Assembly: GCA_026395595.1 (NCBI GenBank)
Contig: JAPLYL010000003.1
Location: forward strand, 76,136-140,135
Source: Candidatus Parcubacteria bacterium
GTDB taxonomy: Bacteria; Patescibacteriota; Minisyncoccia; Phycocordibacterales; CAIJYI01
Direction of reading: 5' to 3'
DNA: 64,000 bases
In this document: positions 1 through 64,000 of the stretch, piece by piece
How the letters are laid out: the number at the start of each line of letters is the position of its first letter
How positions within the stretch are numbered: the first letter of the stretch is position 1
The notes under the pieces: generated by a model
The model's database searches: none
Told to the model about the DNA's origin: nothing
What the model saw: only the letters and a program-made list of their open reading frames with translations
Translations under genes and position numbers: made by a program

Positions 1-269
1 AAATATCCTTTGGTTCTTGTGTTGGTGGTTTTCTGTTCTGGTTATGATAAAAATTTTCTTTTATTCCTTGATGTATCACAACACGTGGCATCCGTCTTTT
101 GATTATCCTGCCGTTGCTTATACGGTCATTCTTTTCTGGTTTTTTTTCAAAGACCAGCTCAAATCAGTACTGTACGTCGTTAAAGAAGTGCTTGCGGATA
201 ACACTGCGGCGCAAATTCTTGGTTCGCCACAGCCGGTCATTGGAATTTTAGAAAAATACGTCAAAGAAG

Positions 270-1286
270 ATGCTTTTTCTCAACTGCGGAGGATATCGGC
301 GCTTCGCCGAGTTCTCAAGAAAACATTTTGAAAAAGAAAACACACACCCGTCATTTTACCATGGCGGGTGTTTTCTATTCGCCCATCGTCTGGTACAATG
401 GGAATCAATGGAAGAACAGAAAGCACGAATAGAAGAAATAGAAAAAATGATGTCGCTTCCCGACTTTTGGCAGAATAAAACCAAGGCGCAAGAGCTGGTG
501 AAAGAACTTTCAGATTTGAAAGAGTCGCTCTTGAGTGGAGGAGGGGGGAAATACGATAAAGGCGGAGCCATTATTACCATTTTTTCAGGAGCGGGCGGAG
601 ATGATTCGGAAGACTTCTCGGCGATGCTTTTTCGCATGTATGAAAAATATATCGCCAAGCGCGGGTGGTCAATTTTCATTCTCCACAAAAATGAAAACAC
701 GCAAGGAGGCTTCAGAAATCTCACGTTTGAAGTGGAAGGAAGGAACGCGTATGGTACGCTCAAACATGAGTCAGGAGTACACCGGCTCGTTCGCATTTCG
801 CCGTTCAATGCCAAAAAGCTCCGACACACCTCTTTTTCCATGGTTGAGGTTATCCCTGTATTCAGCAAGACTGAAGACTTGGAAATTCCCGAAAGCGAGC
901 TTTCTATAGAATTTGCGCGTTCCAGCGGGCCGGGCGGGCAGAATGTGAATAAAAGGGAGACCGCCGTCCGTATCGTCCATTTGCCGACAAAGCTTTCCGT
1001 TCACGTTGACTCTGAACGATCCCAGCTCCAAAACAAAGAGAAAGCTCTGAACATTCTTCGCGGGAAATTATATAAAATGAAAGAAGCAGAAAGAAAAAGC
1101 GCCGAGTCGGGAATGTATGTCAGTAAGACCACCGAGATAGAATGGGGAAATCAGATACGTTCCTATGTTCTGCATCCGTACAAAATGGTAAAAGACCACC
1201 GTACCGCGGTAGAAACCAGTAAAGTGGACGCAGTACTGGAAGATGGAGAAATAGACGAATTCATTGAAGCGGAACAGAGTCTGTAA
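270..1286 (+). CDS. prfB: Peptide chain release factor 2 (RF2). The real start is probably the ATG at 408 (MEEQKARIEE...). Domain 1 is shortened compared with E. coli RF2.
   Basis: It carries the RF2 hallmark motifs SPF (tripeptide anticodon), GGQ (GGQNVNKRETAVRIVHLPT) and a DFWQN region. The ORF track gives the frame from 270. The N-terminal 46 residues encoded by 270-407 do not look like RF2. Confidence 0.88.
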   Translation: MLFLNCGGYRRFAEFSRKHFEKENTHPSFYHGGCFLFAHRLVQWESMEEQKARIEEIEKMMSLPDFWQNKTKAQELVKELSDLKESLLSGGGGKYDKGGAIITIFSGAGGDDSEDFSAMLFRMYEKYIAKRGWSIFILHKNENTQGGFRNLTFEVEGRNAYGTLKHESGVHRLVRISPFNAKKLRHTSFSMVEVIPVFSKTEDLEIPESELSIEFARSSGPGGQNVNKRETAVRIVHLPTKLSVHVDSERSQLQNKEKALNILRGKLYKMKEAERKSAESGMYVSKTTEIEWGNQIRSYVLHPYKMVKDHRTAVETSKVDAVLEDGEIDEFIEAEQSL

Positions 1287-1287
1287 G

Positions 1288-1436
1288 TTTTTAGCTGTCA
1301 GCTTTTAGGTTTTAGCTTAACGACGAACAAAATTAATAAACAATTTACTGTTGTCGCATCGTCTCCTTACTGGTAGAATAAGAGGGAACGGCTTTTTTCG
1401 GAAAGCTAAAACCTAAAAGCTAAAACCTAAAAGCTC
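1288..1436. repeat. Intergenic inverted-repeat element built from agcttttag(g) units. The arms are 1300-1318 and 1403-1435. A second family member lies at 53731-53820.
   Basis: The arm agcttttaggttttagctt is the exact reverse complement of aagctaaaacctaaaagct. A tandem duplication of the right arm gives two pairing registers. The loop is about 85 nt. Confidence 0.6.
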
Positions 1437-1440
1437 GCCT

Positions 1441-2121
1441 ATGATTTACTTTGATAAAGTTTCAAAAAAATATCCGAATGAATCTCTTGCTCTTCAGGAT
1501 ATTAATTTTTCCATAGCGCACAATGAGTTTGTTTCTATTGTCGGACACTCCGGTGCGGGGAAGACGACGCTTCTTAAACTCTTACTCGCTGAAGAAAAAC
1601 CCACGGAAGGTTCCGTATTCTTTGAATCGGTCAATGTCCACGATCTCCACCGCAACGATGTTACCAAACTCCGCCGAAGAATAGGTATGATCTTTCAGGA
1701 CTTTCGTCTTTTGCCCGACAAAACCGTGTATGAAAATATCGCTTTCGCTATGGAAGCAGCCGGACGAAGCGACGATGAGATTGCTTTTGACGTACCGCAC
1801 GTTCTTGAACTCGTTGATCTGAACAATAAAGCGTGGGATTTTCCCGGACATCTTTCCGGGGGAGAGAAACAACGCGTTGCTATTGCTCGCGCGATAGTAA
1901 ATCAGCCTGATATTATTATTGCCGATGAACCGACCGGAAACCTTGATCCGGTCAATACGTATGAGATTGTTCAGATATTGAAAAAAATAAACGACATCGG
2001 AACGACGGTCATTCTGACTACTCACAACAAAGGCATCATTGATCTCCTCGGCAAGCGCGTTATTACCATGGAAGGAGGAAAAATAATCCGCGACGACGAA
2101 AGTGGAAAGTATGTTTTATAA
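1441..2121 (+). CDS. ftsE: Cell-division ATP-binding protein FtsE (ABC ATPase).
   Basis: Walker A GHSGAGKTTLLK, ABC signature LSGGEKQRVAIARA and Walker B IIIADEPTGNLD are present. It lies immediately upstream of ftsX. Confidence 0.9.
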   Translation: MIYFDKVSKKYPNESLALQDINFSIAHNEFVSIVGHSGAGKTTLLKLLLAEEKPTEGSVFFESVNVHDLHRNDVTKLRRRIGMIFQDFRLLPDKTVYENIAFAMEAAGRSDDEIAFDVPHVLELVDLNNKAWDFPGHLSGGEKQRVAIARAIVNQPDIIIADEPTGNLDPVNTYEIVQILKKINDIGTTVILTTHNKGIIDLLGKRVITMEGGKIIRDDESGKYVL

Positions 2122-2133
2122 ATAAGCTTTTAG

Positions 2134-3075
2134 TTGTCATCTAACACTATGTTTTGGCTCAACACAAAAAGGATATTGCGCGCGGGGGTTTTAAGTTTTT
2201 GGAGAAACGGTTTTGTGTCGCTTTCTTCCATTCTTGTGGTTACCGTAACGCTTTTTACGGTTATCTCGCTTATCTTCACGAATGTCATTTTGGAGGCGGT
2301 TCTTTCTGATTTTAAAGACAAAGTGGACGTAAATGTCTATTTTGTTACTGCCGCACCCGAAGCTGATATTCTGCAGATGAAATCCAATCTGGAAAAACAG
2401 CCGGAGGTCGCTTCTGTCGTCTACGTGTCTCGCGATAAAGCCATTGCCGAATTCAAAGACAAACATAAAGACGACTATCTTACGTTGCAGGCTTTGAACG
2501 AAATCGGGGATAACCCGCTCGGTGCGCGATTAAATGTGGTAGCCAAAGATCCGTCTCAATACGAAGGCGTCGCGAAAAAGATAGAAAGTCAAAATACTCT
2601 TATTGCCGGCGGAACCAACATTATAGACAAGGTTAATTTCAGACAGAATAAAGATATTATTGACCGTTTGACAAAAATCATCGCCGGAACCAAACAATTC
2701 GGCTATACTTTTGCTCTTGTCCTCTTCTGTACCTCTCTTCTCATTACGTTTAATACCATTCGTTTGGTTATTTATATGACACGCGAAGAGATTAACGTTA
2801 TGCGTCTCGTCGGTGCGAGCAGTATGTACGTTCGTGGGCCGTTTATTGTCGGGGGAATGATGTATGGAGCGGTTTCCGCTTTACTGGCAATGATTCTCTT
2901 TTATCCGATAACCCTCTGGCTTACGGGAACGACTCAAGATTTCTTTGGCGGGGTCAACCTCTATTCGTACTATCTCAAAAATTTCTTCCAGATATTTATC
3001 ATCGTTCTTCTTGTTGGGATGTCTCTCGGCGCCGTTTCAAGTTTCCTTGCCGTTCGGAAGTATCTCAAAGTATAA
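2134..3075 (+). CDS. ftsX: Cell-division permease FtsX.
   Basis: It is 313 aa with one N-terminal TM helix, a periplasmic domain, and three C-terminal TM helices of the FtsX type. It is encoded in an operon with ftsE. Confidence 0.85.
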   Translation: MSSNTMFWLNTKRILRAGVLSFWRNGFVSLSSILVVTVTLFTVISLIFTNVILEAVLSDFKDKVDVNVYFVTAAPEADILQMKSNLEKQPEVASVVYVSRDKAIAEFKDKHKDDYLTLQALNEIGDNPLGARLNVVAKDPSQYEGVAKKIESQNTLIAGGTNIIDKVNFRQNKDIIDRLTKIIAGTKQFGYTFALVLFCTSLLITFNTIRLVIYMTREEINVMRLVGASSMYVRGPFIVGGMMYGAVSALLAMILFYPITLWLTGTTQDFFGGVNLYSYYLKNFFQIFIIVLLVGMSLGAVSSFLAVRKYLKV

Positions 3076-3081
3076 AAAATA

Positions 3082-3108
3082 AAGGCCCGGAAATTCCGGG
3101 CCTTTATG
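3082..3108. terminator. Bidirectional intrinsic terminator shared by ftsX (+) and a convergent small ORF (-).
   Basis: The hairpin aaaggcccggaaattccgggccttt is a perfect stem with a flanking T-rich run. Confidence 0.7.
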
Positions 3109-3117
3109 CGGGGGGGG

Positions 3118-3273
3118 TCAGATTACTCCCGCAAATACGTCGTCGTTGAAATCAGGATAGAAAGGTTTTGAACTTCTTGGTTTTTCTTCCTCTTTTCTGG
3201 CATTTCGCCATTTTTCCATCGTTTGATAGGGCCATGGCGGAATGGTTGTTTTGTTTTGCATGGTTGTTTCCAT
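3118..3273 (-). CDS. Small hypothetical protein of 51 aa (METTMQNKTTIPPWPYQTMEKWRNARKEEEKPRSSKPFYPDFNDDVFAGVI).
   Basis: An AGAGGAG Shine-Dalgarno sequence lies 7 nt upstream of the ATG at 3271-3273 on the minus strand. The ORF ends at the shared terminator. The longer track ORF 3118..3636 overlaps pyrG and is not credible beyond this start. Confidence 0.4.
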   Translation of the reverse strand: METTMQNKTTIPPWPYQTMEKWRNARKEEEKPRSSKPFYPDFNDDVFAGVI

Positions 3274-3396
3274 GTGCATCTCCTCTGATGAAAGAAACCG
3301 TCCTGAAAATATAATGGTATATATTGGTAAAAAAGTCAATAACTCGTCAGACCTTTTGAAAAAGAGTATACTGTGGGAGAATAAAATATAATACAT

Positions 3397-5073
3397 ATGG
3401 CAACAAAGAAAAAAACAGCGGTCAAGCGAAGAAAATATATTTTTGTAGTCGGTGGCGTGATGTCGGGAGTGGGGAAAGGCATTACGGCATCGTCCATCGG
3501 CGTCATTTTGCAAGACCGCGGTTTTAAGGTAACTTCCATAAAAATTGATCCGTATGTGAACGTTGATGCGGGTACCATGAACCCGACAGAACACGGAGAA
3601 GTGTTCGTTTTGAACGACGGTTTTGAAACTGACCAAGATATGGGAAACTATGAACGGTTTTTGAATGTCTCCATTCCTTCCGATAACTACATGACGACCG
3701 GACGCGTATACCTTTCTGTCATAGAAAAAGAACGAAACTTAAAATATAAAGGCAAATGCGTGCAGGTTGTTCCCCACATTCCTCTTGAAGTTATTTCCCG
3801 CATTAAATTTGCCGCGGAAAAAGCCGATGCGGATATTGCCATTATTGAAGTCGGAGGTACTGTCGGCGAATACGAGAACATTCTCTTTGTGGAAGCCGCC
3901 CGTATGATGGAATTGCAAAACCCAGATGATGTTTCCTGCGTGATGGTTTCGTATCTCCCCGTCCCTTCAAAGCTCGGAGAAATGAAAACGAAACCGACCC
4001 AGCATGCTGTCCGCGCGCTCAATTCAAACGGCGTTCAACCGAATGTCATTATTGCTCGTTCCAGTGAACCGCTTGACCAGGTGAGGAAAGAAAAGATTGC
4101 GCTCTTCTGCAATATGCGTCCGGAAAATGTCATTTCCGCGCCCGATGTGGAAAGCATTTATGACGTGCCGATAAACTTTGAGAAAGATAAATTATCAGAC
4201 AAACTTCTCTCTTCTTTGAAACTGAAAGCGAAGAAAGATTCTTCTTTGAAAGAATGGAGAAAATTCGTCGCGACAACCAAGAATACCAAAAAAGAAGTGA
4301 ACATTGCCGTGGTGGGAAAGTACTTCAGTACGGGGGATTTTGTTTTGTCTGATGCGTACATTTCCGTCATTGAAGCGATAAAATATGCAGCGTACGTGAA
4401 TGGAGCGAAGCCGATTTTGACATGGCTTTCGTCGGAAGAATTTGAAGGCGATGCGGCAAAAACCAATCTCCGCACCCTCTCAAATTATGACGGTATTTTG
4501 GTACCGGGAGGTTTTGGTTCTCGCGGAATAGAAGGGAAGCTCTCCGTTATTAAATACGCGCGCGAACATAAAATTCCGTATTTCGGTTTATGTTACGGTA
4601 TGCAGCTTTTGGTTATAGAATTTGCGCGGAATGTTCTTGGGTTTGATGTGGCTAATACGGCGGAAATAGATCCGAATTCTCCGCATTTGGTCATTGATAT
4701 TATGCCCGATCAGAAAAAGAAAATGAAAGAAGAAAATTACGGCGGAAGCATGAGGCTCGGCGCCTATCCTGCTATTTTGAAAAAGGGAACCGTTGCCGGA
4801 AAAGCATACGGCGAAAAAAAAGAAATTTCCGAAAGACATCGTCATCGCTATGAAGTGAATCCAGAATACGTTGAACGATTGGAAAAAGGCGGACTTGTTT
4901 TTTCCGCCACTTCTCCTGACGGCGTGTTGATGGAAATAGCCGAGCTTCCCGAAAGCAAACACCCATTTTTCCTCGGCACCCAATTCCACCCCGAACTTAT
5001 CGCCCGTCCGCTTGATCCACATCCTTTGTTCGTGGAATTTGTGCGGGTCGCTTTGTTTCAGAGTAAAAAATAA
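3397..5073 (+). CDS. pyrG: CTP synthase.
   Basis: The N-terminal synthetase motif GGVMSGVGKGITASS is present. The C-terminal class I glutamine amidotransferase has a GLCYGMQ cysteine and a HPE histidine-glutamate pair. Confidence 0.95.
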   Translation: MATKKKTAVKRRKYIFVVGGVMSGVGKGITASSIGVILQDRGFKVTSIKIDPYVNVDAGTMNPTEHGEVFVLNDGFETDQDMGNYERFLNVSIPSDNYMTTGRVYLSVIEKERNLKYKGKCVQVVPHIPLEVISRIKFAAEKADADIAIIEVGGTVGEYENILFVEAARMMELQNPDDVSCVMVSYLPVPSKLGEMKTKPTQHAVRALNSNGVQPNVIIARSSEPLDQVRKEKIALFCNMRPENVISAPDVESIYDVPINFEKDKLSDKLLSSLKLKAKKDSSLKEWRKFVATTKNTKKEVNIAVVGKYFSTGDFVLSDAYISVIEAIKYAAYVNGAKPILTWLSSEEFEGDAAKTNLRTLSNYDGILVPGGFGSRGIEGKLSVIKYAREHKIPYFGLCYGMQLLVIEFARNVLGFDVANTAEIDPNSPHLVIDIMPDQKKKMKEENYGGSMRLGAYPAILKKGTVAGKAYGEKKEISERHRHRYEVNPEYVERLEKGGLVFSATSPDGVLMEIAELPESKHPFFLGTQFHPELIARPLDPHPLFVEFVRVALFQSKK

Positions 5074-5085
5074 TATATTTTAACC

Positions 5086-6189
5086 ATGAATCCAAGAGAA
5101 CAATTTTCGGTGCAAAGAAATGAAAGCGACCCTCAATCAGAGAGGTATGACGACATGGAATTTTATCGGGAATACCAAGATCCGGGGAAAATTCTTGATG
5201 CGGTTGCTCGGCTTCAAATAATCAAAAATCTTCGGGTCGCAGGAAACAATGAGAATCCGCTTCGGCCTCTTCTGGAATATCGCGAATCACACCCGTCTCC
5301 TCATGGAGTAACTATGGGGATTGAAGTAGAATTACCGGAGGAGTCAGTGCTTGGCGAAGAAACAGAAGGAATGAATCGCGGGCAAAAGAAAAAATATCTT
5401 TTTGAACTGAAAGAACAATATCGGGAAACGGAAAAAATCGGCGTCCCCCGCGGAGAAGATCAGTTCTGGGAATTCGCACAACTGCCCGCTCATAACCCTG
5501 AAACGCTCGCGCGAGAAGTGCAGGCTCTTGTCGGCATGGGGCTCATCAACCCCGATTACGAAAAATTCCCGCTTCATGTAACTATCGGCGGAATTTCATT
5601 TTCCTCTAAAAACGATGACGGAGCGAATGTACTCGCGAGAGCTCTGGAAGCCACCGGTTGGGCGACGACCGGCGAGAGACTCATGGCTCCTTATACCGAT
5701 CCTGATTCAAATTGGACTTCCCACGATTTACCTTCCGGCATTCGCGAAAGAGGAAAGAATCGGCTGGCTCAACCGAAGACGGGAGAGACCACAACGGCCG
5801 TTGAGCTTCGCACTCCCGTTCTTCGCAGTCTTTTTGGACTAGATAGGTACCTTCACAGCGCTTATTATCTTTCCTCGGCCCTCCGCGCTTATCAGGAACA
5901 AAAGAAAGGCGACTGGATAGGAAAACAGCTCTCCAAGATTTGGCGGGTGTTTGCAGGAAAATGCGAGGCTCGTTTTGAGGAGGAGGGGATAACAAGTCCG
6001 TCGGAACTTTGGACGCTCAATACCGAGAATCCAAATGAAAATTCACCCTTCAAACAGCTGGCAAAGGTGCTGGATAAAGCCGAGGCGGATCCCGAAGGGA
6101 AGGAAGCGACATTCGTCCACGATATCCGCCATCTGATCATTTCCACCCGGGCCGAGGTCAAAGAAATCCTTGAAATGGACAGAAAATAA
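5086..6189 (+). CDS. Hypothetical protein of 367 aa with noticeably higher GC than its neighbours.
   Basis: The ORF is long and uninterrupted and starts 13 nt after pyrG. No family was recognised with confidence. The motifs GVTMGIEVELP and PLHVTIGG faintly resemble carboxylate-amine ligase or amidoligase signatures. Confidence 0.55.
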   Translation: MNPREQFSVQRNESDPQSERYDDMEFYREYQDPGKILDAVARLQIIKNLRVAGNNENPLRPLLEYRESHPSPHGVTMGIEVELPEESVLGEETEGMNRGQKKKYLFELKEQYRETEKIGVPRGEDQFWEFAQLPAHNPETLAREVQALVGMGLINPDYEKFPLHVTIGGISFSSKNDDGANVLARALEATGWATTGERLMAPYTDPDSNWTSHDLPSGIRERGKNRLAQPKTGETTTAVELRTPVLRSLFGLDRYLHSAYYLSSALRAYQEQKKGDWIGKQLSKIWRVFAGKCEARFEEEGITSPSELWTLNTENPNENSPFKQLAKVLDKAEADPEGKEATFVHDIRHLIISTRAEVKEILEMDRK

Positions 6190-6223
6190 TGGGTTTGGGG
6201 AAACCCTTGCGGAAAAATAAGAT

Positions 6224-6499
6224 TTGTGGTATTGTTGGGTTATGAAAGGGAAAAGGAACATAAATGCTGAATTTAACGAGACTTTTACGACTATTTCTGT
6301 CTTCATGGAGTACTACAACAAGAACATCCCCGTAAGTTATCCCCATGCGACCAGAGGGTCCTTAGAAGCGTTCCGGAAGGCGTATCCGGGTCTTTTTGCT
6401 GATGGAAAAAAGTGGTCTATAGACAAACATCGCAAACGCCTCATGGACTGGCTCCCGTCCTACGACTTTAGCAAGGAAGTACCCTCAGAAGTTGAATAA
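6224..6499 (+). CDS. Small hypothetical protein. An alternative start is the internal Met of MEYYNKN... at about 6305.
   Basis: The ORF is followed directly by a strong intrinsic terminator. No homology was recognised. Confidence 0.3.
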   Translation: MWYCWVMKGKRNINAEFNETFTTISVFMEYYNKNIPVSYPHATRGSLEAFRKAYPGLFADGKKWSIDKHRKRLMDWLPSYDFSKEVPSEVE

Positions 6500-6503
6500 A
6501 ACC

Positions 6504-6531
6504 AAAAAATGCCCCAATCGGGGCATTTTTC
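6504..6531. terminator. Intrinsic terminator.
   Basis: The sequence aaaaaatgccccaatcggggcatttttc forms a GC hairpin followed by a T-run. Confidence 0.7.
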
Positions 6532-6538
6532 ATATTGC

Positions 6539-6591
6539 AAGGTCTTCCCTTAAGGAGGAGTGAAGTGACGGGGAAAGGGGAGACCTTGGGG
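6539..6591. repeat. Conserved hairpin element, copy 1 of 2 (the other is at 43180-43241). It has an 11-bp stem, aaggtcttccc pairing with ggggagacctt, and the loop contains a perfect SD sequence taaggagga.
   Basis: The 50-nt core is near-identical to the 43180 copy. The stem was checked base by base. It sits between convergent genes, so no downstream CDS could use the SD. Confidence 0.5.
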
Positions 6592-6610
6592 CTATTTCAC
6601 TCTGTTCCTT

Positions 6611-8062
6611 CTAAAACTTACTCCAGAGCATCTGGTTGGTAATCTCATGGTGATAGATTACCTCGCTTTTTTTAATGATGGCTCCGAGACCTTTCGGACT
6701 TCGGTCTGCCGTTTCTTGTTTGTAAGAAACAAACTTTTCGTGAGGTCTTTCTCCCAGCGTTTTTTTGAGGAATTCGCTTCCTTTGAAGAGCTTGATGGCA
6801 TCATTGATATTTCCGGGCAAGTAGCGGAGGCGGTCGCGTTTACTTTCATCTTTCAAAAGAGGTTCTCCTTCCATCGCCGTTTTGAGAATGGCATAGACGG
6901 CGATGTACGGGTTGGCGTCAGGAGCAACAGAGCGGATTTCAATGCGGGCGGATTTTTCATTTCCCGCCGGAATGCGTATCATGGAACTGCGGTCAATGGA
7001 AGAAACTTTGATTTGGTTCGGGGCTTCAAAGTGAGGGTCCAGTCGGCGATACGCATTGACGCTCGCATTCAAAAGAAGAGAAAGTTCCGGAGCATGATTG
7101 AGAAGTCGTGAAATGGAATCCCATGCAAGAGGAGATAACCCATCGTCTCCGTCTTTTCTGTAAAAGACATTCTTTCCTCCCTTCATAAAAGAGAGGTTGA
7201 TGTGCATTCCCGATCCGTTTATATTCGCCACCGGTTTCGGAAGAAAGGTCGCGGTCATTCCTTGGTTCGTCGCAATCTGCCGGCAAACCAATTTGTAAAG
7301 CTGAATTCTGTCGCATGCTTTAACGGCATCGGCGTAAGAGAAGGCAAGTTCAAACTGAGATGGCGCGACTTCGGGGTGATCTTTTTCGTTTTTGAATCCC
7401 ATCGCTCTTTGTGCTTCCGCGGCGGCATCAATAAAAATTTTCAAACGGTCTAGCGGGAGGGAGTGAAAATATCCGCCGGTTGAGATAAGTTTGAAACCTT
7501 CTTCCTCTTGAAAATTCTGTTCCGCATTTACTCCGTCAACAAGAAAACCTTCCACTTCCGCTGCTATGTAGGCGGTAAGACCTTGTTTCTTTTTCAGTTC
7601 TTGACTGAAGGACATGAGTTGCCCTCTGAAGTCTGAATCGTAGGGGGTTTTATCGCGATTCAAAACATTGGCAAAAAAGATAACTTTTCCGGGCCCGAAA
7701 ACATCGGAAGGAAGCCAGAGAATACTTGACCAATCCACCTCCATGCGGAGGTCGGACTCTTTCTGTACGGAAAAACCGCGGATGGATGAACCGTCAAAGG
7801 TAAGGTTATCGGCAGAATCTAAAAAGTAGTGCTTGTCATAATCAAGCATGTGAAATCGTCCTTCAATATCGGAGAAACAAAGCGTAACCGCTTTTATGCG
7901 TTTTTCTTTGGCAAGATAGTCGCGATATTCTTTTTCAAGAATCGCAGAACTTTCCGTTCCGGCTCTTTCAGAAGCTTTGAGATTCATCTCTTCCAAGAGG
8001 TCGTAAGGGATTTCCAAGAAGTTTTTAAGCCCTACGGGGCTAGAAATAGGTTCTTTTGCCAT
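6611..8062 (-). CDS. glnA: Glutamine synthetase family protein.
   Basis: It is 483 aa and has the GS beta-grasp motif FDGSSIRGF, a catalytic-domain layout, and an NxxxE-rich C-terminal half typical of GS. Confidence 0.75.
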   Translation of the reverse strand: MAKEPISSPVGLKNFLEIPYDLLEEMNLKASERAGTESSAILEKEYRDYLAKEKRIKAVTLCFSDIEGRFHMLDYDKHYFLDSADNLTFDGSSIRGFSVQKESDLRMEVDWSSILWLPSDVFGPGKVIFFANVLNRDKTPYDSDFRGQLMSFSQELKKKQGLTAYIAAEVEGFLVDGVNAEQNFQEEEGFKLISTGGYFHSLPLDRLKIFIDAAAEAQRAMGFKNEKDHPEVAPSQFELAFSYADAVKACDRIQLYKLVCRQIATNQGMTATFLPKPVANINGSGMHINLSFMKGGKNVFYRKDGDDGLSPLAWDSISRLLNHAPELSLLLNASVNAYRRLDPHFEAPNQIKVSSIDRSSMIRIPAGNEKSARIEIRSVAPDANPYIAVYAILKTAMEGEPLLKDESKRDRLRYLPGNINDAIKLFKGSEFLKKTLGERPHEKFVSYKQETADRSPKGLGAIIKKSEVIYHHEITNQMLWSKF

Positions 8063-8145
8063 ATATTTATACTAAAATGTTAGTAATTTACTATAAATAT
8101 ACTCCAATTTATATAAAAAGTCAATAACTTTATCCACTTTTTGTC

Positions 8146-8170
8146 GCCGGTACGAGGTTGTACCTCGTAC
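8146..8170. promoter_or_regulatory. Perfect 11-bp inverted repeat with a 3-nt spacer (cggtacgaggt tgt acctcgtaccg) in the divergent glnA / zinc-ribbon promoter region. It is a candidate operator.
   Basis: The palindrome was verified by reverse complement. It contains a GTA-N8-TAC arrangement. It lies about 80 nt upstream of glnA, next to a TTGACT-N18-TATATT promoter on the minus strand. Confidence 0.4.
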
Positions 8171-8270
8171 CGAAATGTTTGTATAACGAAATAATCTCTG
8201 TTTTTTATCTAAACTTTGTCATACACCTCCCCTTGGAAATTTCCCAAAAATCTGTTATTCTAATGACATT

Positions 8271-8516
8271 ATGGAGAACAAGAACCGTAAAAATTGCGAA
8301 AGCTGTCTTTTCCCCCTTTCCAAAGATCCCGGAGTAAGCGGGTCGGAAAAATACTGCAGTTATTGTTTCAAAGATGGAAAACTCGTTTACGAAGGCTCTG
8401 ACCTGAAAGAGTTTCAGAATCGTTCGTATCAAGAAATGATCAAGAAAGGAATGAATAAGTATCAGGCAAAATTTTTCACATGGATGATGCACTTTGCTCC
8501 CCGTTGGAAAAAGTAG
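8271..8516 (+). CDS. Small zinc-ribbon protein with two CxxC pairs (CESC...CSYC).
   Basis: It is 81 aa. The two cysteine pairs are spaced like a zinc-ribbon domain. Confidence 0.55.
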   Translation: MENKNRKNCESCLFPLSKDPGVSGSEKYCSYCFKDGKLVYEGSDLKEFQNRSYQEMIKKGMNKYQAKFFTWMMHFAPRWKK

Positions 8517-8561
8517 ACAATTCATTAAGAAAAAGTTAGATTTAAATCGGTTAAATCACAT

Positions 8562-8635
8562 TGCGGGATCATCTAATGGTAGGATGCGACTCTCTGAAAG
8601 TCGTCATCTTGGTTCGAATCCAAGTCCCGCAGCCA
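8562..8635 (+). tRNA. tRNA-Gln with anticodon CUG.
   Basis: The fold was built by hand. The acceptor TGCGGGA pairs with TCCCGCA. The D-arm is ATCT/GGAT with loop AATGGTA. The anticodon stem is CGACT/AGTCG with loop CTCTGAA. The T-arm is CTTGG-TTCGAAT-CCAAG. Discriminator G and CCA are encoded. Confidence 0.85.
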
Positions 8636-8659
8636 ACACGTGCTAGCACGAGAGGAGTT

Positions 8660-9616
8660 ATGAATAAAAATAAAAACAGACATGTTGCCATTAAATTTCT
8701 TGAAACGGCAAGAAAAGCAACTTTTGAAGATTGCACCATAAATGGGGGCATTGATTTAGCAGGTTCTGGACATAAGTTTATTCATACCTCAATAAATGTC
8801 TTTAAACAAGAACACCCTTTTTGGTTTTGGTTTGCTTCTGCTGGAACTCTTATAGGTCTCCTTACTTCACTCATGTTCTTAGCACAATTTTTTGGATATC
8901 TTCCTCTTTCCCTGAAAGATAATATCGTGGCTCTTTCAGGGCCGGGAGCTGAAAAGCAACAAGGAATGGCACTGGTCGCTTCTCCTCTCCAATTAAAATC
9001 TGGTTACATATCGGAAAAAACAAATAAATACGATATAAGTATTAAAGTTCCTATTTTTAACAATTCAAAAATAGACGATATTGTCCGCTCAGCTATTGAT
9101 GAAAAAATTGAAAAAATAAAATATAATCACTCCCTTGATAAAGATGAGTATATACAAAAATTAACCCTATACGGTGATTATGAAACTCCTTATGTTTCGG
9201 ATAGTATAATTAGCATAAAGTTTAATTTAGGTCAAAGTTATATATTTTCGGATGGCGGGTCTTCAATGGGTAATCTTAATTTGGCGTATGGGATAAACAT
9301 TGATACAAAGAATAACAAAGTTATCACCTTGTCTGATGAATTAAAATCTTTCGGTATAAATATTCGCCAGTTATCTGAAAGAATTAAAGAAAAACTATTT
9401 GAAAAGTATAAAATACGTGATTTACACTCAGACACAGGTTTAGATCCTTTTGGTTCAAATTATTCTGAATTCGTAATCTCAGACGAAAGAGTAACTTTTC
9501 TCTTTCAGGGGTTTCAAATAGATTCTTTAGGAAAATGTATGCCAGAAATTTCATTTACGACAGATGGTGGATTTTTAGACATTACTGATGCTACAAATTG
9601 GTGTTCGGGCAATTAA
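8660..9616 (+). CDS. Hypothetical membrane-anchored protein. Its start was re-assigned to the ATG after an AGAGGAG Shine-Dalgarno sequence, because the track ORF from 8561 overlaps the tRNA.
   Basis: There is an RBS agaggag followed by ATG. One TM helix is present (FWFWFASAGTLIGLLTSLMFLAQFF). No homology was recognised. Confidence 0.5.
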   Translation: MNKNKNRHVAIKFLETARKATFEDCTINGGIDLAGSGHKFIHTSINVFKQEHPFWFWFASAGTLIGLLTSLMFLAQFFGYLPLSLKDNIVALSGPGAEKQQGMALVASPLQLKSGYISEKTNKYDISIKVPIFNNSKIDDIVRSAIDEKIEKIKYNHSLDKDEYIQKLTLYGDYETPYVSDSIISIKFNLGQSYIFSDGGSSMGNLNLAYGINIDTKNNKVITLSDELKSFGINIRQLSERIKEKLFEKYKIRDLHSDTGLDPFGSNYSEFVISDERVTFLFQGFQIDSLGKCMPEISFTTDGGFLDITDATNWCSGN

Positions 9617-9693
9617 AAAGAGGGTAACCACACAATCTCTCCTGAACTATATCGTATTTCCACCAAATATCACTAATCAATTTCTGTAGATTT

Positions 9694-10737
9694 ATGAGAG
9701 TATATTTAGATACCCGTGGCAGATTCACAATTGGCATTCCGGACCATTGGATTTGTCGAGAAGAAGATACCGCTAATGGAAATCCCGTTACGTTTGATTT
9801 AGGCGATAAATCAGATGATTATTTTCAGATAAGTTGTTTTTCCACGAACCAAGGTATCGTCTCAAAAGTAGGGCATCATTATGTGGAGAATAAGTATTCG
9901 GATTCCCCAATAGTTTTTTTGAGACGAGTCATTCATATAGCAGATATGGTAACGACGGTCTTTGAGGCAAAGGTGGAGGGTCATTTTATATTAGTCACTC
10001 ATATCACATCAAAAAAGCAGATCCATTCTAAAACCACTAAAAAACACCTCCATCAAATTGAGCGGACACTGGAAAAGCTTCGTGTCGTTAATCCGTCAAG
10101 TTGGGCGTACGTTTCGACACACGCAAAATATAATAGATTCATGGTTTCTTTACTTGCGGCTATCGATTTGACAAACAAGGCACAGGAAAACGGATCATCA
10201 ATCGAATTGGTTATTCTTTATGCAAATCAGATTGATGCACACCTTCGTTTGGCACTGATACTACAAGAGCAGTTACAAAATTCTACGGATAATATTGACG
10301 CCACCCTCATTTTTCAAGGAAAGACGGATAAGCCGATATTTGAAAAAGAAATATATGAACGCGCTTTAAATCAAGGGGTGATTGAAAAATCTTTATACGA
10401 AAGGCTAAAAAATTTGTATGAATTGAGAAACGGAGTAGTGCATAGGTACATTATCTCAGACCTGAAAACAAACGACATTGTAAAACTTGTTGTCGATTAT
10501 ATGGATATTCATGAAATACTTGGAAAAAAGCTTTCAGCGCTTGAACAAGAACAATTTGAGAAAAATATTGGTATTTATGGTGGCGGAAATAATCCTACAA
10601 ATCCAATTGAAATTACTCAGATGAGGGGGCTGTTGACAGAATTGAAAGAAAAGCACAATAATGCACAAATTATAAAAGAAATGACAATTAAGGTAGAGGC
10701 GAATAATTCGCGGTCTAGTAAACCTAATGAGAAATAA
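9694..10737 (+). CDS. Hypothetical protein whose C-terminal region has an Rx4H motif (ELRNGVVHRY) consistent with a HEPN-type fold.
   Basis: It is a 347-aa intact ORF. The RNxxxH motif sits in a helical context. The HEPN assignment is inference from motif only. Confidence 0.5.
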   Translation: MRVYLDTRGRFTIGIPDHWICREEDTANGNPVTFDLGDKSDDYFQISCFSTNQGIVSKVGHHYVENKYSDSPIVFLRRVIHIADMVTTVFEAKVEGHFILVTHITSKKQIHSKTTKKHLHQIERTLEKLRVVNPSSWAYVSTHAKYNRFMVSLLAAIDLTNKAQENGSSIELVILYANQIDAHLRLALILQEQLQNSTDNIDATLIFQGKTDKPIFEKEIYERALNQGVIEKSLYERLKNLYELRNGVVHRYIISDLKTNDIVKLVVDYMDIHEILGKKLSALEQEQFEKNIGIYGGGNNPTNPIEITQMRGLLTELKEKHNNAQIIKEMTIKVEANNSRSSKPNEK

Positions 10738-10760
10738 AGCGTGTCATATTTGTCGCTTTT

Positions 10761-11567
10761 ATGAATCCACAAAATAAATCGTTAAAAGAAGAATTTCTAA
10801 AGCTTAAAAATGAAGTTGAGCCTTATATTCAGAATGGTCGAGTAAAAGACAAGAGCCATTTACAAAGCTACTTATACTTTGCTTACTACCCACTATTTAG
10901 TTTCGTAGAGTCAATATTAATTCTTTGTGAGAGTGGAAAATTCCGTAGTGCCGAATCACTCTTACGGTCGCTTATCGAGCTGCATATAAACGTCATTTAC
11001 TACCAAGTAGCTGACTCTGATCGCAGGCTTGCTATTTCCGTGAAAAAAGATCTTGAGGAGAAAATAACCGGGATTAGAGGAATTAGAGAGCTAATACGAA
11101 AATATCCTAATCTGAAATCCGACAACCCTAAAGACTTATTCAGTAATGAATGGCTAAAGGAAGCTGAAGACTGGGCAGAAGAACGACGACAAGCTATTTT
11201 GCGGGGAAATCACCTAATCAAGGCCGATAATGATTTGAGTTTAAAGGATAAGGCAATTAAGTGTGACCAGGCGAAAATGAAAGATATTGAAGCTGGGCAC
11301 TTTGAGCGAATGTATCATATGATTTACCGTCAGCTCTCACCATCGACGCACTTAAACATTGGTGGCATACAAGGTTTTGTTGATCAGAAAGAAGGGGGTA
11401 ATTATTTATTTAGTGATGGAGGTCAAAAAGATTACTACTTAATGCAAGAAGCTATTGCAATTTGTGTGGCCTTAACCAAGGATCTTTATGAAAATGGAGT
11501 GATTGTTGCAAAACTTCCAGATACTATTGGTCGCCTTGAAAAACTTCTAACTCGGAATTTGAGATAG
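10761..11567 (+). CDS. Hypothetical protein of 268 aa.
   Basis: It is an intact ORF 23 nt downstream of the previous gene and probably co-transcribed. It has an Rx6H-like segment (RQLSPSTH). No family was recognised. Confidence 0.5.
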   Translation: MNPQNKSLKEEFLKLKNEVEPYIQNGRVKDKSHLQSYLYFAYYPLFSFVESILILCESGKFRSAESLLRSLIELHINVIYYQVADSDRRLAISVKKDLEEKITGIRGIRELIRKYPNLKSDNPKDLFSNEWLKEAEDWAEERRQAILRGNHLIKADNDLSLKDKAIKCDQAKMKDIEAGHFERMYHMIYRQLSPSTHLNIGGIQGFVDQKEGGNYLFSDGGQKDYYLMQEAIAICVALTKDLYENGVIVAKLPDTIGRLEKLLTRNLR

Positions 11568-11649
11568 TCACGATTCTTTTTAATATCTCTTAATTTTCGG
11601 AATCGGGATTAGTCCCTAATCTTTGTGAAAGTATTGGTTAATTTCAACT

Positions 11650-12252
11650 ATGAACAAAAAACAAACAACAATCCTCGAAACTTTTAAAACAAACGTAGAT
11701 ATTGATACACTTCGTTGTGATGCTGATAAAATTGTCATTTCGCATGATACTTCTTATTTTATTTCATATCCGGAATTTATTAAATATTTCAGCGACATAA
11801 AACAGATTTCAAAACACAATGTTATTATCGGTATAAATTTTACCTACGGTTGGATGCCGACGATTTTCAATTTTCGGTCGAAAGATTTTGATAATGTGGT
11901 ATTAATTCTGAATAATGCTAAGAAGGGTATAGTTCCGCAAGTCCACGAGTTAGAGACGTTAAAAAAATGTTTTAATAATTCTCTTGTTGGGACATCAAAA
12001 CTTTTACATTTTATAAATCCCGAAATATTTGCAATCTGGGACAGCCGAGTGTATCGGTATTTAACAAATCATAGAGCTTATAATTATCACCTTAATAATT
12101 ATGAATCATATTTAGCTTATTTAGAATTTTGTAAATATATAACAAATCAGCCCGGTTTCGATTATATTCATAATTCTATCATTAAAAAAATGGGGAATGA
12201 AATAACAAAATATCGAACCGCAGAACTCGTTATGTTTTTATCTGTACAATAA
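11650..12252 (+). CDS. Hypothetical protein of 200 aa.
   Basis: It is an intact ORF with an AT-rich codon usage like the neighbouring island genes. Confidence 0.45.
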   Translation: MNKKQTTILETFKTNVDIDTLRCDADKIVISHDTSYFISYPEFIKYFSDIKQISKHNVIIGINFTYGWMPTIFNFRSKDFDNVVLILNNAKKGIVPQVHELETLKKCFNNSLVGTSKLLHFINPEIFAIWDSRVYRYLTNHRAYNYHLNNYESYLAYLEFCKYITNQPGFDYIHNSIIKKMGNEITKYRTAELVMFLSVQ

Positions 12253-12264
12253 GTATTTAAAAAT

Positions 12265-12447
12265 ATGAAAACACCTGAAACTTGTTTGTCCTGTAACAAA
12301 CTTTATTTAAAAAACCAGAATGATGTAGGAAAATTATGTTCAGAATGTGTATTGGATGAATCAATGCATGAATACCTGCAAGCATTGAGAAAGATTGAGC
12401 GCCGTTTGACTTTTGTTGAATGGTTGTTTGTTTTAGCAAAAGGTTAA
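12265..12447 (+). CDS. Small zinc-ribbon protein (CLSC...CSEC).
   Basis: It is 60 aa with two CxxC pairs. It starts 12 nt after the previous gene. Confidence 0.4.
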   Translation: MKTPETCLSCNKLYLKNQNDVGKLCSECVLDESMHEYLQALRKIERRLTFVEWLFVLAKG

Positions 12448-12504
12448 TTTTATGTGAAAAATTCGGGGCACGATTCTTTTTAAAACTTATGATATAATCA
12501 ATAA

Positions 12505-13257
12505 ATGGAAAAAATAAAAAAGCGACTTCCCGGACAATCTCTCGATGAAAAACTTCAAGATTTTGTTGATGAAAAACTTATTTTTTATCTTTTTTATATC
12601 ACTGTAATTGTGATTGTTATTATTGGAGAATGGGTCCGTTTCTTTTGGAAATTTGAACCGCACCCGGTGGTAATTTCGATTGTTGGTTTAATTGTAGTAA
12701 TTTATCTTGTAAACCAAATTTTTAATAATCTAAAGGATGTCAAAAAGTTAAAAAAGGGGAGAGACGGAGAAAGAGAAGTCGGTCAGTATCTTGAGGAAAT
12801 GCGGTCGACGGGTGCACTCATTTTTCACGATATCCTTGGGCCGAATTTCAATATAGATCATGTCATTGTGTCACCGCATGGAATTTTTACTGTAGAGACG
12901 AAAACCTGGAGTAAGCGAGCCAAAAATGAGTCAATAAAGTTTGATGGAAAACATTTAATCGTAAATGGATATTCTCCAGACAGAGATCCTCTTGCTCAAT
13001 CGCTCGCTCAATCTCAATGGTTGAAAAATCTCTTGAAAGAAAGTACTGGAAAAGAATTTATTGTGAACCCTGTAATCGTTTTCAATGGGTGGTTTGTAGA
13101 GTCAGAAACAACTCGTCAGGTTAAAGAATATGGAGTCTTAGTTTTAAATCCAAAAGCCTTGCCGTCATTTGTGAATAATAATTTTACTAACATGAGTAAT
13201 GAAGATTTGCATTTAATCGCCTATCATCTCGCTCGCCATATACAATCACCAATTTAA
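12505..13257 (+). CDS. NERD (nuclease-related domain) protein with an N-terminal double TM anchor.
   Basis: The NERD signature is GRDGEREVGQYL ... FHDI ... IDHVIVSPHGIFTVETKTW. Two N-terminal hydrophobic helices are present. Confidence 0.65.
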   Translation: MEKIKKRLPGQSLDEKLQDFVDEKLIFYLFYITVIVIVIIGEWVRFFWKFEPHPVVISIVGLIVVIYLVNQIFNNLKDVKKLKKGRDGEREVGQYLEEMRSTGALIFHDILGPNFNIDHVIVSPHGIFTVETKTWSKRAKNESIKFDGKHLIVNGYSPDRDPLAQSLAQSQWLKNLLKESTGKEFIVNPVIVFNGWFVESETTRQVKEYGVLVLNPKALPSFVNNNFTNMSNEDLHLIAYHLARHIQSPI

Positions 13258-13342
13258 CGGATTCATGAATTAAAGCTGCCCCCATTCCTTGCTAGCACGA
13301 GAACAATTTTAGAATAATATTTCTCGGTAGTATTTTAAATAT

Positions 13343-13993
13343 ATGAAATTATCTCTTCAAAAAACATTATTTTCTATTGCCTCAGAGATGCAGGTAAAAG
13401 GCGACCCTTCGCATGATTTTTCTCATGTTGAGAGAGTTTTACACTTGGCAGTAGATATTGCAAAAACAGTGAATGCTGATTTAGATATTGTTATTCCAGC
13501 CGCTTTATTTCACGATATTATTGTGTATAAAAAAGACAGCAAGGAAAGTAAAAATGAAGCGAACGAAAGTGCTGATGTTGCAGAAAAAGTACTACGAAGT
13601 ATGTCGGAATATCCAAACAAAAAGGTAGAGTCAGTAAAGACCTGTATAACTCAATGTTCCTTTTCAAAAGGCATCACGCCAACCCTCTTGGAAGCAAAGG
13701 TACTTCAAGATGCCGACCGATTGGAAGCGACAGGTGCTATTTCTATCATGCGAACATTTGCCTCTTGTGGTCAGATGGGGAGACCTTTTTACTCAAAAGA
13801 TGACCCGTTGTGCAAAAAAGAAGCGATACCTTTTCGTTCCGGTATTGATTTGTTCTATAACAGACTTCTTATCGTTGAGAGTATGATGCATACGAAATAT
13901 ACCAAAAAAATAGCAAGACAAAGAACAAAATTTCTTAAACAATTTCTTGCTCAGTTTGAAAAGGAATTGAAGGAATCGGGAATCATTGAATAA
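13343..13993 (+). CDS. HD-domain phosphohydrolase.
   Basis: The H...HD...D metal-binding pattern is present (FSHVERV, LFHDI, QDADRLEATG). Confidence 0.65.
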   Translation: MKLSLQKTLFSIASEMQVKGDPSHDFSHVERVLHLAVDIAKTVNADLDIVIPAALFHDIIVYKKDSKESKNEANESADVAEKVLRSMSEYPNKKVESVKTCITQCSFSKGITPTLLEAKVLQDADRLEATGAISIMRTFASCGQMGRPFYSKDDPLCKKEAIPFRSGIDLFYNRLLIVESMMHTKYTKKIARQRTKFLKQFLAQFEKELKESGIIE

Positions 13994-14015
13994 TATTATT
14001 CTAAACAAAAATAGC

Positions 14016-14120
14016 CGCCCGAGAGCCGTCGATGTGATATTCTTAAATTAAGTAAATCCGCCTTGCAGGGCTTGGTTTCGCACGGTTCCAGTCCGGGGAC
14101 GACAGCCAAATCGTGCTATG
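14016..14120. repeat. Island repeat family C, copy 1. It starts 23 nt after the HD gene stop.
   Basis: Conserved blocks are shared with copies at 16062-16165, 16950-16975 (partial) and 18272-18397. They are CGAGAGCCGTCG, GGCTTGGTTTCGCA, a T-arm-like GGTTCCAGTCC, and CGACAGC. Confidence 0.6.
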
Positions 14121-14189
14121 TTATTTCGCTCGAGATGCATCGATAAATAGAAAATAACATCAAAATGTCGTAGGTGATAAAATTCATAA

Positions 14190-16052
14190 ATGGGAAACGA
14201 ATCAAGCAAAACCTCTATTGAAGATTTGTTCGTCTCTCCAAAAGACGCGTCTTTTTATAACTATGTGCTGGTCTTGGTTCGACCCAAGGGTGTATCCCGA
14301 TTTGCCGACCCACTTTGGGTGGCATATAGCCAATTTCTCAGATCAGAAAAGTTCAAGCTTACGGAGGATTTACTGATTGAAACGCTTTCTCTCGTTTTTA
14401 ACCTTAGTGAACACAAAGCAAATAGGGAGTATCACCCATTTCCTTTTGGTAAGTCGCTTAGTGAAGGCAAGAGAGTCACTGTTGCCCTCCTCAAAAAGAA
14501 TGGGCAAGAGACGCTCGCGCAGGTAATTGAGGAGAACTTCCCTGAAGAAGCTACCTACGGACTAGAAGCATCAGCACCACTTTCAGACTTCCTGCAAGAG
14601 CTTACGAATCGTTATTTTCAGGCACGACTGGATTTCAATAAGACACCTGGAAGGCTTCTATATAAAATGCCTCATTTTGAGGTTTTCGAGGTGTTGAAGG
14701 ATGACACTTACGGTTTGTACGGATTCAATATGTACTTCTCTAACGGTTCACATGCTAACTACGAACGTACAGGAGAACGCACAACGGGAATCAATGTCCT
14801 TACTGACTATCCAATAAACTACAATGTCGGTCTAATAGATGACCTAAAACGAGAATGGAAAGTAGGAACCCAACGTGCCTATGAGGTAGGAATATCAGGA
14901 AGATACAACGATTGGGGAGAGTGGATGCCGCTTGTATATCCAGGCGACAACCACCAGATGTTTCTAACTGAAAGTGAACGAATAGCTGGAGACGATCATC
15001 AGGTTGCGGGAATACTCTTCTATATCATGTGTACTGGTCACCGAATCATAGAATTCGCTGTCAAAACCCCCATTGAACTTCCAAACAAGTATTTCTCGCT
15101 TGGAAGCAGAATGCACATGTATAAATGCGAACCACTCGACCAGACCAGCCATAGTGCGAGGGACTTTCATATTTATGACGGCCACTACGAACTTGATGAC
15201 TTAGACCCTAAGACCATAAGAAACGCAATTGCTTCAATCAATGTTGGCTTAAATCGAATGGCCTTTTCCTACGACTCTAGTGTTGATTGGTGCATCAAGT
15301 ATTCAATCTATAAAGAAGGAGGTCATTCAAAACCAACTCCCACCAATGAACAATTGGATGTGCTTAATTCGATGTTAGTAGACTTTCCAGACACAGAGGA
15401 TGCCATTGTATTGGATATCTGTATTGACTGGTTTCACCGTGGAGAACTTGCCCGACGTAAGAATGTATTTCTTGCTTTCCTGTCCTATTACATCGCATTA
15501 GAGAGTGTCGCAACAGCTATTGCTGATGGCGATGCTGACTTAGGTTTGGGATACGTCAAGGAAACAAAGGCCGAACGCAAAACCCGAGTTGTTTCTGAGA
15601 TACAGAAACTCCATGACGAACTCTATAATTCAGACCCACAGAAGTTTATTGAACGAGCCTATTTTGAACAGGTTGTCGGCTTAAAGGCCAAGACTCGAAA
15701 GGTCATGGAGTTGGTATTTGGTACTGACCATGCGTATGTAAAAACTTTATTTGAAAAAGTAGACGGCAAGGAATCTATATATGACTTACGAGGAGAACTT
15801 GCTCATGGGGGCATCACATTACTAGACTCTAGTCATCAAAAGAGGATTCGGGAACGACTTCCTGAACTCGCGGAGATAGTGAGGGAGTTTGTTAGGAAAA
15901 TAATTGTGAAGCCTGGTCAGGAACTTCCGCGATGGACAGGTGGAAGCACGTTCTCTGTGTTTCCAAGCGATCCAAGAGACATGATGATTTCCTCGGATAT
16001 GAGAATGTATGAAAGGCTCGACTGGAAAATTAAGCCAGAATGGTTCGATTAA
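14190..16052 (+). CDS. Hypothetical protein of 620 aa from a higher-GC (about 45%) foreign block. The N-terminus is MGNESSK.
   Basis: It is a long intact ORF whose composition differs from the flanking AT-rich genes. No family was recognised. Confidence 0.6.
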   Translation: MGNESSKTSIEDLFVSPKDASFYNYVLVLVRPKGVSRFADPLWVAYSQFLRSEKFKLTEDLLIETLSLVFNLSEHKANREYHPFPFGKSLSEGKRVTVALLKKNGQETLAQVIEENFPEEATYGLEASAPLSDFLQELTNRYFQARLDFNKTPGRLLYKMPHFEVFEVLKDDTYGLYGFNMYFSNGSHANYERTGERTTGINVLTDYPINYNVGLIDDLKREWKVGTQRAYEVGISGRYNDWGEWMPLVYPGDNHQMFLTESERIAGDDHQVAGILFYIMCTGHRIIEFAVKTPIELPNKYFSLGSRMHMYKCEPLDQTSHSARDFHIYDGHYELDDLDPKTIRNAIASINVGLNRMAFSYDSSVDWCIKYSIYKEGGHSKPTPTNEQLDVLNSMLVDFPDTEDAIVLDICIDWFHRGELARRKNVFLAFLSYYIALESVATAIADGDADLGLGYVKETKAERKTRVVSEIQKLHDELYNSDPQKFIERAYFEQVVGLKAKTRKVMELVFGTDHAYVKTLFEKVDGKESIYDLRGELAHGGITLLDSSHQKRIRERLPELAEIVREFVRKIIVKPGQELPRWTGGSTFSVFPSDPRDMMISSDMRMYERLDWKIKPEWFD

Positions 16053-16061
16053 TTCCTGGGT

Positions 16062-16165
16062 GCTCGAGACTCGTCGTTTTTGATTCTAGAAACTTACCAA
16101 ACTGACTAACCCAGGCTTGGTTCTATCCGGTTCTAACTCGAGACGGACAGCCGGTTTGAGCTAGC
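16062..16165. repeat. Island repeat family C, copy 2 (divergent). It starts 10 nt after the stop of the 620-aa gene.
   Basis: It shares ctcgagactcgtcg, aggcttggtt, ggttc and gacagcc with copies 1 and 3. Confidence 0.5.
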
Positions 16166-16208
16166 TCGAGTCGTTTCTCTTACGCCTGTTCTGCAATATA
16201 ATAAATAG

Positions 16209-16944
16209 ATGGAAAACTATTCCGAATTTTCAGACTCCCGTTTGGTAGGGATTTATGACACATTAAACCCCTTTTCTGCGGATACTAAATTTTATATAGA
16301 ACTTGCAACCAGCCTCAATAATTGTTGATATCGGTTGTGGTACCGGATTGCTTGCCTCTGAATTAGCCAAACGGGGTCACAAAGTAATTGGCGTCGAACC
16401 TGAAAAGACAATGCTTGAAGTTGCACGCAATCGACCTAATGGTGAACTTGTTCATTGGATTGAAGGCGATGCAACAAAAGTTGGGCAAACAAACGCCGAC
16501 CTTGCGATTATGACCGGTCATGTGGCTCAAGTATTTCTTGATGATAAAAAATGGAGAGAAACATTAAAGGCTATATACAAATCATTACGTGCATGTGGTA
16601 CTATTGCTTTTGAAAGTCGCAACCCGGTTGTTAAACCATGGGCTTCGTGGGTACCTGAAACATCTCGTCGAGAAAAGGTTGACCCAGTGTTTGGTAAGGT
16701 TGTTGTTTGGAGTCAGTTGCGAGAACTCAAAGATAATCGAGCACGATATGAAATGCATTACCATTTTGAAAAAACAGGAGAAGACCTTGTGTCAGTAAAT
16801 GAGATTATATTCCGTTCACAAAATGAGATAACCAAATCATTAATCGATGTAGGTTTTTCAGTACAAAGTATTTATGGCAGTTGGGACAGGGGTCTCGTCA
16901 ATGAAAAAAGTTCTGAATTGATTTTTGTTGCAGTACGGAACTAA
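16209..16944 (+). pseudogene. Class I SAM-dependent methyltransferase broken by a frameshift around 16300-16325.
   Basis: Frame 0 (16209-16328) encodes MENYSEFSDSRLVGIYDTLNPFSADTKFYIELA, a typical MTase N-terminus. Frame +1 from 16303 continues with motif I VDIGCGTG and the rest of the fold. The codons were checked by hand. Confidence 0.55.
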
Positions 16945-17298
16945 TTATTAGCGCCCGAGACGAGGGAATAGTGTCAGACCCATTTGTTTTATAAAAAATA
17001 TGGTCTAATTAAAGAAATTCTAGACATTCACTCTATTCACAAACCCCACTTATCAAAACTAAAAAATACGCTCATGAACCTCCGGAACTTTTTTATTGGG
17101 AGAGCCATCGGTTTTTTGGTTGTTCTCGTTATCGCCCTTTTTTGGTTTCTGTTGTTTAAGTAGGAAAGCGGAAATTCGGAAATTCAGGCTGTCACGATTT
17201 CTTCACAAAACTCTAGTCGGGCATTAAAAAATCAAAATGGCCCGCGATTTTTTGTGTGGTATTATGTCTGCATAAACGCGTAAAATTAAGACGAAACG

Positions 17299-18249
17299 GT
17301 GAAGATATCCAACATGGTACGACGCGCAATCGTTTATTATTTGAATAAATTTTTTATATCTATGGACAAGGTACTTATTCGGATCCACGAAAATATGGAG
17401 TCGGTAAAAAGAATGTCTCAAGATGAAAATCCAATGGAATTCTGGTCGGCTCGCGATTTGATGCCGCTATTGGGTTATTCCACTTGGCGTCAGTTTTCTG
17501 AGTCCATTGAACGGGCAAAAAACGCATGTAAAACAAGTGATCAGGTTGTTGATAGCCACTTTTTGCCGGCGCCGGCAAAAAGTCATGGAGGTCGTCCACA
17601 AGAAGATTATTATCTCACTCGCTATGCCTGTTATCTTATTGCTCAAAACGGCGACCCGCGTAAACCAGAGATTGCACTCGCTCAAACATATTTTGCAACA
17701 CAGACGAGAAAACAAGAACTTTTAGAAAAAAGAGAATACGAAGATAAACGTTTGGAATCGCGCGCAAAACTCAAAGATACGGAAAAGAAAATTGAGGGGA
17801 CGGTCTATCAGAGGGGTATCCGACTTCCTGTTGAGTTTGCAACTTTTAAAAATAAACACATTGAAGCACTCTATGGCGAAATCACCGCCGGCGAATTGAA
17901 ACGAATCCGAAAAATTCCGGGAGGTCAGTCGCTTGCCGATTTTGACAGTAATGTGGAGTTGAAGGCAAAAGATTTTGCACTCGCTATGACCGACCACAAC
18001 ATAAAAGAGAAAAATATTTTCGGAAAAGAAGCGATGAATGCCGAGGTTGTTAAAAACAGCAAAGAAACCCGACAAGCATTGCTTAATCGCGGAATCAAGC
18101 CTGAACTAATAAAACCGGAAGAAGATTTGAAAGTCATAGCAATAAGACGAAAAAAAGAGGAGAACCAAATAAAACCTCAAGCAAAACCAAAACTCATTGA
18201 GGGGAAGAAGAAAAATAGTAATGGGGACAGCCACCACCATTCTTTTTAA
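17299..18249 (+). CDS. dinD: DNA-damage-inducible protein D (DinD family). The real start may be the Met at 17362 or 17395.
   Basis: MEFWSARDLMPLLGY ... IERAKNACKTSDQVVDSHF matches E. coli DinD (EFWSARDLAPLLEY ... IEKAKTACENSGQ ... DHF). An extended -10 element tgGTATTAT lies at about 17252. Confidence 0.6.
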   Translation: MKISNMVRRAIVYYLNKFFISMDKVLIRIHENMESVKRMSQDENPMEFWSARDLMPLLGYSTWRQFSESIERAKNACKTSDQVVDSHFLPAPAKSHGGRPQEDYYLTRYACYLIAQNGDPRKPEIALAQTYFATQTRKQELLEKREYEDKRLESRAKLKDTEKKIEGTVYQRGIRLPVEFATFKNKHIEALYGEITAGELKRIRKIPGGQSLADFDSNVELKAKDFALAMTDHNIKEKNIFGKEAMNAEVVKNSKETRQALLNRGIKPELIKPEEDLKVIAIRRKKEENQIKPQAKPKLIEGKKKNSNGDSHHHSF

Positions 18250-18271
18250 AAACCGCACATTAATTTTACCT

Positions 18272-18397
18272 CGCCCAAGAGCCGTCGTTGTGGTAATCTG
18301 ATATTAAGCCCTTCGGCTCGTTTTGCTCGCTCAGGATAAACAAATCCGCCTTGCAAGGCTTGGTTTCGCATGGTTCTGGTCCGAGGGCGACAGCGAG
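18272..18397. repeat. Island repeat family C, copy 3. It starts 23 nt after the dinD stop and has a 33-nt insertion relative to copy 1.
   Basis: It is near-identical to copy 1 outside the insertion. Confidence 0.6.
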
Positions 18398-18429
18398 CTT
18401 GAGATAAGTTCGGAGTCCGAGAAGCATTA

Positions 18430-18992
18430 AATCAACCACCCCGCCCCGAAGGGGACGGGGTATGAACAGAACATGGGTGTCAATTCCACAGCGTGGGCTG
18501 CGTGGTAATTCCCATCGTCTTTCCTTGGTTCTCGACATACTGCTTTACGGTATTCCAATTCCCCCGTTCGCTTACAGTGGCAAGGTAATATCCATCGCTC
18601 CAAAATTCACCTCCCCAAAGTTTTTTCCGCAATTCAGGAAATCGCTTGAACAATTCCCGAGCAGTTATACTCTTAAACATTCCTACGATTTGTGAACCCT
18701 TATATTTTGGATGAAAAGAACAGAGTATATGAATATGATTACCATCGGTGCCTACTTTCTCAAACTCAATTTCGTACCTCTCTTCTATTTCCTTAGCGAT
18801 TTCCAGAATTGCTCCTTTTATTTCCTCACTAAGTAATGACTTCCGATACTTTACCGGAAAGACGATATGGTAGTGCGTATCATATACGCAGTGATTGCTT
18901 CGAGTGACACCCATGTTGCTATTATATCAGAAAACCGAGGGTTTTCAGACTTTCCTACACGGTTCCCGCCCCAAGGGGCGGGGTAAGGGCTT
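18430..18992 (-). mobile_element. IS200/IS605-family insertion sequence with minimal tnpA only. It has subterminal hairpins at both ends.
   Basis: tnpA has the HuH motif YDTHYHIVF and a YYLATV catalytic tyrosine region. The hairpins ccccgcccc-gaa-ggggacgggg (18438-18461) and cccgcccc-aa-ggggcggg (18965-18982) flank the gene. Confidence 0.75.
18480..18914 (-). CDS. tnpA: IS200/IS605 family transposase TnpA (Y1 HuH).
   Basis: The 144-aa protein MGVTRSNHCVYDTHYHIVFPVKYRKSLL... is a textbook IS200 TnpA. Confidence 0.85.
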   Translation of the reverse strand: MGVTRSNHCVYDTHYHIVFPVKYRKSLLSEEIKGAILEIAKEIEERYEIEFEKVGTDGNHIHILCSFHPKYKGSQIVGMFKSITARELFKRFPELRKKLWGGEFWSDGYYLATVSERGNWNTVKQYVENQGKTMGITTQPTLWN

Positions 18993-19021
18993 CGCCAATT
19001 TAGTAATAATCTTTTATAAAT

Positions 19022-19558
19022 ATGGATGAACAATGGTACACAATAACTGGAGGAATCGATGTCAATACGGCGCATAACTTAATTACATATATCAATGGAC
19101 AGATTTATAGTTCCAATATTAAAAAATTAAAAATAATTATTTCATCAACTGGAGGAGATGTAGATTCGGCCATCCGAATTTACTCGTATCTAAAGGCATT
19201 ATCTATCGACATTGAAACAATCGCTTTTAGTCAAATTGATTCGGCCGCAAATATTATTTATGCAGCTGGCAGTAAACGTATCGCCATAAAGGGTTGCCGA
19301 TTTTTCCTACACGAAGGAACCTTTACCACAGGTACTCAGACAACGACTCTTCACAATCACGAAGAGGTACTTACTATCTTTAAAGAGTTACTAAAGAAAC
19401 ATACAAGTATTCTCTCAAAAGAAACTGGGAAAAAAGAAAAGGAGATCACCAAACTCTTAACAGAAAGTACAATTCTGACGGCAGAAAAAGCGAAGGAATT
19501 GGGATTAGTCCACGAGATTATGGAAAAGCTTCCACTTACAAAACAAACCCTAAGTTAG
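19022..19558 (+). CDS. ClpP-like (S14 / Clp-fold) serine peptidase homolog.
   Basis: STGGDVDSAIRIYSYLKA ... IAFSQIDSAANIIYAAGSKRIAIKGCRFFLHEG aligns with ClpP INSPGGSVTAGLAIYDTM ... GQAASMGAFLLTAGAKGKR ... MIHQP. A Ser and a His are retained. Confidence 0.5.
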   Translation: MDEQWYTITGGIDVNTAHNLITYINGQIYSSNIKKLKIIISSTGGDVDSAIRIYSYLKALSIDIETIAFSQIDSAANIIYAAGSKRIAIKGCRFFLHEGTFTTGTQTTTLHNHEEVLTIFKELLKKHTSILSKETGKKEKEITKLLTESTILTAEKAKELGLVHEIMEKLPLTKQTLS

Positions 19559-19688
19559 CATCCCGAGGTGTGTCGAAATGTTGGTAATGGAGTCAGATCC
19601 GTTTTACGTTTTAACTTGTTGTAGTTAAGGATCCTCAGGCAAGAATTATTTTTACAATAACAAATAATAAAGAAGACGAAGTTTAAAT

Positions 19689-20162
19689 ATGGAATTTAAT
19701 GCTGTAGATAAATATCGCAGTATGTTGCGTTCATACGATAGATTAAAAAAGATAGAAATTGACAACGGAAACACTATTAGTAATTCTGAATCCAGAGATG
19801 CTGTCGAAGATTTTTTTAATCAATGTTATCACTTAAAAGATTGGATAAAGAAAGATAAAGGGATAAATCTTCCTCTGAACATCGAAGACTATATTAACAA
19901 AAGTCATTTTTTGTCTCTTTCCGCAGATTACTGCAACACTTTTAAACATGCTGGCTTAGATTATAATAGGTCGGACAAAAAACTAGAAAAAATAAATACC
20001 CATATAAATTTTGATCTTACTCCGAGGGGTTTTGTTGCTTCATCAAGACTAGAGTTGACAATTAGTGGTGAAAAATATGATGCATTTGAACTGGCAACTA
20101 ATTGTCTAGAGGATTGGGAAAAATTTATTGTTTCAAATAATATAATATTTCCCAATCCTTAG
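19689..20162 (+). CDS. Hypothetical protein of 157 aa downstream of the ClpP-like gene.
   Basis: It is an intact ORF with no recognised family. Confidence 0.4.
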   Translation: MEFNAVDKYRSMLRSYDRLKKIEIDNGNTISNSESRDAVEDFFNQCYHLKDWIKKDKGINLPLNIEDYINKSHFLSLSADYCNTFKHAGLDYNRSDKKLEKINTHINFDLTPRGFVASSRLELTISGEKYDAFELATNCLEDWEKFIVSNNIIFPNP

Positions 20163-20217
20163 AGATAAGTATAATGGATAGATAATGATAAGGGGGTCTG
20201 ACCGCATTAGCTTTTTT

Positions 20218-20248
20218 CTTGCCTTTGTTTATTTTGTCGTGCTATAAT
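20218..20248 (+). promoter_or_regulatory. Promoter with an extended -10 (gTGcTATAAT) and a TTGCCT -35-like hexamer.
   Basis: The motifs were read directly at 20218-20223 and 20240-20248. It drives the structured RNA candidate downstream. Confidence 0.45.
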
Positions 20249-20254
20249 ATGCGT

Positions 20255-20415
20255 ACAATTGAATAAGTAAGTAGCCTAAACCGATAGTCGTATCGGCATG
20301 GTGAAAAAAAGTCCCGCAAAGACATAAAAAACCCATCATGTGGGGTGTCTTTGCGGGCCATATCGGGAAACCGGTATGAGGGGCTTCGGTCTCTACTCAC
20401 GTGGTGGGCTTTTTG
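20255..20415 (+). ncRNA. Candidate structured small RNA or cis-regulatory leader of about 160 nt. It has a pseudoknot, GAAA and UUCG tetraloop hairpins, and a terminator-like 3' end.
   Basis: Hairpin ccgatagtcgtatcgg is present. A 12-bp helix pairs gtcccgcaaagaca with tgtctttgcggg. A pseudoknot pairs cccaucaugug (inside that loop) with cacguggugggc, including G-U pairs. The GNRA hairpin cgg-gaaa-ccg and the UUCG hairpin gaggggc-uucg-gucuc are present. The RNA ends in a U-run. The G/C-rich reading frame 20340-20461 is not protein-like. Confidence 0.45.
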
Positions 20416-20461
20416 TGTCTCTGAATGCCTACCATAAAAATTATCAATGTATTTTTTATAG

Positions 20462-20756
20462 TATGGAAAATAAACCGATTATTTCACTCAAAGGTGAAGA
20501 TGGACGCGTTGAGCTTTTTGAAGACATGGTAAAGATACGAGAGAGGAGTATTCCCATTAGAGAAATTTTATCTTTAAAAATTAAAAGGCCGGGAAGCACG
20601 CCAGGTTTTTTACATTTTTCCTTAGAGGGTAATATCGCGTCACGCGAATGGACAATCGGGTGTATTCCGGATGAAAACACCCTGTGTTTTTTAGGAAAAG
20701 AAGAATATGATCAAGCGCTTGATTTTTTGAAATACTTTGAGATGCGAAATAAATAA
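20462..20756 (+). CDS. Small hypothetical protein, possibly a bacterial PH-like domain. Its start was re-assigned to the Met of MENKPIIS.
   Basis: The track ORF starts at 20340 inside the structured RNA. The protein-like sequence begins at 20462. No firm homology was found. Confidence 0.4.
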
Positions 20757-20808
20757 TCTTTCCGCTCGTCTTCTCTTACGGGGTCATTATTGATATAATC
20801 GTCTCATT

Positions 20809-21603
20809 ATGGAAACGATTAAAAACAATCTTCCGGAGAAAAAGCCTTTGGAACATCTTAAGGAAGGGGTGGCTCCCATTATGGCGTGTATTGGTACGCG
20901 AGATGACTTTGAAAAAGAGCCGACGCTCGGGCTGACCGACCGCTTGGGTTTTTGGGGAGAAAATAAACAGAATCTTTTTGTGGATTATTATGCGTACCCT
21001 TATGAAAATAATGCCAAGGGTATAAAAAACGCCGGAGAAAAAACCTACGCTATTTCAGAAATAAGCGACCTCAATAAATTTTCTTTAAAGTATAAAAATT
21101 GTACGGGGGTTATTGTCTCGGGGCAAGACAAAACGAATGGGAAAAATATCTCCTTCTTCACTCATCAGGATTCCATGAAGGTGCTTCCTGAAGGCGAAGT
21201 AAGAAGACAATTTCTTGCCGATCTCAAATGGCGTTTGAAAGAAATGGAAAGCCGGTGTATTCCAGGAACGATAGATGCGGTAATCTTCGGGGGAAATTAC
21301 TTGAATTCTGACGTGGAAGAAAAGAAAGATCCGAATCATAAATTTGGTCCTCGGACTGAATTTGAAAAAAACTATAAGGATTCTATTCACTTGCTTTCTG
21401 AACAAATTTCCGATGTTCTCGGTTTTCAGCCGACCATTATTGCCGGCCCAAAAACGACAATGGGTAGTGATGATGCCATTTATGACAATGAACACAGAAG
21501 GCTTTATCTTCGCCGTCCGGAAATAGGAGAGACTTCTTCTGAAAGTTTTAAGCCCGAAGCAGTAGAAGGAAGAGAAGAACAGTGGAAAAAGGAATGGAAA
21601 TAA
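20809..21603 (+). CDS. Hypothetical protein of 264 aa.
   Basis: It is an intact ORF with no recognised family. Confidence 0.45.
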   Translation: METIKNNLPEKKPLEHLKEGVAPIMACIGTRDDFEKEPTLGLTDRLGFWGENKQNLFVDYYAYPYENNAKGIKNAGEKTYAISEISDLNKFSLKYKNCTGVIVSGQDKTNGKNISFFTHQDSMKVLPEGEVRRQFLADLKWRLKEMESRCIPGTIDAVIFGGNYLNSDVEEKKDPNHKFGPRTEFEKNYKDSIHLLSEQISDVLGFQPTIIAGPKTTMGSDDAIYDNEHRRLYLRRPEIGETSSESFKPEAVEGREEQWKKEWK

Positions 21604-21663
21604 GGCTTTGTCCAGTGGATTTTCTGTTTCATCCTGTGATATCATGATAAGCACTTTCTTATC

Positions 21664-22731
21664 ATGAAAAATACTCAAAAGAAAAAGGGAATACCGGAGA
21701 TTGTTGTAAACCCGCAACGGTCTTTTTTTGATGATAGTATGAAGAAAAAAGCTCTTTTGCTCATTTTAGTTTTTATAATCGGAGGCGTCTTGGGTACGTT
21801 TGTTACTCATTTTATCATGAAAGGGCAGGTTGAAATGGCTTATAAACAGATCCATCCGGTTCGGGAAAAAAATTCTACCTATCAATATATCAATCCTCTT
21901 TTGGCATGCAGTATCCCGAACAGTAAAGAATTTTTCACGAACCTTCCTCTGGAAAACAAAATAAAAAATTTGATAGACGAAGAAAAAGCTTCAGGGAAAA
22001 TAAATTCCGTTTCCGTTTATTATCGCGATCTCGTTTACGGTAGGTGGGTTGGGATTGATGAGAATCAAAAATATGATCCCGCGAGCATGTTGAAGGTTGT
22101 CATTATGATGGCGTTTTATAAACAAGCGGAAGGGGATTCGAATATCTTGAATAAGTATATTGATTACACTCCTGATGTAGCTGATGAAATATCCGCGGTT
22201 CCTCTTCAAGCACCGTCCTCTTTAAAAATCGGCGGAAGATATACGGTAGAAAAATTGATAGAGGCGATGATTGTTGATTCTGACAACGGCGCAAAAAATG
22301 CACTCCTTCTCAGTGTAGATGAACGTTCTCTCTCTGAAACGTATACCGATTTGGGAATAGAAAATCCTGATGATATGAAAGGAAGCTACATCATATCGGC
22401 AAAATCCTATTCTCTCTTTTTCAGAATTTTATACAACGCGACGTATTTAAACAAAGAGTTGTCGGAAAAAGCGCTTGGAGTATTAGCCCGCGCGGAATAC
22501 AAGGAGGGTATTGCTGCCGGAGTGCCTTCTTCTGTTTTTGTGGCTCAAAAATTCGGAGAGCACATTGAGTCAAGCGATAACGTCATCGTTTATGAACTGC
22601 ATAATTGCGGAATCGTCTATAAACCGGAAAAGCCGTATTTGCTCTGTGTGATGACTAAAGGAAAAGACCTCTCTCTTTTGACAAAGGCAATACAGGATAT
22701 CTCGCGAATCATTTATTCCTCTGAAGACTAA
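21664..22731 (+). CDS. Membrane-anchored serine hydrolase of the class A beta-lactamase / PBP-like fold.
   Basis: An N-terminal TM helix is present. The SxxK motif (ASMLK) and the SDN motif (VDSDNGAKNALL) are spaced as in class A enzymes. The KTG motif is not obvious. Confidence 0.5.
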   Translation: MKNTQKKKGIPEIVVNPQRSFFDDSMKKKALLLILVFIIGGVLGTFVTHFIMKGQVEMAYKQIHPVREKNSTYQYINPLLACSIPNSKEFFTNLPLENKIKNLIDEEKASGKINSVSVYYRDLVYGRWVGIDENQKYDPASMLKVVIMMAFYKQAEGDSNILNKYIDYTPDVADEISAVPLQAPSSLKIGGRYTVEKLIEAMIVDSDNGAKNALLLSVDERSLSETYTDLGIENPDDMKGSYIISAKSYSLFFRILYNATYLNKELSEKALGVLARAEYKEGIAAGVPSSVFVAQKFGEHIESSDNVIVYELHNCGIVYKPEKPYLLCVMTKGKDLSLLTKAIQDISRIIYSSED

Positions 22732-22740
22732 AGGGTCTTC

Positions 22741-24228
22741 TTATCTTTGTATTTTTTTATGCATCTCTCTTGAAAGAGAGATGTTCTCTTCCGTGATGGT
22801 TTTGGAAAGTCCGATATACTTTGCTTTTTTGAGAACAGGAGCTTCAAAGATTTCTGCGCTCGTTGCCGATATCGGTCCATCTACCGTCTGAAGCAAGGGC
22901 GCTTTGAATACGCGAGCGCGAAAAGCATTAAGCAATCCGCCCACTGATGTCAGGTTTGGCATATTAAACTCAACCGCTTCTCCCGTATTGAGCGATTCAC
23001 CGACAAACTCCAGTTGCGGAGCTTGAAAATCTTTGGCGGTTTTTGCTTCCACAAAACCGTTTACCGATACGAGATTATCATACAAGAAAACAGAAGAAGA
23101 ATCCGTCATGTTTCCCGCCCACTCAGTTATTCCATGTTTTATTTCCGGACGAAGATTTGTGAGATTTGTTGCCACTGACGGAATTTTTGAAATGAATTCG
23201 GTCTCTTCTCCTGTTGTTTCTTTTGTCATTTCAATTTTTCCGGATAAGACCAGCGCGTCTTTTTTAGGATCATATTCACTAAAAGGAATTTCTCCCCGTT
23301 CCGTACAAAGATGGTTCGGCGCGACAATGATGTCTTCCGACGCTTCACGATATACCGATGTTATTTTTCTTTTCTTTCCGTCGTCATCGGTCGTTTCCTC
23401 CATTTTTTTCAGTACCTCTATAAATTCGCCGAAGAACGGATCGGAAGGAAGAAGTTTCGCTTCATAGACCTTTTTGATTTGAGTGAGCGATCTTTTTATT
23501 CTATTGTACTCAAAAGTGATGACAGGCTTATCTCCTTCTTTCTCTTTGAACGAAAAAGTATCGATGTCTCCCGCTTTCATTCTATATATATAGGAGCTTG
23601 CGCTGGTTGGAGCGCCGATACAGTGATGCATCTCTTTTCCCTCTTGTTCCAAATGAGGCTGGTTGAGAAGGCGCGCTAAATAATATCTTCCCGAATTCGT
23701 TTCAAATTCAATGAGGTAAGGGTTATAAGATTCTTTGTCGTTAAGATTGATCCGTTTTTTTATTTCTTCGCGCGTCTGTTTGATTGTTTTTGTTTTATAA
23801 TTTTCCACCAGATTTTTGAGTGGTCCTTTAAGAAAGTTCGGTGTTTCAAAGATTGCTTGACGGAGCATAGCGATATCTATTTCATTATTCTCTTGAAAGT
23901 ATTGTAAAAGTTTGAGGCGGAGCACGGCAGATTTTGCCGGTGAAAGATCAAGAGAAAGAGAACAGAGGGCGTCGTCTGCCTTTTGTCGTATTTCTTGACG
24001 GTTTTTCTCCGGGATTTTTTTGATTGCTTCATTTGCTTCTCCCTCAATTTTTTGAAGGAATTCCTGCTCATACTTTTGTTCAGAGGACTCCTTGGTTTCG
24101 TGTTCAAGTTTTGTTTCCATGTTTGTTTTCTTGTTTATATCTCCGATTATATCCCATAAAACGCAACAGCAAAAGTAATTTTTGAGTTTCTTGCTTTGTT
24201 CTGATATACTCAAAACATATGGATACAA
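22741..24228 (-). CDS. Hypothetical protein of 495 aa with C-terminal BspA-like leucine-rich repeats (F.AP.L..V.G units).
   Basis: Repeated segments of about 22 aa recur: FQAPQLEFVGESL, FNMPNLTSVGGLL, FKAPLLQTVDGPI and FEAPVLKKAKYIGL. Confidence 0.5.
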   Translation of the reverse strand: MYPYVLSISEQSKKLKNYFCCCVLWDIIGDINKKTNMETKLEHETKESSEQKYEQEFLQKIEGEANEAIKKIPEKNRQEIRQKADDALCSLSLDLSPAKSAVLRLKLLQYFQENNEIDIAMLRQAIFETPNFLKGPLKNLVENYKTKTIKQTREEIKKRINLNDKESYNPYLIEFETNSGRYYLARLLNQPHLEQEGKEMHHCIGAPTSASSYIYRMKAGDIDTFSFKEKEGDKPVITFEYNRIKRSLTQIKKVYEAKLLPSDPFFGEFIEVLKKMEETTDDDGKKRKITSVYREASEDIIVAPNHLCTERGEIPFSEYDPKKDALVLSGKIEMTKETTGEETEFISKIPSVATNLTNLRPEIKHGITEWAGNMTDSSSVFLYDNLVSVNGFVEAKTAKDFQAPQLEFVGESLNTGEAVEFNMPNLTSVGGLLNAFRARVFKAPLLQTVDGPISATSAEIFEAPVLKKAKYIGLSKTITEENISLSREMHKKIQR

Positions 24229-25337
24229 ATTATACTCCTCGCGAGAAAAATAATGGATCGTCAGCGCGCTTTTGGATTATCACCGGTGTGTTGTTTTTTG
24301 GAGCTTTGTTTTTTTTCGGAGCTCAATACCAAGAAAATGCAAAATCTTTGACCTATGAAAGAAAACAGAAAATGAAACCCTTGCCTCCTCCGAAACCGGT
24401 GCTTGATAAAGTCGCTTATGATAAAAAATTGGCGAGAATGGCCAATAACATGGTGCTGAGTGTTTCCACTTCCACTGGCGCTTCAACATATGTTCTCGCG
24501 ACTTCCACTGAAAATTATCTTTGGCCGGTAAAAACCGTATACCCGAACCCCGGAGCCATTCTTCCTTTTCATCGTATCATTGCCTACTATGGAAATTTAT
24601 ACTCTACGAAAATGGGCGTGCTTGGCGAATATCCGGAAGATGAAATGCTTGCGAGACTTGATATTGAGATGGCAAAATGGAATAAAGCCGACCCAAAAAC
24701 TCCCGCCATGCCCGCGCTTCACTATATTGCGGCTACCGCGCAAGGTTCTGCCGGAAAAGAAGGGAAATATATTCTCCGTATGCCGGACAGTCAGATAGAC
24801 GAGGTGTTGAGAATCGCTAAAAAAAGAGATGCCATTGTCTTTTTAGATCTTCAGGTTGCTTTGAGCAATCTACAGAAAGAACTTCCTTACATTGAAAAAT
24901 ATCTGAAGATGCCCCAAGTCCATCTGGGAATTGATCCGGAATTTTCGATGAAGTCGGGAGCAAGACCGGGAACTGAAGTTGGCACGTATGACGCGGCCGA
25001 TATAAATTATGCGGCGAATTATTTGGCGAAACTCGTTCGCGAGAATAATCTTCCTCCGAAGGTTCTCGTCGTTCACCGATATACTCAAGCAATGGTGACG
25101 AACTACAAAGCGATCAAACCTTTGCCCGAAGTACAGATTGTCATGCATATGGACGGATGGGGTCCGGCTCCGAAAAAGATAAATACCTATCAGAGGTTTA
25201 TTTATGGCGAGCCGGTTCAATTTACCGGTTTCAAACTTTTCTATAAAAATGACATTTGGAATCCCGGTACAAAACTTATGACGCCGGAAGATCTGCTTAA
25301 ACTCAAGCCTCAGCCGGTATATATACAGTATCAGTAA
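24219..25337 (+). CDS. Hypothetical membrane-anchored or secreted protein of 372 aa.
   Basis: There is an N-terminal TM helix or signal peptide (FWIITGVLFFGALFFFGA). No confident family was found. Confidence 0.5.
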   Translation: MDTNYTPREKNNGSSARFWIITGVLFFGALFFFGAQYQENAKSLTYERKQKMKPLPPPKPVLDKVAYDKKLARMANNMVLSVSTSTGASTYVLATSTENYLWPVKTVYPNPGAILPFHRIIAYYGNLYSTKMGVLGEYPEDEMLARLDIEMAKWNKADPKTPAMPALHYIAATAQGSAGKEGKYILRMPDSQIDEVLRIAKKRDAIVFLDLQVALSNLQKELPYIEKYLKMPQVHLGIDPEFSMKSGARPGTEVGTYDAADINYAANYLAKLVRENNLPPKVLVVHRYTQAMVTNYKAIKPLPEVQIVMHMDGWGPAPKKINTYQRFIYGEPVQFTGFKLFYKNDIWNPGTKLMTPEDLLKLKPQPVYIQYQ

Positions 25338-25388
25338 AAAATGATACCGTAGAAAAAGATTTCTTTTTAGAAAAAAAAAGGGGGGGTT

Positions 25389-26183
25389 TTGTACGCTCAA
25401 AAGTGGCACTATTGCATGGCCGTTATTGTTTTTGTCGCGTTAATTTTAATTTCACTGACAGCAGGAGGATCTTCAATGAATGTTTGGTCTGAAACAATTC
25501 AAAGTAAATTTTTAAAGATAGGGCATCGCGGAGCGATGGGGTATGAGCCGGAAAATACGATTCGTTCGTTTCGAAAAGCGATTGATCTCGGTGTTGATGC
25601 GGTTGAATTAGATGTCCGTATTTGTGAGAGCGGGGAAGTTGTCGTGATTCACGATGATCGCGTTGACGGTACGACTGATGGAATGGGTTTTGTTCGTGAT
25701 AAAGCTTTGGAAGAATTAAAAAAACTTGATGCGGGGAAAGGAGAAAAAATTCCTTTGCTTACAGAAGTTTTGGATGCGGTTAAAAAAAGCGCTATCATTG
25801 ACATTGAACTCAAAGAAGTGGGGACGGCGGGACCTGTTGCGGAAATCATACGGCAATATATTTTGAGAAGGCGATGGGGTTACGATTTATTTATCGTTTC
25901 TTCTTTTCTTCCCGATGAGCTGAAAGATTTTAAGAAGCTGATACCGGATATTAAAGTTTCTCTTCTCGGAAATTCGTCGCGGGATTTGCTTCTTTTGGGG
26001 CAGAAACTTTTAGTAAGCTCTCTTGCTGTTCATTATGGGGCAGTCACCGAAGATTTTATCGCTGAGGCTCATAGGAAAAAAATGGAAGTTTTTGTCTGGA
26101 CGGTAAATCATGAAAATGATATTGCAAGAATGAAATCGCTTGGCGTTGACGGGATCATCTCTGACTTTCCGAATAAGCTTTAG
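25389..26183 (+). CDS. Glycerophosphodiester phosphodiesterase (GDPD family).
   Basis: GHRGAMGYEPENTIRSF ... VELDVRICESGEVVVIHDD is the canonical GDPD active-site region. An N-terminal TM helix is present. Confidence 0.85.
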   Translation: MYAQKWHYCMAVIVFVALILISLTAGGSSMNVWSETIQSKFLKIGHRGAMGYEPENTIRSFRKAIDLGVDAVELDVRICESGEVVVIHDDRVDGTTDGMGFVRDKALEELKKLDAGKGEKIPLLTEVLDAVKKSAIIDIELKEVGTAGPVAEIIRQYILRRRWGYDLFIVSSFLPDELKDFKKLIPDIKVSLLGNSSRDLLLLGQKLLVSSLAVHYGAVTEDFIAEAHRKKMEVFVWTVNHENDIARMKSLGVDGIISDFPNKL

Positions 26184-26318
26184 AAAAGAGATGTCATCGG
26201 GTCATTATCCTTTTGATTCCCGCGGTTACTTGCATTATTTGAAATAATATGGTATTATCCTTATTAGGAATTTCATATAATTTCTGTTCTTATAACAAGA
26301 CAACCGGAGGAAAAAAAG

Positions 26319-26501
26319 ATGGTAATAGGACGATTTACAACAAGCGACTACGGGGTGGCGATTTTTGTTGAAAAAACGGACGCGCACTTTGTAGACGATT
26401 ATGGAAATGAAGTATCTGACAAACTTTTTCTTTTAGTAACGAATGATTATGGGGTTAGCGTCTCCGTACTATATAAAGGGTTTCCCGATAGTGGGGTTTA
26501 A
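26319..26501 (+). CDS. Small hypothetical protein of 60 aa with its own promoter, RBS and terminator.
   Basis: The promoter is TTGCAT-17-TATTAT (26231-26259). The RBS is ggagg and lies 10 nt before the ATG. A terminator follows. Confidence 0.45.
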   Translation: MVIGRFTTSDYGVAIFVEKTDAHFVDDYGNEVSDKLFLLVTNDYGVSVSVLYKGFPDSGV

Positions 26502-26509
26502 CTTTTCAA

Positions 26510-26546
26510 GAGCGATATCCTGGAAGGATGTCGCTCTTTTTTTCTC
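26510..26546 (+). terminator. Intrinsic terminator.
   Basis: The sequence agagcgatatcctggaaggatgtcgctcttttttt forms a hairpin followed by a T-run. Confidence 0.7.
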
Positions 26547-26595
26547 AAAGAGTTGTCATTTGATTTTTGTCTTTAATGGACTTATTATTATCAAT

Positions 26596-28461
26596 ATGGA
26601 AAAAAACTCTCAAAACGATCATATGGAACGCCGTTCTTTGGAACGGTCTTTTTCTCCCGCAAAAAGCGCATTAAAGGCATTTCAAAAAGTAAAAAGATTG
26701 CTTTCTGTTTCTGCTATTGCAGCCTTTCTTTTTTATGTTGTTCATGTTGCGAGAGAAATTCATGAAATAGACGTTCTCGGGATGAGCATCGGACTTCTTG
26801 CCGGTCTTTCTATTTTTTTGTACGGAATGTCAAAGATGGAAAGTTCTCTTGATCGACTTGCGGGCAATCGCGTCAAAAAAATGCTGGAAAGCGCGACCGA
26901 AACGAAACTTTCCGGAGTCGCGACAGGCGCCGCCGTTACGGCTCTCGTTGGATCTTCTTCTATTACGACTGTTCTTCTGATTAACCTTGTTGGTACGAGT
27001 ATACTTTCTTTTGCTCGTTCTGTTCCCGTTATATTCGGGACGAATATCGGATCAACCATTACTCTTCAATTGCTCGCTTTTAATGTTGATGCGCTTATTC
27101 CATACTTTCTCGTATTCGGATTTCTTTTGTTGTTTCTCAACAAAAACAATAAAAAAATGTATGCGGTCGGGAACATTGTTTTCGGTTTGGCACTCATTTT
27201 TTTCGGTTTGTATCTCATGAAGACCGCGATGATTCCTCTTCGCACGTTTGAACCGTTTCGTGAAATAATGATGAACATGGAGAATCCTCTTCTCGGGATG
27301 CTTATAGGATTCTTCTTCGCCGGTCTCATTCAGTCAAGCGCGGGAACAGTGGCTATCGTGATAGCGCTTGCGGCGAACGGATTAGTAACGCTTCCTGCCG
27401 GTATTGCTCTCATTCTCGGCGTACACATCGGGAAATGCAGTACGGCTCTTTTGGCTGGTATCGGAAAGAACGGGTTGGCAAGAAGAGTGGTCATAGCCAC
27501 GGTCATCTTTGCTGTTTCCAGCGCTCTTATTTTCATCTTCTTTATTCCAGAACTGGTGTATGCCGTAACTCATATCGGAGGAAGTATTCCGAGACAGATC
27601 GCCAACGCTCATACGATATTCAATGTTTTGGCAACGTTGGTCTTTTTGCCGTTCACCTCGCTTTTCACTTCTTTTGTTGAAAAAATCGTTCCCGCAAAAA
27701 GAACGAAAGAGGAGGAAGAATCCATACCGAAATACCTGCGGACAGAAGAAGAAATTCATGGCCCGATGGGTGTGTATTTCGGGCTTCTTGGCGTCAAACA
27801 AGAGATCCACAGAATGGGAACGACCGTTCTTGAAATGTACGATGACGTTCTTAATGGCATGCTTCATGGAACGGAAGAGGAATTGGAAAAGATTGAAAAA
27901 AGAGATAACAGCGTTGACACTCTTTATGATAGGATTTATGAAAATATCGTTACTATACGCCTTGCTGATAGAACGGAAGAGCAATTGGAGATATCTAATA
28001 CTTTGGAGCACTTCGCTGATGAACTGGAACGCGCGGGCGATACCGTGAAAAGACTGGCTCACTATGGAATTGAACGAGAGCAAAAAGAAGTGGAGATTAG
28101 TGAAGGAACTCAGCAAAAAATTATGGAAATGCACGGACTCATCCGTGAACAATTCCTGCGCTTGCTCAATGTTGTTTCAGGCGTTATGTCCAAAGAAGAA
28201 ACGGTGAATACGGAAAAAGAAATCATGGATGAGAGAAAACTCATTCTGAAAAGAACCGATGAATTTATCCAGTATCTGGAAAGGATCAGAGGGGAAGGCG
28301 AAATGCCTTTCCGTATAGAGGCGTTTAAAATTGAACGCGATATGCTCCGCTATATGACGAGATTTTATAAAAAGATTCACCATATGGCTTCGCTTCATCT
28401 TTCAAATTACTCGTTGAAGGAAGAAGAAGAAATTCTCTCCTCTGAGAATGAGGGAGAGTAA
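26596..28461 (+). CDS. Na/Pi cotransporter family protein (NptA/YjbB type) with a C-terminal PhoU-like domain. Its start was re-assigned to the Met of MEKNSQNDH.
   Basis: There are two repeated polytopic halves carrying GTNIGSTIT and GVHIGKCSTALLAGIG. The C-terminal 250 aa is helical and coiled, like PhoU. The track ORF start at 26443 overlaps the upstream terminator. Confidence 0.7.
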   Translation: MEKNSQNDHMERRSLERSFSPAKSALKAFQKVKRLLSVSAIAAFLFYVVHVAREIHEIDVLGMSIGLLAGLSIFLYGMSKMESSLDRLAGNRVKKMLESATETKLSGVATGAAVTALVGSSSITTVLLINLVGTSILSFARSVPVIFGTNIGSTITLQLLAFNVDALIPYFLVFGFLLLFLNKNNKKMYAVGNIVFGLALIFFGLYLMKTAMIPLRTFEPFREIMMNMENPLLGMLIGFFFAGLIQSSAGTVAIVIALAANGLVTLPAGIALILGVHIGKCSTALLAGIGKNGLARRVVIATVIFAVSSALIFIFFIPELVYAVTHIGGSIPRQIANAHTIFNVLATLVFLPFTSLFTSFVEKIVPAKRTKEEEESIPKYLRTEEEIHGPMGVYFGLLGVKQEIHRMGTTVLEMYDDVLNGMLHGTEEELEKIEKRDNSVDTLYDRIYENIVTIRLADRTEEQLEISNTLEHFADELERAGDTVKRLAHYGIEREQKEVEISEGTQQKIMEMHGLIREQFLRLLNVVSGVMSKEETVNTEKEIMDERKLILKRTDEFIQYLERIRGEGEMPFRIEAFKIERDMLRYMTRFYKKIHHMASLHLSNYSLKEEEEILSSENEGE

Positions 28462-28491
28462 TTCATGCAACTTTAACAATAACACTTTACT

Positions 28492-29472
28492 ATGGAATAT
28501 ATTATATTCTTTGTTCTCGTAGTTCTGTCCGCCTTTTTTTCCAGCGCTGAAACCGCTTACTTCAGCATACGGCATAGTCAGGTTCGCATAATGCAGGAAC
28601 AGAAGAAAAAGAATGCCGATCTGGTGCATCGCCTCAAAAATGATTCCGAGGGCCTTCTTATTACTATCCTCATTGGAAGCAATATCGTAAATTTTTCGGC
28701 TGCTTCCATGGCAACGATGCTTGGTGTGGAACATTTTGGCTCCATCGGGGTTGGTATTGCGACAGGCGCTGTTACGCTCATTGTTCTTATCTTTGGGGAG
28801 ATATTTCCAAAGACCATTTCTATTGTATACAATGCCGTTCTTGTTCGTTTAATGGCGAAACCTCTTTATGCTTGCGTTCTTGTTTTTGCTCCCGTGACGT
28901 GGCTTTTGCTTAAATTGCACCATTCAGTAACGGCCACCATGAAAATTAAAAAACAGTCGGTGGTGAGTGAAGAAGAAATTCGCGCGATGAGTCTTCTTGG
29001 GGTTGAACACGGAGAAATAGATAAAAGCGAACAAGAAATGATAGAAAAGATCTTTCGGTTTGATGATGTAAAGGCGGGCGACATAATGACTCCTATTGAT
29101 AAAGTTGAAGTATTGAACGGGGATGTTCCGATAGAACAAATTGCTTATTTTGTTGCTCATTCCGCTTTCTCGCGATTTCCCGTTCATGACGGAGGAACTG
29201 CCGAGAGGATCGTCGGGTATGTTCATGTAAATGACATCATGAAAGCGCTTAATTCAGACGACCGAGAGAGGCCCGTTATTGACTTCATGGATGAAATAAA
29301 ATGTGTGAGCGAGAATAAACCGGTGGATAGTATTTTCCGAAGCATGCAGAAAAGCAGACATCATTTGTATCTCGTTTATGAAGACGAGCATAAAACGGCT
29401 GTCGGTATCGTGACCATGGAAAATGTTCTGGAAGAGATAGTCGGAGAGATAAAAGATGAGACAGACGACTAA
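28492..29472 (+). CDS. CNNM / DUF21 transmembrane domain plus tandem CBS domain protein (TlyC / hemolysin-family).
   Basis: The N-terminus VLSAFFSSAETAYFSI is the DUF21 signature. It is followed by a CBS pair. Confidence 0.75.
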   Translation: MEYIIFFVLVVLSAFFSSAETAYFSIRHSQVRIMQEQKKKNADLVHRLKNDSEGLLITILIGSNIVNFSAASMATMLGVEHFGSIGVGIATGAVTLIVLIFGEIFPKTISIVYNAVLVRLMAKPLYACVLVFAPVTWLLLKLHHSVTATMKIKKQSVVSEEEIRAMSLLGVEHGEIDKSEQEMIEKIFRFDDVKAGDIMTPIDKVEVLNGDVPIEQIAYFVAHSAFSRFPVHDGGTAERIVGYVHVNDIMKALNSDDRERPVIDFMDEIKCVSENKPVDSIFRSMQKSRHHLYLVYEDEHKTAVGIVTMENVLEEIVGEIKDETDD

Positions 29473-29477
29473 AAAAA

Positions 29478-29509
29478 AGCCGTATCACTCAATGGGTGAT
29501 ACGGCTTTG
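29478..29509. terminator. Bidirectional intrinsic terminator between convergent genes.
   Basis: aaaagccgtatcactcaatgggtgatacggcttt forms a hairpin with A/T runs on both sides. Confidence 0.7.
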
Positions 29510-29513
29510 ATTT

Positions 29514-30371
29514 TTATACAAAAAATTGGATTACTTGAAAGTATCCGTAAAGAGCGTGGCTCCATGCGGCAACGCCGAATCCTTTTTTAAGATATACCCA
29601 CCCGAGGAATCCTCCTGACAGAAAACGGAAAGCAAACCCTCCTATCGTATAAGGATTATCCGGGTTATCAACTATACCGAAGTGTTGTCCTAATCCCGGG
29701 AAAAAGTGAAAGTAGTGGATTTCCGCAAAAACGAGCGAAGAAAATATGATGGCAATGAGAGAACTTTTGGATTCTTCCATCTCGCATCTTTTCAAAACCC
29801 AGAATGTACCACCCAGCAGTATTACTCGGCAAAGCAATTCTTCAAAAAATCCCGCTCCGCTTCTCATCGCAAACAATAACGGGAGAAGAGAAAAAGAGCT
29901 TTGATTCCCTTGCGGTAGACCGGACTGCATAAGGGATATAACAAAGGCAATGACCCAAAGTATGGCGGCAAAAGGAAATGCTTGTTTTATGGTAAACAAA
30001 ACATCTCCGGGGTTAAGGTCTAAAGGACCGGATTTTTTGCTTTCTCTGTAACAGAGAAAGAATAAAACCGCCATGACGAGAAACCCGGCAAGACTCTGTG
30101 GAATAAGACCAAACAGTGTTGCAAATTTTTTGAGCACGAGTTCGGCGTTTAGTACCATTTCCATCGGGCTTCCCGATAGAATAGAGTCTGACTCAGTGAT
30201 GACATAATGAAGGAAAAGCGGGATGGTTACGTATAGCCCGTACCTGACAGACATGGAAAGATTTGTTTCCTGTTTATTGATATCCATAATTTCCCCTTTG
30301 GAAAATGGCAAAGAATCTATTTTTACGATATCGGACTTATTTCGTTTTGTCAAACATAAAAAGTTCCCCAT
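29514..30371 (-). CDS. CPBP-family intramembrane glutamic endopeptidase (CAAX protease / Abi-domain).
   Basis: It has the EExxxR motif (FFEELLCR), the FxxxH motif (FAEIHYF) and a downstream His (HALYGY) in a polytopic membrane protein. Confidence 0.6.
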   Translation of the reverse strand: MGNFLCLTKRNKSDIVKIDSLPFSKGEIMDINKQETNLSMSVRYGLYVTIPLFLHYVITESDSILSGSPMEMVLNAELVLKKFATLFGLIPQSLAGFLVMAVLFFLCYRESKKSGPLDLNPGDVLFTIKQAFPFAAILWVIAFVISLMQSGLPQGNQSSFSLLPLLFAMRSGAGFFEELLCRVILLGGTFWVLKRCEMEESKSSLIAIIFSSLVFAEIHYFHFFPGLGQHFGIVDNPDNPYTIGGFAFRFLSGGFLGWVYLKKGFGVAAWSHALYGYFQVIQFFV

Positions 30372-30397
30372 TCCAAAACAGGAACGGAGAACATTAT

Positions 30398-31294
30398 TTA
30401 TTTCATATCAACTTGTTTCAGGGCTTTTTGAATTTCCCAAAAAGGTACGGCTCCTGATTGTTGCGTCATGCCGCCAAAATCTGGTTTTGTCATGGTCGCC
30501 ATTCCAATGACTTTAAAATCAAGCAATGAAATGACCGGACCCCCTGAGTTTCCTGAATTGATTGGGGCGATAAAATGAAGGTATGGCGTTTTTCCTCCTA
30601 CTCGGAATGTATTGTTTCCCAACATTCCTCGGGTAATAGTGAAAGGAAGTTCCAACGGGGTTCCTATCATGATAATCGGTTCGTCGGGGACGACATATGG
30701 TCCCGTTCCCGAAACTACTTTTCCGTTCACGATATGTGGCGATCCTGTGCGGAACTCTGCGACTTTCCATTTTTTTGGAGGCGTTCCGCTTGTTTGATCG
30801 TTTGAAATTTTAAGCACGGCGACATCCGACTCGGGAAAGGTCTTTATTACGTCTACATTCCAACGACGGTTTTGCGAGTCAATAATAAAGTTTTTGACGT
30901 TAAACCTCAATCCAAAAAGAGAAGAAACGGGAACGTTTCTGGTTTTTGCCAGATTATCCGTGCAGAATTTTTCTTTTGCCGCAACATCGACCACATGATT
31001 ATTGGTCGCGAAGTATCCTTTTTCGTCTACTGTAAAGGCAGAACCAACGCCTTCCACACATACAGATGTAACATCTTTTTGCGAAGCCTTGTCTTTTTCT
31101 GTTATATACAGTTTCATTTCAAAAGAAAAAACAGAAGGGGAGAGAAGTGCACGCGCGAATGTTGTTTCTTTGTATTCCTCAATAGCGGGTGCGTTCGGAG
31201 GGGACTGTCTTAGTGTCCCGACAGCGAAGACAACAGCAAGAGCGGTAAGAATGACCAGTGTGAAATTTCGCGCAAGAGCGAAATAGTATTTCAT
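30398..31294 (-). CDS. Secreted trypsin-like serine protease (S1 / HtrA-like catalytic domain, no PDZ).
   Basis: A signal peptide is present. The catalytic His is in GSAFTVDEKGYFATNNHVV and the Ser is in NSGNSGGPVI. Confidence 0.75.
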   Translation of the reverse strand: MKYYFALARNFTLVILTALAVVFAVGTLRQSPPNAPAIEEYKETTFARALLSPSVFSFEMKLYITEKDKASQKDVTSVCVEGVGSAFTVDEKGYFATNNHVVDVAAKEKFCTDNLAKTRNVPVSSLFGLRFNVKNFIIDSQNRRWNVDVIKTFPESDVAVLKISNDQTSGTPPKKWKVAEFRTGSPHIVNGKVVSGTGPYVVPDEPIIMIGTPLELPFTITRGMLGNNTFRVGGKTPYLHFIAPINSGNSGGPVISLLDFKVIGMATMTKPDFGGMTQQSGAVPFWEIQKALKQVDMK

Positions 31295-31408
31295 GATAAA
31301 CTCCTTTGTTATCTATGGCAAACAGCTAAATTCTGCATTCAGACTACCTAACTTGCGCGACACTGTCAAATTTCTTTCCTTGTGTTTTTTCTGCTATTAT
31401 CGTGAGAT

Positions 31409-32323
31409 ATGAAGCATCCCCTGCTTATTGGCATAATTTTTGCGAGCGCTTTTTTTTCTGTAAGAAAAGAGGGGTTTGTTCTTGTTTCGCCGTCAAGAAA
31501 TGAAGCAACTATCATTGCGGTTGGGGACATTATGCTCGGACGTTATGTGGAAGAACTTTCTCTCCGTAAAGGCCGGAATTACCCGTTCGCTTCCACGACG
31601 AAAATTTTTTCCGGCGCCGATGTTGTTTTTGGAAACCTTGAAGGAACCGTTCCGAATGAACACGAAAAAACGCCAAACTATGGCTGGCGTTTTTCTTTCA
31701 ATAAAGAGGCAGTGAAGGAGGCTCGTCGTGCAGGAATAAATGTGGTTACTCTCGCAAACAATCATTCAACTGATTTTGGCGGAAGCGGATATGATGAGAC
31801 GGTTTCTTCTTTGAACGATATCGGGATTGTATCTGTGGGAAAACATTCTGATTATTTATATGAAAAAGAAGGGATAAAAATCCGGTTCATGGGTTGGAAT
31901 GATACGTTTGCGCCTCTTTCTCTAAAAACCGTTTCGGATAAAATTCGGGCATCAAAAAAAGAAAACGAATTTTTGATTGCCGCCGTTCATTTTGGTGAAG
32001 AATATGCGACCAGTTCCACTTCTCGCCAAAAAGAATTGGCGCGCGCCATGATAGATGCCGGCGCAGATGTCGTTATTGGGTCTCATCCTCATGTTGTAGA
32101 AGAAAAAGAAATCTACCACGAAAAACCGATATTTTATTCGCTGGGAAATTTTATTTTTGATCAGTATTTTTCGGAAGAAACACAAAAGGGACTTGCAGTA
32201 AAAATGACCATAACAGGGAGTACTGTGAAGTATGAAATGATGCCGATAAGCTTGCATAAAAGTCGTCCTCAATTGGATATGAATGCTGAAATTCAGAGTT
32301 TTTCACTCCCGCGTGTAAAATAA
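31409..32323 (+). CDS. CapA / PGA_cap family metallophosphatase-like protein.
   Basis: It has IIAVGDIMLGR, LANNHSTDFG and a GSHPHVV histidine cluster. A signal peptide is present. Confidence 0.7.
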   Translation: MKHPLLIGIIFASAFFSVRKEGFVLVSPSRNEATIIAVGDIMLGRYVEELSLRKGRNYPFASTTKIFSGADVVFGNLEGTVPNEHEKTPNYGWRFSFNKEAVKEARRAGINVVTLANNHSTDFGGSGYDETVSSLNDIGIVSVGKHSDYLYEKEGIKIRFMGWNDTFAPLSLKTVSDKIRASKKENEFLIAAVHFGEEYATSSTSRQKELARAMIDAGADVVIGSHPHVVEEKEIYHEKPIFYSLGNFIFDQYFSEETQKGLAVKMTITGSTVKYEMMPISLHKSRPQLDMNAEIQSFSLPRVK

Positions 32324-32331
32324 AGATTTTT

Positions 32332-33435
32332 TTGTGGTATAATATATACTATTGTATGGTTTCTTTATTATTTATCATCGTTTTATTAGTAGTTATAATA
32401 ACAATTTTTTTTATGGCCGAATCAAATGCTTCAAAACACGAGAACATGAAATCAAAGTCTTCCCCCAAAGACGTCTTTCTTCATATTTTGATGATCGGTG
32501 CTCTCTATGTGAGTACTTTCATGATTTCTTCGCTGTGGTTTGATTACATTAATTTCTGGTTTCCGGATAAATTGAATTATAACTATCGAGCTATTCTTGA
32601 AGGAATCCTCGTAGGCACTTCAACCCTCATTGTTATCTTTCCGGTATACTTGCTCACTTCGTGGCTTCTTGAAAAGGAAATCAAAATGGATAAAGAGAAA
32701 AGGGAAATGCTGGTTAGGAAGTGGCTTATCTATTTGACCCTCTTTGTGTCAGCGATTGCTATTATCGTTGAAGTTGTCCGTTTGGTATATAATTTCCTTT
32801 CAGGTGAACTTACGATGAATTTCTTTCTTAAGATATTGGTTGTACTTATTGTTGCAAGCGTCGCTTTTGGTTATTATCTTTGGGACGCAAAACGAAAGAT
32901 AGGCTCCGTCAGCAATCTTCCGAAATATCTCGCATGGACTACCGGTCTTATTATTTTCGGAAGCGTTGCTCTCAGCTTTTTTCTCGTCGGTTCCCCGGCG
33001 CATCAGAGAGCTGTTCGTTTTGATGATCAGCGTCTTGTTGATCTGCAAAGCATTCAAGGACAGGTTATAACCTATTGGCAACAAAAAGAGGCTTTGCCTC
33101 CCGCGTTACCTAACCTTGTTGACAGTGTCGGATGGTTTGTTTTGCCAACCGATCCCGATACTCGCACTCAATATGAATATATTGTAAAAGGTCCGCTTGC
33201 GTTTGAACTGTGCGCTACCTTTGGAGCAAAAAGCATTGAGACCGAGGCTCCGGATAGGGCGTATGTTTCTACTCCGTCAGTTCCGGGAAAAGTCGCTCCT
33301 GCTGAAAGCTGGTCTCATGAGATGGGAAGAACTTGTTTTGAAAGAACCATAGACCCGGAAATTTGGAAGATCAATAAGCCTTTGCCGGTCATTATTCAGG
33401 ACAAGACCGCACCTGCAGCCGTTCCTTTGCAATAA
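32332..33435 (+). CDS. Hypothetical polytopic membrane protein. An alternative start is MAESNASK at 32419.
   Basis: It has 5-6 TM helices followed by a soluble C-terminal domain. It starts 9 nt after capA. Confidence 0.5.
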   Translation: MWYNIYYCMVSLLFIIVLLVVIITIFFMAESNASKHENMKSKSSPKDVFLHILMIGALYVSTFMISSLWFDYINFWFPDKLNYNYRAILEGILVGTSTLIVIFPVYLLTSWLLEKEIKMDKEKREMLVRKWLIYLTLFVSAIAIIVEVVRLVYNFLSGELTMNFFLKILVVLIVASVAFGYYLWDAKRKIGSVSNLPKYLAWTTGLIIFGSVALSFFLVGSPAHQRAVRFDDQRLVDLQSIQGQVITYWQQKEALPPALPNLVDSVGWFVLPTDPDTRTQYEYIVKGPLAFELCATFGAKSIETEAPDRAYVSTPSVPGKVAPAESWSHEMGRTCFERTIDPEIWKINKPLPVIIQDKTAPAAVPLQ

Positions 33436-33447
33436 AAAAGAATCTTA

Positions 33448-33479
33448 AAACTGCCGCACAGTTCTTGTGTGGCAGTTTT
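33448..33479 (+). terminator. Intrinsic terminator.
   Basis: aaactgccgcacagttcttgtgtggcagtttt forms a hairpin followed by a T-run. Confidence 0.7.
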
Positions 33480-33486
33480 CGTGTAA

Positions 33487-33521
33487 TTGACAAAAAATCA
33501 TATGTCTGATATACTAAAATC
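33487..33521 (+). promoter_or_regulatory. Near-consensus promoter TTGACA-17-TATACT.
   Basis: The hexamers were read directly and the spacer is 17 nt. It drives the small membrane-protein gene at 33552. Confidence 0.55.
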
Positions 33522-33551
33522 AGATAAGCTATTTAAAAAGTGAGGTGTATT

Positions 33552-33827
33552 ATGTCTCCCATGACATTTGTTGTTGTTCTTGCAATTGTGATGTTTCTTG
33601 TTATTGTGGTGATGGTGCTTTTTTGTTACGTGTTTACGTACAAAAAAGAAAAAGAAATATTGATTATGTTGCTTCGTTCAACACTCGTTCAACTTCCTCT
33701 TGATCAATTGCAAAGAATTTCTATCGTCAAAGTATTCGGTGATGAGACCAACTTACGCCAGGATGCAGACGAAATTCTTCGCGATATCATCAAGCAAAAA
33801 TTGGATAAAAAATCCATCAAGAAATAA
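33552..33827 (+). CDS. Small membrane protein of 91 aa, delimited by its own promoter and terminator.
   Basis: The SD GAGGTG lies 7 nt before the ATG. One TM helix is present. The terminator aaagggcttctttttgaagcccttttt lies at 33833-33861. Confidence 0.5.
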   Translation: MSPMTFVVVLAIVMFLVIVVMVLFCYVFTYKKEKEILIMLLRSTLVQLPLDQLQRISIVKVFGDETNLRQDADEILRDIIKQKLDKKSIKK

Positions 33828-33963
33828 CAGATAAAGGGCTTCTTTTTGAAGCCCTTTTTGATTGACAGAATCGGGTGATTTGACTATCTTTCTTTTAGAG
33901 GTAACTTTCTATTGATAGTATTTGTTATCATAAGTACCCTAAAAATAAAAAAGGAGAAAAATT

Positions 33964-35808
33964 ATGTGTGGAATTGTTGGTGCGGTAAGAAAAAATAAAG
34001 CGGTGATTCCCGTATTGATTGAAGGGCTAAAAGCTCTTGAGTATCGGGGGTATGATTCCTCGGGTGTTGCCGTTATTGAAAACGGCAAGATAACTTGCAT
34101 CAAATCCGTCGGAAAAGTGACGGAATTGGAAAAACGGCTTCACGGACAACAACCTTTGAAGGGTTCTGTCGGGATAGCTCATACGAGATGGGCAACCCAT
34201 GGCGTTCCTTCGGAAAAAAATGCGCACCCGCATGTTTCTTATGGAAACCAAGTGGCGGTGGTGCATAACGGCATTATTGAAAATCACGAAAAACTGCGCG
34301 CACTGCTTGAATCAAGAGGGTACAAATTTTCTTCGGAAACAGATACTGAAGTTATTGCGCATCTCGTGGATTATTATCTCAGCGGAGAAAGTAATCTTTT
34401 TGAAGCGGTGGAAAAAGCGGTTCGCGAACTCAAAGGCGCGTATGCTATTGCTGTCATCAGTCCGAACGCTCCCGATATCATAGTCGCTGCCCGTTCCGGA
34501 AGTCCACTCGTTGTCGGCTTCGGCAATGAAGAAATGTTCGTTGCTTCGGATGTTTCCGCTTTGATTTCTGAAACGAATAATTTTACGTATTTGGAAGACG
34601 GCGATGTTGCTGAAATTTTTGCGGATGGTTGCGCTTTTCGCAATGCAAGCGGAAAAAGGGTCCATCGTCCGATGATCCAAAGCGAACTGACGGCGAGCGA
34701 TACTTCTTTGCATGGATTTCAACACTTCATGCAGAAAGAAATATATGATCAGCCGAAAGCGATTCGCGATACTGTAAAAGACGCATTGGCCGGCGGTGAA
34801 ATTCGGGAAGATTCTTTCGGTAAGAAAGCGCTTTCTGTGTTTCGCAAAATATCATCCGTGCAGATCATTGCGTGCGGAACGAGCTATCATGCCGGTCTTG
34901 CGGCAAAATACTGGATAGAACCGCTTGCGGATCTTCCTTGCAACGTTGATGTGGCGAGCGAGTATCGTTATCGCAATCCCCGTTTTCGCAAAGGAACGCT
35001 CTATGTGTTTATTTCCCAATCGGGAGAAACGGCTGATACGCTGGCATGTCTCAACATGATCAAAAAGGAAAGCCCTGATTCTTATACGCTGGCAATCTGT
35101 AATGCTCCCGAAAGCTCTCTTACGAGGGAAGCGGAACTGACCATTTTTACCCGCGCGGGAAAAGAAATCGGGGTTGCTTCCACAAAAGCATTTACGACGC
35201 AATTGGTAGCACTTCTTCTTCTGACCGTCGTGCTCGGTTGTGTTCGTAAAACGATTCCGTTGAAGACAAAAAAACTTATTACCAAAGGCCTTCTTGAATT
35301 ACCGGAAAAAATAGAAGAAGCGCTTTTGCTTGATTCAACGCTCCGTGCGCTTGCGCCGAAGTTTGTCAAAAAAGAACATTGTCTTTTTCTCGGACGCGGG
35401 ATTGAATATCCGATTGCTTTGGAAGGCGCATTGAAATTGAAAGAAATTTCGTACATTCATGCGGAAGGGTATCAGGCGGGAGAATTGAAACATGGGCCAT
35501 TGGCTCTGGTTGATGAAAATATGCCGGTGATTGCCGTGGCTCCGAATGATGCGCTTGCGGGAAAACTTCAATCCAATTTGAAAGAAGTCCGCGCTCGTAA
35601 CGGAAAGCTTTTTATTTTTGCTTCTCCTGAAACGAAGATCGTAAAAGACGAAGGAACAGAGATTATTCTGATTCCCGAGGTTGATGAACTTTTGGCGCCC
35701 ATCGTTGCCATTGTTCCGCTGCAACTCTTCGCGTATCATGTGGCAGTTCTGCGAGGAAAAGACGTAGACAAGCCGCGCAATCTTGCGAAATCAGTTACCG
35801 TGGAGTAA
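33964..35808 (+). CDS. glmS: Glutamine--fructose-6-phosphate aminotransferase.
   Basis: MCGIVGAV gives the N-terminal Cys2 nucleophile. Two SIS domains are present. The C-terminus is ...KSVTVE. Confidence 0.95.
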   Translation: MCGIVGAVRKNKAVIPVLIEGLKALEYRGYDSSGVAVIENGKITCIKSVGKVTELEKRLHGQQPLKGSVGIAHTRWATHGVPSEKNAHPHVSYGNQVAVVHNGIIENHEKLRALLESRGYKFSSETDTEVIAHLVDYYLSGESNLFEAVEKAVRELKGAYAIAVISPNAPDIIVAARSGSPLVVGFGNEEMFVASDVSALISETNNFTYLEDGDVAEIFADGCAFRNASGKRVHRPMIQSELTASDTSLHGFQHFMQKEIYDQPKAIRDTVKDALAGGEIREDSFGKKALSVFRKISSVQIIACGTSYHAGLAAKYWIEPLADLPCNVDVASEYRYRNPRFRKGTLYVFISQSGETADTLACLNMIKKESPDSYTLAICNAPESSLTREAELTIFTRAGKEIGVASTKAFTTQLVALLLLTVVLGCVRKTIPLKTKKLITKGLLELPEKIEEALLLDSTLRALAPKFVKKEHCLFLGRGIEYPIALEGALKLKEISYIHAEGYQAGELKHGPLALVDENMPVIAVAPNDALAGKLQSNLKEVRARNGKLFIFASPETKIVKDEGTEIILIPEVDELLAPIVAIVPLQLFAYHVAVLRGKDVDKPRNLAKSVTVE

Positions 35809-35814
35809 CTTTAG

Positions 35815-35852
35815 GGAGTGTTAGTGGGTTATACCTGCTGACACTCCTTTTT
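35815..35852 (+). terminator. Intrinsic terminator.
   Basis: ggagtgttagtgggttatacctgctgacactcc forms a hairpin followed by a T-run. Confidence 0.7.
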
Positions 35853-35868
35853 TAATACACAAAAATAT

Positions 35869-36894
35869 ATGAAAAAAATAGTCACTATCGGAGGGGGGAC
35901 GGGGAGCTTTATGCTTCTTTCCGGACTCAAAAAATATCCTTTGGAAATAGGCGCCATTGTTTCTATGGCGGATAACGGCGGTTCCTCCGGTGTTTTGTGC
36001 GACGAACTGGGAGTTCTTCCTCCCGGCGACGTCCGCCAATGTTTGGTTGCGCTCTCTGATGCGTCCGACGATATGAGAGCTCTTATGAATTACCGTTTTA
36101 CGGAAGGAGGGCTTCGCGATCACAGTTTTGGAAACCTTTTTCTTTCTGCTTTGGAAAAAACACATAAAAATTTTCTGGAAGGAATTGATACGGCTATGGA
36201 AATTTTGAAAGTCAAAGGGCGGGTCATTCCCGTTACCGGAGACAAGGCGGAACTTCGCATGGAACTTTCTGACGGGACCTTCATTGAAGGAGAAGACAAT
36301 ATAGATCATGCTCAATTCCAAAAGACGGGAGTGAAAAAATTTCTTTTTGCTTCTCCTGTAAAAGCTAATCCTGTTGCTGTCGCCTCCATTTCCAATGCCG
36401 ATGTTATTGCTATCGGTCCGGGAGATATTTATGGAAGCATTCTCGCGAATTTGATTATTCCGGAAATTGCCGATGCAATACGCCGTTCTTCCGCTCCGAT
36501 AATTTACAACGTGAACCTGACGAATAAAAAAGGGCAGACGGAGGGGTTTGATGTTGATGACTATGTGAACGCGGTTGAGAGAGTCATAGGAAAAGGCCGG
36601 ATCAATTTTGTTTTGTATAACACGAAACAACCGGATCAGAAACTTCTCAAAAAATATGAAGAACAAGAAGGGGAGAACTTTTTGGTGGAATTTCATGCCG
36701 ATAAGAATCCAAAACGCGGGTATCGTCTCGTCCGCGGTGATTTTCTGAAGGAGGGAGAAATCAAACGGACAAAAGGAGATGCGCTCGCTTCTTCCCGTTC
36801 TTTTATTCGTCATGATTCCGAAAAACTTGCGAAAGCGGTTATGCTTGTTTCAGAACTGCCAGAATATGAGAGCATCATTTCCGATATTTTATAA
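35869..36894 (+). CDS. YvcK / CofD-family protein (UPF0052, gluconeogenesis factor-like).
   Basis: IVTIGGGTGSFMLLSGL ... VSMADNGGSSGVL ... DVRQCLVALS is the family signature. Confidence 0.8.
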   Translation: MKKIVTIGGGTGSFMLLSGLKKYPLEIGAIVSMADNGGSSGVLCDELGVLPPGDVRQCLVALSDASDDMRALMNYRFTEGGLRDHSFGNLFLSALEKTHKNFLEGIDTAMEILKVKGRVIPVTGDKAELRMELSDGTFIEGEDNIDHAQFQKTGVKKFLFASPVKANPVAVASISNADVIAIGPGDIYGSILANLIIPEIADAIRRSSAPIIYNVNLTNKKGQTEGFDVDDYVNAVERVIGKGRINFVLYNTKQPDQKLLKKYEEQEGENFLVEFHADKNPKRGYRLVRGDFLKEGEIKRTKGDALASSRSFIRHDSEKLAKAVMLVSELPEYESIISDIL

Positions 36895-37094
36895 GTTGAC
36901 TTTTTCCTCGGCCCCGTGTATCTTTCTTTCTAGTTGAACTTTTTATCCGCTAAAAGATACTATGAAATCTTTTAGCAATGTACAGAAAATCCGATCTTTG
37001 GAATTCCGAAGGTCGGATTTTTGCAATTTGGAATGTTTGTCAACAGAGAGATTTTGAGCTACTATTACTCTATTATTAGTTTATAAAAATAAAC

Positions 37095-37907
37095 ATGGAA
37101 ATACTTTTTAAAAATAAGAGGTTTGTAAATGTCATTATTATACTTCTTTTTTCAGCTTCTCTCTTTTTGCTCGGACTTTTTCTTAATGGAGTAAAACAGT
37201 ATTCTTTTATCGGGCGCGATATTCCGGCTTTGACCACGATTAGCGTTACAGGAGAAAGCGAAGTCTTCGTCAAGCCTGATGTGGTGGAACTTTCTTTTTC
37301 TGTAAGCAAAGACGCCAAGACGGTCGGTGAAGCGCAGAAAACTTCTACTGAAAAAACTAACGAAATCATTTCTTATTTGAAAGAAATGAAGATTGACGAT
37401 GCTGATATTAAAACAACGGATTACAGCGTATATCCGAAGTACGAATATCAAAGAGCTGTTTCTTGTCTTGGAATGATGAACGGTTATTGTCCGGATGGAA
37501 AGCAAATTCTCGTCGGTTATACGGTCAATCAAACCGTTGATATAAAAGTTCGCAAAATAGATGATGCCGGGAAAATTCTCGTTGCCATCGGAGACAAAGG
37601 GGCGACCAATGTAAGCGGACTTAATTTTACGATAGATAAGAAAAAAGAAGTTGAGGCTGACGCTCGCAATAAAGCGATACAAGATGCGCAGAAAAAAGCC
37701 GATGTTTTAGCAAAGAATCTCGGAGTGAAATTAACGCGCGTCATCAACTTCTCTGAAGGACAGGCACCGACTCCTTACTATGGAATGGGAGGAGGAATGA
37801 TGAAAACGGCAAGTTTTGCGATAGCAGAAGACACTCCGGCGCCATCCATTCCTGTCGGAGAAAATAAATTTACTTCCAACGTCACGATTACCTACGAAAT
37901 ACAATAG
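37095..37907 (+). CDS. SIMPL domain (DUF541) periplasmic protein.
   Basis: A signal peptide or TM is present. The SIMPL core is LNFTIDKKKEVEADARNKAIQDAQKKADVLAKNLG. Confidence 0.7.
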   Translation: MEILFKNKRFVNVIIILLFSASLFLLGLFLNGVKQYSFIGRDIPALTTISVTGESEVFVKPDVVELSFSVSKDAKTVGEAQKTSTEKTNEIISYLKEMKIDDADIKTTDYSVYPKYEYQRAVSCLGMMNGYCPDGKQILVGYTVNQTVDIKVRKIDDAGKILVAIGDKGATNVSGLNFTIDKKKEVEADARNKAIQDAQKKADVLAKNLGVKLTRVINFSEGQAPTPYYGMGGGMMKTASFAIAEDTPAPSIPVGENKFTSNVTITYEIQ

Positions 37908-37927
37908 TGTAAAGAAATTCGCAAGAG

Positions 37928-37962
37928 CCTATCTCTTATCAAGGAGATAGGCTCTTGTCGTA
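37928..37962 (+). terminator. Intrinsic terminator after the SIMPL gene.
   Basis: caagagcctatctcttatcaaggagataggctcttg is a perfect stem, followed by tcgtaaaaag. Confidence 0.6.
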
Positions 37963-38031
37963 AAAAGTAAAAAATGTATAATATCGCTACGCTTATAAGA
38001 TAAAGAGCCATGATCGGCTCCTTCAACACCT

Positions 38032-38343
38032 ATGTCCACAAAAACAAAGATCATACCGCTCGCCGACCGCGCGTTGGTCAAGGCGGGAAATCCGAATGAC
38101 GGGAAAAAGACTAAATTCGGCATTATTATCCCCGAAACGGTAGATAAAGAACGCCCTGAAACCGGCGAAGTTCTCGCGGTTGGAGAAGGAAAAACTCTGG
38201 AAAACGGAGAAGTTCTTCCAATGAAAGTCAAAGTGGGAGATGTCGTTCTTTTTTCAAAATACGGCCCTGACGAAGTTACCATTGAAGGCGAAAAATACTT
38301 TATCATCCGCGAAGATTCCATACTCGCCATTATAAAATCTTAA
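38032..38343 (+). CDS. groES: Co-chaperonin GroES.
   Basis: IIPLADRALVK ... GEVLAVGEG ... VKVGDVVLFSKYG matches GroES throughout. An extended -10 tgTATAATA lies at about 37976, followed by a 5' UTR hairpin gagccatgatcggctc. Confidence 0.9.
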   Translation: MSTKTKIIPLADRALVKAGNPNDGKKTKFGIIIPETVDKERPETGEVLAVGEGKTLENGEVLPMKVKVGDVVLFSKYGPDEVTIEGEKYFIIREDSILAIIKS

Positions 38344-38354
38344 ATAAATAATAT

Positions 38355-38441
38355 AAAAATAGTAAAATAGTAAAATAGAAAAATTAGCCAACGTTTTTGT
38401 TTTGAATTTTCTTATTTTTCTATTTTCTTATTTTTCTATTT
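38355..38441. repeat. AT-rich repeat block in the groES-groEL spacer. Tandem 8-mers (agtaaaat x2, agaaaaat) face a perfect 16-nt tandem duplication (tcttatttttctattt x2).
   Basis: The repeats were read directly. The two halves are partially reverse-complementary. Confidence 0.5.
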
Positions 38442-38448
38442 AAAAAAT

Positions 38449-40101
38449 ATGTCAAAGCAAATAATCTACGATGAAAAAGCTCGGGCTCTTTTAAAAGAAG
38501 GGGTTGATAAAGTGGCGAACGCGGTGAAGATCACTATTGGCCCTCGCGGTAAGAATGTTATTCTTGACCGAAGTTATGGATCTCCGATGATTACGAATGA
38601 TGGCGTTACTATCGCCAAAGAAATTTCTCTTTCCGATAAGGTGGAAAATATGGGAGCGGAAATGATCAAAGAGGTCGCTTCCAAAACGAATGAAGTGGCC
38701 GGCGATGGTACGACGACCGCGGTGGTTCTCGCACAAGCGATGATATCTGAAGGAATGAAGAAAACGACTATGGGAGTAAATGCCATGGGCGTTCGTTTGG
38801 GGATTGAAGCCGGAGCGGAAGCAATCGTCGCTGCGCTTAAAGCTATGGCGAAACCGATTAAGAATCATTCTGAAATAAAACAGGTCGCCACTATTTCCGC
38901 CGAGTCCGAAGAGATTGGAAAGATTATTGCCGATACTATTGATAAAGTCGGACAAGACGGCGTTGTGACCGTTGAAGAATCGCAGACAGTCGGCATTGAA
39001 TCCGAAGTGGTGAAAGGCCTGCAATTTGAAAAAGGGTACGTCTCTCCGTATCTCATTACGAATGCAGAAAGAATGGACGCGGAATATAGCGATGTAGCCG
39101 TTCTTCTTACTGACAAAAAAATATCTTCCATTAAAGAAATTCTTCCTTTGTTGGAAAAGTTGGCACAGACCGGAAAAAAAGATTTGGTCATTATCGCTGA
39201 CGATGTTGACGGCGAGGCGCTCTCAACTTTTATCGTCAACAAGCTTCGCGGAACCTTTAACATTCTTGCGGTGAAAGCGCCGGGATTCGGAGACAGAAAA
39301 AAAGAAACCTTGGCTGACATTGCCGTCGTTATTGGAGGAAAAGTTGTCTCCGAAGATGTTGGAATGAAATTGGAAACGGCTGAAATTACGGTTCTCGGAC
39401 ATGCGGGAAAAGTTATCGCCACAAAAGACCATACCACTATCGTCGGAGGAAAAGGGAAGAAGCAGGACATTGATTCTCGTATCGCTCAGATTCGCAAACA
39501 GATGGAAACGACTGATTCAAAATTTGATAAAGAAAAACTGACAGAAAGACTCGCGAAACTCGCTGGAGGCGTAGCGGTCATTAAGGTAGGGGCTGCGACG
39601 GAAACGGAAATGAAATATCTGAAATTAAAAATAGAGGATGCGGTCAATGCGACGAAAGCTGCTATTGAAGAAGGTGTTGTTCCGGGAGGCGGAGTGGCTC
39701 TGGTAAAGGCTGCAGAAAAATTGAGCGCAAAACCTGTGGTCGCACCGCTTAAGAATTTTGAAGCGGAATACAAGGTGGGTTGGGAAATCGTCATGAAGGC
39801 GGTGGAAGCTCCTCTTCGCCAGATCGCCATCAATGCCGGAAAAGACGGTTCCGTAATCGTTGAAAAAGTGCGAACCTCAAAAGGAAATGGCGGTTATGAT
39901 GCTAAGGCGGACGAAATGATCGCTGATATGCTTCTCGCCGGAATCATTGATCCGGTCAAAGTAACCAGAAGTGGATTACAGAACGCCGCGAGTGCCGCAG
40001 CTATTCTTCTTACTACGGAAGTTGCTATTACGGAAGAACCAAAAGAAGAAAAACAAATGGGAGGAGGAATGCCTGGGGGTATGGGTGGAATGGACTACTA
40101 A
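38449..40101 (+). CDS. groL: Chaperonin GroEL.
   Basis: The N-terminus is MSKQIIYDEKARALLKEGVDKVANAVKITIGPRGKNV. The C-terminus is the GGM tail (GGMPGGMGGMDY). Confidence 0.97.
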   Translation: MSKQIIYDEKARALLKEGVDKVANAVKITIGPRGKNVILDRSYGSPMITNDGVTIAKEISLSDKVENMGAEMIKEVASKTNEVAGDGTTTAVVLAQAMISEGMKKTTMGVNAMGVRLGIEAGAEAIVAALKAMAKPIKNHSEIKQVATISAESEEIGKIIADTIDKVGQDGVVTVEESQTVGIESEVVKGLQFEKGYVSPYLITNAERMDAEYSDVAVLLTDKKISSIKEILPLLEKLAQTGKKDLVIIADDVDGEALSTFIVNKLRGTFNILAVKAPGFGDRKKETLADIAVVIGGKVVSEDVGMKLETAEITVLGHAGKVIATKDHTTIVGGKGKKQDIDSRIAQIRKQMETTDSKFDKEKLTERLAKLAGGVAVIKVGAATETEMKYLKLKIEDAVNATKAAIEEGVVPGGGVALVKAAEKLSAKPVVAPLKNFEAEYKVGWEIVMKAVEAPLRQIAINAGKDGSVIVEKVRTSKGNGGYDAKADEMIADMLLAGIIDPVKVTRSGLQNAASAAAILLTTEVAITEEPKEEKQMGGGMPGGMGGMDY

Positions 40102-40123
40102 TAATAGAAAATGGATGCATAAA

Positions 40124-40160
40124 AAACGCTTGTCGGTTAACTCTGACAGGCGTTTTTTGG
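40124..40160 (+). terminator. Intrinsic terminator.
   Basis: aaaacgcttgtcggttaactctgacaggcgtttttt forms a hairpin followed by a T-run. Confidence 0.7.
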
Positions 40161-40270
40161 GATCATCCTATGTATTGTATTGACGCATCTAGTAGCATCT
40201 TGTACTATAAAGAAGGACTTGCTTCGGCAAAAAAGTACATTTTTAAGAATTTAGAGAGGAGTAAAACTTA

Positions 40271-40402
40271 TGGGATATATCGGAAAAGAAAAAATAATCG
40301 TATTGTCAGCCGCAATGTTTGGATTATTCACATTCGGGTGCATCGCATCTTCCATTATTGTCGCCGGGTACATTACCTATCGTCTCGTTCCTTACGTTTA
40401 GA
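40271..40402 (+). CDS. Small hydrophobic peptide of 43 aa (MGYIGKEKIIVLSAAMFGLFTFGCIASSIIVAGYITYRLVPYV).
   Basis: The SD GAGAGGAG lies 8 nt upstream. The terminator aaatcgccttggttacagagccaaggcgatttttt follows at 40428-40462. The track ORF 40170..40475 is in another frame and is not protein-like. Confidence 0.4.
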
Positions 40403-40550
40403 AAAGAAAGTTTTAAAGATTGTTTTAAATCGCCTTGGTTACAGAGCCAAGGCGATTTTTTGTAACTTTTTTTGAGTTTTCCTTTGCGAAAGAACTTTTT
40501 GTCTTATATAATGAAAAGAAATAGTTACCCACTAACTTCTTTTTTGTTCT

Positions 40551-41555
40551 ATGTCTCATGAAATTTTTCACAAACTTAAAAAAATTCTTGTCACCAGCGT
40601 TCTTTTAATTGTCGGCCTCTCTGTTTTTCTGATTATTTCCATTATTTTAATTTCTCTTTCGGGGAAGTCTGGCGGTAATAAAGCAAGTTTATCGACTGTC
40701 GCGTCGTATGGTATTGGACGCGGAAGCGGTTTCCTTGCTGAAGATTCGATGATGAAAAGAGAAGGAACGGTTTCCTCTCCGCTTGCTCCTGAAAATTCAC
40801 AGACGACGAGCGTCAGCTCTGGCAGTGATGTCAGTCCCATTATTGAAAGAAAGCTCATGCAAGATGGCAGTCTTTCTCTTGTCGTCAGGCAGGTAGAAGC
40901 GGCGGTTTCTTCTTTAACTAATGTCGCTCAAAATTTAGGAGGGCGCATAGATGATGTTCAGTATTCCAATGCAAAAGAATTTGGCAGGAAAAGAGCCGTA
41001 GTAACCCTTCGCGTTCCCTCAGTGAATTTTGACTCGGCAATGACCCAAGCGAAACAGATAGCGCTTGCCGTAGAATCGGAAAATATCTCTACACGCGATG
41101 TTACGGAACAATTCATTGATATGCAGGCGCGCCTGAAAAATTTGAAAGCCGAAGAGGAACAATATCAGCAGATTATGCAAAAAACGACCGACATTACTGA
41201 CACGTTGGAAGTTTCTCAATATCTGTTTGATACCCGTCAGCAGATAGAACAACTCCAAGGGCAGATGAATTATCTTTCCCGACAAGTTGATATGTCGGTC
41301 ATTACCATATCGCTTTCATCTGATCCTGATATTGATGCAGCGAATATCGTCTGGAATCCAATGACGACCGTTAAAGGAGCCGTTCAGTATTTTATTCGCG
41401 CGTTTTATTGGTTGATAGATGCGATTATCTGGGGGGTGCTTTCTTTCCTTCCTTTGGTTGTTGTCTTCGGAGGTATTGCTTTTCTTTTTGTCTGGATTTT
41501 TATCAAATTCCTCCGTCCTTGGTACCACAACATTAAAGATTTCTTCCATTTCTAA
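40551..41555 (+). CDS. DUF4349-like membrane protein.
   Basis: It has an N-terminal TM helix, a central coiled-coil region (QARLKNLKAEEEQYQQIMQK ...), and two C-terminal TM helices. Confidence 0.55.
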   Translation: MSHEIFHKLKKILVTSVLLIVGLSVFLIISIILISLSGKSGGNKASLSTVASYGIGRGSGFLAEDSMMKREGTVSSPLAPENSQTTSVSSGSDVSPIIERKLMQDGSLSLVVRQVEAAVSSLTNVAQNLGGRIDDVQYSNAKEFGRKRAVVTLRVPSVNFDSAMTQAKQIALAVESENISTRDVTEQFIDMQARLKNLKAEEEQYQQIMQKTTDITDTLEVSQYLFDTRQQIEQLQGQMNYLSRQVDMSVITISLSSDPDIDAANIVWNPMTTVKGAVQYFIRAFYWLIDAIIWGVLSFLPLVVVFGGIAFLFVWIFIKFLRPWYHNIKDFFHF

Positions 41556-41611
41556 ACTATTCTTTGTGTGGTATAGTACCACTGTAGGTTAACATTATAA
41601 AGAAAACATAT

Positions 41612-42184
41612 ATGATATATCAAACCGCAGGAATGATTCTTGCATCTATTATTATCGTCATTGCTTTGGTTGTACTTTTTGCTTACAACCGGTTCGTCAG
41701 GTTGATGATTAACGCCAAAGAAGCATGGGCGGATATTGATGTTCAATTAAAAAGGCGTTATGACCTAATTCCGAACTTGGTAAATACGGTCAAAGGATAT
41801 GCGACCCACGAAAGCGGAGTTTTTGAAAAAGTTACCGAAGCAAGAAGCAAAGCCATGCAGGCGGGAACTCCCGCAGAAAAAGGACAAGCGGAAGATATGC
41901 TTTCCGGCACCCTCAAATCGCTTTTTGCCATTTCAGAAGCGTATCCGGAACTGAAAGCGAATCAGAATTTTCTTGCTTTGCAAGGCGAACTTTCCGACAC
42001 GGAAAACAAAATTCAAGCCGCCCGAAGATTTTACAACGGCAATGTCCGCGACCTGAACACTGCCATTGAAATGTTCCCCGGAAATATCATCGCCGGCATG
42101 TTCTCAAAATTCGCCAAAATGGAATTCTTCCTGCTCGGAGAAGGAGAGCAATCAGCGAAACAGCCGGTAGAAGTAAAGTTTTAA
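41612..42184 (+). CDS. lemA: LemA family protein.
   Basis: An N-terminal TM helix is followed by the LemA core NRFVRLMINAKEAWADIDVQLKRRYDLIPNLV. Confidence 0.85.
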   Translation: MIYQTAGMILASIIIVIALVVLFAYNRFVRLMINAKEAWADIDVQLKRRYDLIPNLVNTVKGYATHESGVFEKVTEARSKAMQAGTPAEKGQAEDMLSGTLKSLFAISEAYPELKANQNFLALQGELSDTENKIQAARRFYNGNVRDLNTAIEMFPGNIIAGMFSKFAKMEFFLLGEGEQSAKQPVEVKF

Positions 42185-42200
42185 CTTAACATAAAAATTG

Positions 42201-42230
42201 CCGGCCATAAGGTCGGCAATTTTTTGTACT
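42201..42230 (+). terminator. Intrinsic terminator.
   Basis: attgccggccataaggtcggcaatttttt forms a hairpin followed by a T-run. Confidence 0.7.
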
Positions 42231-42264
42231 TTTCTTTTTTGTTTTTTCCGTATACCATATACCT

Positions 42265-43158
42265 ATGGCAACACTATATACTTTGCAAAGCACGAATACT
42301 CGTCGGACGTGGTATCTTATGACCACCTTCTTTATTGTGATTATGATGCTCGGTTGGGCGGTAAGCTGGTATTATGGAAGTTCTGCAATCCTGTATGGCT
42401 TTGTTTTCTTTAGCATATTCATGAACATTTTCAGTTATTGGTTTTCCGACAAAATAGTCCTCTCCATGTCCGGGGCGAAAGAAATAACTCGCAACGCGTA
42501 TTTTGACCTCTGGAACATTGTTGAAAATCTTTCTATTACCGCAGGACTTCCCATGCCGAAAGTCTATGTGATTGATGATCCGGCTCCGAACGCTTTTGCG
42601 ACGGGCCGCGATAAAGAACATTCCGCCGTGGCGGTAACAACAGGACTCCTCGGAATGATGGAACGAAGCGAACTGGAGGGGGTGATCGCTCATGAACTTT
42701 CTCACGTGGGGAATAAAGATATTCTTTTGCAAACCGTCGTTGTTATTCTTGTCGGTTTCGTTACTTTGCTGGCTGACTTTTTTATACGTTCCACTTTTTG
42801 GAGCGGGGGACGAGATCGTGATGATAGGGCGGGAGGTATTGCTTTGGTTATCGGTATTGTTTTGTCTATTTTGGCACCTCTTTTTGCTCAACTCATACAG
42901 CTCGCGATTTCCAGAAAAAGAGAATTTCTCGCCGATGCATCGGGGGCTCTTTTGACTCGTTATCCCGAAGGACTCGCCATGGCTCTGGAAAAAATATCCG
43001 GCTATAAAGGGGGAATGAAAACCGCCAACCGAGCGACCGCCCATATGTTCATCGCCAACCCCTTCGGCCCCGCCGGTTTCAAAGGAAAAGCCGCCACTCT
43101 CTTTATGACCCATCCGCCGGTGGAACAGAGGATTAAGGCCCTCCGAGACATGGCGTAA
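42265..43158 (+). CDS. htpX: Zinc metalloprotease HtpX (M48).
   Basis: N-terminal TM helices are followed by HEXXH (IAHELSHV) and a downstream Glu. It sits immediately after lemA, which is a common pairing. Confidence 0.9.
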   Translation: MATLYTLQSTNTRRTWYLMTTFFIVIMMLGWAVSWYYGSSAILYGFVFFSIFMNIFSYWFSDKIVLSMSGAKEITRNAYFDLWNIVENLSITAGLPMPKVYVIDDPAPNAFATGRDKEHSAVAVTTGLLGMMERSELEGVIAHELSHVGNKDILLQTVVVILVGFVTLLADFFIRSTFWSGGRDRDDRAGGIALVIGIVLSILAPLFAQLIQLAISRKREFLADASGALLTRYPEGLAMALEKISGYKGGMKTANRATAHMFIANPFGPAGFKGKAATLFMTHPPVEQRIKALRDMA

Positions 43159-43179
43159 TGTTTTTTCACTTAGCGGACA

Positions 43180-43241
43180 AAGGTCTTCCCTTAAGGAGGA
43201 ATGAAGCGAAGCGGAATGACGGGGAAAGGGGAGACCTTGGG
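43180..43241. repeat. Conserved hairpin element, copy 2. It is the same stem as 6539-6591 with an SD-containing loop, plus a 10-nt insertion cgaagcggaa.
   Basis: It aligns with copy 1 across aaggtcttcccttaaggagga.tgaag ... tgacggggaaaggggagaccttggg. Confidence 0.5.
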
Positions 43242-43329
43242 TAGCGGTACCCCCCCTGATTTCCCGTTCCAACCACACGTGCAAAAAATCTTTTTTTCTG
43301 ATATAGTGGGAACACAATTTAATAGAGCA

Positions 43330-43414
43330 GGAGGGTTCGCATAGTGGCCGAGTGCGCGCGCTTGGAAAGCGCGTAGGGGGCAACCTCTCATGAGTTCGAA
43401 TCTCATACCCTCCG
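43330..43414 (+). tRNA. tRNA-Ser with anticodon GGA (class II, long variable arm).
   Basis: The fold was built by hand. The acceptor GGAGGGT pairs with ACCCTCC. The D-arm is GCA-TAGTGGCCGAG-TGC. The anticodon stem is CGCGC/GCGCG with loop TTGGAAA. The variable arm TAGGGGGCAACCTCTC is long. The T-arm is ATGAG-TTCGAAT-CTCAT. The discriminator is G. Confidence 0.85.
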
Positions 43415-43508
43415 CAGATTTGGAACGCAGTGGAAAAGCTGCGGAGGGTATGAGATGAGAAGTTTATCCTCGGTAGCGAAGCGGACGGGGAAATCTCATA
43501 CCCTCCGC
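43413..43508. repeat. Left boundary of the tRNA-Ser-adjacent island. It holds a 27-nt core cgcagatttggaacgcagtggaaaagc, which recurs at 45925-45951. It also holds an inverted copy (43441-43456) and a direct copy (43493-43508) of the tRNA 3' end atctcataccctccgc.
   Basis: All copies were read directly. The inverted and direct copies can form a 16-bp stem that mimics the tRNA acceptor/T-arm. Confidence 0.6.
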
Positions 43509-43535
43509 CAAGAATATTTTGTATCGGATGACCCA

Positions 43536-44060
43536 AGTGTATTGAAGATGGAACATTCGAACTGGTTTTGGTATAATATTTATATGAAGGGATTTGAACA
43601 AGCACCAATAGAAAACTCGGACTCTACTATAGAGACAATAGATAACTCGCCCGAAAAGAAACATAGTGAAGAAGAAAATATGTGGGATATTCTGCAAGAT
43701 GTTATTGATAACAGGTTCGAGGTGTTCAATGTAGATACTATGGCAGACTACGACGCGGATTTTTCTGGAAGTGAACCTTTGTTTATAAACATTTGGAATA
43801 AAAAGCCGGGGTCCGGGTTAGGATATGTTGTTTTTCACGATTTCTTACGGAGAGTAGGAACAGGAAAGACTTTTTTGTCGACAGATTTTACAGGACCGGG
43901 GGTGAGTCTTTTTAAGAAAGCGTCCAATGCTGGATTAATCAAGCAAGTGTCAGAACCTACTGGTCTACAAAGACTTACCAAATGGGAGGTCACAGGAGAC
44001 CCTGTTGCTAACATGGAAAAGATGAGAGATTCTTGCAATAAGAATTCCTCTACTAAGTAA
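43536..44060 (+). CDS. Hypothetical protein. Its start was re-assigned to MEHSNWFW, because the track ORF from 43455 begins inside the att-like hairpin.
   Basis: It is an intact ORF with no recognised family. Confidence 0.4.
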   Translation, partial: SVLKMEHSNWFWYNIYMKGFEQAPIENSDSTIETIDNSPEKKHSEEENMWDILQDVIDNRFEVFNVDTMADYDADFSGSEPLFINIWNKKPGSGLGYVVFHDFLRRVGTGKTFLSTDFTGPGVSLFKKASNAGLIKQVSEPTGLQRLTKWEVTGDPVANMEKMRDSCNKNSSTK

Positions 44061-44082
44061 CAAATTTCTTCCTCTTGACCGT

Positions 44083-44190
44083 CCCGACCTGAGTGCCTTA
44101 ACTTCACTCGGGAAAATGATCTACAATACCTTTACAAGGTCTTGCCTCCTGGATACTTAACCCGAGTGGCCCGCTCGTAGTATTTTTTAT
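44083..44190. repeat. Island-2 repeat family R, copy 2.
   Basis: atacctttacaaggtcttgcctcctggatacttaacccgagtggcccgctcgtag is homologous to the copies at 44865-44935 and 45870-45951. An extra hairpin cctgagtg...cactcggg lies upstream. Confidence 0.55.
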
Positions 44191-44237
44191 CGGATCTGTG
44201 CCGCGAGGCTTGGTTTTGGAAAATTTTTAAATTCTAT

Positions 44238-44804
44238 ATGAAATTTTTACTAATCGATAACGGTACAAGCTATCTTTCGCAGCTCAAAAATCTTCTCTCA
44301 GGATACTCCTTTCAGGTTATCAAATATTTTGAGTTGTCATCAATCAATATTGATGATTTTGATGTGATTATCCTTTCTGGCGGACATCGTCTTCCAATAG
44401 AAGGGAATGAAGGCCTTTTTTGCGAGGAAATAACACTGGTGAAAAATTCCAAACAGCCTATCTTCGGCATTTGTTTCGGTTTTGAAATTATCGCGCATGC
44501 CTTTGGGGCAAAACTTGAGCGAATGCAAAACAAAGAGCACAACATTATTGATATTAAAATAAACGAACCCGATAGTATATTTTTGGATATCCTCAATTTC
44601 CAAGTTTTTGAAAACCATCGGTGGGTAGTGAGAGAGGTGCCCGAAAATTTGATGGTATTGGCAGTTTCTAAAGATGGCATTGAAGCAATAAAGCACAAGA
44701 CAAAACCCATATACGCTGTACAATTTCACCCGGAGATGTTTGTGGAAAAGACATGCGGGGACGAAATTTTTTGCAATTTTCTGCGTACCATAAAGAAGAT
44801 ATGA
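44238..44804 (+). CDS. Class I glutamine amidotransferase (stand-alone, GMP-synthase-like GATase domain).
   Basis: The nucleophile cysteine is in GICFGFE. The His/Glu pair is in VQFHPE. Confidence 0.7.
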   Translation: MKFLLIDNGTSYLSQLKNLLSGYSFQVIKYFELSSINIDDFDVIILSGGHRLPIEGNEGLFCEEITLVKNSKQPIFGICFGFEIIAHAFGAKLERMQNKEHNIIDIKINEPDSIFLDILNFQVFENHRWVVREVPENLMVLAVSKDGIEAIKHKTKPIYAVQFHPEMFVEKTCGDEIFCNFLRTIKKI

Positions 44805-44864
44805 GGATTGCCTCAATTTCATAAAAACAGACATACTCGGAGACCTCTGCGTACGTAGGAAAAA

Positions 44865-44935
44865 TATGCTAAAATACCCTTACAAGTTGTTGGACTCGCT
44901 AGTACTGAACCCGAGTGGCCCGCCTTAAGAAAAAA
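44865..44935. repeat. Island-2 repeat family R, copy 3.
   Basis: tatgctaaaatacccttacaagttgttggactcgctagtactgaacccgagtggcccgcc aligns along its full length with the 45870 copy. Confidence 0.55.
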
Positions 44936-45002
44936 ATATCGGCATGACCTGTAAACATTAAAATCCCATTTCGTGTAATCACGAAATGGGATTTCTGCTA
45001 AA

Positions 45003-45770
45003 TTACTTCAAAAGAGCTAGTGCTTTGATGAGATACATTTCGGCCATATTCCAATCAATCGGGTCGAGAGCGTTTCCGCTTTGTCTCAGTTTTCCTTGAG
45101 CATCAATGCTGATATCGGGAAATTCTAGAACAAGAGGTTTAACAAGTCCTACGCTTTCCGGACCAAGTCCTCCGGCTGCAACAATGCTGATTTCGGGAAA
45201 TGCTTCTTTGACTGCTTTTGCGAACGGGATAAGTCCTGTCGCATCCATACCCAGTCCTTGTCCCATGCTTTTATCAAGAAGAACGTACTGAACGATATCT
45301 TTATAACCCGAAAGCCGTTTGACAACTTCTTTTGGATCGTCATTCGCTTCTTCAATGGCGTTCTTTCCGATTTGCAAAATAACCTCTAAATTAACCCCTG
45401 AAGCAAAAACTGCCTTGGCGATGTAATCGGGATTCGGCCATATCATATCGAGTTGCAAAGCATTGATACCGTTGCCGCCGTAGCTTATTGCTTTAGCGAT
45501 ACTGCACTGAACATCAATGGCTTCATAATCTGCATAATGAAGACAGTTCATTGTCTCACTTGAAGAAAAGATGTCCGCAATGTTTTCTTTTTTGGGAAAA
45601 GCCTTTGTCCATCTTGTTTCAAGATTATGAAGCGTCTTGTAGCTCATCATCACACCGACATGAAGCCTGCGGTTTTGGCTCGGAGCAAGGTTTGATTTAA
45701 ACACGGCAAGCATTTGCTGAACCTGTTCAAACGTCATGAAATCAGTGATTCCGACATATGGAATAATCAT
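45003..45770 (-). CDS. Phosphoribosylanthranilate isomerase-like (TrpF-family TIM barrel) protein.
   Basis: IVQYVLLDKSMGQGLGMDATGLIPF ... ISIVAAGGLGPESV resembles the PRAI ...LLDS..GGSG..FDW... and ...AGGL.PENV blocks. No other trp genes are nearby. Confidence 0.45.
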   Translation of the reverse strand: MIIPYVGITDFMTFEQVQQMLAVFKSNLAPSQNRRLHVGVMMSYKTLHNLETRWTKAFPKKENIADIFSSSETMNCLHYADYEAIDVQCSIAKAISYGGNGINALQLDMIWPNPDYIAKAVFASGVNLEVILQIGKNAIEEANDDPKEVVKRLSGYKDIVQYVLLDKSMGQGLGMDATGLIPFAKAVKEAFPEISIVAAGGLGPESVGLVKPLVLEFPDISIDAQGKLRQSGNALDPIDWNMAEMYLIKALALLK

Positions 45771-45869
45771 AAGGTTATCTCCTTTTTTAATGAAATTTCT
45801 GTTTTCAATATTATCGGATTTGCCTCGTAAAGTCCAATATATTAAATGTCTTGCTCTGTTCGCTAAAAG

Positions 45870-45951
45870 TATGCTAAAACATCTTTATATTGCTTGAAAT
45901 CGCTGGTACTGAACCTGAGTAGTACGCAGATTTGGAATGCAGTGGAAAAGC
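45870..45951. repeat. Island-2 repeat family R, copy 4, fused to the right-hand copy of the 27-nt boundary core cgcagatttggaatgcagtggaaaagc.
   Basis: It has one mismatch relative to 43413-43439. Confidence 0.6.
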
Positions 45952-45986
45952 GATAGCCATACTCACAAAAATCGAGATTAAAATTT

Positions 45987-46426
45987 ATGAAAAACACAGA
46001 GATAAAAATTACCAAGGCGGTTACTTTTGAGTCCCAAGAGATACGGGAATTGGAAACCCTTGTTTGGGAAGAAGAAGTGACCAACAAATATGATGTGCCA
46101 ATGTTTGTTCGTTTCGGGTATGTTTTTGTTGCAAAAATCGGAGATAAAATTGTCGGCGCTATGGTTACCGAACGAATGCGAATGAAGTCTATGTGAGCGA
46201 TATTGTCGTTCATCCGCAATATCAGGGCATGAAAATTGGAAAAAAACTCTTTAGAAAATTATTGCGCGTAGTGAGAGGCATGAACGTCGTTTCTTTTCTT
46301 GACCCAGAATTGGTACCGACATTTAATCTTCATAAAAAACTTGGAGGGAAAGTGATCGCAAGAGTAAAAGATCCTTACAACCTTGATACTGGAATTCGGT
46401 TGCTTGTTCGAATATCAAACTCGTAA
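45987..46426 (+). pseudogene. GNAT-family N-acetyltransferase split by a -1 frameshift near 46172-46195.
   Basis: ORF1 ends ...VTERMRMKSM* at 46196. ORF2 starts from GTG 46193 with SDIVVHPQYQGMKIGKKLFRKLL, which is GNAT motif A. The back-translated frame 2 gives ANEVYVSDIVV, the expected beta-4/motif A junction. The codons were checked by hand. Confidence 0.55.
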
Positions 46427-46436
46427 ATTTTTTTAA

Positions 46437-46463
46437 AAAAAGCCCCGTTGTTCGGGGCTTTTA
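46437..46463. terminator. Bidirectional intrinsic terminator.
   Basis: aaaagccccgttgttcggggctttt forms a hairpin. Confidence 0.7.
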
Positions 46464-46475
46464 CTCTAGAAATTT

Positions 46476-46754
46476 TTACCACAGTCCGTATCGTTTGCCT
46501 CCAAGGGGAATGCCGGGACCTTCTGCTATTTTTGGCCATTGGCCGTCTTTAACGCGCATTCGTACTACGGCGATGAATGAGGGTATTGAAAAAATGACAT
46601 ATAATCCGACGAAACCCGCAAGTTTGGTTAATCCGGCGAACCAAAGAATAAAAGGCAGGGCAATCATTCCCAGTATGAGAAAAAGAACCATTATGAATAT
46701 CTCCTCTTTTGTGAATCTAACGGAAAGGATATAGGACTTTTTCTCGCGTTGCAA
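46476..46754 (-). CDS. Small membrane protein of 92 aa.
   Basis: Two TM helices are present. It converges on the shared terminator. Confidence 0.4.
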   Translation of the reverse strand: MQREKKSYILSVRFTKEEIFIMVLFLILGMIALPFILWFAGLTKLAGFVGLYVIFSIPSFIAVVRMRVKDGQWPKIAEGPGIPLGGKRYGLW

Positions 46755-46834
46755 GACTGTCGTCGTTTGACTAATATTGTATTAAGTGATACTATAATCT
46801 TCGGTTTTGATTTTTAACGAAAAGGAGAAAAGAC

Positions 46835-47068
46835 ATGAATGATGTTCTGCCGAATCCTAAAAAAGTTTTAACGATTCTTATGGTCGTACTCGCTTTGATT
46901 GTGGTTGTTTTTTTTACTTTATCCGGAGAACCTTTTTGGCGAACCGGCGTATTGATTCTTTTGCTTTCTTTGATCCGAGTTCCGGGACTTTTAATCTCGT
47001 CTGTCGGGAAAAAGAAATGCGTGGTGCGTAGCAAGCGTGCTCGTCGTAAAGCCCTTTTGAAAAAGTAA
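46835..47068 (+). CDS. Small membrane protein of 77 aa.
   Basis: The RBS aaaaggagaaaag lies before the ATG. Two TM helices are present. The terminator agcggtcggtttatccgaccgcttttt lies at 47081-47106. Confidence 0.45.
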   Translation: MNDVLPNPKKVLTILMVVLALIVVVFFTLSGEPFWRTGVLILLLSLIRVPGLLISSVGKKKCVVRSKRARRKALLKK

Positions 47069-47164
47069 ATTTTGTGAATAGCGGTCGGTTTATCCGACCG
47101 CTTTTTCTTTGTGAATACAGCAGATACTGTTATAATAAAGACAAGATAACTAAATTAAAAAACC

Positions 47165-47557
47165 ATGTTCAAAGAATTCAAACAATTTGTGTTTCGCGGA
47201 AACACCGTGGATCTCGCCGTCGGTATCGTTGTTGGTACGGCCTTTCGCGACATTGTTACTGCTCTTGTTAAAGATATTCTGACTCCGGTTATTGCCGCAG
47301 TGGTAGGAGAAGTTCCGGATTTTGCCAATCTTTCATTTGTTATAAATAAAAGCCGGTTCATGTACGGAGACTTCATTAACTCCGGAATAACTTTTCTTCT
47401 TATTTTTCTAGCCTTGTTTTTCTTTGTCGTCAGACCGATGAACGTTTTGGTTGAGCACACAAAAAAGACTGCTCCTCTTACCAAAAAATGTACCGAATGT
47501 TTAAGCGAGATTCCTCTTGAAGCGAAACGGTGTTCGTTTTGCGGACAAAAGCAATAA
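47165..47557 (+). CDS. mscL: Large-conductance mechanosensitive channel MscL with an extra C-terminal CxxC-x11-CxxC zinc ribbon.
   Basis: The N-terminus is FKEFKQFVFRGNTVDLAVGIVVGTAF. The tail KKCTECLSEIPLEAKRCSFCGQKQ is not present in canonical MscL. Confidence 0.85.
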   Translation: MFKEFKQFVFRGNTVDLAVGIVVGTAFRDIVTALVKDILTPVIAAVVGEVPDFANLSFVINKSRFMYGDFINSGITFLLIFLALFFFVVRPMNVLVEHTKKTAPLTKKCTECLSEIPLEAKRCSFCGQKQ

Positions 47558-47591
47558 AATAGCCAATCAAAACCCCGCAATGTCTGCGTGG

Positions 47592-47620
47592 TTGACTTTT
47601 TTCTTGAAAAACACTATATT
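47592..47620 (+). promoter_or_regulatory. Promoter TTGACT-17-TATATT upstream of rplJ.
   Basis: The hexamers and spacer were read directly. Confidence 0.55.
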
Positions 47621-47626
47621 GTGTAT

Positions 47627-47738
47627 CTAAGCCGCGAAGAAAAGAGGCATCCATAAGCCCTCTCGAGTGGGTCGATCTTCGGTTGTATGGAATTTTTCCA
47701 TACAGAGCACGGCTGTTTAGCCGTTTTTTTATGTATAT
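47627..47738 (+). ncRNA. Ribosomal protein L10 (rplJ) leader-like structured 5' UTR ending in an attenuator hairpin.
   Basis: It is a 110-nt structured leader between the promoter and rplJ. The terminator-like hairpin cggctgtttagccg plus a U-run lies at 47710-47730, just before the start codon. L10(L12)4 autoregulation through a leader is well established. The exact motif match was not verified. Confidence 0.4.
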
Positions 47739-48233
47739 ATGGCAATAAACAAAGCAAAGAAAGTTGAGATATTGGAGCATTTGAAAGGAATCGCCAAAGG
47801 GGAAGGTTCTCGCGTTTTTGTGAACTTCCACGGAGTTTCCGTTTCCGATGTTACCGCAATACGCCGAGCCCTTCACCAAGAAGGAATCGGATACTTTGTG
47901 TCCAAAAAAACTCTCGCGCGAAAAGTATTCAATGAAGCGGGTATAGACGGAGAATTTCCGGAACTTTCCGGAGAGCTCGCTATCGCTTACGGAGAAGATC
48001 CGATCGCACCGGCGAGAGAAATGCAGAAGTTTCAAAAAACACTGAAAGAGAAAATTTCCATTCTCGGAGGGGTTTTTGAACATCGTTTTGTCGGAGCGGA
48101 TGAAATGAAAGTCATCGCCTCCATCCCGACGAGACAGATTTTGTACGGACAATTCGTTAACCTTATCAATTCTCCGATACAAGGATTGGTTATCTCCTTG
48201 GATGGTATCGCACAGAAGAAAGAAGCAGTCTAA
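47739..48233 (+). CDS. rplJ: 50S ribosomal protein L10.
   Basis: MAINKAKKVEILEHLKGIAKGEGSRVFVNFHGVSVSDVTAIRRAL is a typical L10. It sits immediately upstream of rplL. Confidence 0.92.
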   Translation: MAINKAKKVEILEHLKGIAKGEGSRVFVNFHGVSVSDVTAIRRALHQEGIGYFVSKKTLARKVFNEAGIDGEFPELSGELAIAYGEDPIAPAREMQKFQKTLKEKISILGGVFEHRFVGADEMKVIASIPTRQILYGQFVNLINSPIQGLVISLDGIAQKKEAV

Positions 48234-48260
48234 AATATATAAGCACTAATAATAAAATTT

Positions 48261-48653
48261 ATGGAAGAAGAAAAAGTAGAAGTACCGGCGAAGTTCAAAG
48301 ACCTCGTTGAGAAAATTGAAACCATGAGCGTTCTTGAGCTCCATGAGCTCGTGAAATTGCTCGAAAAAAGATTCGGCGTATCAGCGGCTGCGGTTGCTGT
48401 CGCCGGAGCGGCAGCCCCGGCTGCGGAAGCTGCAGACGAAAAGAGTTCCTTCAATGTTGAACTCACTGCTGCCGGAGACCAGAAGATCGGAGTTATTAAA
48501 GTTATCAAAGAGGTTCTCGGACTCGGTTTGAAAGAGGCGAAAGATCTCGTTGAAGCGGCTCCTGCTATGGTCAAAGAAGGATTGAAAAAAGACGAAGCCG
48601 AAGCTTTGAAGAAAAAATTGGAAGAAGTCGGCGCAAAAGTTACGCTTAAATAA
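48261..48653 (+). CDS. rplL: 50S ribosomal protein L7/L12.
   Basis: An N-terminal dimerisation helix is followed by an Ala/Glu-rich hinge ([19 protein letters not shown]) and the C-terminal domain [24 protein letters not shown] ... [12 protein letters not shown]. Confidence 0.95.
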
Positions 48654-48675
48654 AGAAACGTTATACCCAAAGCAA

Positions 48676-48704
48676 AGGCCCCATTATGGGGCTTTTGTTT
48701 TGTT
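48676..48704 (+). terminator. Intrinsic terminator after rplL.
   Basis: aaaggccccattatggggcttttgtttt forms a hairpin followed by a T-run. Confidence 0.75.
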
Positions 48705-48726
48705 GAATTGGCCGGTTTCAAATAAA

Positions 48727-48826
48727 ATTTTCAATTTACAATTTTTAATTTTCAATCAATTTTTAAATAACAATTTTCAAACACAGCGTCGTCCGTGTTT
48801 GAAAATTAAAAATTGTAAATTGAAAA
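48727..48826. repeat. AT-rich palindromic element of 100 nt. It has perfect 28-bp inverted arms and a 43-nt central region with its own sub-hairpin.
   Basis: The arms ttttcaatttacaatttttaattttcaa and ttgaaaattaaaaattgtaaattgaaaa were verified as exact reverse complements. The inner pairing is caattttcaaacac with gtgtttgaaaattg. Confidence 0.65.
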
Positions 48827-48882
48827 CTTTATCGCGTATTTCTCCCGTGTCATAAATTATTTTTTCCTATATAATAAACCAT

Positions 48883-50739
48883 ATGGAACCACTCGTAAAA
48901 AACGAAACTAATCTTACTCGAGCGGGACTTCAGCGAAACGTTCTTCTTGATAGAGCGGAAGAAGTCGCCGAATCTCATCTTCCTTGGGCATGGAAATTAT
49001 TTCCTTTTACGGTATTCATTCTTCTGATTATCGGATCATATTCCACATGGAAGTATGCGACTTCCGTTTTTCCTGTTTCAGTATTTTCTCCTCGTTCCGT
49101 TCTCGCTATTTTTTCGGTCGTTACGCTTTTTTCTGTCGGCGTTATGCTCCTACTTATTGTTTTTATACGTTCATATTTGTCGGTCTTAAAAACAACCAAA
49201 GCTCTATACTTTCAAAATCAAATGTTCTCTCTTGTTACTGAAGGGGAGAATGACGGCGTGTGGGACTGGGATATGGTCGCGAACAAAATATATTTTTCTC
49301 CGCAATGGAACGACATGCTTGGGTATCGACAGACAACGATGTCTGACGACCCGAACGAGTGGTTTGCTCTTATCCACCCCGAAGATATTCCTTCTTTTCA
49401 GCAGGCATTACAGCTTCATATTGAAAGAAGAAGCGCTGTTTTTCGTTCGGAACATCGGGTACGGACGGTAAGCGGAGACTATCGGTGGGTGTTGGATCGC
49501 GGGCATGCCGTGTGGGACAAAAACAATAAAGTTCTTCGGCTCGCCGGTTCTACCACAGACATTTCAAACTTGAAAGAAGTTGAAAACGTACTCCACGGAA
49601 AAACAGAAGAACTTGAACAGGCGAATGAAATCGTACGACGAGAGAAAGTTAAAGACGAAGCGCTTTTGACGAGTATCGGTGATGGAATGATTGCTACAAA
49701 TGAAGACGGAAAGATTGTGGTGATGAACCCTCAGGCCGGGAAAATGCTCATGAGAGATGTTGCTTCTTCTCTCGGAAAATTTTTCGCCGAAATAATGCCG
49801 ATGGAACAGAACGAGAAAGAAGAGTTGCTGGCTCTTGGGGACAGACCCGTTATTCAAACACTCGTGCGGGGCGTTCGCATTACGAAAGTGTCCTACTTAT
49901 TCCGCTCCGATGGTACGAAATTTCCGGCATCAGTTACTTCCGCTCCAATATTTTTGGAAGGAAAAATTATCGGCGCCATTGTCGTGTTTAGAGACATTAC
50001 TCACGAAAAGGAAGTCGATAAAAGCAAAACAGAATTCGTTTCGCTTGCTTCACATCAGTTGAGGACTCCTCTTTCCGCCATTCGCTGGTATTCAGAAATG
50101 CTCTCGTCGGAAAAGTTGGGACCGCTTAATGATCAACAGAAAAGCTATCTCAAAGAAATTTATGACAGCAATAAGCACATGGTTGAGCTGGTCAACGCGC
50201 TTCTCAATGTTTCTCGCATTGACCTCGGTACTTTTGCCATTGAGCCGGAACCGACCGATTTCAAAGAAGTTGCCGAAAGCGTTCTTCATGAATTATTCGT
50301 AAAAATTCAGGAAGCGGAAATGCACGTTGCTTTTTCTTTTGAAGAAAATTTGCCGAAGGTGAACGCTGATCCAAAACTCGTGAGGATTATTTTCCAAAAT
50401 CTTTTATCAAATGCGGTGAAGTATACGAAAAAAGGAGGAAACATTTCCCTCGCTATTTCAAAAGATGCTCAAAATTTGCGTATCAAAGTTTCAGATAATG
50501 GTGTCGGCATCCCGACCAATGTTCAAAGCAAGATATTTACCAAACTTTTCCGCGCAGATAATGCTCGTATCGTTGAGTCGGAAGGAACGGGATTGGGGTT
50601 GTATATCGTAAAATCCATCATAGAAAAAGGAGGAGGAGCAATACGATTTGAATCGGTTGAGAACCAAGGAACGACTTTTTATGTAGACCTGCCTCTCTCT
50701 GGAATGACCGCTGTTTCCGGCGCTAAAGACTTGGCTTGA
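48883..50739 (+). CDS. Sensor histidine kinase with a TM region, PAS, HisKA and HATPase_c.
   Basis: Two N-terminal TM helices are present. The PAS-like region has WDWDMVANKIYFSPQW. The H-box is FVSLASHQLRTPLSAI. N, G1 and G2 boxes are present (LLSNAVKYT, DNGVGIP, GTGLGL). Confidence 0.85.
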   Translation: MEPLVKNETNLTRAGLQRNVLLDRAEEVAESHLPWAWKLFPFTVFILLIIGSYSTWKYATSVFPVSVFSPRSVLAIFSVVTLFSVGVMLLLIVFIRSYLSVLKTTKALYFQNQMFSLVTEGENDGVWDWDMVANKIYFSPQWNDMLGYRQTTMSDDPNEWFALIHPEDIPSFQQALQLHIERRSAVFRSEHRVRTVSGDYRWVLDRGHAVWDKNNKVLRLAGSTTDISNLKEVENVLHGKTEELEQANEIVRREKVKDEALLTSIGDGMIATNEDGKIVVMNPQAGKMLMRDVASSLGKFFAEIMPMEQNEKEELLALGDRPVIQTLVRGVRITKVSYLFRSDGTKFPASVTSAPIFLEGKIIGAIVVFRDITHEKEVDKSKTEFVSLASHQLRTPLSAIRWYSEMLSSEKLGPLNDQQKSYLKEIYDSNKHMVELVNALLNVSRIDLGTFAIEPEPTDFKEVAESVLHELFVKIQEAEMHVAFSFEENLPKVNADPKLVRIIFQNLLSNAVKYTKKGGNISLAISKDAQNLRIKVSDNGVGIPTNVQSKIFTKLFRADNARIVESEGTGLGLYIVKSIIEKGGGAIRFESVENQGTTFYVDLPLSGMTAVSGAKDLA

Positions 50740-50792
50740 GTCGGGAAATCAGATATACTAATTGAGTAACCACCTATAAAAACTCTATTTAT

Positions 50793-51179
50793 ATGAACCA
50801 CAATCAAGATAAAAAAGTTCTTGTCGTTGAAGATGACCGCGTCTTAAGAAGAGTTATTGTGGATAATCTTAAATCAGAAGGATTTACTGTTGTGGAAGCG
50901 GAAGACGGGGCCGCCGGATTAGCAACGGCTGTTGCCGAGCACCCCGATCTTATTTTACTGGATGTCGTTATGCCGAAAATGGACGGTATCGCCATGCTGG
51001 AAAAATTGAGAGAAGACCACTGGGGCAAGGATGCGCAGGTTATCATGCTTACGAACCTAAGCGATGCGGATAAAGTTTCTTTTGCTGCAGAGAAGGGGGT
51101 GAAGGATTATCTGGTCAAAGCGGATTGGGATATTACCAGTATTATCCAAAAAGTCAAGGATAAAATAAGAGGTTTATAA
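50793..51179 (+). CDS. Stand-alone response-regulator receiver domain (CheY-like).
   Basis: It has VLVVEDD, the phospho-acceptor in LILLDVVMP, T in MLT, and K in DYLVKAD. It is 128 aa with no output domain. Confidence 0.85.
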   Translation: MNHNQDKKVLVVEDDRVLRRVIVDNLKSEGFTVVEAEDGAAGLATAVAEHPDLILLDVVMPKMDGIAMLEKLREDHWGKDAQVIMLTNLSDADKVSFAAEKGVKDYLVKADWDITSIIQKVKDKIRGL

Positions 51180-51523
51180 TTTCTGAGCGGTCTATCTGAT
51201 TGATCGCTCGCGTGGCTCGCTATGGCGTCTGGGCCAGTTTGGAAACTGGCGGATGAAAATCTTAGGTTTTTATCCTTTTTTGCTGTGGGATGTTCTGTTA
51301 GAGTCGCACGGCTTTTTTCCTGAAAAAATTAACGTGAATCCTTGCCCTGCCGTAGCTTTAGCGAAGGAGGGTCATCGAAAAATCCTCGTTTTTGTATATG
51401 TGGTAAAACTCAAAAAATCTCAACGAACTTTCTTTTGACAAACTATATATATATGATAAAGTCAGTACGGATTTGTTTTGGTAAAAAATACTTGTTTTTC
51501 ACAAATTGGTGAAGGAAAAAATA

Positions 51524-51681
51524 TGAGTTTATTGTCTTCAAAGAATTGTCGTCGTGAGTTTTTTTGGGTGATTTTGGCCTTGTTCGCCGCTTCTTTAGTT
51601 TTCTCTGGTAACCTGGAAATAGTCTTTTTTTATATGGCCATAGCAGTAAGTGTTGTTGCTGTTACTTTACGAGTTTTTTAG
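51524..51681 (+). CDS. Small membrane protein of 52 aa (MSLLSSKNCRREFFWVILALFAASLVFSGNLEIVFFYMAIAVSVVAVTLRVF).
   Basis: The promoter TTGACA is at 51436. The RBS gaaggaaaaaat lies before the ATG. The terminator ccgcctcggcattttgtcggggcggtttttcc is at 51726-51758. The track ORF starts earlier at 51478 in the same frame. Confidence 0.4.
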
Positions 51682-51797
51682 AAAAGAAAGAAGGTGACAA
51701 CTGTTGGATTGAGAAAATAAAGTTTGTAACCGCCTCGGCATTTTGTCGGGGCGGTTTTTCCTTTTTCAAGTTTTCAAAAATATGGTATTGTACATAC

Positions 51798-53726
51798 ATG
51801 GATCCTCACAAAATCACTTACTTTGCTAAGGCGGATTTCCGCAATAAGATGACTGAGTTTGGCATAAAGGCGGAAGACCGAACTCGCCATGTGTACGTCA
51901 TTGGAAAGACGGGAATGGGGAAGTCTACACTTCTTGAAAACATGGTGGTTCAGGATATTCAGAGCGGAAACGGCTGCGCTTTCATAGATCCGCACGGAGG
52001 AACGGCGGAACTTTTGTTGGATTACGTTCCTGAGCACCGTATCAAAGATGTTATTTATTTCGCGCCTTTTGATACCGACTATCCGGTGGCGTTCAATGTC
52101 ATGGAAGATGTCGGTAAAGATAAACGCCATCTCGTCGCGGCCGGACTCATGAGCGCTTTCAAAAAAATATGGGTGGATGCATGGTCGGCTCGTATGGAAT
52201 ATATCTTGAGCAATACGCTGCTCGCTCTTTTGGAATTTCCCGGCGCGACGCTTCTCGGTGTGAATCGAATGTACTCGGATAAAGATTATCGCAAAAAAGT
52301 CGTTGATAATATCACTGACCCGTCCATCAAATCTTTCTGGGTGGACGAATACGCAAAATACGGCGAACGATATACACAGGAAGCGACTCCAGCCATTCAA
52401 AACAAAGTCGGGCAATTCGTCTCCAATCCGCTCATCAGAAATATCATCGGACAGTCAAAATCCACTTTTGATATTCGCGATGTCATGGACTCCAAAAAGA
52501 TTCTTATCATGAATCTTTCAAAGGGAAGAGTCGGCGATCAGAACACCAGCCTTCTCGGAAGCATGCTCATCACAAAAATATATCTCGCCGCGATGTCTCG
52601 CGCTGACGCTTCCCGTTCTGAAATGTCGGAACTGCCGCCATTTTATTTCTTCGTTGATGAATTCCAATCTTTTGCCAATGAATCTTTTGCGGACATTCTT
52701 TCCGAGGCGAGAAAATACAAACTTAATCTTACTATCGCTCATCAGTACATAGAACAGATGCCTGAAGAAGTGAGAGCGGCCGTATTCGGCAACGTTGGAA
52801 CGATGATTACGTTCCGTGTTGGGTCATACGATGCCGATGTCTTGGAAAAAGAATTTTTGCCGGCATTTTCCGCCGAAGATATTGTGAATCTTGATAAATA
52901 TCAGCTGTATCTCAAACTCATGATTGACGGCGTCGGGTCAAGGCCTTTTTCCGCCGTAGCGCTTCCTCCAATCAAAAAAGATGGTATTTCTTTCAAAGAG
53001 CAAATTCTTGAAAATTCCCGAAACGTATTCGCCAAGAAAAGGGAAGAGGTGGAAAAAGAAATAATGGAATGGCACGAGATGAGTTTTGCTGAGAAAAAGA
53101 ATCCGGTTATTCCTTCAACCTTCACTCCTCCGTCCGGCGGTTTTTCAACCGGCGCTTCCTTTGCCTCGCCGAAGCCTTTGACAGAGGCGGGTTCTCGCCC
53201 GGTACCTTCTCAACCGTCCTCAACTTTTCGTCCCCCAGTGCAACCGTATCGTCCAAATCAAGGAACAACAGGAACCACTCCCTCCCGACCGCCTTTTGTA
53301 CCGCGAAATAATCCTCCTGTCCAGCGTGAAATTCCCCAAGAGCAAAGCGCTAGCGTTTATGTCAAGAAGAGTGAACCGGTTGAGAGACGAAGTGTTCCTC
53401 GTATTATGCCCCGCACAGAACAGGTTCGCCGAGATATCCCTCCGCAAACACCAAGCGTCTCGCTTTCATCGCTCCGAAGAGACGCCGTGAAGACGCCCGA
53501 ACCTTCTCAAAACAGAAACTCTCTGAAAGAAGCCTTGCAATCAATTCTTCCTCCGAAAGAAGCTCAAAACGCTTCTCAGAAAAAAGAGGAAGCGAAGAAA
53601 GAAGAAATTCCCGTTCGTGAAATTCCACAGACCCAGAAACCGACGCCAACTCCGACCTCAACGCAAAGCGCGGTAAAAGAAATCCCCGAAGATGTATTGA
53701 AAGGCATGCTTAAAGTAGAAGAATAA
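51798..53726 (+). CDS. TraD/VirD4/HerA-like P-loop ATPase (type IV secretion-system DNA-binding-domain type) with a Pro/Ser/Thr-rich C-terminal tail.
   Basis: Walker A is VIGKTGMGKSTLL. Walker B is PPFYFFVDEFQSF. The 430-aa ATPase core is followed by 200 aa of low-complexity P/S/T/Q-rich sequence. Confidence 0.6.
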   Translation: MDPHKITYFAKADFRNKMTEFGIKAEDRTRHVYVIGKTGMGKSTLLENMVVQDIQSGNGCAFIDPHGGTAELLLDYVPEHRIKDVIYFAPFDTDYPVAFNVMEDVGKDKRHLVAAGLMSAFKKIWVDAWSARMEYILSNTLLALLEFPGATLLGVNRMYSDKDYRKKVVDNITDPSIKSFWVDEYAKYGERYTQEATPAIQNKVGQFVSNPLIRNIIGQSKSTFDIRDVMDSKKILIMNLSKGRVGDQNTSLLGSMLITKIYLAAMSRADASRSEMSELPPFYFFVDEFQSFANESFADILSEARKYKLNLTIAHQYIEQMPEEVRAAVFGNVGTMITFRVGSYDADVLEKEFLPAFSAEDIVNLDKYQLYLKLMIDGVGSRPFSAVALPPIKKDGISFKEQILENSRNVFAKKREEVEKEIMEWHEMSFAEKKNPVIPSTFTPPSGGFSTGASFASPKPLTEAGSRPVPSQPSSTFRPPVQPYRPNQGTTGTTPSRPPFVPRNNPPVQREIPQEQSASVYVKKSEPVERRSVPRIMPRTEQVRRDIPPQTPSVSLSSLRRDAVKTPEPSQNRNSLKEALQSILPPKEAQNASQKKEEAKKEEIPVREIPQTQKPTPTPTSTQSAVKEIPEDVLKGMLKVEE

Positions 53727-53730
53727 AAAC

Positions 53731-53820
53731 AAGAGCTTTTAGCTGTTAGGTTTTAGGTATGAGCTTAAAACGATTATTTTTGAAAAAGCTAAAAGCTGAT
53801 AGCTAATACCTAAAAGCTAA
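53731..53820. repeat. agcttttag inverted-repeat element, family member 2 (see 1288-1436).
   Basis: The left arm is agcttttagctgttaggttttaggtatgagctt. The right arm is aagctaaaagctgatagctaatacctaaaagcta. It shares the 19-nt block agctgt.aggttttag with the first copy. Confidence 0.55.
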
Positions 53821-53822
53821 TT

Positions 53823-54923
53823 ATGAAACTTCTTATTGCCACACCTCTTTATTTTCCGGAGATCGGCGGGCCGGCAACGTATACCAAATTTTTGGAAGAA
53901 AATCTTCCGAAAGATCAATTTGAAATTGAGGTTGTTCGGTTTAGCGAGGTAAAACATTTGCCGTACATTATTCGGCATATTGCTTTCTTTTGGAAAGTTT
54001 TTTGTTGCGCAAAAAAAGCGGATATGGTGTATGCGCTTGATCCGTTAGGCGTTGGTTTGCCGGCGGGTTTTGTCGCAAAACTTCGCGGTAAAAGATTTTT
54101 TCTGCGTATTGCCGGCGATAGAGCATGGGAAACTGCCCAGCAGAAATTCGGCATAACGGAATCGTTGGACACTTTTTCCGCATCAAAGAATTATTCCTTA
54201 CCGATACGTCTTTTAAAATTCGGTCAAACACGGTGCGCAAAAATGGCAGAGAGGATAATAGTGCCGAGCAGTTATCTCCAATTGGTGATTTCAAACTGGG
54301 GGATAAAAAAAGAAAAAATCAGAGTGGTCTACAACGCTTTTGAACCAATTGAAATTCTCGAAGGCAAAGAAATGCTTCGCCAAAAATTTGATATGAAAGG
54401 TACGGTCTTTATGAGCGCCGGCAGAATGGTGATATGGAAAGGTTTTGAAATGATCATCCGTTTACTGCCGAAATTGAAAAAAGAAATACCCGATGCCATT
54501 TTGCATATCGCAGGAGACGGTCCAGAAAAAGAAAAATTGGAACGCTTAGTCAAAGAACTTTCTCTTCAAAATGAAGTTATATTTTTAGGCAACATACCGA
54601 AAGACGAATTACTGCGAAGAATAAAAGCTTCAGATGTTTTTGTTTTGAATACTTTTTACGAAGGTTTTGCTCATCAGCTTCTTGAAGCGATGTCGGTTGG
54701 AACACCTGTGGTTTCAACCAACGTCGGAGGGAATCCTGAATTGATAGAAGATCAAAAAGAAGGTTTTTTGGTTGAATACAATAACGAGGAAGCCTTCCTT
54801 TCTGTTTTTCGAAAAACTTTGGATAAAGGCATATCTGAAGGGGTAGTACAAAAAGCTAAAGAAAAATTATTACAATTTACGGTCAAAAGAGCGGTTGATT
54901 CGTTTATTAAAGAATGCCAATAA
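53823..54923 (+). CDS. Glycosyltransferase family 4 (GT-B).
   Basis: The C-terminal EX7E-type motif is EGFAHQLLEAMSVGTPVVSTNVGGNPELIED. Confidence 0.8.
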   Translation: MKLLIATPLYFPEIGGPATYTKFLEENLPKDQFEIEVVRFSEVKHLPYIIRHIAFFWKVFCCAKKADMVYALDPLGVGLPAGFVAKLRGKRFFLRIAGDRAWETAQQKFGITESLDTFSASKNYSLPIRLLKFGQTRCAKMAERIIVPSSYLQLVISNWGIKKEKIRVVYNAFEPIEILEGKEMLRQKFDMKGTVFMSAGRMVIWKGFEMIIRLLPKLKKEIPDAILHIAGDGPEKEKLERLVKELSLQNEVIFLGNIPKDELLRRIKASDVFVLNTFYEGFAHQLLEAMSVGTPVVSTNVGGNPELIEDQKEGFLVEYNNEEAFLSVFRKTLDKGISEGVVQKAKEKLLQFTVKRAVDSFIKECQ

Positions 54924-56140
54924 TTATGAACGAACATAAAAAATTGCGAATACTTTCCATTTCCACCGATCGTGACATTTTCAGAGAGGGAAGCGAGGCG
55001 GAAGGGCGTATGAAAGATCTCGGCTCTATCGTTGAGGAGCTTCACATTATCGTTTTCACCAAAGGTTTCAAGTTTTTGAAAAAAAGACAGGTTTCGTCAA
55101 ATGTATGGGCCTATCCGACCAATTCTTTGTCTCGGTGGTTTTATATTTTTGGCGCGTACGCTTTGGCGAAGAAATTGTTTTTATTGCCTCGTGAGGATCT
55201 TTCTCCTTTTCTTTCAAACATTGATCTTATTACAACGCAAGATCCTTTTGAGTGCGGACTTGCCGGATATTTTATTTCAAAAAAACTTCATGCCCCGCTT
55301 CATTTCCAAATTCATACCGATTTCTTGAACGAGAACTTCCGGACGCAATCGCTCTTGAATCGCATAAGAGTGATTATCGCAAAATTCCTTCTTCGCGGCC
55401 GCGCAAATATAAGAGTCGTTTCGGAGAGAATAAAATTCTCCATTTTGGAAAAGATGTTTTATGGAAAACAGCTTTCTCCTCGCATTATAACGCTTCCGGT
55501 TTTTGTTGATGTAACCAGATTTAAAGAAACTCCCGAAACGCGTTTTCTTTCCGAAAAATATCCGGGACACAGTCTTCTTATTCTTGTTGTCTCACGTCTC
55601 GAAAAAGAAAAGAACGTCGGTCTCGCTATTCGTCTTGTTGCGGAAACGCGAAAGAGATCCTCTGATTCTCGTATCGGCATGGTTATTGCGGGAAGCGGAA
55701 GCGAAGAAAAATCTCTTCGCTCTCTTGTTAAAAGACTAAAACTGAAAGATCATGTTTTTTTTGAAGGGAAGGTTAATAATCTTGCTCCCTATTACAAATC
55801 GGCAGATCTTCTTTTTGTTACTTCTTTATATGAGGGGTATGGAAGAATGTTCCTTGAGGCATTCGCTTCGGGGTGTCCGGTCATTACTCATGATGTCGGC
55901 GCCGCGAAAGATATTCTTGGAAACACCAATGGAATAGTCTGTGATGAAGCGGATGAACTCTGTCTTATTCATAATCTGTCTGTGCTTTCAAAAGAGCCCG
56001 CGAGTCTTGATCAACTCAAACATTCCGCTCGCGCCAGCGCGGAACATTTTACTCCGAAAACAAAAGAACAATATCTCTCTGAATACCGCGATATGCTGGA
56101 AAAAGCGTCGGCGCGTGATGAATTTTTCCCGGTCCATTGA
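54914..56140 (+). CDS. Glycosyltransferase family 4 (GT-B).
   Basis: It has EGYGRMFLEAFASGCPVITHDVGAAKDIL. It overlaps the previous gene by 10 nt, so the two are coupled in an operon. Confidence 0.8.
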   Translation: MPIIMNEHKKLRILSISTDRDIFREGSEAEGRMKDLGSIVEELHIIVFTKGFKFLKKRQVSSNVWAYPTNSLSRWFYIFGAYALAKKLFLLPREDLSPFLSNIDLITTQDPFECGLAGYFISKKLHAPLHFQIHTDFLNENFRTQSLLNRIRVIIAKFLLRGRANIRVVSERIKFSILEKMFYGKQLSPRIITLPVFVDVTRFKETPETRFLSEKYPGHSLLILVVSRLEKEKNVGLAIRLVAETRKRSSDSRIGMVIAGSGSEEKSLRSLVKRLKLKDHVFFEGKVNNLAPYYKSADLLFVTSLYEGYGRMFLEAFASGCPVITHDVGAAKDILGNTNGIVCDEADELCLIHNLSVLSKEPASLDQLKHSARASAEHFTPKTKEQYLSEYRDMLEKASARDEFFPVH

Positions 56141-56187
56141 CTTTACCAATAGTTGTGGTTTTTTCTCATTTTTGGTAAGGTTTCTTT

Positions 56188-57906
56188 ATGGTATTTGATA
56201 ATATCCGAACTGAAAGCGATGTAGAGAAACTTAAAAAACGGATCACGAAAGATGCGGTTCTTTTTGCACGTCTGATTGAAATACGCAAAAAAATGAAGTA
56301 CTCCCGAAGAGGAGAACCTACCTCCGCCAAAGGCTTCGGCGAGGTGAGGGAAGACTCGGCGGTAAAAAGTTCTTCTTACGATATGCCGACCAATGCTGAG
56401 GTGCTTGGTTTGTATCGTGAAATGCGCGCTTCGGGAGAAGAACCGGCAAATCCTGTTCTTGAATTGGCGTTGCGAAAAATAAAAACAAAAAGCAATTCGG
56501 GTGTGGCGGTCGTTTCTCTTCTTACGAAGCCTTTTCCTTGCCCGGGGAAATGCACCTATTGTCCGACGGAAGCGAATATGCCGAAAAGTTATTTATCAAA
56601 AGAGCCGGCGGCCGCGCGCGCACTGACGAATGAATTTGATCCAAGGAAACAAATAACTTCCCGGCTTGAGGCGCTCATTACGAACGGACATGCCGTTGAT
56701 AAAATAGAAATAATCGTTATCGGAGGAACGTGGAGTTTTTATCATTCAGCTTACCGTGAATTTGTTATCAAAGAATGTTTCCGCGCCTGCAATGATTTTG
56801 ATCCCATAACCTTTCTGAATCCGAATCCGGAATTACACAGGACTACCCTGTGTACACAGGGTAGTCCTGTGTATGAACTTGACGAACTTCAAAAGCAAAA
56901 CGAGAAGGCAAAATGTCGGATTGTCGGACTTTCCATTGAAACGCGCCCCGATTACATTACCCCCGAAGAAATACAACGTCTGCGCAATTATGGTGTTACA
57001 AAGGTTGAGATAGGCGTACAACATTTAGATGATAAAGTTCTCACCGAGACGAAACGCGATATGACGAAAGCTGATATCGCACGGGCGACAGAATTACTCC
57101 GCGATGCCGGAATAAAGGTGGTGTACCACATGATGCCGAACCTTCCGGGAAGCGATGTAAAAAAAGATATTGAAATGTTCCGAGAGCTTTTCGCGGATGG
57201 TTCCGGGTTTCAACCCGACATGCTAAAAATTTATCCATGCATGGTTTTGGAGGGAAGTGAATTGTATGAAATATGGAAATCCGGAAAATTCCGCACCTAT
57301 ACCAATGATGAGCTTATGGAAGTTCTCCGTGAAGCAAAAAAACTCGTTCCCCCGTATGTTCGCATTTTGCGTGTTATTCGAGATATTCCGGCTGATTATG
57401 TAAAAGCGGGAAGTATCATTTCCAATATGCGCCAATGGCTGGAAGAAGACCAGAAAAAAAATAACTGGAAATGTCGATGTATTCGCTGTCGCGAAGTAAG
57501 GGAAAGGGAAGTGGATGTTTCCGAATGTTCTCTCATAAAAAGAGAATATAATACGCTTTCAGGAAAAGAATTTTTTCTGAGCTACGAAGATGAAAAGAAG
57601 GACATTCTCATTTCTTTTTTGCGTTTACGGTTTCCCGATAAAAATACAGAAACTACTTTACCGGTTTTGAAAAATTCAGCGCTCGTGCGAGAGCTTCATA
57701 CTTACGGAAGATTGGTGCCGATTCACAAAGAAGGAGAACAAGGTCAGCATCGCGGTTTTGGAAAACTCCTTTTGGAAGAGGCTGAAAAACTGGCGCGTAA
57801 AAACGGCTACAAAAAACTCGCCGTTATTTCTGGTGTCGGTGTACGAGAATACTACCGCAAACTCGGTTACGAACTGGAAGAAACCTATATGGTGAAAGAG
57901 TTATAA
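56188..57906 (+). CDS. Elp3-like tRNA carboxymethyluridine synthase (radical SAM plus C-terminal GNAT).
   Basis: The radical-SAM Cys cluster is CPGKCTYCP. The C-terminal GNAT motif A is QHRGFGKLLLEEAEKLARKNGYKKLAVISGVGVREYYRKLGY. Its 572 aa fit bacterial and archaeal Elp3. Confidence 0.8.
   Translation: MVFDNIRTESDVEKLKKRITKDAVLFARLIEIRKKMKYSRRGEPTSAKGFGEVREDSAVKSSSYDMPTNAEVLGLYREMRASGEEPANPVLELALRKIKTKSNSGVAVVSLLTKPFPCPGKCTYCPTEANMPKSYLSKEPAAARALTNEFDPRKQITSRLEALITNGHAVDKIEIIVIGGTWSFYHSAYREFVIKECFRACNDFDPITFLNPNPELHRTTLCTQGSPVYELDELQKQNEKAKCRIVGLSIETRPDYITPEEIQRLRNYGVTKVEIGVQHLDDKVLTETKRDMTKADIARATELLRDAGIKVVYHMMPNLPGSDVKKDIEMFRELFADGSGFQPDMLKIYPCMVLEGSELYEIWKSGKFRTYTNDELMEVLREAKKLVPPYVRILRVIRDIPADYVKAGSIISNMRQWLEEDQKKNNWKCRCIRCREVREREVDVSECSLIKREYNTLSGKEFFLSYEDEKKDILISFLRLRFPDKNTETTLPVLKNSALVRELHTYGRLVPIHKEGEQGQHRGFGKLLLEEAEKLARKNGYKKLAVISGVGVREYYRKLGYELEETYMVKEL
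56834..56873. repeat. Perfect 40-bp palindrome with no spacer inside the Elp3 coding sequence (t-acacaggactaccctgtgt | acacagggtagtcctgtgt-a). It encodes HRTTLCTQGSPVY in frame.
   Basis: It was verified base by base as its own reverse complement. Its local GC is much higher than the surrounding gene. Confidence 0.7.
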
Positions 57907-57911
57907 AAAAT

Positions 57912-57937
57912 ACCGCCCCAAATATCGGGGCGGTATA
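57912..57937. terminator. Bidirectional terminator between the convergent Elp3 and pckA genes.
   Basis: accgccccaaatatcggggcggt forms a hairpin flanked by A/T runs. Confidence 0.7.
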
Positions 57938-57964
57938 ACTTTACGTTACATTAGATTCACTGAA

Positions 57965-59569
57965 TTATACAGAGCCTGTTTGATGAGGTCCTGCTGCGCG
58001 AATGGTTTCAGGAAGATCTGCAAATTTTGCATTATGATTTTCCAGATAGTATCCGATAAGTTTTTCCCTCATTTCACGGTAGGCTTTTTTGTCGCCCCAC
58101 GCGAGTTCCGGATTAAGCAAGTTGTCGTCAATGCCGGGAACATGTTCTGGAATATCCAGGTTGAGCGCGTCAAGATGCTTTGTCGGAACATCGTCCAATT
58201 CGCCGTTTAACGCCGCGTGGATGATTCTTCTTGTTGTTGCAAGAGCGAATCTTCGTCCATTTCCATCGGCGGTCCCGCCTTGCCAACCGGTATTTACCAG
58301 CCAGACTCGGGGTTGATGTGTTTTAACGCGTTCTTCCAAAAGATCGGTATAGTGATGGAAATGAAGAGGGAAGAAAGCCGCTCCGTAACCGAAGCTGAAC
58401 TTATGCTTCACAGTGTCTTTTTCTTGACCCATCACCGTACCGCCGCCTTCTGTTGTATAGGCATTGGCAAAATGGAAGAGCGCCGCTTCTGGCGATAATC
58501 TTGAAACGGCAGGAAGCACGCCATAGGCATCTCTGGTTAAGAAGAAAATGTTTTCGGGGTGTCCTCCTTTGTTGCCGGGCATGACATTTTTGATGTGCGA
58601 ACGATCATAGGACACTCGCACGTTTTCAATGCGCGGATTATGCAGACTCGGAATGTTGTCTTCCGTTACGTCGGCATTTTCCACGATGGCGCCGTCGTAA
58701 ATCGCGTTGTAAATGTCGGGTTCTGTTTCCAGAGAGATACCGATGCCTTTCGCATAACATCCGCCTTCCATGTTACAAACGCCTTCGTCGCACCAGATGT
58801 GTTCATCATCGCCGATAAGATATCGTTCAGGGTCGGCAGACAAGGTGGTTTTTCCTCCGCCGGACAACGCTAAGAAAAGCGCGGTATCGCCATGCTCGCC
58901 GACGTTTGCCGCGCAGTGCATGGTGAGGTTTCCTTCAAGAGGCAATTCGGTATTCATCATCGTGAAGACGGATTTTTTCATTTCTCCACCGTAGTGCATG
59001 CCGGCAAGCAGAATGCGTCTGCCTGTGAAATCAATAAAAATACCGCGTCCTTCTTTCACCCCGTAACTTCGGTGAAGAAGAAATGATGGATCGTTTACTA
59101 TCGTCCACTCGTCTGAAGTTTTCAAGTTGGTATGTTTTTGCAATTCAATAAACATATTGAGCGCAAATATCGCATGCCACGCATAGTGTGTGTATACTTT
59201 TAATTTGCGGGAATGTTTTGTGTTTGCACCGACATACAAGTTGGAAAGGAAAAGCGGTTTTGGCGCATTTTTCGCATGAACGAGCGCGTCTTGCCAGACC
59301 ATTTCAAAAAGCTTGTCATCAAACGGTTGGTTTAATTTAACGCCCCAGTTGATATGCTCGTCATATCTTGAGCCGGTTACAAAATATCGGGCATCTTGCG
59401 AGCGCCCGGTTCTTTCTCCTGTCATGACGCGAATGGCGCCGTGTTTCGTATATCTTGCCTGTGTGACCCCCTCGGTTTCAAATCGGAGGCAGTGACCGGA
59501 GAGTTCGTTTCTCCCGAGACTTACAGTGGATATATCTTCAATTTGATGATTGGAATGGTTTTCTGTCAT
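57965..59569 (-). CDS. pckA: Phosphoenolpyruvate carboxykinase (ATP).
   Basis: The kinase-1a / P-loop is ALSGGGKTTLS and is followed by ...IGDDEHIWCDEGVCNMEGGCYAKG... Its 534 aa are typical of ATP-PEPCK. Confidence 0.9.
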   Translation of the reverse strand: MTENHSNHQIEDISTVSLGRNELSGHCLRFETEGVTQARYTKHGAIRVMTGERTGRSQDARYFVTGSRYDEHINWGVKLNQPFDDKLFEMVWQDALVHAKNAPKPLFLSNLYVGANTKHSRKLKVYTHYAWHAIFALNMFIELQKHTNLKTSDEWTIVNDPSFLLHRSYGVKEGRGIFIDFTGRRILLAGMHYGGEMKKSVFTMMNTELPLEGNLTMHCAANVGEHGDTALFLALSGGGKTTLSADPERYLIGDDEHIWCDEGVCNMEGGCYAKGIGISLETEPDIYNAIYDGAIVENADVTEDNIPSLHNPRIENVRVSYDRSHIKNVMPGNKGGHPENIFFLTRDAYGVLPAVSRLSPEAALFHFANAYTTEGGGTVMGQEKDTVKHKFSFGYGAAFFPLHFHHYTDLLEERVKTHQPRVWLVNTGWQGGTADGNGRRFALATTRRIIHAALNGELDDVPTKHLDALNLDIPEHVPGIDDNLLNPELAWGDKKAYREMREKLIGYYLENHNAKFADLPETIRAAGPHQTGSV

Positions 59570-59745
59570 CTGGACATCTCCTGTTTATTTTTCAGTAATC
59601 TTGTAAAAGTACAAGGCTAGGGGAGAGCATAACACATTTTAAAGAAAACGCAATAGAATTGGAAACCGCAGAGAAATACACAGACAAAATAAAAATGCCG
59701 TGGAAAATCAGCCTAAAAAGGGGTATACTATAATTCTTACGCGAC

Positions 59746-60840
59746 ATGAAAATCATTATCCTTCTTAATCAATTTGAACCCACTGATACGAATAAGCATC
59801 TTCTGGATGACGTTCTTTTTTTAAGACAGCAGAACATTGATGCGAGAATCTTGACTCTTTCCCACGAGGTTCCCGGAAAAACTCTTTACAGCGAATCGTT
59901 GTTCACGAAAGAAAATTTTTCTTGCGTTTCTTTCGGCCGGAAATGGGACCCGAGAGAGTGGAAAAAACTCATCGCTCGTCTTTCTTACGAAGAACCCGAT
60001 CTTATTATTGTCGGAGAAGAAAAAATAAAAATACTCGGAATTATTTCCGCGCGTCTTTCTCATGTTCAAAACCTTTTTATTTTTTCCTATGATCAAAAAA
60101 TGATTCAATCATCCCGATCATTTTTTGGAGGTATTTTTGATTATCTTGCCAATCTTTTTATCGTCGCTTCCGATTCGGTAAAAGAAGAGATTCTTTCTCA
60201 ATGGTTATCTTCTTCTCATGTCGCCGTCATTCCTGCCGGAATCCCCTTTGATGATTACGGAAAACCCCCCGCTCTCAGAATACGAAGTGAATTTGGTTTT
60301 GGAGAAAATGAATTTATTTTTCTTTTTGTCGGAGACCTTCTTCCTGAAAAAGGTGCAGACGTTCTTCTTCGTGCCTTTTCAAAAGTACCGGAAGGAAAGC
60401 TCCTTATTATCGGCGATGGCGTTGAAAAAAGAAATCTTGAATCTCTCTCCGAGAGTCTGGGTTTAAAAGAGAAGGTTTTGTTTATGAAAACCTATTCGGA
60501 TGTTCCAGGACTTTTAATGCAAGCGGGGGCGATAGTTTTTCCTTCCAAAAAAGAAGAACCTCCCTCTGTTTTTGTCCCCGCTCTCATTTCCGGACTTCCT
60601 GTCATTGTATCAGATTTTCCCGGAGCAGAAGAATTGATACGAAACGGAGAAAATGGTTTAATCGTTAGAAAACAGGATTCAGAAGATCTCGCAGAAGCAA
60701 TGAAAACCCTTCTTTTGAATCCAAAGATATTCGCTGAATATCAAAAAGATATGAAGAAAGAATTAGAGAAATTTTCCGTTTCGTCTCATTGCGCAAAAAT
60801 ACTTTCTTTCATTAAAACAACAAAGAAAAACACTTTATGA
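59746..60840 (+). CDS. Glycosyltransferase family 4.
   Basis: The GT-B C-terminal region PALISGLPVIVSDFPGAEELIRNGENGLIV is present. Confidence 0.7.
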   Translation: MKIIILLNQFEPTDTNKHLLDDVLFLRQQNIDARILTLSHEVPGKTLYSESLFTKENFSCVSFGRKWDPREWKKLIARLSYEEPDLIIVGEEKIKILGIISARLSHVQNLFIFSYDQKMIQSSRSFFGGIFDYLANLFIVASDSVKEEILSQWLSSSHVAVIPAGIPFDDYGKPPALRIRSEFGFGENEFIFLFVGDLLPEKGADVLLRAFSKVPEGKLLIIGDGVEKRNLESLSESLGLKEKVLFMKTYSDVPGLLMQAGAIVFPSKKEEPPSVFVPALISGLPVIVSDFPGAEELIRNGENGLIVRKQDSEDLAEAMKTLLLNPKIFAEYQKDMKKELEKFSVSSHCAKILSFIKTTKKNTL

Positions 60841-61970
60841 AACACAAAATTTGTTATGTCCTTCCCGAATACAAAGAAGGTCTGGCGACCCACTTCTCCT
60901 ATATTGAGCGCCTCCTCTGCGAAGCGACCAAAGAGCTTGAGGTTTTTCTTATTATTGAAAAAGGCAATGTACCGAGAGGTAATTTGGGCTGCGTAAAAAT
61001 AAAAACAATCGGTTCTTCCAATTTTCTGCTTCGTTCCATAAAATTGAAATTCTGGCTTTTATATGCGCGTTTTTACGGATACTGCGATTTTTATGTGCAT
61101 TATTCTTTTCTTTCCGCCATTACCGCTTCTTTTATCGCAAAGATTTTTGGAGGCAGGGTTTTTTATTGGAACTGCGGAGAACCATGGAAATACAAACGTT
61201 CTTTTCTTCGTGAGCGATTTGAACGATGGACGTATCGTCTCGTAACTTTTGTCGTTACCGGTACGGATCATCTTGCCGGTGAATATGCCAAGCATTATGA
61301 TATTCCGCGGGAGAAAATACTGGCGATGCCGAACTGGATAGATGTTGAACGATTTGAAGAGGAGCCGAACAAGAGGGAACTGCGAAAAGAATTGGAACTT
61401 CCCGTTGATAAAAAAATAATTCTTTTTGCTCACCGTCTTTCTCTTCGGAAGGGTTCTCGGATGATCCTTCCTGCCGCAAGAGACCTTCTTTCTGTGAGGA
61501 ATGACATCTTTTTTGCCGTCGTCGGAACCGGCCCTGATGAAGAAAAACTCCGCGCGCGTGCGCAGGGTTCCGAATCTTTGCGGCATGCCATTCATTTTTT
61601 TGGAGCCGTTCCCAATCGTGAAATTCAAAAATATTTTGCCGCGTCGGATGTGTTTTTCATGCCGTCTCAAGAAGAGGGTTTTCCTCGCGTCGTTCTTGAG
61701 GCCATGGCATCGGGAGTTCCGATCGTCGCTTCCGATGTCGGCTCTGTTTCTGAAATCATCCCCGTTTCCATGAAGCCGTTTATCGTACACCCGAATGATA
61801 CCTCCGGTTTTGTCCGAACGCTCAACATGGTTCTTTCTCAAAATTCCGAACAGAGACAAAAACAGCAAAAAGAGCTGAGAGAAAGAGCTCGGGAATTTGC
61901 CACCGGTACTGTGGTTAAGAGATTCGTTAAACTTTTTGAACATGCCGGAGGGAAACCTTGCCGACAGTAA
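60837..61970 (+). CDS. Glycosyltransferase family 4.
   Basis: It has EEGFPRVVLEAMASGVPIVASDVGSVSEII. A 4-nt overlap with the previous gene indicates translational coupling. Confidence 0.75.
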   Translation: MKHKICYVLPEYKEGLATHFSYIERLLCEATKELEVFLIIEKGNVPRGNLGCVKIKTIGSSNFLLRSIKLKFWLLYARFYGYCDFYVHYSFLSAITASFIAKIFGGRVFYWNCGEPWKYKRSFLRERFERWTYRLVTFVVTGTDHLAGEYAKHYDIPREKILAMPNWIDVERFEEEPNKRELRKELELPVDKKIILFAHRLSLRKGSRMILPAARDLLSVRNDIFFAVVGTGPDEEKLRARAQGSESLRHAIHFFGAVPNREIQKYFAASDVFFMPSQEEGFPRVVLEAMASGVPIVASDVGSVSEIIPVSMKPFIVHPNDTSGFVRTLNMVLSQNSEQRQKQQKELRERAREFATGTVVKRFVKLFEHAGGKPCRQ

Positions 61971-61983
61971 AAACACTTTTTCT

Positions 61984-62661
61984 ATGGAAAAAAACAGCGT
62001 AAAAGAATTTGAAGATGCGAGGTGGAGAGGAACCGATCAGACCTGCGGTTTTCGCCATTCCGAAGCCCTCAGAATGGTTTCAAAGGGGCAAAATGTCTTG
62101 GACATCGGTTGCGGGGACGGGCTTCTTTTAGAGGCACTGGTTAAGAAGGGTGCCGTCGTTTCCGGGGTTGATATCTCGGAGGAGGGGGTGAAGAAATGCC
62201 GAGCAAAAGGTCTTGAAGCCTCTGTTTCTGATGCTTCTCATGAGAAACTTCCTTTTCCTGATCATTCTGCTGATGTGGTTACTTTGCTTGATATTCTTGA
62301 ACATGTTTATTCGCCGGAAGTTCTTTTGAAAGAAGCCATTCGCGTTTCAAGAGGGAGTCTCATCATCGGCGTTCCGAATTTTAATTCTTTGCCGGCGCGC
62401 GTTCAGGTTTTGTTAGGAAAAGTGCCGGAAAATAATCTTCCTCATAAGGGGCACTTGTACTGGTTTAATTATGGCGTGTTGTTAAAACTCTTGAAAAAAA
62501 ATAATCTCCAAATAGAAGAAATGAGAGGAAATACTTTTTGGGAGAATGCGTCTCTTTTTGGTTTGGTAATGAAAGGGTTGTGCCGACTTTTTCCTTCTCT
62601 TTTTGCTTTGTCTTTTATCGTAAAAGCGACCGTTATAACTTCCGATAAAAATGAATCATAA
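61984..62661 (+). CDS. Class I SAM-dependent methyltransferase. Its start was re-assigned to MEKNSVKEF.
   Basis: Motif I is VLDIGCGDGLLLEAL. The track ORF from 61897 overlaps the previous gene in another frame. Confidence 0.7.
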   Translation: MEKNSVKEFEDARWRGTDQTCGFRHSEALRMVSKGQNVLDIGCGDGLLLEALVKKGAVVSGVDISEEGVKKCRAKGLEASVSDASHEKLPFPDHSADVVTLLDILEHVYSPEVLLKEAIRVSRGSLIIGVPNFNSLPARVQVLLGKVPENNLPHKGHLYWFNYGVLLKLLKKNNLQIEEMRGNTFWENASLFGLVMKGLCRLFPSLFALSFIVKATVITSDKNES

Positions 62662-63802
62662 ACCTTTAAACATTCTCGTTATCAATTGCGACTGGAGAAA
62701 CCTTTTTGAAACGGATTTTGATGAACTTCTCAAAAAGATGGATCGGTGCCTCATGCACACCGAACTCAATAATTTTTTCTTTTTTTCGTGGTCGGATAAA
62801 AGTTACGAAAAGAGAAACGGCGAAAGATTTTTTTCCGTGCATAAAAAAACCGTCTGGAAAAAATTCCGTCCGATGTTTGATTTTTTTTCCATTTTTTCTC
62901 TTCCTCTCACTCTTAAAAAACATCCGTTTCGCCCTGATATTATTTTAGTGTATGATCTCGGTTTTTTGCCGACGGCAAAAGCGGTAAAAAAACGCTTCGG
63001 AGGGAAAATAGTTCTCTGTCTTATAAACAGGCCGGAAGAACTTGCCCGAACGAGGAAGTTCGCTTTAGTAAAAGCGTGGTACTCTCTCCTCGGGGAAAAG
63101 TTTTTCATTCATTCTGCCGATATCGTCTACACCATCAATTCCTCCATGAAGCGCTATATTGAATCTCTTGGATTTCCGAGCGAACAAATAAAGATATTTT
63201 CTTGCGATACTATCCGTCGTGACATTCCTTTTATTGAAAATTCCGTTCGCGGAACAATAAGACGACAATACGGCATTTCGCCCGAGAAAAAGATCATTCT
63301 TTCTGTCGGAAGATTGGAGGCTGAAAAAGATTTTCCTCGCCTCTTTGAAATACTTTCTCGTTTGGATGAAAAATATCTGCTTATTATTCTCGGAAGCGGA
63401 AGTCTTCTTTTTGAATTTCAAAAGAGAGTAAAAGAACTCGGGATTGAAAAAGGGGTCATTTTTGCCGGATTGGTAGAGAGAAAAGACCTTTGGAATTATT
63501 ATTTGGACGCCGATGTTTTTATGTTACTGTCTCTCTCTGAAGCGCTTGGATTAGTGTTTTGGGAAGCCATGTATATGGGTCTTGCTGTTATCGGGAGTAG
63601 GGCAACGGGTATTTTGGAGACTATCGGGAGTGATGGAGAGAGGGGTTTTCTGGTGGGGGAAAAAGATGATATACTGAGCATTACCGAAAAAATAGACTTA
63701 TGCTTTGCCGGCGGTGAAAAAATAGAAGAAATGAAAAAGAGAGCGCGGGAATACGTAGAAGTGCAAATGAAAAATACTCTATCCATTAACGATATCCTCT
63801 AA
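62651..63802 (+). CDS. Glycosyltransferase family 4.
   Basis: It has EALGLVFWEAMYMGLAVIGSRATGILETI. It overlaps the MTase gene by 11 nt. Confidence 0.7.
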   Translation: MNHKPLNILVINCDWRNLFETDFDELLKKMDRCLMHTELNNFFFFSWSDKSYEKRNGERFFSVHKKTVWKKFRPMFDFFSIFSLPLTLKKHPFRPDIILVYDLGFLPTAKAVKKRFGGKIVLCLINRPEELARTRKFALVKAWYSLLGEKFFIHSADIVYTINSSMKRYIESLGFPSEQIKIFSCDTIRRDIPFIENSVRGTIRRQYGISPEKKIILSVGRLEAEKDFPRLFEILSRLDEKYLLIILGSGSLLFEFQKRVKELGIEKGVIFAGLVERKDLWNYYLDADVFMLLSLSEALGLVFWEAMYMGLAVIGSRATGILETIGSDGERGFLVGEKDDILSITEKIDLCFAGGEKIEEMKKRAREYVEVQMKNTLSINDIL

Positions 63803-63805
63803 TTT

Positions 63806-64000
63806 TATGCTTTTTACTCTCAAAAATATCGCCTCTAAATTTAAGTTTACTCCGAAAGGGATTATCCATCTCGGAGCGCATATCGGACAGGAAGCGGAAG
63901 ATTATTCTTTTGTAAAACATGTTTTGTGGATAGAAGGAAATCCTGACATTATGCCGGAGTTGGAAAAGAACATAAGTAAATATCCGGGACAAACCGCTTT
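63806..64000 (+). CDS. FkbM-family methyltransferase, 5' part only (the gene is truncated by the window end).
   Basis: MLFTLKNIASKFKFTPKGIIHLGAHIGQEAEDY resembles the FkbM N-terminal G-rich SAM loop. Confidence 0.4.

Follow-up and report, generated by a model that had tools for sequence, protein, structure and literature searches.

On the + strand of the window, the whole 64,000-nucleotide stretch analyzed here from a Candidatus Parcubacteria (CPR/Patescibacteria) MAG, positions 20255–20418 (predicted transcript ends) are with near certainty a LOOT RNA gene (Rfam RF03000). The RF03000 model matches 20273–20394 at 77.9 bits (E = 5.8e-13; gathering threshold 46.4), covering positions 1–121 of its 121 without truncation, and the result was reproduced in a second scan; at permissive E (up to 5), other Rfam families returned noise only in the window, not even a weak match. 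An Rfam scan had been proposed in an earlier note on this DNA, which could not match the RNA to any of the classes it considered; the full-length match above threshold now places it in a known family. Because LOOT is already a curated family, the RNA does not represent a new class: the window copy is an ordinary member, shows no departure from the family, and would be labeled by any Rfam scan. The LOOT architecture of a long P2 hairpin, then a GAAA-capped P3, then a tetraloop-capped P4 is present in both the Rfam alignment and the centroid fold. The family derives from Weinberg et al. (2017, NAR; PMC5737381), the main text of which does not discuss it, and is also shown in Rfam 14 (PMC7779021); Rfam gives its type as "Gene; sRNA," and 28 "cross-covariations" are given for it in PMC7657543.

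The RNA is followed on the same strand by a gene for a 97-aa ORFan (20463..20756), which provides context and is not part of the RNA. Its real start is the ATG at 20463, and the ORF at 20340–20461, earlier judged non-protein-like, is indeed merely an in-frame upstream extension of it that is not conserved. The 97-aa protein matches only itself among 5.8 billion proteins, and no Pfam, PHROG, or PADLOC match was found for it.

The locus differs from its surroundings in GC content (0.47 vs. about 0.30–0.34 in the flanks), as had been seen from the sequence, and folds better than dinucleotide shuffles (z = −4.76; 0 of 200 shuffles fold as well). The G·U wobbles in its helices work on the + strand only. 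The decisive evidence beyond chance is the curated Rfam match together with covariation in about 36 homologs. With a promoter position kept among homologs and a terminal U-run, these data bear out the original description of a stand-alone structured RNA with tetraloops, an H-type pseudoknot, and its own promoter and terminator.

Homologs and their distribution

About 40 LOOT homologs were gathered from Patescibacteria genomes and viral contigs. Genome contigs were searched with one exact 16-base P1 pattern, which returned 119 loci, most of them by chance; after filtering by nhmmer and Rfam, about 35 of the 119 carry LOOT. Since homologs were gathered with the exact P1 pattern, P1 invariance within this set is circular, and the sample is biased toward canonical P1 sequences. 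An Rfam check matched LOOT in 18 of 20 Patescibacteria loci, and full-length copies occur on four viral contigs; no match was found in GenBank phages or PLSDB plasmids. Each locus carries one copy. The hosts are Patescibacteria MAGs from many CPR lineages, in agreement with the uncultured, metagenomic occurrence of the family, and the MAG origin of many loci brings binning uncertainty with it. Covariation was assessed in two alignments of about 36 homologs, one of them not fitted to any structure and the other built on a model in which the pseudoknot columns were left unpaired.

Promoter and 5′ end

The extended −10 promoter recognized earlier lies at 20240..20248 (+; TGcTATAAT, with the extended −10 TG present). 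It is preceded by a −35-like hexamer, TTGCCT (20219..20224, +), with an 18-nt spacer to TATAAT; the two elements together score 10/12, and the −35 is weakly conserved in homologs. The predicted RNA 5′ end, ACAAUUGAAUA (20255..20265, +), begins 7 nt after the −10 box and is conserved and single-stranded. It lies outside the Rfam model and has the consensus ACAAnTnAATA in the homolog alignment. Of 40 homologs, at least 20 have a −10 box (at least 5/6) that precedes the conserved ACAA by 6–7 nt. From this conserved spacing we infer that transcription would start near 20255.

Hairpins and a possible tetraloop–receptor contact

Hairpin P1 (20274..20302, +; Rfam alignment), the pairs of which covary, has the ccgatagtcgtatcgg hairpin (20281–20296, +) as its inner part. 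Its internal loop, CCUAAAC (20275–20281) / GCAUGG (20296–20301), matches upper-case Rfam consensus positions, and it is joined to P2 by an A-rich linker, GAAAAAAAGU (20303..20312, +), that is conserved in the alignments. P3 (20359..20378, +) is 97.6% paired across the family, and all eight of its pairs covary; its GAAA loop (20367–20370) is found in 36/36 homologs and was not in the search pattern. P4 (20379..20394, +) ends here in a UUCG loop (20385–20388), a position taken elsewhere in the family by UUCG, GCAA, GAAA, or GUAA. It is missing altogether from two homologs (L002 and L034), both of which keep the 3′ tail, and is thus dispensable in the family. The hairpins proposed from the sequence, including the GAAA- and UUCG-capped ones, are accordingly present at 20281–20296, 20359–20378, and 20379–20394.

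The P1 internal loop resembles the canonical 11-nt GAAA-tetraloop receptor, the consensus of which is CCUAaG/U_AaGG (PMC2615604). LOOT CCUAAA/CAUGG keeps the CC/GG pairs, the U·A, and the AA platform, with A/C in place of G·U, and so differs from the canonical motif at two normally conserved positions. A module identical to that of P1 serves as P8 in a group I intron at one of the loci examined (L194). By this motif similarity, the P3 GAAA loop probably docks into the receptor-like loop of P1, which would stiffen the RNA.

P2 and the pseudoknot

P2 (20313..20357, +) is the 12-bp helix noted earlier, formed by a 5′ arm at 20313–20324 and a 3′ arm at 20346–20357, with an extra U·G pair at 20325/20345. 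Its stem is perfect over 10–13 bp in every homolog despite unrelated sequences, and all 12 modeled pairs covary. The apical region contains an A-tract (20326..20331, +) and the pseudoknot 5′ strand, CCCAUCAUGUGGG (20332..20344, +), which pairs with the 3′ strand, CUCACGUGGUGGG (20396..20408, +; outside the Rfam model), with an own-genome duplex energy of −22.7 kcal/mol. The long-range pairing described before is therefore real and covarying, and at 13 bp, including four G·U pairs, is slightly longer than the 11 bp originally claimed. Across one A/C mismatch the helix can be prolonged by five A:U pairs, in which 20326–20330 of the A-tract pair with the U-run at 20410–20414; these pairs appear in the MFE fold and are 81–100% paired in 36 sequences, one position being AU:29 / GC:6.

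Support for the pseudoknot comes from several directions. In 32/32 homologs, the last 14 nt ahead of the U-run find their partner in one and the same part of the P2 loop, with a mean energy of −21.8 kcal/mol within a genome vs. −12.8 kcal/mol for tails from other genomes, and a homolog's own tail ranks best in 22 of the 32. The structure-free alignment contains 18 pseudoknot pairs, 85.9% paired, 16 of which are changed on both sides; in the alignment with pseudoknot columns left unpaired in the model, the first nine pairs reach 89–100% pairing family-wide, and double changes are numerous (e.g., CG:14/AU:13/GC:6 and AU:16/GC:16). Compensatory changes, which had been named as the check on both the 12-bp helix and the pseudoknot, are thus found in each. 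Though outside the Rfam model, the pseudoknot is the best-supported long-range feature of the LOOT family.

The Rfam model instead draws an inner helix at the tip of P2, for which 5 bp are possible in the window (20332–36 with 20340–44). This helix and the pseudoknot are mutually exclusive. Among 36 sequences it is 58% paired, no better than slid controls; its lack of support may relate to the "cross-covariations" given for LOOT (PMC7657543). As an antiterminator, the local P2-tip hairpin was rejected for want of covariation.

The 3′ end and the pseudoknot as a proposed terminator stem

The RNA is predicted to end in the U-run UUUUUGUGU (20410..20418, +), as first proposed. In the window, the U-run at 20410–20414, followed by GUGU, comes just after a pseudoknot 3′ strand whose last nucleotide is 20408; in all homologs a T-run directly adjoins the pseudoknot 3′ strand. 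By sequence, the window and all homologs thus show the layout of an intrinsic terminator: a stable, GC-rich helix and, within 0–2 nt of the end of its 3′ strand, the U-run. A local tail hairpin was also considered as the family terminator and was rejected as weak and not conserved (mean −4.1 kcal/mol; adequate in 21 of 38); the window version, 5 bp within 20396–20408, could also act as a terminator stem. Because the U-run lies directly 3′ of the pseudoknot and no other stable conserved hairpin is found there, the pseudoknot helix would itself be the stem of the intrinsic terminator. A terminator stem formed by a long-range pseudoknot enclosing about 50–65 nt would be an unusual architecture.

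Just beyond the terminator lies a segment, GCCUACCAU (20427..20435, +), complementary to the pseudoknot 3′ strand (20401–20409; −15.0 kcal/mol). Such complementarity is significant across the family, with an own-genome mean of −12.1 vs. −10.0 for mismatched genomes (0 of 5000 permutations reach this), and is seen in roughly half of the loci; inspection of the loci revealed no clear correlation with recombinase presence.

Genomic context

The gene following LOOT lies on the same strand in 35/35 loci, against a background of 71% (P about 6e-6), and starts 10–80 nt after the U-run. Downstream genes are hypervariable, differing in almost every homolog; their proteins do not cluster and belong to diverse Pfam and PHROG families, many of them defence or cargo functions (methylases, Mrr, Cap15, Sie-like proteins). 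An association with a single pathway or function, as the riboswitch criterion has it, was not found among these genes. The suggestion that the RNA is a leader belonging specifically to the small gene near 20462 fares poorly in this light, given that this gene is an ORFan and that the downstream gene differs in almost every homolog. The co-orientation in all 35 loci suggests instead a generic transcriptional coupling of LOOT to whichever gene follows.

The family appears to reside on mobile or accessory DNA in CPR bacteria. LOOT is often divergent from a large serine recombinase and a replication module: such a recombinase is encoded upstream, in divergent orientation, at 13 loci, and among the 22 loci that have 3.5 kb or more of upstream sequence the count is 11. 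Every recombinase lies 5′ of LOOT and points away from it. One LOOT-bearing contig (L153) is a bona fide phage with an integrase, a replication initiator, and TerL. In the window, LOOT is part of an accessory island that also contains Bro-N, IS200 TnpA, ClpP-like, and PcfJ-like genes; no serine recombinase was found in the window, and to assign a mobile-element role here is to extrapolate from roughly half of the family. The window has no neighboring genes in common with the other LOOT loci, and PADLOC found no matches to known defence systems around its LOOT. No tRNA-Gln-derived att repeat was found bounding the island.

Interpretation

Taken as a whole, the data are best explained, with reasonable though limited confidence, by a LOOT RNA in which the pseudoknot is the terminator stem and which serves as a self-terminating module of CPR mobile elements. 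A transcript of about 162 nt would start near 20255, after the extended −10 promoter, and end in the U-run at 20410–20418. It would fold into P1 with its receptor-like loop, a long hypervariable P2, P3 with GAAA, an optional P4, and the 13-bp pseudoknot extended by pairs between the A-tract and the U-tract. Closing of this fold and ending of the transcript would be the same event, and the product would be a compact, discrete RNA whose 3′ end is tucked into the fold. Standing promoter-proximally in CPR mobile elements, ahead of a co-oriented hypervariable cargo gene, the module could yield abundant small RNA while limiting transcription into the cargo genes behind it. This role, though the most likely one, is the least certain part of the reading.

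A conditional version of the same layout would make LOOT a cis-regulatory leader (an aptamer or attenuator), in which a signal (for example a ligand, phage infection, or an antiterminator encoded by the element) decides whether the pseudoknot-terminator forms, thereby gating the cargo genes. The close, uniformly co-oriented downstream gene accords with this, as does a compact tertiary fold of pseudoknot and tetraloop/receptor typical of riboswitch aptamers; the pseudoknot 3′ strand abuts the U-run as in pseudoknot-type riboswitches, and both the post-terminator complement of that strand in about half of the loci and, in 6 of 37, a repeat of the P2 5′ arm at the start codon could belong to a switch. 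However, the downstream genes share no function or family (that of the window being an ORFan), and the sole candidate for a competing structure, the local P2-tip hairpin, does not covary. All alternatives fall far short of the stability of the pseudoknot (about −22 kcal/mol), and the LOOT terminator is constant from one family member to the next, where the expression platforms of riboswitches usually differ; nor are there conserved unpaired pocket nucleotides beyond the A-rich linkers. We regard a conditional leader as fairly unlikely.

LOOT could alternatively be a housekeeping, trans-acting sRNA of the CPR host, its gene being a favored integration site or hotspot in the manner of tRNA and tmRNA genes, so that mobile DNA accumulates beside it. 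Its occurrence in many CPR lineages at one copy per locus, its own promoter and terminator, the variable DNA on both sides with integrases adjacent, assembly breaks at LOOT in several MAGs, and the Rfam class of "Gene; sRNA" are all consistent with such a gene. Against it, the phage copy in L153 is placed between replication and lysis/packaging genes and not at a junction, and the constant 5′, divergent position of the recombinase is unlike the arrangement at tRNA-type targets, which have the integrated element 3′. Housekeeping synteny was found on neither LOOT flank in any locus, and the window showed no direct repeat resembling an att site. These observations make a host sRNA improbable, a little more so than the conditional leader.

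The preferred reading of a self-terminating mobile-element module can be taken further, at the price of becoming a speculation that we consider improbable. LOOT would then be the control-region RNA of a widespread class of CPR phages and integrative elements that carry a serine recombinase, and the pseudoknot-terminator would meter transcription from a strong lysogeny-type promoter into hypervariable defence or cargo genes. The hypervariable P2 arms and pseudoknot strands, which recur as copies or complements after the terminator, would be heteroimmunity-like specificity determinants tying the RNA fold to the expression of its own cargo.

The recurring segments could also point to an immunity-type antisense RNA of a temperate element, with a logic like that of the P1/P7 c4 and P4 CI RNAs, in which the P2 3′ arm or the pseudoknot 3′ strand pairs with the leader of the co-transcribed gene and represses it. 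Six of the 37 loci repeat the P2 5′ arm, to which the P2 3′ arm is complementary, in a copy that ends at the downstream start codon; matches of at least 9/10 occur in 5/37 own-genome vs. 2/1332 mismatched comparisons. The family-wide significance of the tail-to-downstream complementarity, and a position at a divergent control region beside integrase and replication genes, would fit as well. Yet most loci, the window among them (a 7/13 match), lack the start-codon copy, and it was rejected as a family rule. The segments supposed to pair are already taken up in very stable helices, Rfam C4 gives no match even at E up to 5, and the downstream genes are cargo and defence genes and not antirepressors, all of which leaves antisense immunity very improbable. 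Finally, the notion that there is no RNA gene here and that the locus is a GC-rich coding segment, a set of chance hairpins, or a DNA-level recombination site, which could appeal to the ORF at 20340–20756 running through the 3′ half and to an inverted repeat of tail, T-run, and complement that might loosely recall serine-recombinase att geometry, is effectively refuted by compensatory changes that keep RNA pairing, by G·U wobbles that work on one strand, by the match to a curated covariance model, and by the lack of conservation of the ORF upstream of ATG 20463.

Comparison with known systems

Individual elements of LOOT have counterparts in well-known RNAs. P1 CCUAAAC/GCAUGG is close to the canonical CCUAAG/UAUGG of the GAAA tetraloop–receptor modules of group I introns and P4–P6, and the partner hairpin likewise carries an invariant GAAA loop (P3 of LOOT); the closing G·U of the canonical receptor is A/C in LOOT. 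Unlike group I introns, LOOT has no catalytic core and no RF00028 match, and it is not an intron.

With the preQ1-I, fluoride, and SAM-II-like pseudoknot riboswitches, LOOT shares an H-type pseudoknot whose 3′ strand lies beside the terminator U-run, A-rich strands able to line grooves, and a co-oriented gene next in line. It differs from them in having no consistent downstream function, supported antiterminator fold, or known ligand. Pseudoknot riboswitches also usually have a separate terminator hairpin, whereas the LOOT terminator is invariant and the pseudoknot helix is its sole conserved stem.

The immunity RNAs of phages P1/P7 (c4) and P4 (CI), represented in Rfam as C4 (RF01695), are small structured RNAs on temperate elements, encoded at the head of the operon they regulate and processed from a longer transcript. 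LOOT is similarly placed at the head of an operon that it could regulate, with complementarity just downstream in a subset of loci. There is no similarity in sequence or model, however, and LOOT has its own terminator; not every locus has the complementarity to a downstream gene, and the window lacks it.

In type III toxin–antitoxin systems (ToxIN-like), a promoter, a structured RNA, an intrinsic terminator, and a co-oriented protein gene follow one another, and the terminator sets the RNA-to-mRNA ratio. The gene order is the same as that of LOOT, and both are tied to mobile elements and defence. The LOOT RNA, by contrast, is a single unit with no tandem repeats, and its downstream proteins are mutually unrelated and in most loci unlike ToxN/AbiE-type toxins.

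LOOT is one of many orphan structured RNAs and is specific to CPR/Patescibacteria, bacteria whose own biology is poorly known. The RNA described here has the P1–P4 architecture, the conserved P1 loop, the P3 GAAA, and the metagenomic CPR hosts of RF03000. Features that lie beyond the 121-nt model are the conserved 5′ ACAAUUGAAUA, the U-run, and the 3′ strand of the pseudoknot; the local P2-tip helix of the model has no covariation support. The curated model thus appears to stop short of the real RNA ends, and seems to miss the covariation-supported stem formed by pseudoknot and terminator; adding the pseudoknot would improve it and could explain the odd "cross-covariations." The serine-recombinase elements, phages, and hypervariable cargo give the family a concrete candidate context for function, the control of mobile-element cargo expression in CPR bacteria. 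Relative to the curated LOOT model, the points that appear new are modest: the pseudoknot would double as the terminator, and the RNA appears to travel with mobile DNA.

Identity and Sampling of the RNA

It is essentially certain that the flagged RNA is a copy of LOOT. When the entire window was scanned against Rfam at the gathering threshold, two matches emerged, a tRNA and LOOT RNA (RF03000), the latter at 20273-20394 on the forward strand (77.9 bits against a threshold of 46.4 bits; E = 5.8e-13; model positions 1-121 of 121); a permissive Rfam scan of the region returned no other credible family. An earlier note on this sequence had recognized a structured RNA here, which the curated match bears out, but had left its class unmatched, which the match corrects. 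The family originates from Weinberg et al., 2017 (PMC5737381), where the main text does not discuss it; it is shown as a "metagenomic-based" family in Rfam 14 (PMC7779021), and is described in the CaCoFold paper as having ~43 bp, six helices, and 28 "cross-covariations" (PMC7657543). No assigned function was found in the main text of the first of these or in the other two. As LOOT is already catalogued and the window copy is a typical member, the finding itself is already known.

Homologs were sought with the pattern of the first hairpin (P1) across species-representative genomes. This search returned 119 loci, mostly chance matches; 18 of the 20 Patescibacteria loci were LOOT by the Rfam filter, and ~35 LOOT loci were left after Rfam and nhmmer filtering of the full set, representing Parcubacteria/Paceibacteria, Saccharibacteria, Microgenomates lineages, and Berkelbacteria. 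The same pattern identified four full-length copies in IMG/VR. An extended covariance model (R1) detected LOOT once, and only once, at each locus and in the 64-kb window. Because every homolog was picked by the exact P1 pattern, P1 invariance within this sample is circular; independent evidence for P1 conservation comes from the Rfam consensus.

Promoter and Hairpins

All elements described in the earlier note are present in the sequence between 19700 and 21000. The proposed promoter, on the forward strand, consists of a -35-like hexamer, TTGCCT (20219-20224), and, after an 18-nt spacer, an extended -10 box, TGcTATAAT (20240-20248), scoring 10/12 with the extended -10 TG. A conserved element, ACAAUUGAAUA, lies 5' of the Rfam model (20255-20265) and falls 6-7 nt past a -10 box in 20 or more of 40 loci; because of this spacing, the 5' end of LOOT RNA would be placed at ACAAUUGAAUA, predicting a transcript of ~162 nt. 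The fold of a 166-nt segment has z = -4.76 relative to dinucleotide shuffles, and local GC is indeed raised (0.47 vs. ~0.30-0.34 in the flanks). The ORF crossing the element merely prolongs, in frame and on the 5' side, a gene whose real ATG is at 20463.

Four successive forward-strand hairpins were likewise located as described: the P1 inner hairpin ccgatagtcgtatcgg (20281-20296), the 12-bp P2 helix (20313-20324 with 20346-20357), the GAAA-capped P3 (20359-20378), and the UUCG-capped P4 (20379-20394). P2 is a perfect stem of 10-13 bp in every genome, built from unrelated sequences. All eight P3 pairs covary beneath a loop that is GAAA in 36/36 homologs. The P4 loop is variable, and P4 is missing in two homologs (L002, L034) that keep the tail and U-run. 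The internal loop of P1 (CCUAAAC/GCAUGG) is similar to the 11-nt receptor for GAAA tetraloops (consensus CCUAaG/U_AaGG; PMC2615604) but has A/C in place of the closing G.U; the very same module serves as P8 in a group I intron (RF00028) of viral locus L194. Together, the receptor-like loop, the invariant P3 GAAA, and the shared intron module make it plausible that the P3 loop would dock into P1.

The L194 contig contains two group I introns (RF00028; L194:739-1100 and L194:8796-9131), in the first of which P8, identical in its CCUAAAC/GCAUGG loop to the LOOT P1 hairpin, adjoins a GAAA-capped P9. The P1 module (GCAGCCUAAACC...GGCAUGGC) also occurs within an otherwise unrelated ~200-nt structured region in eight near-identical IMG/VR loci (L156 [2573-2730], L237, L200, L158, L196, L182, L188, and L215); the two of these regions that were scanned (L156, L158) had no Rfam match.

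Pseudoknot and U-Run

The long-range pairing reported in the earlier note is real but spans 13 bp, not 11: CCCAUCAUGUGGG in the P2 apical loop (20332-20344) pairs with CUCACGUGGUGGG in the 3' tail (20396-20408), with a possible A-tract:U-tract continuation (20326-20330 with 20410-20414), all on the forward strand. As the Rfam model extends only to P4 (20394), it covers neither the pseudoknot 3' strand nor the U-run, the latter found as claimed at 20410-20414 (+). In an alignment-free test, the 14-nt stretch immediately preceding the U-run pairs with one and the same portion of the P2 apex in 32/32 homologs, with a mean energy of -21.8 kcal/mol within genomes versus -12.8 with the tails of other genomes; the own tail ranks best of 32 in 22 cases, and the strands fall into at least six unrelated sequence classes. 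The covariation that the earlier note had proposed as a check is evident in a MAFFT homolog alignment fitted to no structure (A3), where the 18 pairs of the pseudoknot and A:U extension are 85.9% paired and 16 have changed on both sides. In a model-based alignment (A7), in which the pseudoknot columns were unpaired in the model, pairs 1-9 are 89-100% paired (e.g., CG:14/AU:13/GC:6 and AU:16/GC:16), and two positions are conserved U.G wobbles (27/36 each), possible only in forward-strand RNA. The whole structure in A7 is 86.4% paired versus 64.2% in shuffles, with 0/500 shuffles reaching the observed value. The curated LOOT model seems to lack this pseudoknot-terminator extension.

The local P2-tip helix of the Rfam consensus, which is mutually exclusive with the pseudoknot, is no better paired than its slid controls (58% vs. 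60%). Hairpins confined to the tail are weak (mean -4.1 kcal/mol), and whole sequence classes do without one. With the P2-tip helix no better than its controls, P4 dispensable, and the tail hairpin weak, the pseudoknot helix is the only universally available stem beside the U-run.

Genomic Context

The next gene lies on the LOOT strand in 31/31 genome loci and 4/4 viral loci (P ~6e-6 against a same-strand background of 71%). Both this co-orientation and the type of fold support a conditional, riboswitch-like leader, but the downstream genes share no common family, including as they do DNA methylases, Mrr nucleases, a Cap15 CBASS effector domain, Sie-like proteins, AbiEii, and endolysin-like domains, and an alternative fold is without support.

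Approximately half of LOOT loci contain, 7-23 nt past the U-run, a complement of the pseudoknot 3' strand, a signal that is significant across the family (own-genome mean -12.1 vs. -10.0 for mismatched pairs; 0/5000 permutations reached the own-genome value); the corresponding pairing in the window is 20427-20435 with 20401-20409 (-15.0 kcal/mol). In a read-through transcript, the two segments would form a hairpin whose loop contains the U-run. Additionally, 6/37 loci (L002, L056, L057, L085, L096, L130), though not the window, carry a near-exact copy of their own hypervariable P2 5' arm, 18-35 nt past the U-run, whose end falls on the downstream start codon or immediately ahead of it, making the P2 3' arm complementary to the translation start region. 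These signals, neither of them universal, hint at an interplay of the RNA with the leader of the next gene. A c4/CI-like immunity RNA is a further rival, supported only by these signals from a subset of loci.

Upstream, a Resolvase domain occurs in 15/98 ORFs within 4 kb, of which 11-12 have the full large-serine-recombinase architecture; these ORFs are spread over 13 loci, always opposite in strand to LOOT and either ~150 nt or 2-3.4 kb away. Where 3.5 kb or more is available upstream of LOOT, half of the loci (11/22) have an upstream recombinase. L153 is a genuine phage, in which a serine integrase, ParB-methyltransferase, and replication initiator precede LOOT and endolysin-like and Zot-like genes and a large terminase follow. 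Residence inside a phage and a recombinase on the 5' side both argue against LOOT being a host housekeeping sRNA used as an integration hotspot. On another viral contig, a reverse transcriptase (phrog_1423, E = 4.6e-107; L130:5791-7071, reverse strand) is directly upstream of LOOT. Contigs break inside or directly beside LOOT at L026:2-144 and L069:1-80 (same MAG), and also at L033, L039, and L041, which suggests a repeat or strain-variable flank.

No recombinase, nor any gene common to other LOOT loci, was found in the window. Its LOOT copy lies in an accessory island (8562-25400) that begins directly after tRNA-Gln(CTG) (8562-8635), extends to ~25 kb, and has housekeeping genes on either side. 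Island genes encode HepT-like, DUF5677, NERD, HD, methyltransferase, Bro-N/Ant-like (anti-repressor-like), and PcfJ-like proteins, an IS200 transposase (TnpA), a ClpP-like protease, and a beta-lactamase-fold protein; searches of the island for an integrase, an att or tRNA-derived repeat, and a PADLOC system found none. The gene after LOOT (20463-20756) encodes a 97-aa ORFan (NTZ13_02220) that belongs to no Pfam or PHROG family. Among 5.8 billion proteins it matches nothing but itself, in an NCBI Candidatus Parcubacteria MAG, which assigns the window to CPR/Patescibacteria. Two direct GC-rich repeats of 74 nt (14049-14122 and 18337-18410) are 80% identical, the second copy adjoining an IS200-type Y1 transposase gene (18480-18914, reverse strand); the pair probably represents an IS200/IS605 end plus a solo or miniature copy at a distance of 4.3 kb. 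Elsewhere in the window, ARAGORN, unlike the Rfam gathering scan, predicts tRNA-Ser(GGA) at 43330-43415, overlapped by a long, probably spurious reverse-strand ORF (42274-43608).

Proposed Role

The most defensible mechanism is that a strong promoter would drive a compact, stable, self-terminating RNA of ~160 nt, its final tertiary element, the pseudoknot, doubling as terminator stem. In CPR bacteria, where it sits on mobile or accessory DNA ahead of variable cargo genes, LOOT would probably restrict transcription into the genes behind it. The value added to the catalogued family is modest: the pseudoknot-terminator extension, the conserved 5' end, the receptor-like P1, and the association with serine-recombinase elements and cargo genes provide testable context for an orphan CPR RNA. 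To judge from its anatomy, the pseudoknot helix may itself cause termination. Like the stem of a canonical intrinsic terminator, it has an A-tract on one side and a U-tract on the other; unlike that stem, it encloses the P2 3' arm, P3, and P4.

What the first reader, a model, noticed from the sequence alone, without database searches (positions are those of the whole stretch)
43180..46470. tRNA-Ser-anchored mini-island bounded by 27-nt direct repeats, with duplicated tRNA 3' end and its own inter-gene repeat family
The last bases of tRNA-Ser(GGA) run into a 27-nt core, cgcagatttggaaYgcagtggaaaagc, that recurs with one mismatch at 45925-45951, 2.5 kb away. This is the classic attL/attR arrangement of an element integrated at a tRNA 3' end. 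Just inside the left boundary, the tRNA 3' terminus atctcataccctccgc is present again as an inverted copy (43441-43456) and as a direct copy (43493-43508), and these could form a 16-bp acceptor-like hairpin. The cargo is four single-gene modules: an unknown protein, a stand-alone class I GATase, a TrpF-like TIM barrel on the opposite strand, and a frameshifted GNAT. Each is separated by a copy of a second, unrelated repeat of about 60 nt, (t)atgctaaaataccYttacaag...tactgaacccgagtggcccgc, at 44126-44180, 44865-44935 and 45870-45924. A 20-nt block gcgaagcgga.gacggggaaa is also shared between the element upstream of the tRNA (43208-43232) and the hairpin loop downstream (43474-43496). No integrase is present, so this is either a decayed integrative element or a recombination hotspot served by a recombinase encoded elsewhere.
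Basis: seen in the sequence. Interest (0 to 1): 0.75.

Follow-up and report, generated by a model that had tools for sequence, protein, structure and literature searches.

The report
Gene-cassette array behind a serine tRNA
Downstream of a serine tRNA gene in this Patescibacteria genome lies a row of three single-gene cassettes.

Summary
The single-element reading (one 2.5-kb island between 27-nt att cores with a private repeat family) does not hold.

- **R repeat.** R belongs to a ~95-nt family with 106 exact-core hits in metagenomes. It forms same-orientation arrays and is tightly linked to tRNA-Ser genes: 37 of 63 nearby tRNAs, five anticodons.
- **PJ motif.** R is followed at fixed spacing by a ~30-nt motif, PJ (CCGC-N13-TATCGG-N3-4-GACCC). 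The same motif follows tRNA-Ser genes.
- **Element ends.** In complete elements elsewhere, PJ is the left end and R the right end of 6-13-kb elements carrying a large serine recombinase (LSR) next to tRNA-Ser.
- **Hotspot.** Closest relatives hold an LSR element or different cassettes at this tRNA.
- **Window layout.** tRNA | 24-nt leader + tRNA-mimicking minihelix | three recombinase-less PJ-gene-R cassettes | second leader copy | decayed GNAT gene.
- **The 27-nt repeat.** It is two copies of the leader of the minihelix module, which recurs in other genomes. A crossover between them cannot be excluded.

I read the island as tandem non-autonomous derivatives of tRNA-Ser-targeting LSR elements (confidence about 0.5). 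The recombinase, the crossover point and the minihelix function remain inferred. I rate it a new variant of a known kind.

The parts
43178..43241 (+). Dispersed hairpin element between htpX and the tRNA. A second copy lies at 6539-6590. It carries the GCGAAGCGGA..CGGGGAAA block.
   Evidence: z = -3.5
43330..43414 (+). tRNA-Ser(GGA), the anchor of the array. CCA is not encoded (..CCTCCG|CAG).
43413..43439 (+). 27-nt repeat, copy 1: CGC plus a 24-nt leader, AGATTTGGAACGCAGTGGAAAAGC. It precedes the minihelix. The same leader occurs in L096 and L057.
43440..43509 (+). Minihelix module M. The 5' arm (43441-43456) is an inverted copy of the tRNA 3' end, the loop is conserved, and the 3' arm (43492-43508) is a direct copy of the tRNA 3' end and ends in CCA.
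   Evidence: weak match to the related structured-RNA model, 19.4 bits
43509..43540 (+). PJ0, left-end motif: CAAGAATATTTTGTATCGGATGACCCAAGTG
43551..44060 (+). Cassette 1 gene, function unknown. The start codon is uncertain (43551 or 43585).
44078..44174 (+). R1, right-end element of cassette 1
   Evidence: 66 bits, E 3e-18
44175..44205 (+). PJ1, degenerate: TATCGG at +13, GACCC lost
44238..44804 (+). Cassette 2 gene: stand-alone class I glutamine amidotransferase
44817..44924 (+). R2, right-end element of cassette 2
   Evidence: 61 bits
44925..44950 (+). PJ2: TTAAGAAAAAAATATCGGCATGACC
44961..44994 (.). Perfect 15-bp hairpin at the 3' end of the cassette 3 gene, probably its terminator. A counterpart is present in L124 and L227.
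45003..45770 (-). Cassette 3 gene: TIM-barrel protein of a large Patescibacteria-only family
45849..45927 (+). R3, decayed right-end element of cassette 3
   Evidence: (29 bits)
45925..45951 (+). 27-nt repeat, copy 2. The leader is present but no minihelix follows it.
45987..46426 (+). Frameshifted GNAT acetyltransferase gene, outside the repeat-bounded segment but inside the variable region
46476..46754 (-). 92-aa membrane protein gene with no counterpart in relatives. The conserved backbone resumes at 46835 (77-aa protein) and 47165 (mscL).

Best explanation
The region 43416 to about 46800 is the variable content of an integration hotspot at the 3' end of tRNA-Ser(GGA).

**Core of the region.** Three recombinase-less mini-elements ('cassettes') sit in tandem. 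Each has the form PJ (about 30-nt left end) - one gene - R (about 95-nt right end), and each is joined to the previous unit right after a '...CCGC(C)' end.

**What PJ and R are.** They are the terminal sequences of a family of integrative, phage-like elements of Patescibacteria. These elements encode a large serine recombinase (LSR) and insert immediately 3' of tRNA-Ser genes.
- In a circular element, the last ~25 nt of R joined to PJ would form an attP-sized site of about 52 bp.
- After integration, tRNA|PJ is attL and R|downstream is attR.
- The window's cassettes are non-autonomous derivatives, or decay products, that kept the ends but not the recombinase. They would depend on an LSR supplied in trans.

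**The 27-nt repeat.** It is the 24-nt leader of a second module. That module is a hairpin (minihelix) whose stem copies the acceptor and T stems of the local tRNA-Ser. It is a miniature of a ~137-nt structured RNA found in the same position in other genomes. One copy is intact, directly after the tRNA. The other, after R3, has lost its hairpin.

**Shown.** The repeats; the family-wide tRNA-Ser linkage; PJ and R as the ends of LSR elements; variable occupancy among relatives; the same cassette at different tRNA-Ser loci.

**Inferred.** That the LSR is the enzyme acting on PJ and R; the crossover position; mobilisation in trans; the function of the minihelix.
For: **1. R is a widespread family.**
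- 106 metagenome stretches carry the exact 19-base R core.
- The HMM finds 130 copies in 111 loci, with same-orientation arrays spaced 0.4-3 kb in at least 14 loci.

**2. R is linked to tRNA-Ser.**
- In those 106 loci, 37 of 63 tRNAs are tRNA-Ser, with anticodons GGA, CGA, GCT, TGA and ACT.
- 32 of the 37 lie upstream of R on the same strand.

**3. PJ has fixed geometry.** TATCG lies 13 nt after CCGC in 17 of 19 R|PJ junctions, and at the same spacing after tRNA-Ser genes.

**4. PJ and R are inserted DNA, not native flank.** Among 50 tRNA-Ser loci collected through HtpX rather than through R:
- 2 have both PJ and R;
- 2 have R only;
- 46 have neither.

**5. Complete elements have the order tRNA-Ser|PJ .. 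LSR(-) .. R.** Examples are L148 (12.4 kb), L087 (6.3 kb) and L180 (about 13 kb).
- In six R loci carrying this LSR type (L087, L148, L167, L169, L170, L180), the gene lies 4-12 kb upstream of R on the opposite strand.
- In L082 it lies 2.7 kb downstream of an R|PJ junction.
- LSR domains are confirmed by Pfam.

**6. LSR genes abut tRNA-Ser(GGA) downstream of htpX** in L002, L008 and L016.

**7. IMG/VR relatives of the LSR.**
- Five of them (four of those at >=67% identity, plus L214 at 54%) lie 0.8-5 kb from a tRNA-Ser on the opposite strand.
- More distant ones lie next to tRNA-Asp, Glu or Gln.
- One viral contig holds two LSR elements in tandem, with an R|PJ junction after one of them.

**8. 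The hotspot varies among relatives.** L002 (93% HtpX identity), L125, L003 and the window all differ between the tRNA and mscL.

**9. The TIM-barrel cassette recurs with its own R.**
- At tRNA-Ser(CGA) in L124: 77% protein identity, with DNA homology running from CCGCC|PJ to the R right half.
- Inside an LSR/ParB-methylase element in L226/L227, and in L223-L225.

**10. Site size fits an LSR.** R right half plus PJ spans about 52 bp, with outer inverted GGGT..ACCC. An LSR attP has two 25-bp half-sites (PMC3783163).

**11. The minihelix is a real module.**
- It occurs in L096, L100 and L110 with stems matching the local tRNA-Ser or a different tRNA-Ser acceptor/T-stem sequence (L100).
- An inner stem shows a compensatory change.
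- L057 has the order tRNA|leader|full structured RNA|PJ.
Against: - No recombinase is encoded in or near the island, and none was recognised among 47 of the ~65 called window ORFs apart from an unrelated IS200-type transposase.
- No recombinase family is consistently in cis with R. Only about 9 of the 106 R loci show an LSR.
- Canonical LSRs recombine only attP with attB. Tandem R|PJ junctions need non-canonical site pairs or repeated use of an attB-like end (PMC3783163).
- Dyad symmetry between R right half and PJ is weak: only the outer 4-7 bases match.
- The upstream ~70 nt of R is conserved without any assigned role. No conserved RNA structure was found in it, and the promoter-like match is not above chance.
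- The LSR type found directly at ...CCGCC| (L002 type) differs from the type found in PJ/R-ended elements (L082 type). More than one system may share the site.
Confidence: 0.5

Rival explanations
1. One 2.5-kb element integrated at the tRNA 3' end by a tyrosine-type integrase, with the 27-nt repeat as the duplicated att core (attL/attR). It has since decayed or is served in trans.
For: - The repeat is 27 nt at 96% identity and unique in 64 kb.
- In L096 the order R|leader|minihelix is contiguous, as an attP or tandem junction would be.
- A crossover inside the leader between 'tRNA|leader..' and a circle carrying 'R3|leader|minihelix..' would reproduce the observed order exactly (inference).
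Against: - Only 2-3 nt of the repeat belong to the tRNA.
- Both copies follow a '...CGC|' end that is itself a recurrent junction.
- The leader is part of a conserved module seen directly after tRNA-Ser in the distant L057 with no second copy.
- The internal PJ-gene-R periodicity and the independent recurrence of cassette 3 show that the segment is composite.
- No tyrosine integrase recurs among 150 neighbouring protein families.
Confidence: 0.15
2. A flexible island maintained by homologous recombination. PJ and R are conserved sequences, whatever their function, that act as portable homology arms. Cassettes would be swapped after DNA uptake with no dedicated site-specific recombinase.
For: - No recombinase lies in cis in most R loci.
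- R and PJ are long enough (about 95 and 30 nt) and conserved enough across lineages to support homology-facilitated exchange.
- Small GIY-YIG nuclease genes that could make breaks recur exactly at the ...CCGCC junctions.
Against: - It does not explain why R and PJ are so conserved, why they are confined to tRNA-Ser genes of five anticodons, or why the geometry is fixed at CCGC-N13-TATCGG.
- Complete elements carry an LSR with PJ and R as their ends.
Confidence: 0.15
3. An integron-like platform. R is an attC-like site, tRNA|PJ is an attI-like site, and an unlinked tyrosine recombinase inserts single-gene cassettes.
For: - The units are single genes about 0.7-1 kb long, each followed by a conserved site, in same-orientation arrays next to a fixed anchor.
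- A gene travels together with its own site.
Against: - R has no attC-type imperfect palindrome and no conserved R''/R' boxes (RYYYAAC / GTTRRRY). Its conservation lies in sequence blocks, not in structure.
- Cassette genes occur in both orientations.
- No IntI-like gene was seen in the window or recurrently near R.
Confidence: 0.08
4. PJ+R is a host-encoded functional unit, either a small RNA or a promoter/regulatory region co-transcribed with tRNA-Ser. The genes between PJ and R would then be secondary insertions into it.
For: - In L091 the order tRNA-Ser|PJ+R is contiguous with no cargo.
- The R left half resembles an extended -10 box (TGCTAAAAT) facing the next gene (sequence; flags the R1 TACAAT site).
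- The 21-nt core is extremely conserved.
Against: - It is absent from 46 of 50 related tRNA-Ser loci.
- There are several copies per locus.
- R sits at the ends of LSR elements.
- No covarying structure was found and there is no Rfam match.
- The promoter scan is not above chance.
Confidence: 0.07

Closest known systems
Tycheposons and the tRNA-anchored genomic islands of Prochlorococcus (Hackl et al., bioRxiv 10.1101/2020.12.28.424599)
   Same: - Elements integrate at specific tRNA genes of a streamlined genome.
- New arrivals push older ones outward, giving tandem arrays of small cargo modules plus decayed remnants.
- Cargo varies between close relatives.
   Different: - Tycheposons use tyrosine recombinases, and their modules are separated by partial copies of the tRNA.
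- Here the separators are R/PJ, which are not tRNA fragments.
- The only recombinases seen in cis in relatives are large serine recombinases.
- All isoacceptors of one amino acid (Ser) are used.
Large serine recombinase prophages and integrative elements (A118, phiC31, Bxb1 type; PMC3783163)
   Same: - The LSR gene sits at one end of the element, next to the attachment junction.
- The attP-sized site is about 50 bp, made of two ~25-bp halves.
- There is no long direct repeat of target sequence at the two ends.
   Different: - Classical LSR elements do not leave arrays of recombinase-less single-gene units.
- They do not form tandem attP-like junctions.
- They rarely target the extreme 3' end of a tRNA gene family.
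- The extra ~70 nt of R has no counterpart.
Cis-mobilisable elements (CIMEs) and accretion of integrative elements at one att site. Recalled from the Streptococcus ICESt1/ICESt3 literature; not re-read here.
   Same: Elements that lack recombination genes but are flanked by att-type ends, sitting in tandem with autonomous elements that use the same site and could mobilise them.
   Different: - Those systems use tyrosine integrases with identical core repeats.
- Their units are many kilobases long, not single genes.
Integron cassette arrays and integrase-less attC clusters (CALINs)
   Same: - Single-gene units, each followed by a recombination-site-like repeat.
- Arrays in one orientation next to a fixed anchor.
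- A gene and its site travel together.
   Different: - No attC hairpin or R''/R' boxes and no IntI.
- Gene orientation is mixed.
- Site conservation is at the sequence level, and the anchor is a tRNA gene.

Membership tests
tRNA-gene genomic island made by a tyrosine integrase (Islander type) | Island flanked by the intact tRNA gene and a displaced direct copy of its 3' part | tested here: inconclusive
   A 17-nt displaced copy of the tRNA 3' end exists (43492-43508), but only 93 bp from the gene. The 2.5-kb repeat is not tRNA sequence.
tRNA-gene genomic island made by a tyrosine integrase (Islander type) | Tyrosine integrase gene inside or beside the island | tested here: not met
   None was found among the island ORFs or the 47 window ORFs scanned. 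None recurs among 150 protein families near R. Both alignment scans list only the top 25 families.
tRNA-gene genomic island made by a tyrosine integrase (Islander type) | Variable occupancy of the site among related genomes | tested here: met
   L002, L003, L125 and the window differ between tRNA-Ser and mscL.
Large serine recombinase integrative element | LSR gene (Resolvase + Recombinase + Zn_ribbon_recom domains) in the element | tested here: not met
   It is absent from the window. It is present at the same tRNA in L002, L008 and L016, and in PJ/R-ended elements L148, L087 and L180. The window units can therefore be derivatives at most.
Large serine recombinase integrative element | attP of about 50 bp with two ~25-bp imperfectly symmetric half-sites around a central dinucleotide | tested here: inconclusive
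   R right half plus PJ spans about 52 bp with fixed spacing, but only the outer GGGT..ACCC is symmetric. The crossover has not been mapped.
Large serine recombinase integrative element | Recombination of attP with attB by the LSR | not testable with these tools
   This needs an in vitro or in vivo assay.
Integron / CALIN | attC sites: imperfect palindromes with RYYYAAC and GTTRRRY boxes | tested here: not met
   The consensus and alifold analysis of 89 distinct R sequences shows conserved blocks, no long hairpin and no conserved boxes.
Integron / CALIN | IntI-type integrase next to the array (integron). For a CALIN, at least 2 attC sites. | tested here: not met
   No integrase was found, and the sites are not attC.
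REP / MITE-like dispersed repeat | Many copies scattered over unrelated intergenic sites of the genome | tested here: not met
   The 27-mer and R occur only in this locus within 64 kb. Across other genomes R stays next to tRNA-Ser. The rest of the genome was not available.
Tycheposon-like tRNA island | Modules separated by partial tRNA copies; tyrosine recombinase hallmark genes | tested here: not met
   The separators are R/PJ. There is no tRNA model hit on R and no tyrosine recombinase.
Bacterial RNase P RNA 3' fragment (a lead I raised for R+PJ) | Match to the RNase P covariance models, or to genuine rnpB of related genomes | tested here: not met
   There is no Rfam hit at E<=10. Alignment to E. 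coli M1 RNA is only marginal. Genuine Patescibacteria rnpB genes in the loci lack the R core.

The most novel reading that the evidence does not exclude
Patescibacteria carry a previously undescribed platform for gene capture.
- A clade of large serine recombinases is specialised on the 3' ends of tRNA genes, and its closest members target every tRNA-Ser isoacceptor.
- Their ~52-bp attP halves (R right half and PJ) have been co-opted as the ends of miniature, recombinase-less single-gene cassettes.
- These cassettes accumulate in integron-like arrays and move between different tRNA-Ser loci and between phage-like elements.
- A companion tRNA-Ser-mimicking RNA or hairpin (the minihelix and its ~137-nt relatives) regenerates a tRNA-like '...CCGCC' landing end.
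Probability: 0.35. Interest if true: 0.75.

Novelty: new variant of a known kind. Interest (0 to 1): 0.6.

Why it matters
Patescibacteria (CPR) have tiny genomes, and little is known about how they acquire genes. If this reading holds, much of their small-scale gene flux would run through tRNA-Ser genes. The cargo seen here includes defence genes, methyltransferases and small enzymes.

The carriers would be a serine-recombinase element family and its miniature derivatives. That is a serine-recombinase counterpart to integron cassettes or tycheposon islands.

It would also supply:
- a defined, short and very conserved attP-like sequence, together with matching recombinases, of possible use as genome-engineering tools;
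- a marker for finding accessory genes in CPR metagenomes;
- a new structured RNA family derived from tRNA-Ser.

Tried and rejected
**1. R+PJ as a 3' fragment of RNase P RNA.**
- Every R copy aligns to the same place in E. coli M1 RNA (279-306), but significance is marginal (1-68 of 500 shuffles reach the score).
- There are no Rfam hits.
- Real rnpB genes of related genomes lack the R core. Rejected.

**2. R as tmRNA, a permuted tmRNA piece, or a tRNA pseudogene.** ARAGORN and the Rfam tRNA and tmRNA models find nothing. Rejected.

**3. R as a structured RNA.** RNAalifold on 89 distinct copies finds only a tiny hairpin inside invariant sequence, on either strand. No support.

**4. R as a relative of the ~137-nt structured RNA.** The covariance model does not hit R. 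Not supported.

**5. R left half as a promoter.** The consensus scan is not above chance: 7 sites against 8.5 expected. Left as a hypothesis.

**6. attC-like reading of R.** No boxes and no palindrome.

**7. A recombinase recurrently linked to R.**
- I clustered 1066 neighbouring ORFs and ran Pfam on 150 family representatives.
- Only the LSR cluster (6 loci) and a ParB-methylase family (14 loci) look mobile. No tyrosine integrase recurred.

**8. The IS200-type transposase at 18.5 kb as the agent.** Its end hairpins are unrelated to R, PJ or the minihelix. Rejected.

**9. Searches that returned little or nothing.**
- An exact-protein look-up of HtpX found nothing.
- The GATase look-up found only a 3.75-kb Logan contig identical to window 43212-46962.
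- The 27-mer is absent from IMG/VR.

**10. Literature.** Searches on Patescibacteria cassettes, integrases and tRNA-Ser found no description of this system.

Full report
**1.

ARAGORN and Rfam place tRNA-Ser(GGA) at 43330-43414.

The 27-mer CGCAGATTTGGAAYGCAGTGGAAAAGC occurs exactly twice in the 64-kb window, at 43413-43439 and 45925-45951, with none in 100 shuffles. Only its first 2-3 bases belong to the tRNA.

The tRNA's last 17 nt recur directly at 43492-43508 and, inverted, at 43441-43456. These two copies form a 16-bp hairpin (-38.4 kcal/mol, z = -5.3).

The intergenic repeat R is present three times. A profile HMM extends the copies to about 95 nt: 44078-44174, 44817-44924 and a decayed 45849-45920.

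The cargo calls are mostly right:
- an unknown protein;
- a class I glutamine amidotransferase (GATase);
- a minus-strand protein that AlphaFold models as a confident TIM barrel (pLDDT 93.4), though its matches are generic barrels rather than TrpF;
- a split GNAT gene.

There is no compositional anomaly. I found no integrase. The only transposase recognised in the window is an IS200-type gene at 18.5 kb; 47 of the ~65 called ORFs were scanned.

**2. The site is a hotspot**

I used the neighbouring HtpX protein to fetch 80 related loci from species-representative genomes. The organism is a Paceibacteria/Parcubacteria-type member of the Patescibacteria. tRNA-Ser(GGA) downstream of htpX is conserved among them.

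What follows the tRNA is not conserved:
- L002, the closest relative (93% HtpX identity), has a large serine recombinase (LSR) gene directly after the tRNA.
- L003 (85%) has an unrelated set of small genes before the conserved small-membrane-protein and mscL genes.
- L125 has just two other genes there.

The variable stretch in the window runs from 43416 to about 46800. It therefore includes the GNAT pseudogene and a 92-aa membrane protein gene, both outside the 27-nt repeats.

**3. R is not private to this island**

L003 contains R-like copies.

A metagenome scan with the 19 specified bases of the R right half (TACTNAACCCGAGTGGNCCGC) returned 106 stretches. Nearly all share the extended element GACCC-N5-CCTCA-N~20-GCTAAAATACCCTTA-N~18-GGGTACTTAACCCGAGTGGCCCGC.

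The HMM finds 130 copies in 111 loci. Same-orientation arrays of 2-3 copies, spaced 0.4-3 kb, occur in at least 14 loci.

In the 106 loci, 37 of 63 tRNA genes are tRNA-Ser. They carry five different anticodons, and 32 of them lie upstream of R on the same strand, typically 8 nt to 1.2 kb away.

R matches no Rfam family and shows no covarying structure.

**4. A second motif, PJ, goes with R**

R is very often followed by PJ, in which TATCGG lies 13 nt after ...CCGC and GACCC lies 3-4 nt further on (17 of 19 distinct junctions). The same motif at the same spacing follows tRNA-Ser genes.

In L091 the order tRNA-Ser|PJ+R is contiguous, with no gene inside.

Among 50 tRNA-Ser loci collected independently of R:
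- 46 have neither PJ nor R;
- 2 have both;
- 2 have R without PJ directly after the tRNA.

PJ and R are therefore the two ends of inserted DNA, not native flank. The window reads as:

tRNA | leader + minihelix | PJ0-gene1-R1 | PJ1-gene2-R2 | PJ2-gene3(reverse)-R3 | leader | GNAT...

**5. PJ and R are the ends of recombinase-bearing elements**

tblastn with the two LSRs found so far shows two groups:
- an 'L082-type' LSR in R loci L082, L087, L148, L167, L169, L170 and L180, and in the HtpX locus L016;
- an 'L002-type' LSR in L002, L008, L154 and L131.

Where contigs are long enough the order is tRNA-Ser|PJ .. LSR(minus strand) .. R. Examples are L148 (12.4 kb), L087 (6.3 kb) and L180 (about 13 kb). 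R lies next to a divergently transcribed unknown gene and a ParB-methylase gene in 9-14 loci.

Thirty-three IMG/VR contigs encode relatives of the LSR.
- Five of them (four of those at 67% identity or more, plus L214 at 54%) sit 0.8-5 kb from a tRNA-Ser on the opposite strand.
- More distant ones sit next to tRNA-Asp, Glu or Gln.
- One contig carries two LSR elements in tandem, with an R|PJ junction after one of them.

The last ~25 nt of R plus PJ span about 52 bp with outer inverted GGGT..ACCC. That is the size of an LSR attP with its two 25-bp half-sites (PMC3783163).

**6. Cassettes travel with their R**

The TIM-barrel gene has about 1000 homologues, all in Patescibacteria and all unannotated. 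It recurs as follows:
- In L124 a 77%-identical copy lies at a tRNA-Ser(CGA) locus with the same layout: PJ, terminator hairpin, reversed gene, R. The DNA homology starts at CCGCC| and stops inside the R right half.
- In L226/L227 it lies inside an LSR/ParB-methylase element, in an array in which R|PJ junctions separate a nucleoside deoxyribosyltransferase cassette from a MazG-like + TIM-barrel cassette.
- In L223-L225 an R lies beside it.
- In L228 it lies downstream of tRNA-Ser(TGA).

**7. What the 27-nt repeat is**

After the shared CGC, its 24 nt are the leader of the minihelix module. The evidence:
- The same leader plus minihelix follows an R in L096, where both arms carry the local tRNA variant (A to T, with the compensating change). 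An inner stem also shows a G:C to C:G swap.
- L100 has a minihelix whose stem matches a different tRNA-Ser acceptor/T-stem sequence, around the same conserved loop.
- In the distant L057 the order is tRNA-Ser|leader|a full ~150-nt structured RNA|PJ.
- That RNA family has a 137-position model in which 24 of 42 pairs covary, and it has no Rfam match. It occupies the same position after R in several loci, and its covariance model weakly matches the window's minihelix (19.4 bits, E about 0.01).

The two 27-mers are therefore two copies of one module's 5' end. One is intact after the tRNA and one is truncated after R3. Sequences resembling the leader (CAGTTGGGAAA.., CAAAATTCGGAA..) follow tRNA-Ser or R where an L002-type LSR gene comes next. 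This resemblance is loose and is only my inference.

The arrangement is not that of a classical attL/attR pair.

**8. Mechanism**

Most likely (about 0.5): the island is a tandem accretion of non-autonomous derivatives of tRNA-Ser-targeting LSR elements, dependent on a recombinase in trans.

Weak points:
- canonical LSRs do not use attL- or attR-like sites, yet tandem junctions exist;
- the dyad symmetry of the putative attP is poor;
- 70 nt of R remain unexplained;
- no recombinase is in the window.

Rivals are the single-element model, homology-driven cassette exchange (small GIY-YIG nuclease genes recur exactly at the junctions), an integron-like system with an unknown tyrosine recombinase, and a host-RNA reading of PJ+R.

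**9. Comparison and novelty**

The closest known systems are:
- tycheposon islands;
- LSR prophages;
- CIME accretion (recalled from memory, not re-read);
- integron arrays.

The island fails the defining tests of each as a member (see the membership table). I found no description of this system in the held literature. I rate it a new variant of a known kind.

Noticed in passing
window 6539-6590 and 43178-43241: A dispersed 52-64-nt hairpin element, AAGGTCTTCCCTTAAGGAGGARTGAAG..TGACGGGGAAAGGGGAGACCTTGG. One copy follows a terminator between convergent genes. The other lies between htpX and the tRNA and carries a 10-nt insert. Its loop shares the GCGAAGCGGA..CGGGGAAA block with the minihelix loop.
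   Followed up: partly
L124 1234-1379 and 8871-9015; L128 2448-2585; L162 64-201; L179 1116-1250; L092 3100-3221; L181 1249-1357; L004 14272-14396(-); L057 14452-14604: An unnamed structured RNA with a 137-position model. 24 of 42 predicted pairs show compensatory changes among 7 sequences, and there is no Rfam match. Its outer stems copy the acceptor and T stems of a neighbouring tRNA-Ser and it ends in GCC(A). It sits after tRNA genes or after R and is followed by PJ. The window's minihelix looks like a miniature of it.
   Followed up: partly
window 20273-20394 (+): LOOT RNA (Rfam RF03000), 77.9 bits, well above the gathering score.
   Followed up: no
window 18400-19000: An IS200/IS605-type element. 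It has a Y1 transposase gene at 18483-18914(-) (PF01797, E 1.5e-37), flanked by G+C-rich hairpins at 18438-18461 and about 18962-18982. A BRO-N domain protein gene (17314-18246) lies next to it.
   Followed up: partly
L096 about 1360-1130 (minus strand); L100 1041-1310; L091 after R; decayed in L003 about 5890-6140: A small (~90-aa) GIY-YIG nuclease gene with a conserved leader, TTCGCCnCGCCATAGCTC..GCGACGGCGGG. It recurs immediately after a ...CCGCC end (of the tRNA, the minihelix or R). It may be a homing-type selfish gene using the same junction.
   Followed up: partly
window 43411-43418 versus 43505-43512: The functional tRNA-Ser gene does not encode CCA (..CCTCCG|CAGATT). The displaced 3'-end copy at the end of the minihelix does (..CCTCCG|CCAAGA), as do the tRNA genes of relatives L002 and L004. 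The insertion therefore falls inside the CCA.
   Followed up: no
L200, L207, L212, L217, L220 (IMG/VR): More distant members of the same LSR clade lie 0.1-2.3 kb from tRNA-Asp, tRNA-Glu or tRNA-Gln genes on the opposite strand. This suggests clade-wide specialisation on tRNA gene ends.
   Followed up: no
L082/L190-L191 (IMGVR_UViG_3300000970_000154): A 28-kb 'viral' contig holds two LSR elements in tandem (86% identical LSRs) next to tRNA-Ser(ACT) and tRNA-Ser(GCT). A Shedu (SduA) defence gene and a type IIG-like restriction-modification gene lie beside one LSR.
   Followed up: partly
window 45003-45770 (-): The TIM-barrel cargo protein belongs to a family of about 1000 proteins that are 60-77% identical, all from Patescibacteria and all 'hypothetical', with no Pfam or NCBIfam model. 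That is unusually well conserved for a gene that behaves as mobile cargo.
   Followed up: partly
window, whole: The whole-window Rfam run at gathering thresholds listed tRNA-Gln and LOOT but not tRNA-Ser, although the regional run scored tRNA-Ser at 51.8 bits (gathering score 29). This is probably a filter effect of the tool.
   Followed up: no

Follow-up and report, generated by a model that had tools for sequence, protein, structure and literature searches.

The Elp3 gene of a Candidatus Parcubacteria bacterium contains a perfect 40-bp palindrome in frame, and this palindrome is probably a REPIN-like doublet belonging to a REP-type repeat family of CPR bacteria (Patescibacteria), tolerated in a permissive loop of the Elp3 radical-SAM domain. 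By comparing repeats, genes and protein families at the sequence level, we infer that the repeats are mobilized by a Y1 transposase. The copy in the analyzed stretch of 64 kb (the window) may be a relic.

An inverted hairpin doublet within Elp3

The palindrome (positions 56834 to 56873, no strand assigned) consists of TACACAGGACTACCCTGTGT joined directly to ACACAGGGTAGTCCTGTGTA. All 40 of its 40 nucleotides match its own reverse complement, with arms of 20 nt and a spacer of 0, which bears out the perfect, spacerless palindrome described in the initial annotation. Each arm is a hairpin on its own, in which a stem of 8 bp closes a loop of 5 nt. The right unit (56854 to 56872, plus strand), ACACAGG-GTAGT-CCTGTGT, is the 19-mer that we use as the reference and encodes TQGSPV. 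The left unit (56835 to 56853, minus strand), ACACAGG-ACTAC-CCTGTGT, is its reverse complement and encodes HRTTLC, and the loops of the two units are likewise reverse complements of each other. The layout of the doublet is TA+17+TA+17+TA, in which the units share flanking T/A. This layout prompted consideration of a TA target-site duplication like that of a Tc1/IS630-like MITE, a candidate that was rejected because copies in one genome are flanked by C...G (AGC...GCT). Moreover, 17 nt is too small for Tc1/IS630-like transposases.

The next-longest palindrome in the window has arms of 13 nt, compared with 20 nt here, and the longest arm at chance level is 12 nt (20 Markov simulations). When folded as single-stranded DNA, the 40-nt doublet forms an 18-bp stem with an energy of -20.3 kcal/mol (z = -8.2); the folding energy of the RNA in a 100-nt context is -38.6 kcal/mol. 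A single unit of 19 to 21 nt has a stem of 7 to 8 bp, a 5-nt loop and a DNA folding energy of -6.8 kcal/mol. Matches to Rfam were limited to sub-threshold hits to miRNA precursors, which represent generic hairpins. The palindrome has a GC content of 50%, whereas that of the gene is 43% and that of the window 41%, and so the GC-rich insert in an AT-rich gene that had been claimed amounts to a mild excess.

The host gene (56188 to 57906, plus strand) encodes a 572-aa Elp3 protein with radical SAM, Radical_SAM_C and GNAT domains that is identical to the NCBI MAG protein MCX6735912.1. Elp3 is an essential tRNA-modification enzyme. The palindrome is read as (L)HRTTLCTQGSPVY, residues 216 to 229, and the halves of the gene on its two flanks form one intact ORF, so that the frame is unbroken, as initially noted. 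The insertion site had been placed between the radical-SAM and GNAT domains. Instead, it lies within residues 118 to 324, which match Pfam Radical_SAM, in a length-variable, lineage-specific loop of that domain comprising residues 205 to 229 (56800 to 56874, plus strand). This loop corresponds to about 3 residues in the solved archaeal Elp3 structure 6ia8. The supposed addition of 13 residues also requires revision: relative to the nearest alleles that lack the doublet, the window gains 7 residues net and a sibling MAG (L026) gains 5, because the doublet in part replaces older loop sequence. Two of the 7 extra residues in the window result from a tandem duplication of AATCCG (56818 to 56829, plus strand) that abuts the doublet and is absent from L026.

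Doublets among Elp3 orthologs

We aligned Elp3 orthologs, as the initial annotation had suggested, and the doublet proved to be present in some and absent from others. In L026, it occupies the identical site, with 1 substitution and an adjoining 6-nt indel. The MAGs of the window and L026 have neighboring accession numbers and may stem from one study. Their Elp3 genes show 7% nucleotide divergence. The doublet is inherited vertically, and since the insert predates the split of these two genomes, its description as recent is unsupported.

In L001, whose Elp3 gene has 79% nucleotide identity, an identical copy of the right unit is found at the homologous site and codons, and the left unit is absent. 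L001 and the window fall in different clades, and the window's closer relatives L002 and L004 have no unit at all. In these two, as well as in L027 to L031, the doublet site is occupied by unrelated sequence of the ancestral type. At the L001 junction, the unit substitutes for unrelated sequence of equal length. More generally, the junctions do not look like those of clean insertions, with net length differences of 0, +15, +21 and +39 nt. Palindromic doublets of other sequence are located in the same Elp3 loop in L112, L113 and L114, and a tandem pair is located there in L115. The L114 doublet is a perfect palindrome of 46 bp. A second site in Elp3 behaves like the loop at residues 205 to 229, in that different palindromic doublets appear there across lineages.

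A dispersed repeat family in Patescibacteria

A search for exact matches in 185,579 species genomes identified the 19-mer ACACAGG-N5-CCTGTGT in 21 stretches from 9 other Patescibacteria MAGs, representing several lineages, and in no other phylum; the viral contigs scanned yielded 0 matches. JBBUBG01 has at least 11 exact copies, spread over 6 contigs, CAIJYI01 has 8, and others have 3 to 5. Copies are arranged singly, back-to-back (both +- and -+), in tandem, or as spaced inverted pairs. Inverted doublets with spacers of 0 to 15 nt are found in L005, L008, L009, L019, L022 and L037. Units are flanked by T...A or AGC...GCT, and these flanks usually pair with each other. The unit carries no unpaired GTAG or CGTC end tag, and GTAG appears in the loop of the ACACAGG subfamily only. 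Sister subfamilies of hairpins with the core ...AGG-N5-CCT... have other loop sequences.

Intergenic copies of the 19-mer resemble terminator hairpins, residing 2 to 13 nt past stop codons and flanked by A-runs and T-runs. A sizeable share of the copies, including that of the window, is intragenic, and the family seems to lie in frame within housekeeping genes with unusual frequency. Five of the six reading frames of the unit are free of stop codons, and selection would therefore remove all copies except those that are in frame in tolerant loops.

Within the window, the ACACAGG-N5-CCTGTGT subfamily has one locus only, and a search of the window for the half-site returned no second match when up to 3 mismatches were allowed (0 expected). 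Hairpins closed by AGG/CCT number 3 in the window, versus 0 expected. A second member of the broader ...AGG-N5-CCT... group, CGGTACGAGG-TTGTA-CCTCGTACCG (8148 to 8172, no strand assigned), is intergenic and lies 33 nt past the 3' end of a gene; its stem is similar to the repeat on either side of a transposase gene in L107 (see below). We also considered as a possible insertion the 26-bp palindrome at 17558 to 17583, in a DinD/Bro-like ORF, and rejected it, as it encodes the conserved motif HFLPAP[AV]KS.GGRP.

In-frame copies in other genes

The identical 40-nt doublet is present in frame in a MurC gene (L022), where it corresponds to a 13-residue gap relative to the solved structure 9ir5. A QueA gene (L117) has a copy matching at 39 of 40 positions, also in frame and translated in a different reading frame of the repeat. 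These MurC and QueA genes come from unrelated studies. Single units or pairs are additionally found in frame in genes for an HhH-GPD DNA glycosylase and a large secreted protein.

The QueA loop, like that of Elp3, contains different palindromic doublets in different lineages, and in both loops all of these are built on the ...AGG-N5-CCT... hairpin. Across 79 QueA loci, a long palindrome is present in 19 of the 21 alleles that are longer than baseline. Exact arms of 8 to 23 bp were found in 16 of these 19; the alleles of L018 and L032/L039 have longer arms that are interrupted or more widely spaced. In the baseline alleles of the same 79 loci, palindromes are not enriched above shuffled sequences. 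AGG/CCT-closed hairpins in QueA loci number 12, as against 0.4 expected. Close relatives can be separated by nothing more than flips of the hairpin loop: L018 encodes HRTTLC, and P0122 and P0126 encode HR[IV]VL. Palindromy is kept at the same protein loops across lineages despite sequence change. We rejected as a general rule the idea that one arm is native and the other is its inverted copy, since both arms of QueA inserts are non-native. In the two proteins examined, most insertions that add length at variable loops are palindromic repeat doublets.

Association with a Y1 transposase

In two genomes, doublets of the 19-mer bracket homologous ORFs of an IS200-like Y1 transposase, whose products are 58% identical. 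The doublets are located at 427 to 479 and 1194 to 1243 of L005, around an ORF at 510 to 1160, and at 1959 to 1996 and 2812 to 2849 of L008, around an ORF at 2009 to 2740. Both products match the Pfam family Y1_Tnp (PF01797), with scores of 34.2 bits (L005) and 37.5 bits (L008) against a cut-off of 23. Their sole NCBIfam match is to the REP-associated tyrosine transposase (RAYT) model NF047646, at 25.6 and 38.8 bits, respectively, below the curated RAYT cut-off of 80 bits. On these scores, the proteins are distant relatives of RAYTs rather than equivalogs. In an alignment of three homologs, an HUH motif (NHFH) and the sequence YIHLN are invariant, and we presume their catalytic roles from knowledge of the family. 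In the L113 transposase, the HUH motif reads NHIH. Neither the single sequence nor a 3-sequence profile of the transposase-like protein gave a sequence match among solved structures.

Related genes accompany other hairpins of the ...AGG-N5-CCT... type. Such hairpins reside on both sides of the transposase genes of L112 and L107, and one follows the transposase gene of L024. In L107, a third copy of the hairpin is in frame inside the transposase gene itself. In L112 and L113, the homologous transposase gene, annotated as PF01797, is directly downstream of Elp3. The counterpart of this interval in the window is the 58-nt spacer between the Elp3 and PEPCK genes (57907 to 57964, no strand assigned), which has a terminator hairpin (57910 to 57936) and no RAYT-like Y1 gene. 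Indeed, the entire 64-kb window contains no RAYT-like or Y1 ORF.

Proposed origin and alternative explanations

In the scheme that we favor, a RAYT-like enzyme, whose gene may lie elsewhere in the genome or may have been lost, would bind to the single-stranded DNA hairpin, cut it and link it to other sites. Resident hairpins would be the preferred targets, and different variants would therefore reuse the same protein loops. In Elp3, the doublet has partly supplanted an older loop segment, itself perhaps a decayed unit, and HRTTLCTQGSPVY is presumably translated as part of the protein. The initial annotation had offered three explanations for the palindrome, of which the in-frame insertion of a palindromic mini-element holds up: the sequence is a dispersed CPR repeat, is present in some Elp3 orthologs and absent from others, and flanks a Y1 gene elsewhere. 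A hairpin that serves as a recombination site is plausible only in the sense of a putative transposase substrate. The third explanation, a chimera or MDA artefact, does not survive the comparisons given below.

The second arm could also have arisen by local inverted duplication of a resident single unit, in which a template switch or fold-back at a unit like that of L001 built the palindrome with no new transposition. We regard this origin as unlikely, despite several observations in its favor. L001 holds exactly the right arm in the same codons, the two arms of the window doublet are identical up to and including the shared TA, the loop flips that distinguish L018 from P0122 and P0126 are a signature of template switching within a hairpin, and the L114 doublet is perfectly palindromic though the stem of each of its units is imperfect. 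However, the same 40-mer, or a copy with 39 of 40 matches, recurs in MurC and QueA, and doublets of the 19-mer flank transposase genes; the doublet is therefore a transferable entity. In addition, L001 lies in a different clade, with no unit in the closer L002 and L004, and local duplication accounts for the second arm only, and not for the origin of the unit. A de novo origin of the hairpins at each site through local templated mutation, with no sequence in common between sites, is contradicted by the 19-nt identity seen at unrelated loci. By comparison, a signal selected by the host is a much poorer candidate, whether it were to act in regulation through Elp3 mRNA or DNA (translational pausing or mRNA stability), in DNA uptake or in recombination. 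The structure is indeed very stable, intergenic copies with A-runs and T-runs sit at terminator positions, and palindromy is maintained in the same loops as sequence varies. Yet the closest Elp3 relatives lack the doublet, the unit appears in unrelated genes and in different frames, and its association with transposase genes is typical of selfish repeats. Copies number from a few to about 11 per genome, far below the numbers for uptake sequences; USS and DUS uptake sequences have a far higher copy number per genome. A role as a DNA uptake sequence was rejected on the basis of this low copy number and the transposase link. Finally, the inverted junction at 56853/56854 might be absent from the DNA of the organism and reflect an error of assembly, a chimera or MDA, for which inverted chimeras are a known artefact. 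The probability of this explanation is close to nil: L026 has the doublet at the same site with a point difference and the adjoining 6-nt indel; the MurC and QueA copies come from unrelated studies; spacerless doublets are present in contigs of unrelated projects (three in L008, others in L022 and L117, and the 46-bp doublet of L114); and the intact Elp3 ORF on both flanks would need two precise switches 20 nt apart.

Comparison with known repeat systems

Insertion of a mobile doublet, the explanation that we prefer, has its nearest parallel in REP/REPIN sequences and their RAYTs ("REPtrons"; Nunvar 2010, Bertels & Rainey 2011 (PMC3116915), Ton-Hoang 2012). Both systems have short dispersed stem-loops, inverted pairs that form one extended hairpin, compensatory changes that preserve the hairpin, copies on both sides of a single Y1/HUH gene, and many copies just past the 3' ends of ORFs. 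Inverted REP doublets forming hairpins, REP-flanked RAYT genes, REPs less than 20 bp from the 3' ends of ORFs, and intragenic REP dimers have all been described (PMC3116915, PMC3733652). The window doublet shares with REPINs the short stem-loop unit and the inverted arrangement that folds as one hairpin, and flanking of a RAYT-like gene on both sides is seen in L005 and L008 and not in the window. The CPR repeats differ in their hosts, which lie outside the phyla reported, in the ...AGG-N5-CCT... core that takes the place of an unpaired GTAG tag, in doublets with zero spacer, in the many intragenic copies, and in the identity of the 19-mer across distant CPR lineages. Unlike RAYTs, the CPR transposase is too divergent for the NCBIfam RAYT cut-off, although it has the Pfam Y1_Tnp domain and the HUH and tyrosine motifs of Y1 transposases.

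Intragenic REPs with GTAG/CGTC tags occur in frame as singlets and dimers, of which more than half are dimers, and encode 20 to 30 aa (PMC3733652). Loops or linkers are presumed to accommodate them, and different REPs are found at approximately the same site of Xanthomonas recB (PMC3733652). The CPR repeats are likewise in-frame singlets and dimers within known proteins; unlike the REPs of Di Nocera et al. 2013 (PMC3733652), they contribute 7 aa per unit and 13 per doublet, are untagged and so fall outside the GTAG/CGTC-tagged superfamily, and have loops that are reused by many variants.

With IS200/IS605 elements and their hairpin-only derivatives (PATEs), the CPR repeats share a Y1 HUH transposase, single-stranded DNA hairpins in sub-terminal positions, and the lack of target-site duplication. 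In contrast to IS200/IS605, which has asymmetric ends and is a multicopy IS that moves with its own transposase gene, the CPR repeats are symmetric and far outnumber the gene. Rickettsia palindromic elements (RPE), reportedly described by Ogata et al. in 2000 and mentioned in PMC3733652, are said to be selfish sequences that lie in frame in essential genes and are translated as surface segments. The CPR repeats are similar as selfish palindromes in frame within essential protein genes. To our knowledge, RPE-1 is roughly 100 to 150 bp, is restricted to Rickettsia and has no dedicated transposase identified. The CPR units do not belong with RPEs, as they measure 19 to 21 nt (19 to 40 nt when doublets are included), reside in Patescibacteria and are linked to a Y1 transposase. 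Nostoc small dispersed repeats, the double-hairpin elements of fungal mitochondria, and GC clusters are mobile hairpins of about 20 to 50 nt. The Nostoc and fungal mitochondrial hairpins resemble the CPR units as hairpins or double hairpins that are occasionally intragenic and have replacement-like junctions, whereas their hosts and sequences are unrelated; we know of no transposase linked to them. Our literature search found no specific description of the 19-mer or its peptides, or of a palindromic element, RAYT or REPIN in CPR bacteria.

Conclusions

Other phyla are already known to have REP dimers inside genes and RAYT genes flanked by REPs. Most work on REP/RAYT systems has concerned Proteobacteria. 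The divergent version in CPR bacteria, which are ultra-small and host-dependent, brings a large and poorly understood part of the tree into their range. The 19-mer and the small transposase gene between its copies make up a minimal pair of substrate and enzyme for biochemical tests of REPIN movement by RAYTs. Perfect palindromes such as these, in frame within MAG genes, are genuine and ought not to be removed as chimeric sequence.

Unusual insertions are a known trait of CPR proteins and rRNAs, and palindromic doublets provide a concrete, testable origin for those in proteins. We tentatively raise the further idea, about which we are more doubtful than confident, that REPIN-type doublets, driven by a clade of divergent RAYTs, are a principal source of the lineage-specific in-frame insertions in CPR housekeeping proteins, with resident hairpins acting as landing pads that are serially overwritten. 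If this were true, a selfish element based on a single-stranded DNA hairpin would shape the evolution of protein length across a whole bacterial radiation, and long perfect palindromes would be unusually well tolerated in CPR/Patescibacteria.

The Elp3 palindrome

The palindrome at window positions 56834-56873 (TACACAGGACTACCCTGTGT joined directly to ACACAGGGTAGTCCTGTGTA) matches its reverse complement at every position. Its 20-nt arms abut without a spacer, and it preserves the frame of a 572-aa ORF (56188-57906), as the initial annotation had described. This ORF is Elp3 by its domains (Radical_SAM, Radical_SAM_C and a GNAT tail), and its product is identical to protein MCX6735912.1 from an NCBI metagenome-assembled genome (MAG). 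Among the spacerless palindromes of the window, the second longest has arms of 13 nt, and 20 Markov simulations gave no arm above 12 nt. No other match to a half-site was found in the window, even with three mismatches allowed. The element had been called GC-rich; its GC content (50%, versus 43% for the gene) is indeed higher, although only modestly so. Each arm is a hairpin in its own right, of the form ACACAGG-N5-CCTGTGT, and the arms differ solely in their 5-nt loops, ACTAC and GTAGT, which are reverse complements of each other. We refer to this 19-mer as the unit, and to two inverted copies placed side by side as a doublet.

The palindrome had been placed between the radical-SAM and GNAT domains. 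However, it encodes residues 216-229, and therefore falls inside the radical-SAM domain, whose Pfam match spans residues 118-324. Alignment to the solved archaeal Elp3 structure 6ia8 is broken here, with residues 205-229 set against roughly three residues of the structure. Among 31 aligned CPR (Patescibacteria) Elp3 proteins, length variability peaks at this stretch. Two Elp3 homologs (P0080 and P0114, of 647 and 676 aa) carry an additional GIY-YIG domain (PF01541), possibly through fusion with, or insertion of, a homing endonuclease.

Presence and absence among Elp3 orthologs

Alignment showed the unit to be present in some orthologs and absent from others. The doublet also occurs in L026, a locus from another NCBI MAG (protein P0241) whose gene is 93% identical to that of the window at the nucleotide level, differing by a single C-to-A substitution in its left arm (HRTTMC). 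An assembly artefact had been suggested, but the junction is backed by this separately assembled genome, although both MAGs may share one study. Since both genomes have the doublet, the insert is older than their split. In L001, from another clade and another sample (79% identity), the right-hand unit occurs alone (TACACAGGGTAGTCCTGTGTA) in the same codons. Its surrounding 24-nt identical run is the longest shared by the L001 and window Elp3 genes, and it falls in the least conserved part of Elp3.

Unrelated sequence occupies the site in L002 and L004 (SSSESSELSL), which at 83-87% identity are nearer to the window than L001 is, and sequence of the same type (SSSQNSDLSL) is found in L027-L031, which are 91% identical to L001. 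Because these unit-less sequences are homologous across both clades, they look ancestral. In L001, about 27 nt of ancestral-type sequence is replaced by the unit, with length unchanged. Measured against L002 and L004, the nearest relatives without the unit, the window has gained seven residues net and L026 five, rather than the 13 initially proposed. The presumed ancestral sequence of L002 and L004 has a hairpin, GAAAGT-TCAGA-ACTTTC, with the same loop as a transposase-flanking repeat in locus L112; this hairpin could represent an earlier unit that has since decayed.

Directly upstream of the window palindrome, a tandem AATCCG duplication (56818-56829) contributes residues NP; one copy is missing in L026. 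Relatives keep the gene order of a T4SS coupling protein (TrwB/VirD4-like), two GT4 glycosyltransferases, Elp3 and PEPCK. A PemK toxin gene is inserted into this neighborhood in L002 and L003 (136-522).

Distribution of the unit

The unit is a repeat dispersed among CPR genomes. An exact scan of one genome for each of 185,579 species found it in 21 stretches, exclusively from Patescibacteria MAGs, including Paceibacterota, Nomurabacteria, Saccharibacteria and unclassified CPR. By our estimate, about four chance matches are expected in ~600 Gb, not restricted to one phylum. One genome has at least 11 copies and another has eight; viral contigs gave no matches. Some copies stand alone, whereas others form back-to-back pairs in either order, a tandem pair (L018) or inverted pairs separated by 2-15 nt. 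The back-to-back pairs form perfect palindromes of 38-48 bp (three in L008, and L022). Flanks frequently lengthen the stem and covary (AAAAAT...ATTTTT, AGC...GCT, AATT...AATT). Intergenic copies commonly lie 2-13 nt past stop codons, in one case between convergent genes, at positions typical of terminators.

A second hairpin, GTGCGAGGCTTAGCCTCGCAC, recurs beside the unit at two places in contig L012 (~3620-3645 and ~4565-4590), which suggests composite repeats.

The unit also occupies several other genes in frame; five of its six reading frames lack a stop codon. A doublet ordered (-+) and framed as in the window is read as HRTTLCTQGSPVY in MurC, a Mur ligase (L022), and corresponds to a clean gap of 13 residues against solved MurC 9ir5. 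A QueA gene from another metagenome (L117) matches the window 40-mer at 39 of 40 positions, in a different frame (YTGLPCVHRIVLC). Further copies are a tandem version in QueA of L018, a spaced pair in an HhH-GPD glycosylase (L009), a single unit in a large secreted protein (L020) and a pair in a CysS leader (L019).

Related hairpins and reused sites

All these hairpins share the form AGG-N5-CCT, which occurs 12 times in 272 kb of QueA loci (0.4 expected) and three times in the window (0 expected). The third window example (CGGTACGAGG-TTGTA-CCTCGTACCG, 8148-8172) is intergenic, 33 nt past a gene 3' end, and has a stem similar to the repeat on either side of a transposase gene in L107. The Elp3 site used in the window holds other palindromic doublets in L112 and L113 (21- and 22-bp arms), a 46-bp perfect spacerless palindrome in L114 and a tandem pair in L115. 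A second Elp3 site has doublets in L027 and L112 and a short linker in relatives.

For QueA, both motifs were found in 79 of 81 loci examined (L018 included). Palindromes in baseline-length alleles do not exceed shuffle levels, and 19 of 21 longer alleles have a long palindrome at the insertion. Sixteen of these 19 have exact arms of 8-23 bp; in L018 and L032/L039 the arms are longer, interrupted or more widely spaced. Among the 19 are perfect palindromes of 28, 32 and 38 bp from unrelated families. A loop flip can be the sole difference between close relatives (HRTTLC in L018 versus HR[IV]VL in proteins P0122 and P0126). One of the unrelated families of perfect palindromes (36-38 bp, ...CACCCCTCATTCGG abutting CCGAATGAGGGGTG...) is inserted twice in one QueA gene (L096 and L099, codons ~22 and ~327), in two reading frames.

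Elsewhere in the window, a 26-bp perfect spacerless palindrome (ACTTTTTGCCGGC abutting GCCGGCAAAAAGT, 17558-17583) lies in a DinD/Bro-like ORF (17299-18249). It was ruled out as an insertion because the encoded HFLPAPAKS is conserved in homologs; some have V for A, with which a perfect palindrome is impossible. Hairpins whose arms reach 9 bp or more number 19 in the window, versus ~4 expected (for example, 3079-3107, 6505-6530, 29476-29508, 33833-33857, 46438-46462 and 57910-57936). Most lie 4-15 nt past stop codons, and runs of A and of T often accompany them, so they are probably intrinsic terminators.

Association with a Y1 transposase gene

The unit is physically associated with a transposase gene. 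In two genomes (L005 and L008), doublets lie on both sides of homologous ORFs (216 and 243 aa, 58% identity) whose scores against Pfam Y1_Tnp (IS200-like) exceed the gathering threshold. Their single NCBIfam match, "REP-associated tyrosine transposase", scores under the cut-off. The motifs NHFH (the HUH motif) and YIHLN are invariant. Homologs have hairpins of their own: TTCACGAGGTG-N-CACCTCGTGAA at both flanks in L107, and ...GCAAGG-ACGGT-CCTTGC... following the gene in L024. Most telling for a transposase link, a Y1_Tnp gene 52-57% identical to the L005 and L008 ORFs lies directly downstream of Elp3, before PEPCK, in L112 and L113. In L112 it is bracketed by CCAAGG-TC[A/T]GA-CCTTGG hairpins. 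In the window, a 58-nt spacer that contains a terminator separates Elp3 from PEPCK; across all 64 kb, no transposase homolog was found.

The L107 repeat has a third copy in frame within the transposase gene (2831-2857, DFHEVPPREK). Beside the L008 transposase gene, doublets of the unit enclose a putative toxin-antitoxin pair (1343-1837) that consists of a ParE-like toxin and a small ORF upstream of it.

Relation to REP systems and possible mechanism

Short palindromic repeats (REPs), their inverted doublets (REPINs) and REP-associated tyrosine transposases (RAYTs) form systems in which hairpins are kept by compensatory changes and a single Y1 transposase gene is flanked by REPs (PMC3116915). 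REPs cluster within 20 bp of ORF 3' ends (PMC3116915, PMC3733652), and intragenic REPs, mostly dimers, are tolerated in loops (PMC3733652). The CPR elements are similar in their inverted hairpin doublets, stem-preserving changes, flanked Y1 gene, many copies near gene 3' ends and intragenic copies. Because of this agreement, the window palindrome is best explained as a REPIN-like doublet that belongs to a REP family of CPR bacteria and has settled in an Elp3 loop that tolerates it. Alternatively, the second arm of the doublet might derive from local template switching at a single unit.

In contrast to classical REPs, the CPR unit lacks an unpaired GTAG or CGTC end tag, its core is AGG-N5-CCT, and its doublets can have zero spacer, giving perfect palindromes. 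Also, one 19-mer is identical across distant CPR lineages, and copies are often intragenic, with the same sites reused. The transposase has diverged too far to reach the cut-off of the curated RAYT model. Patescibacteria are absent from the phyla in which GTAG repeats have been listed, namely Proteobacteria, Cyanobacteria, Chloroflexi and PVC (PMC3733652). Our literature search turned up neither a paper connecting CPR bacteria to RAYTs or REPINs nor one in which the 19-mer sequence appears.

On the REPIN reading, the transposase would mobilize the hairpin units, and resident hairpins would be their preferred targets, which would explain site reuse and replacement-like junctions. Selection would then pass in-frame, stop-free outcomes.
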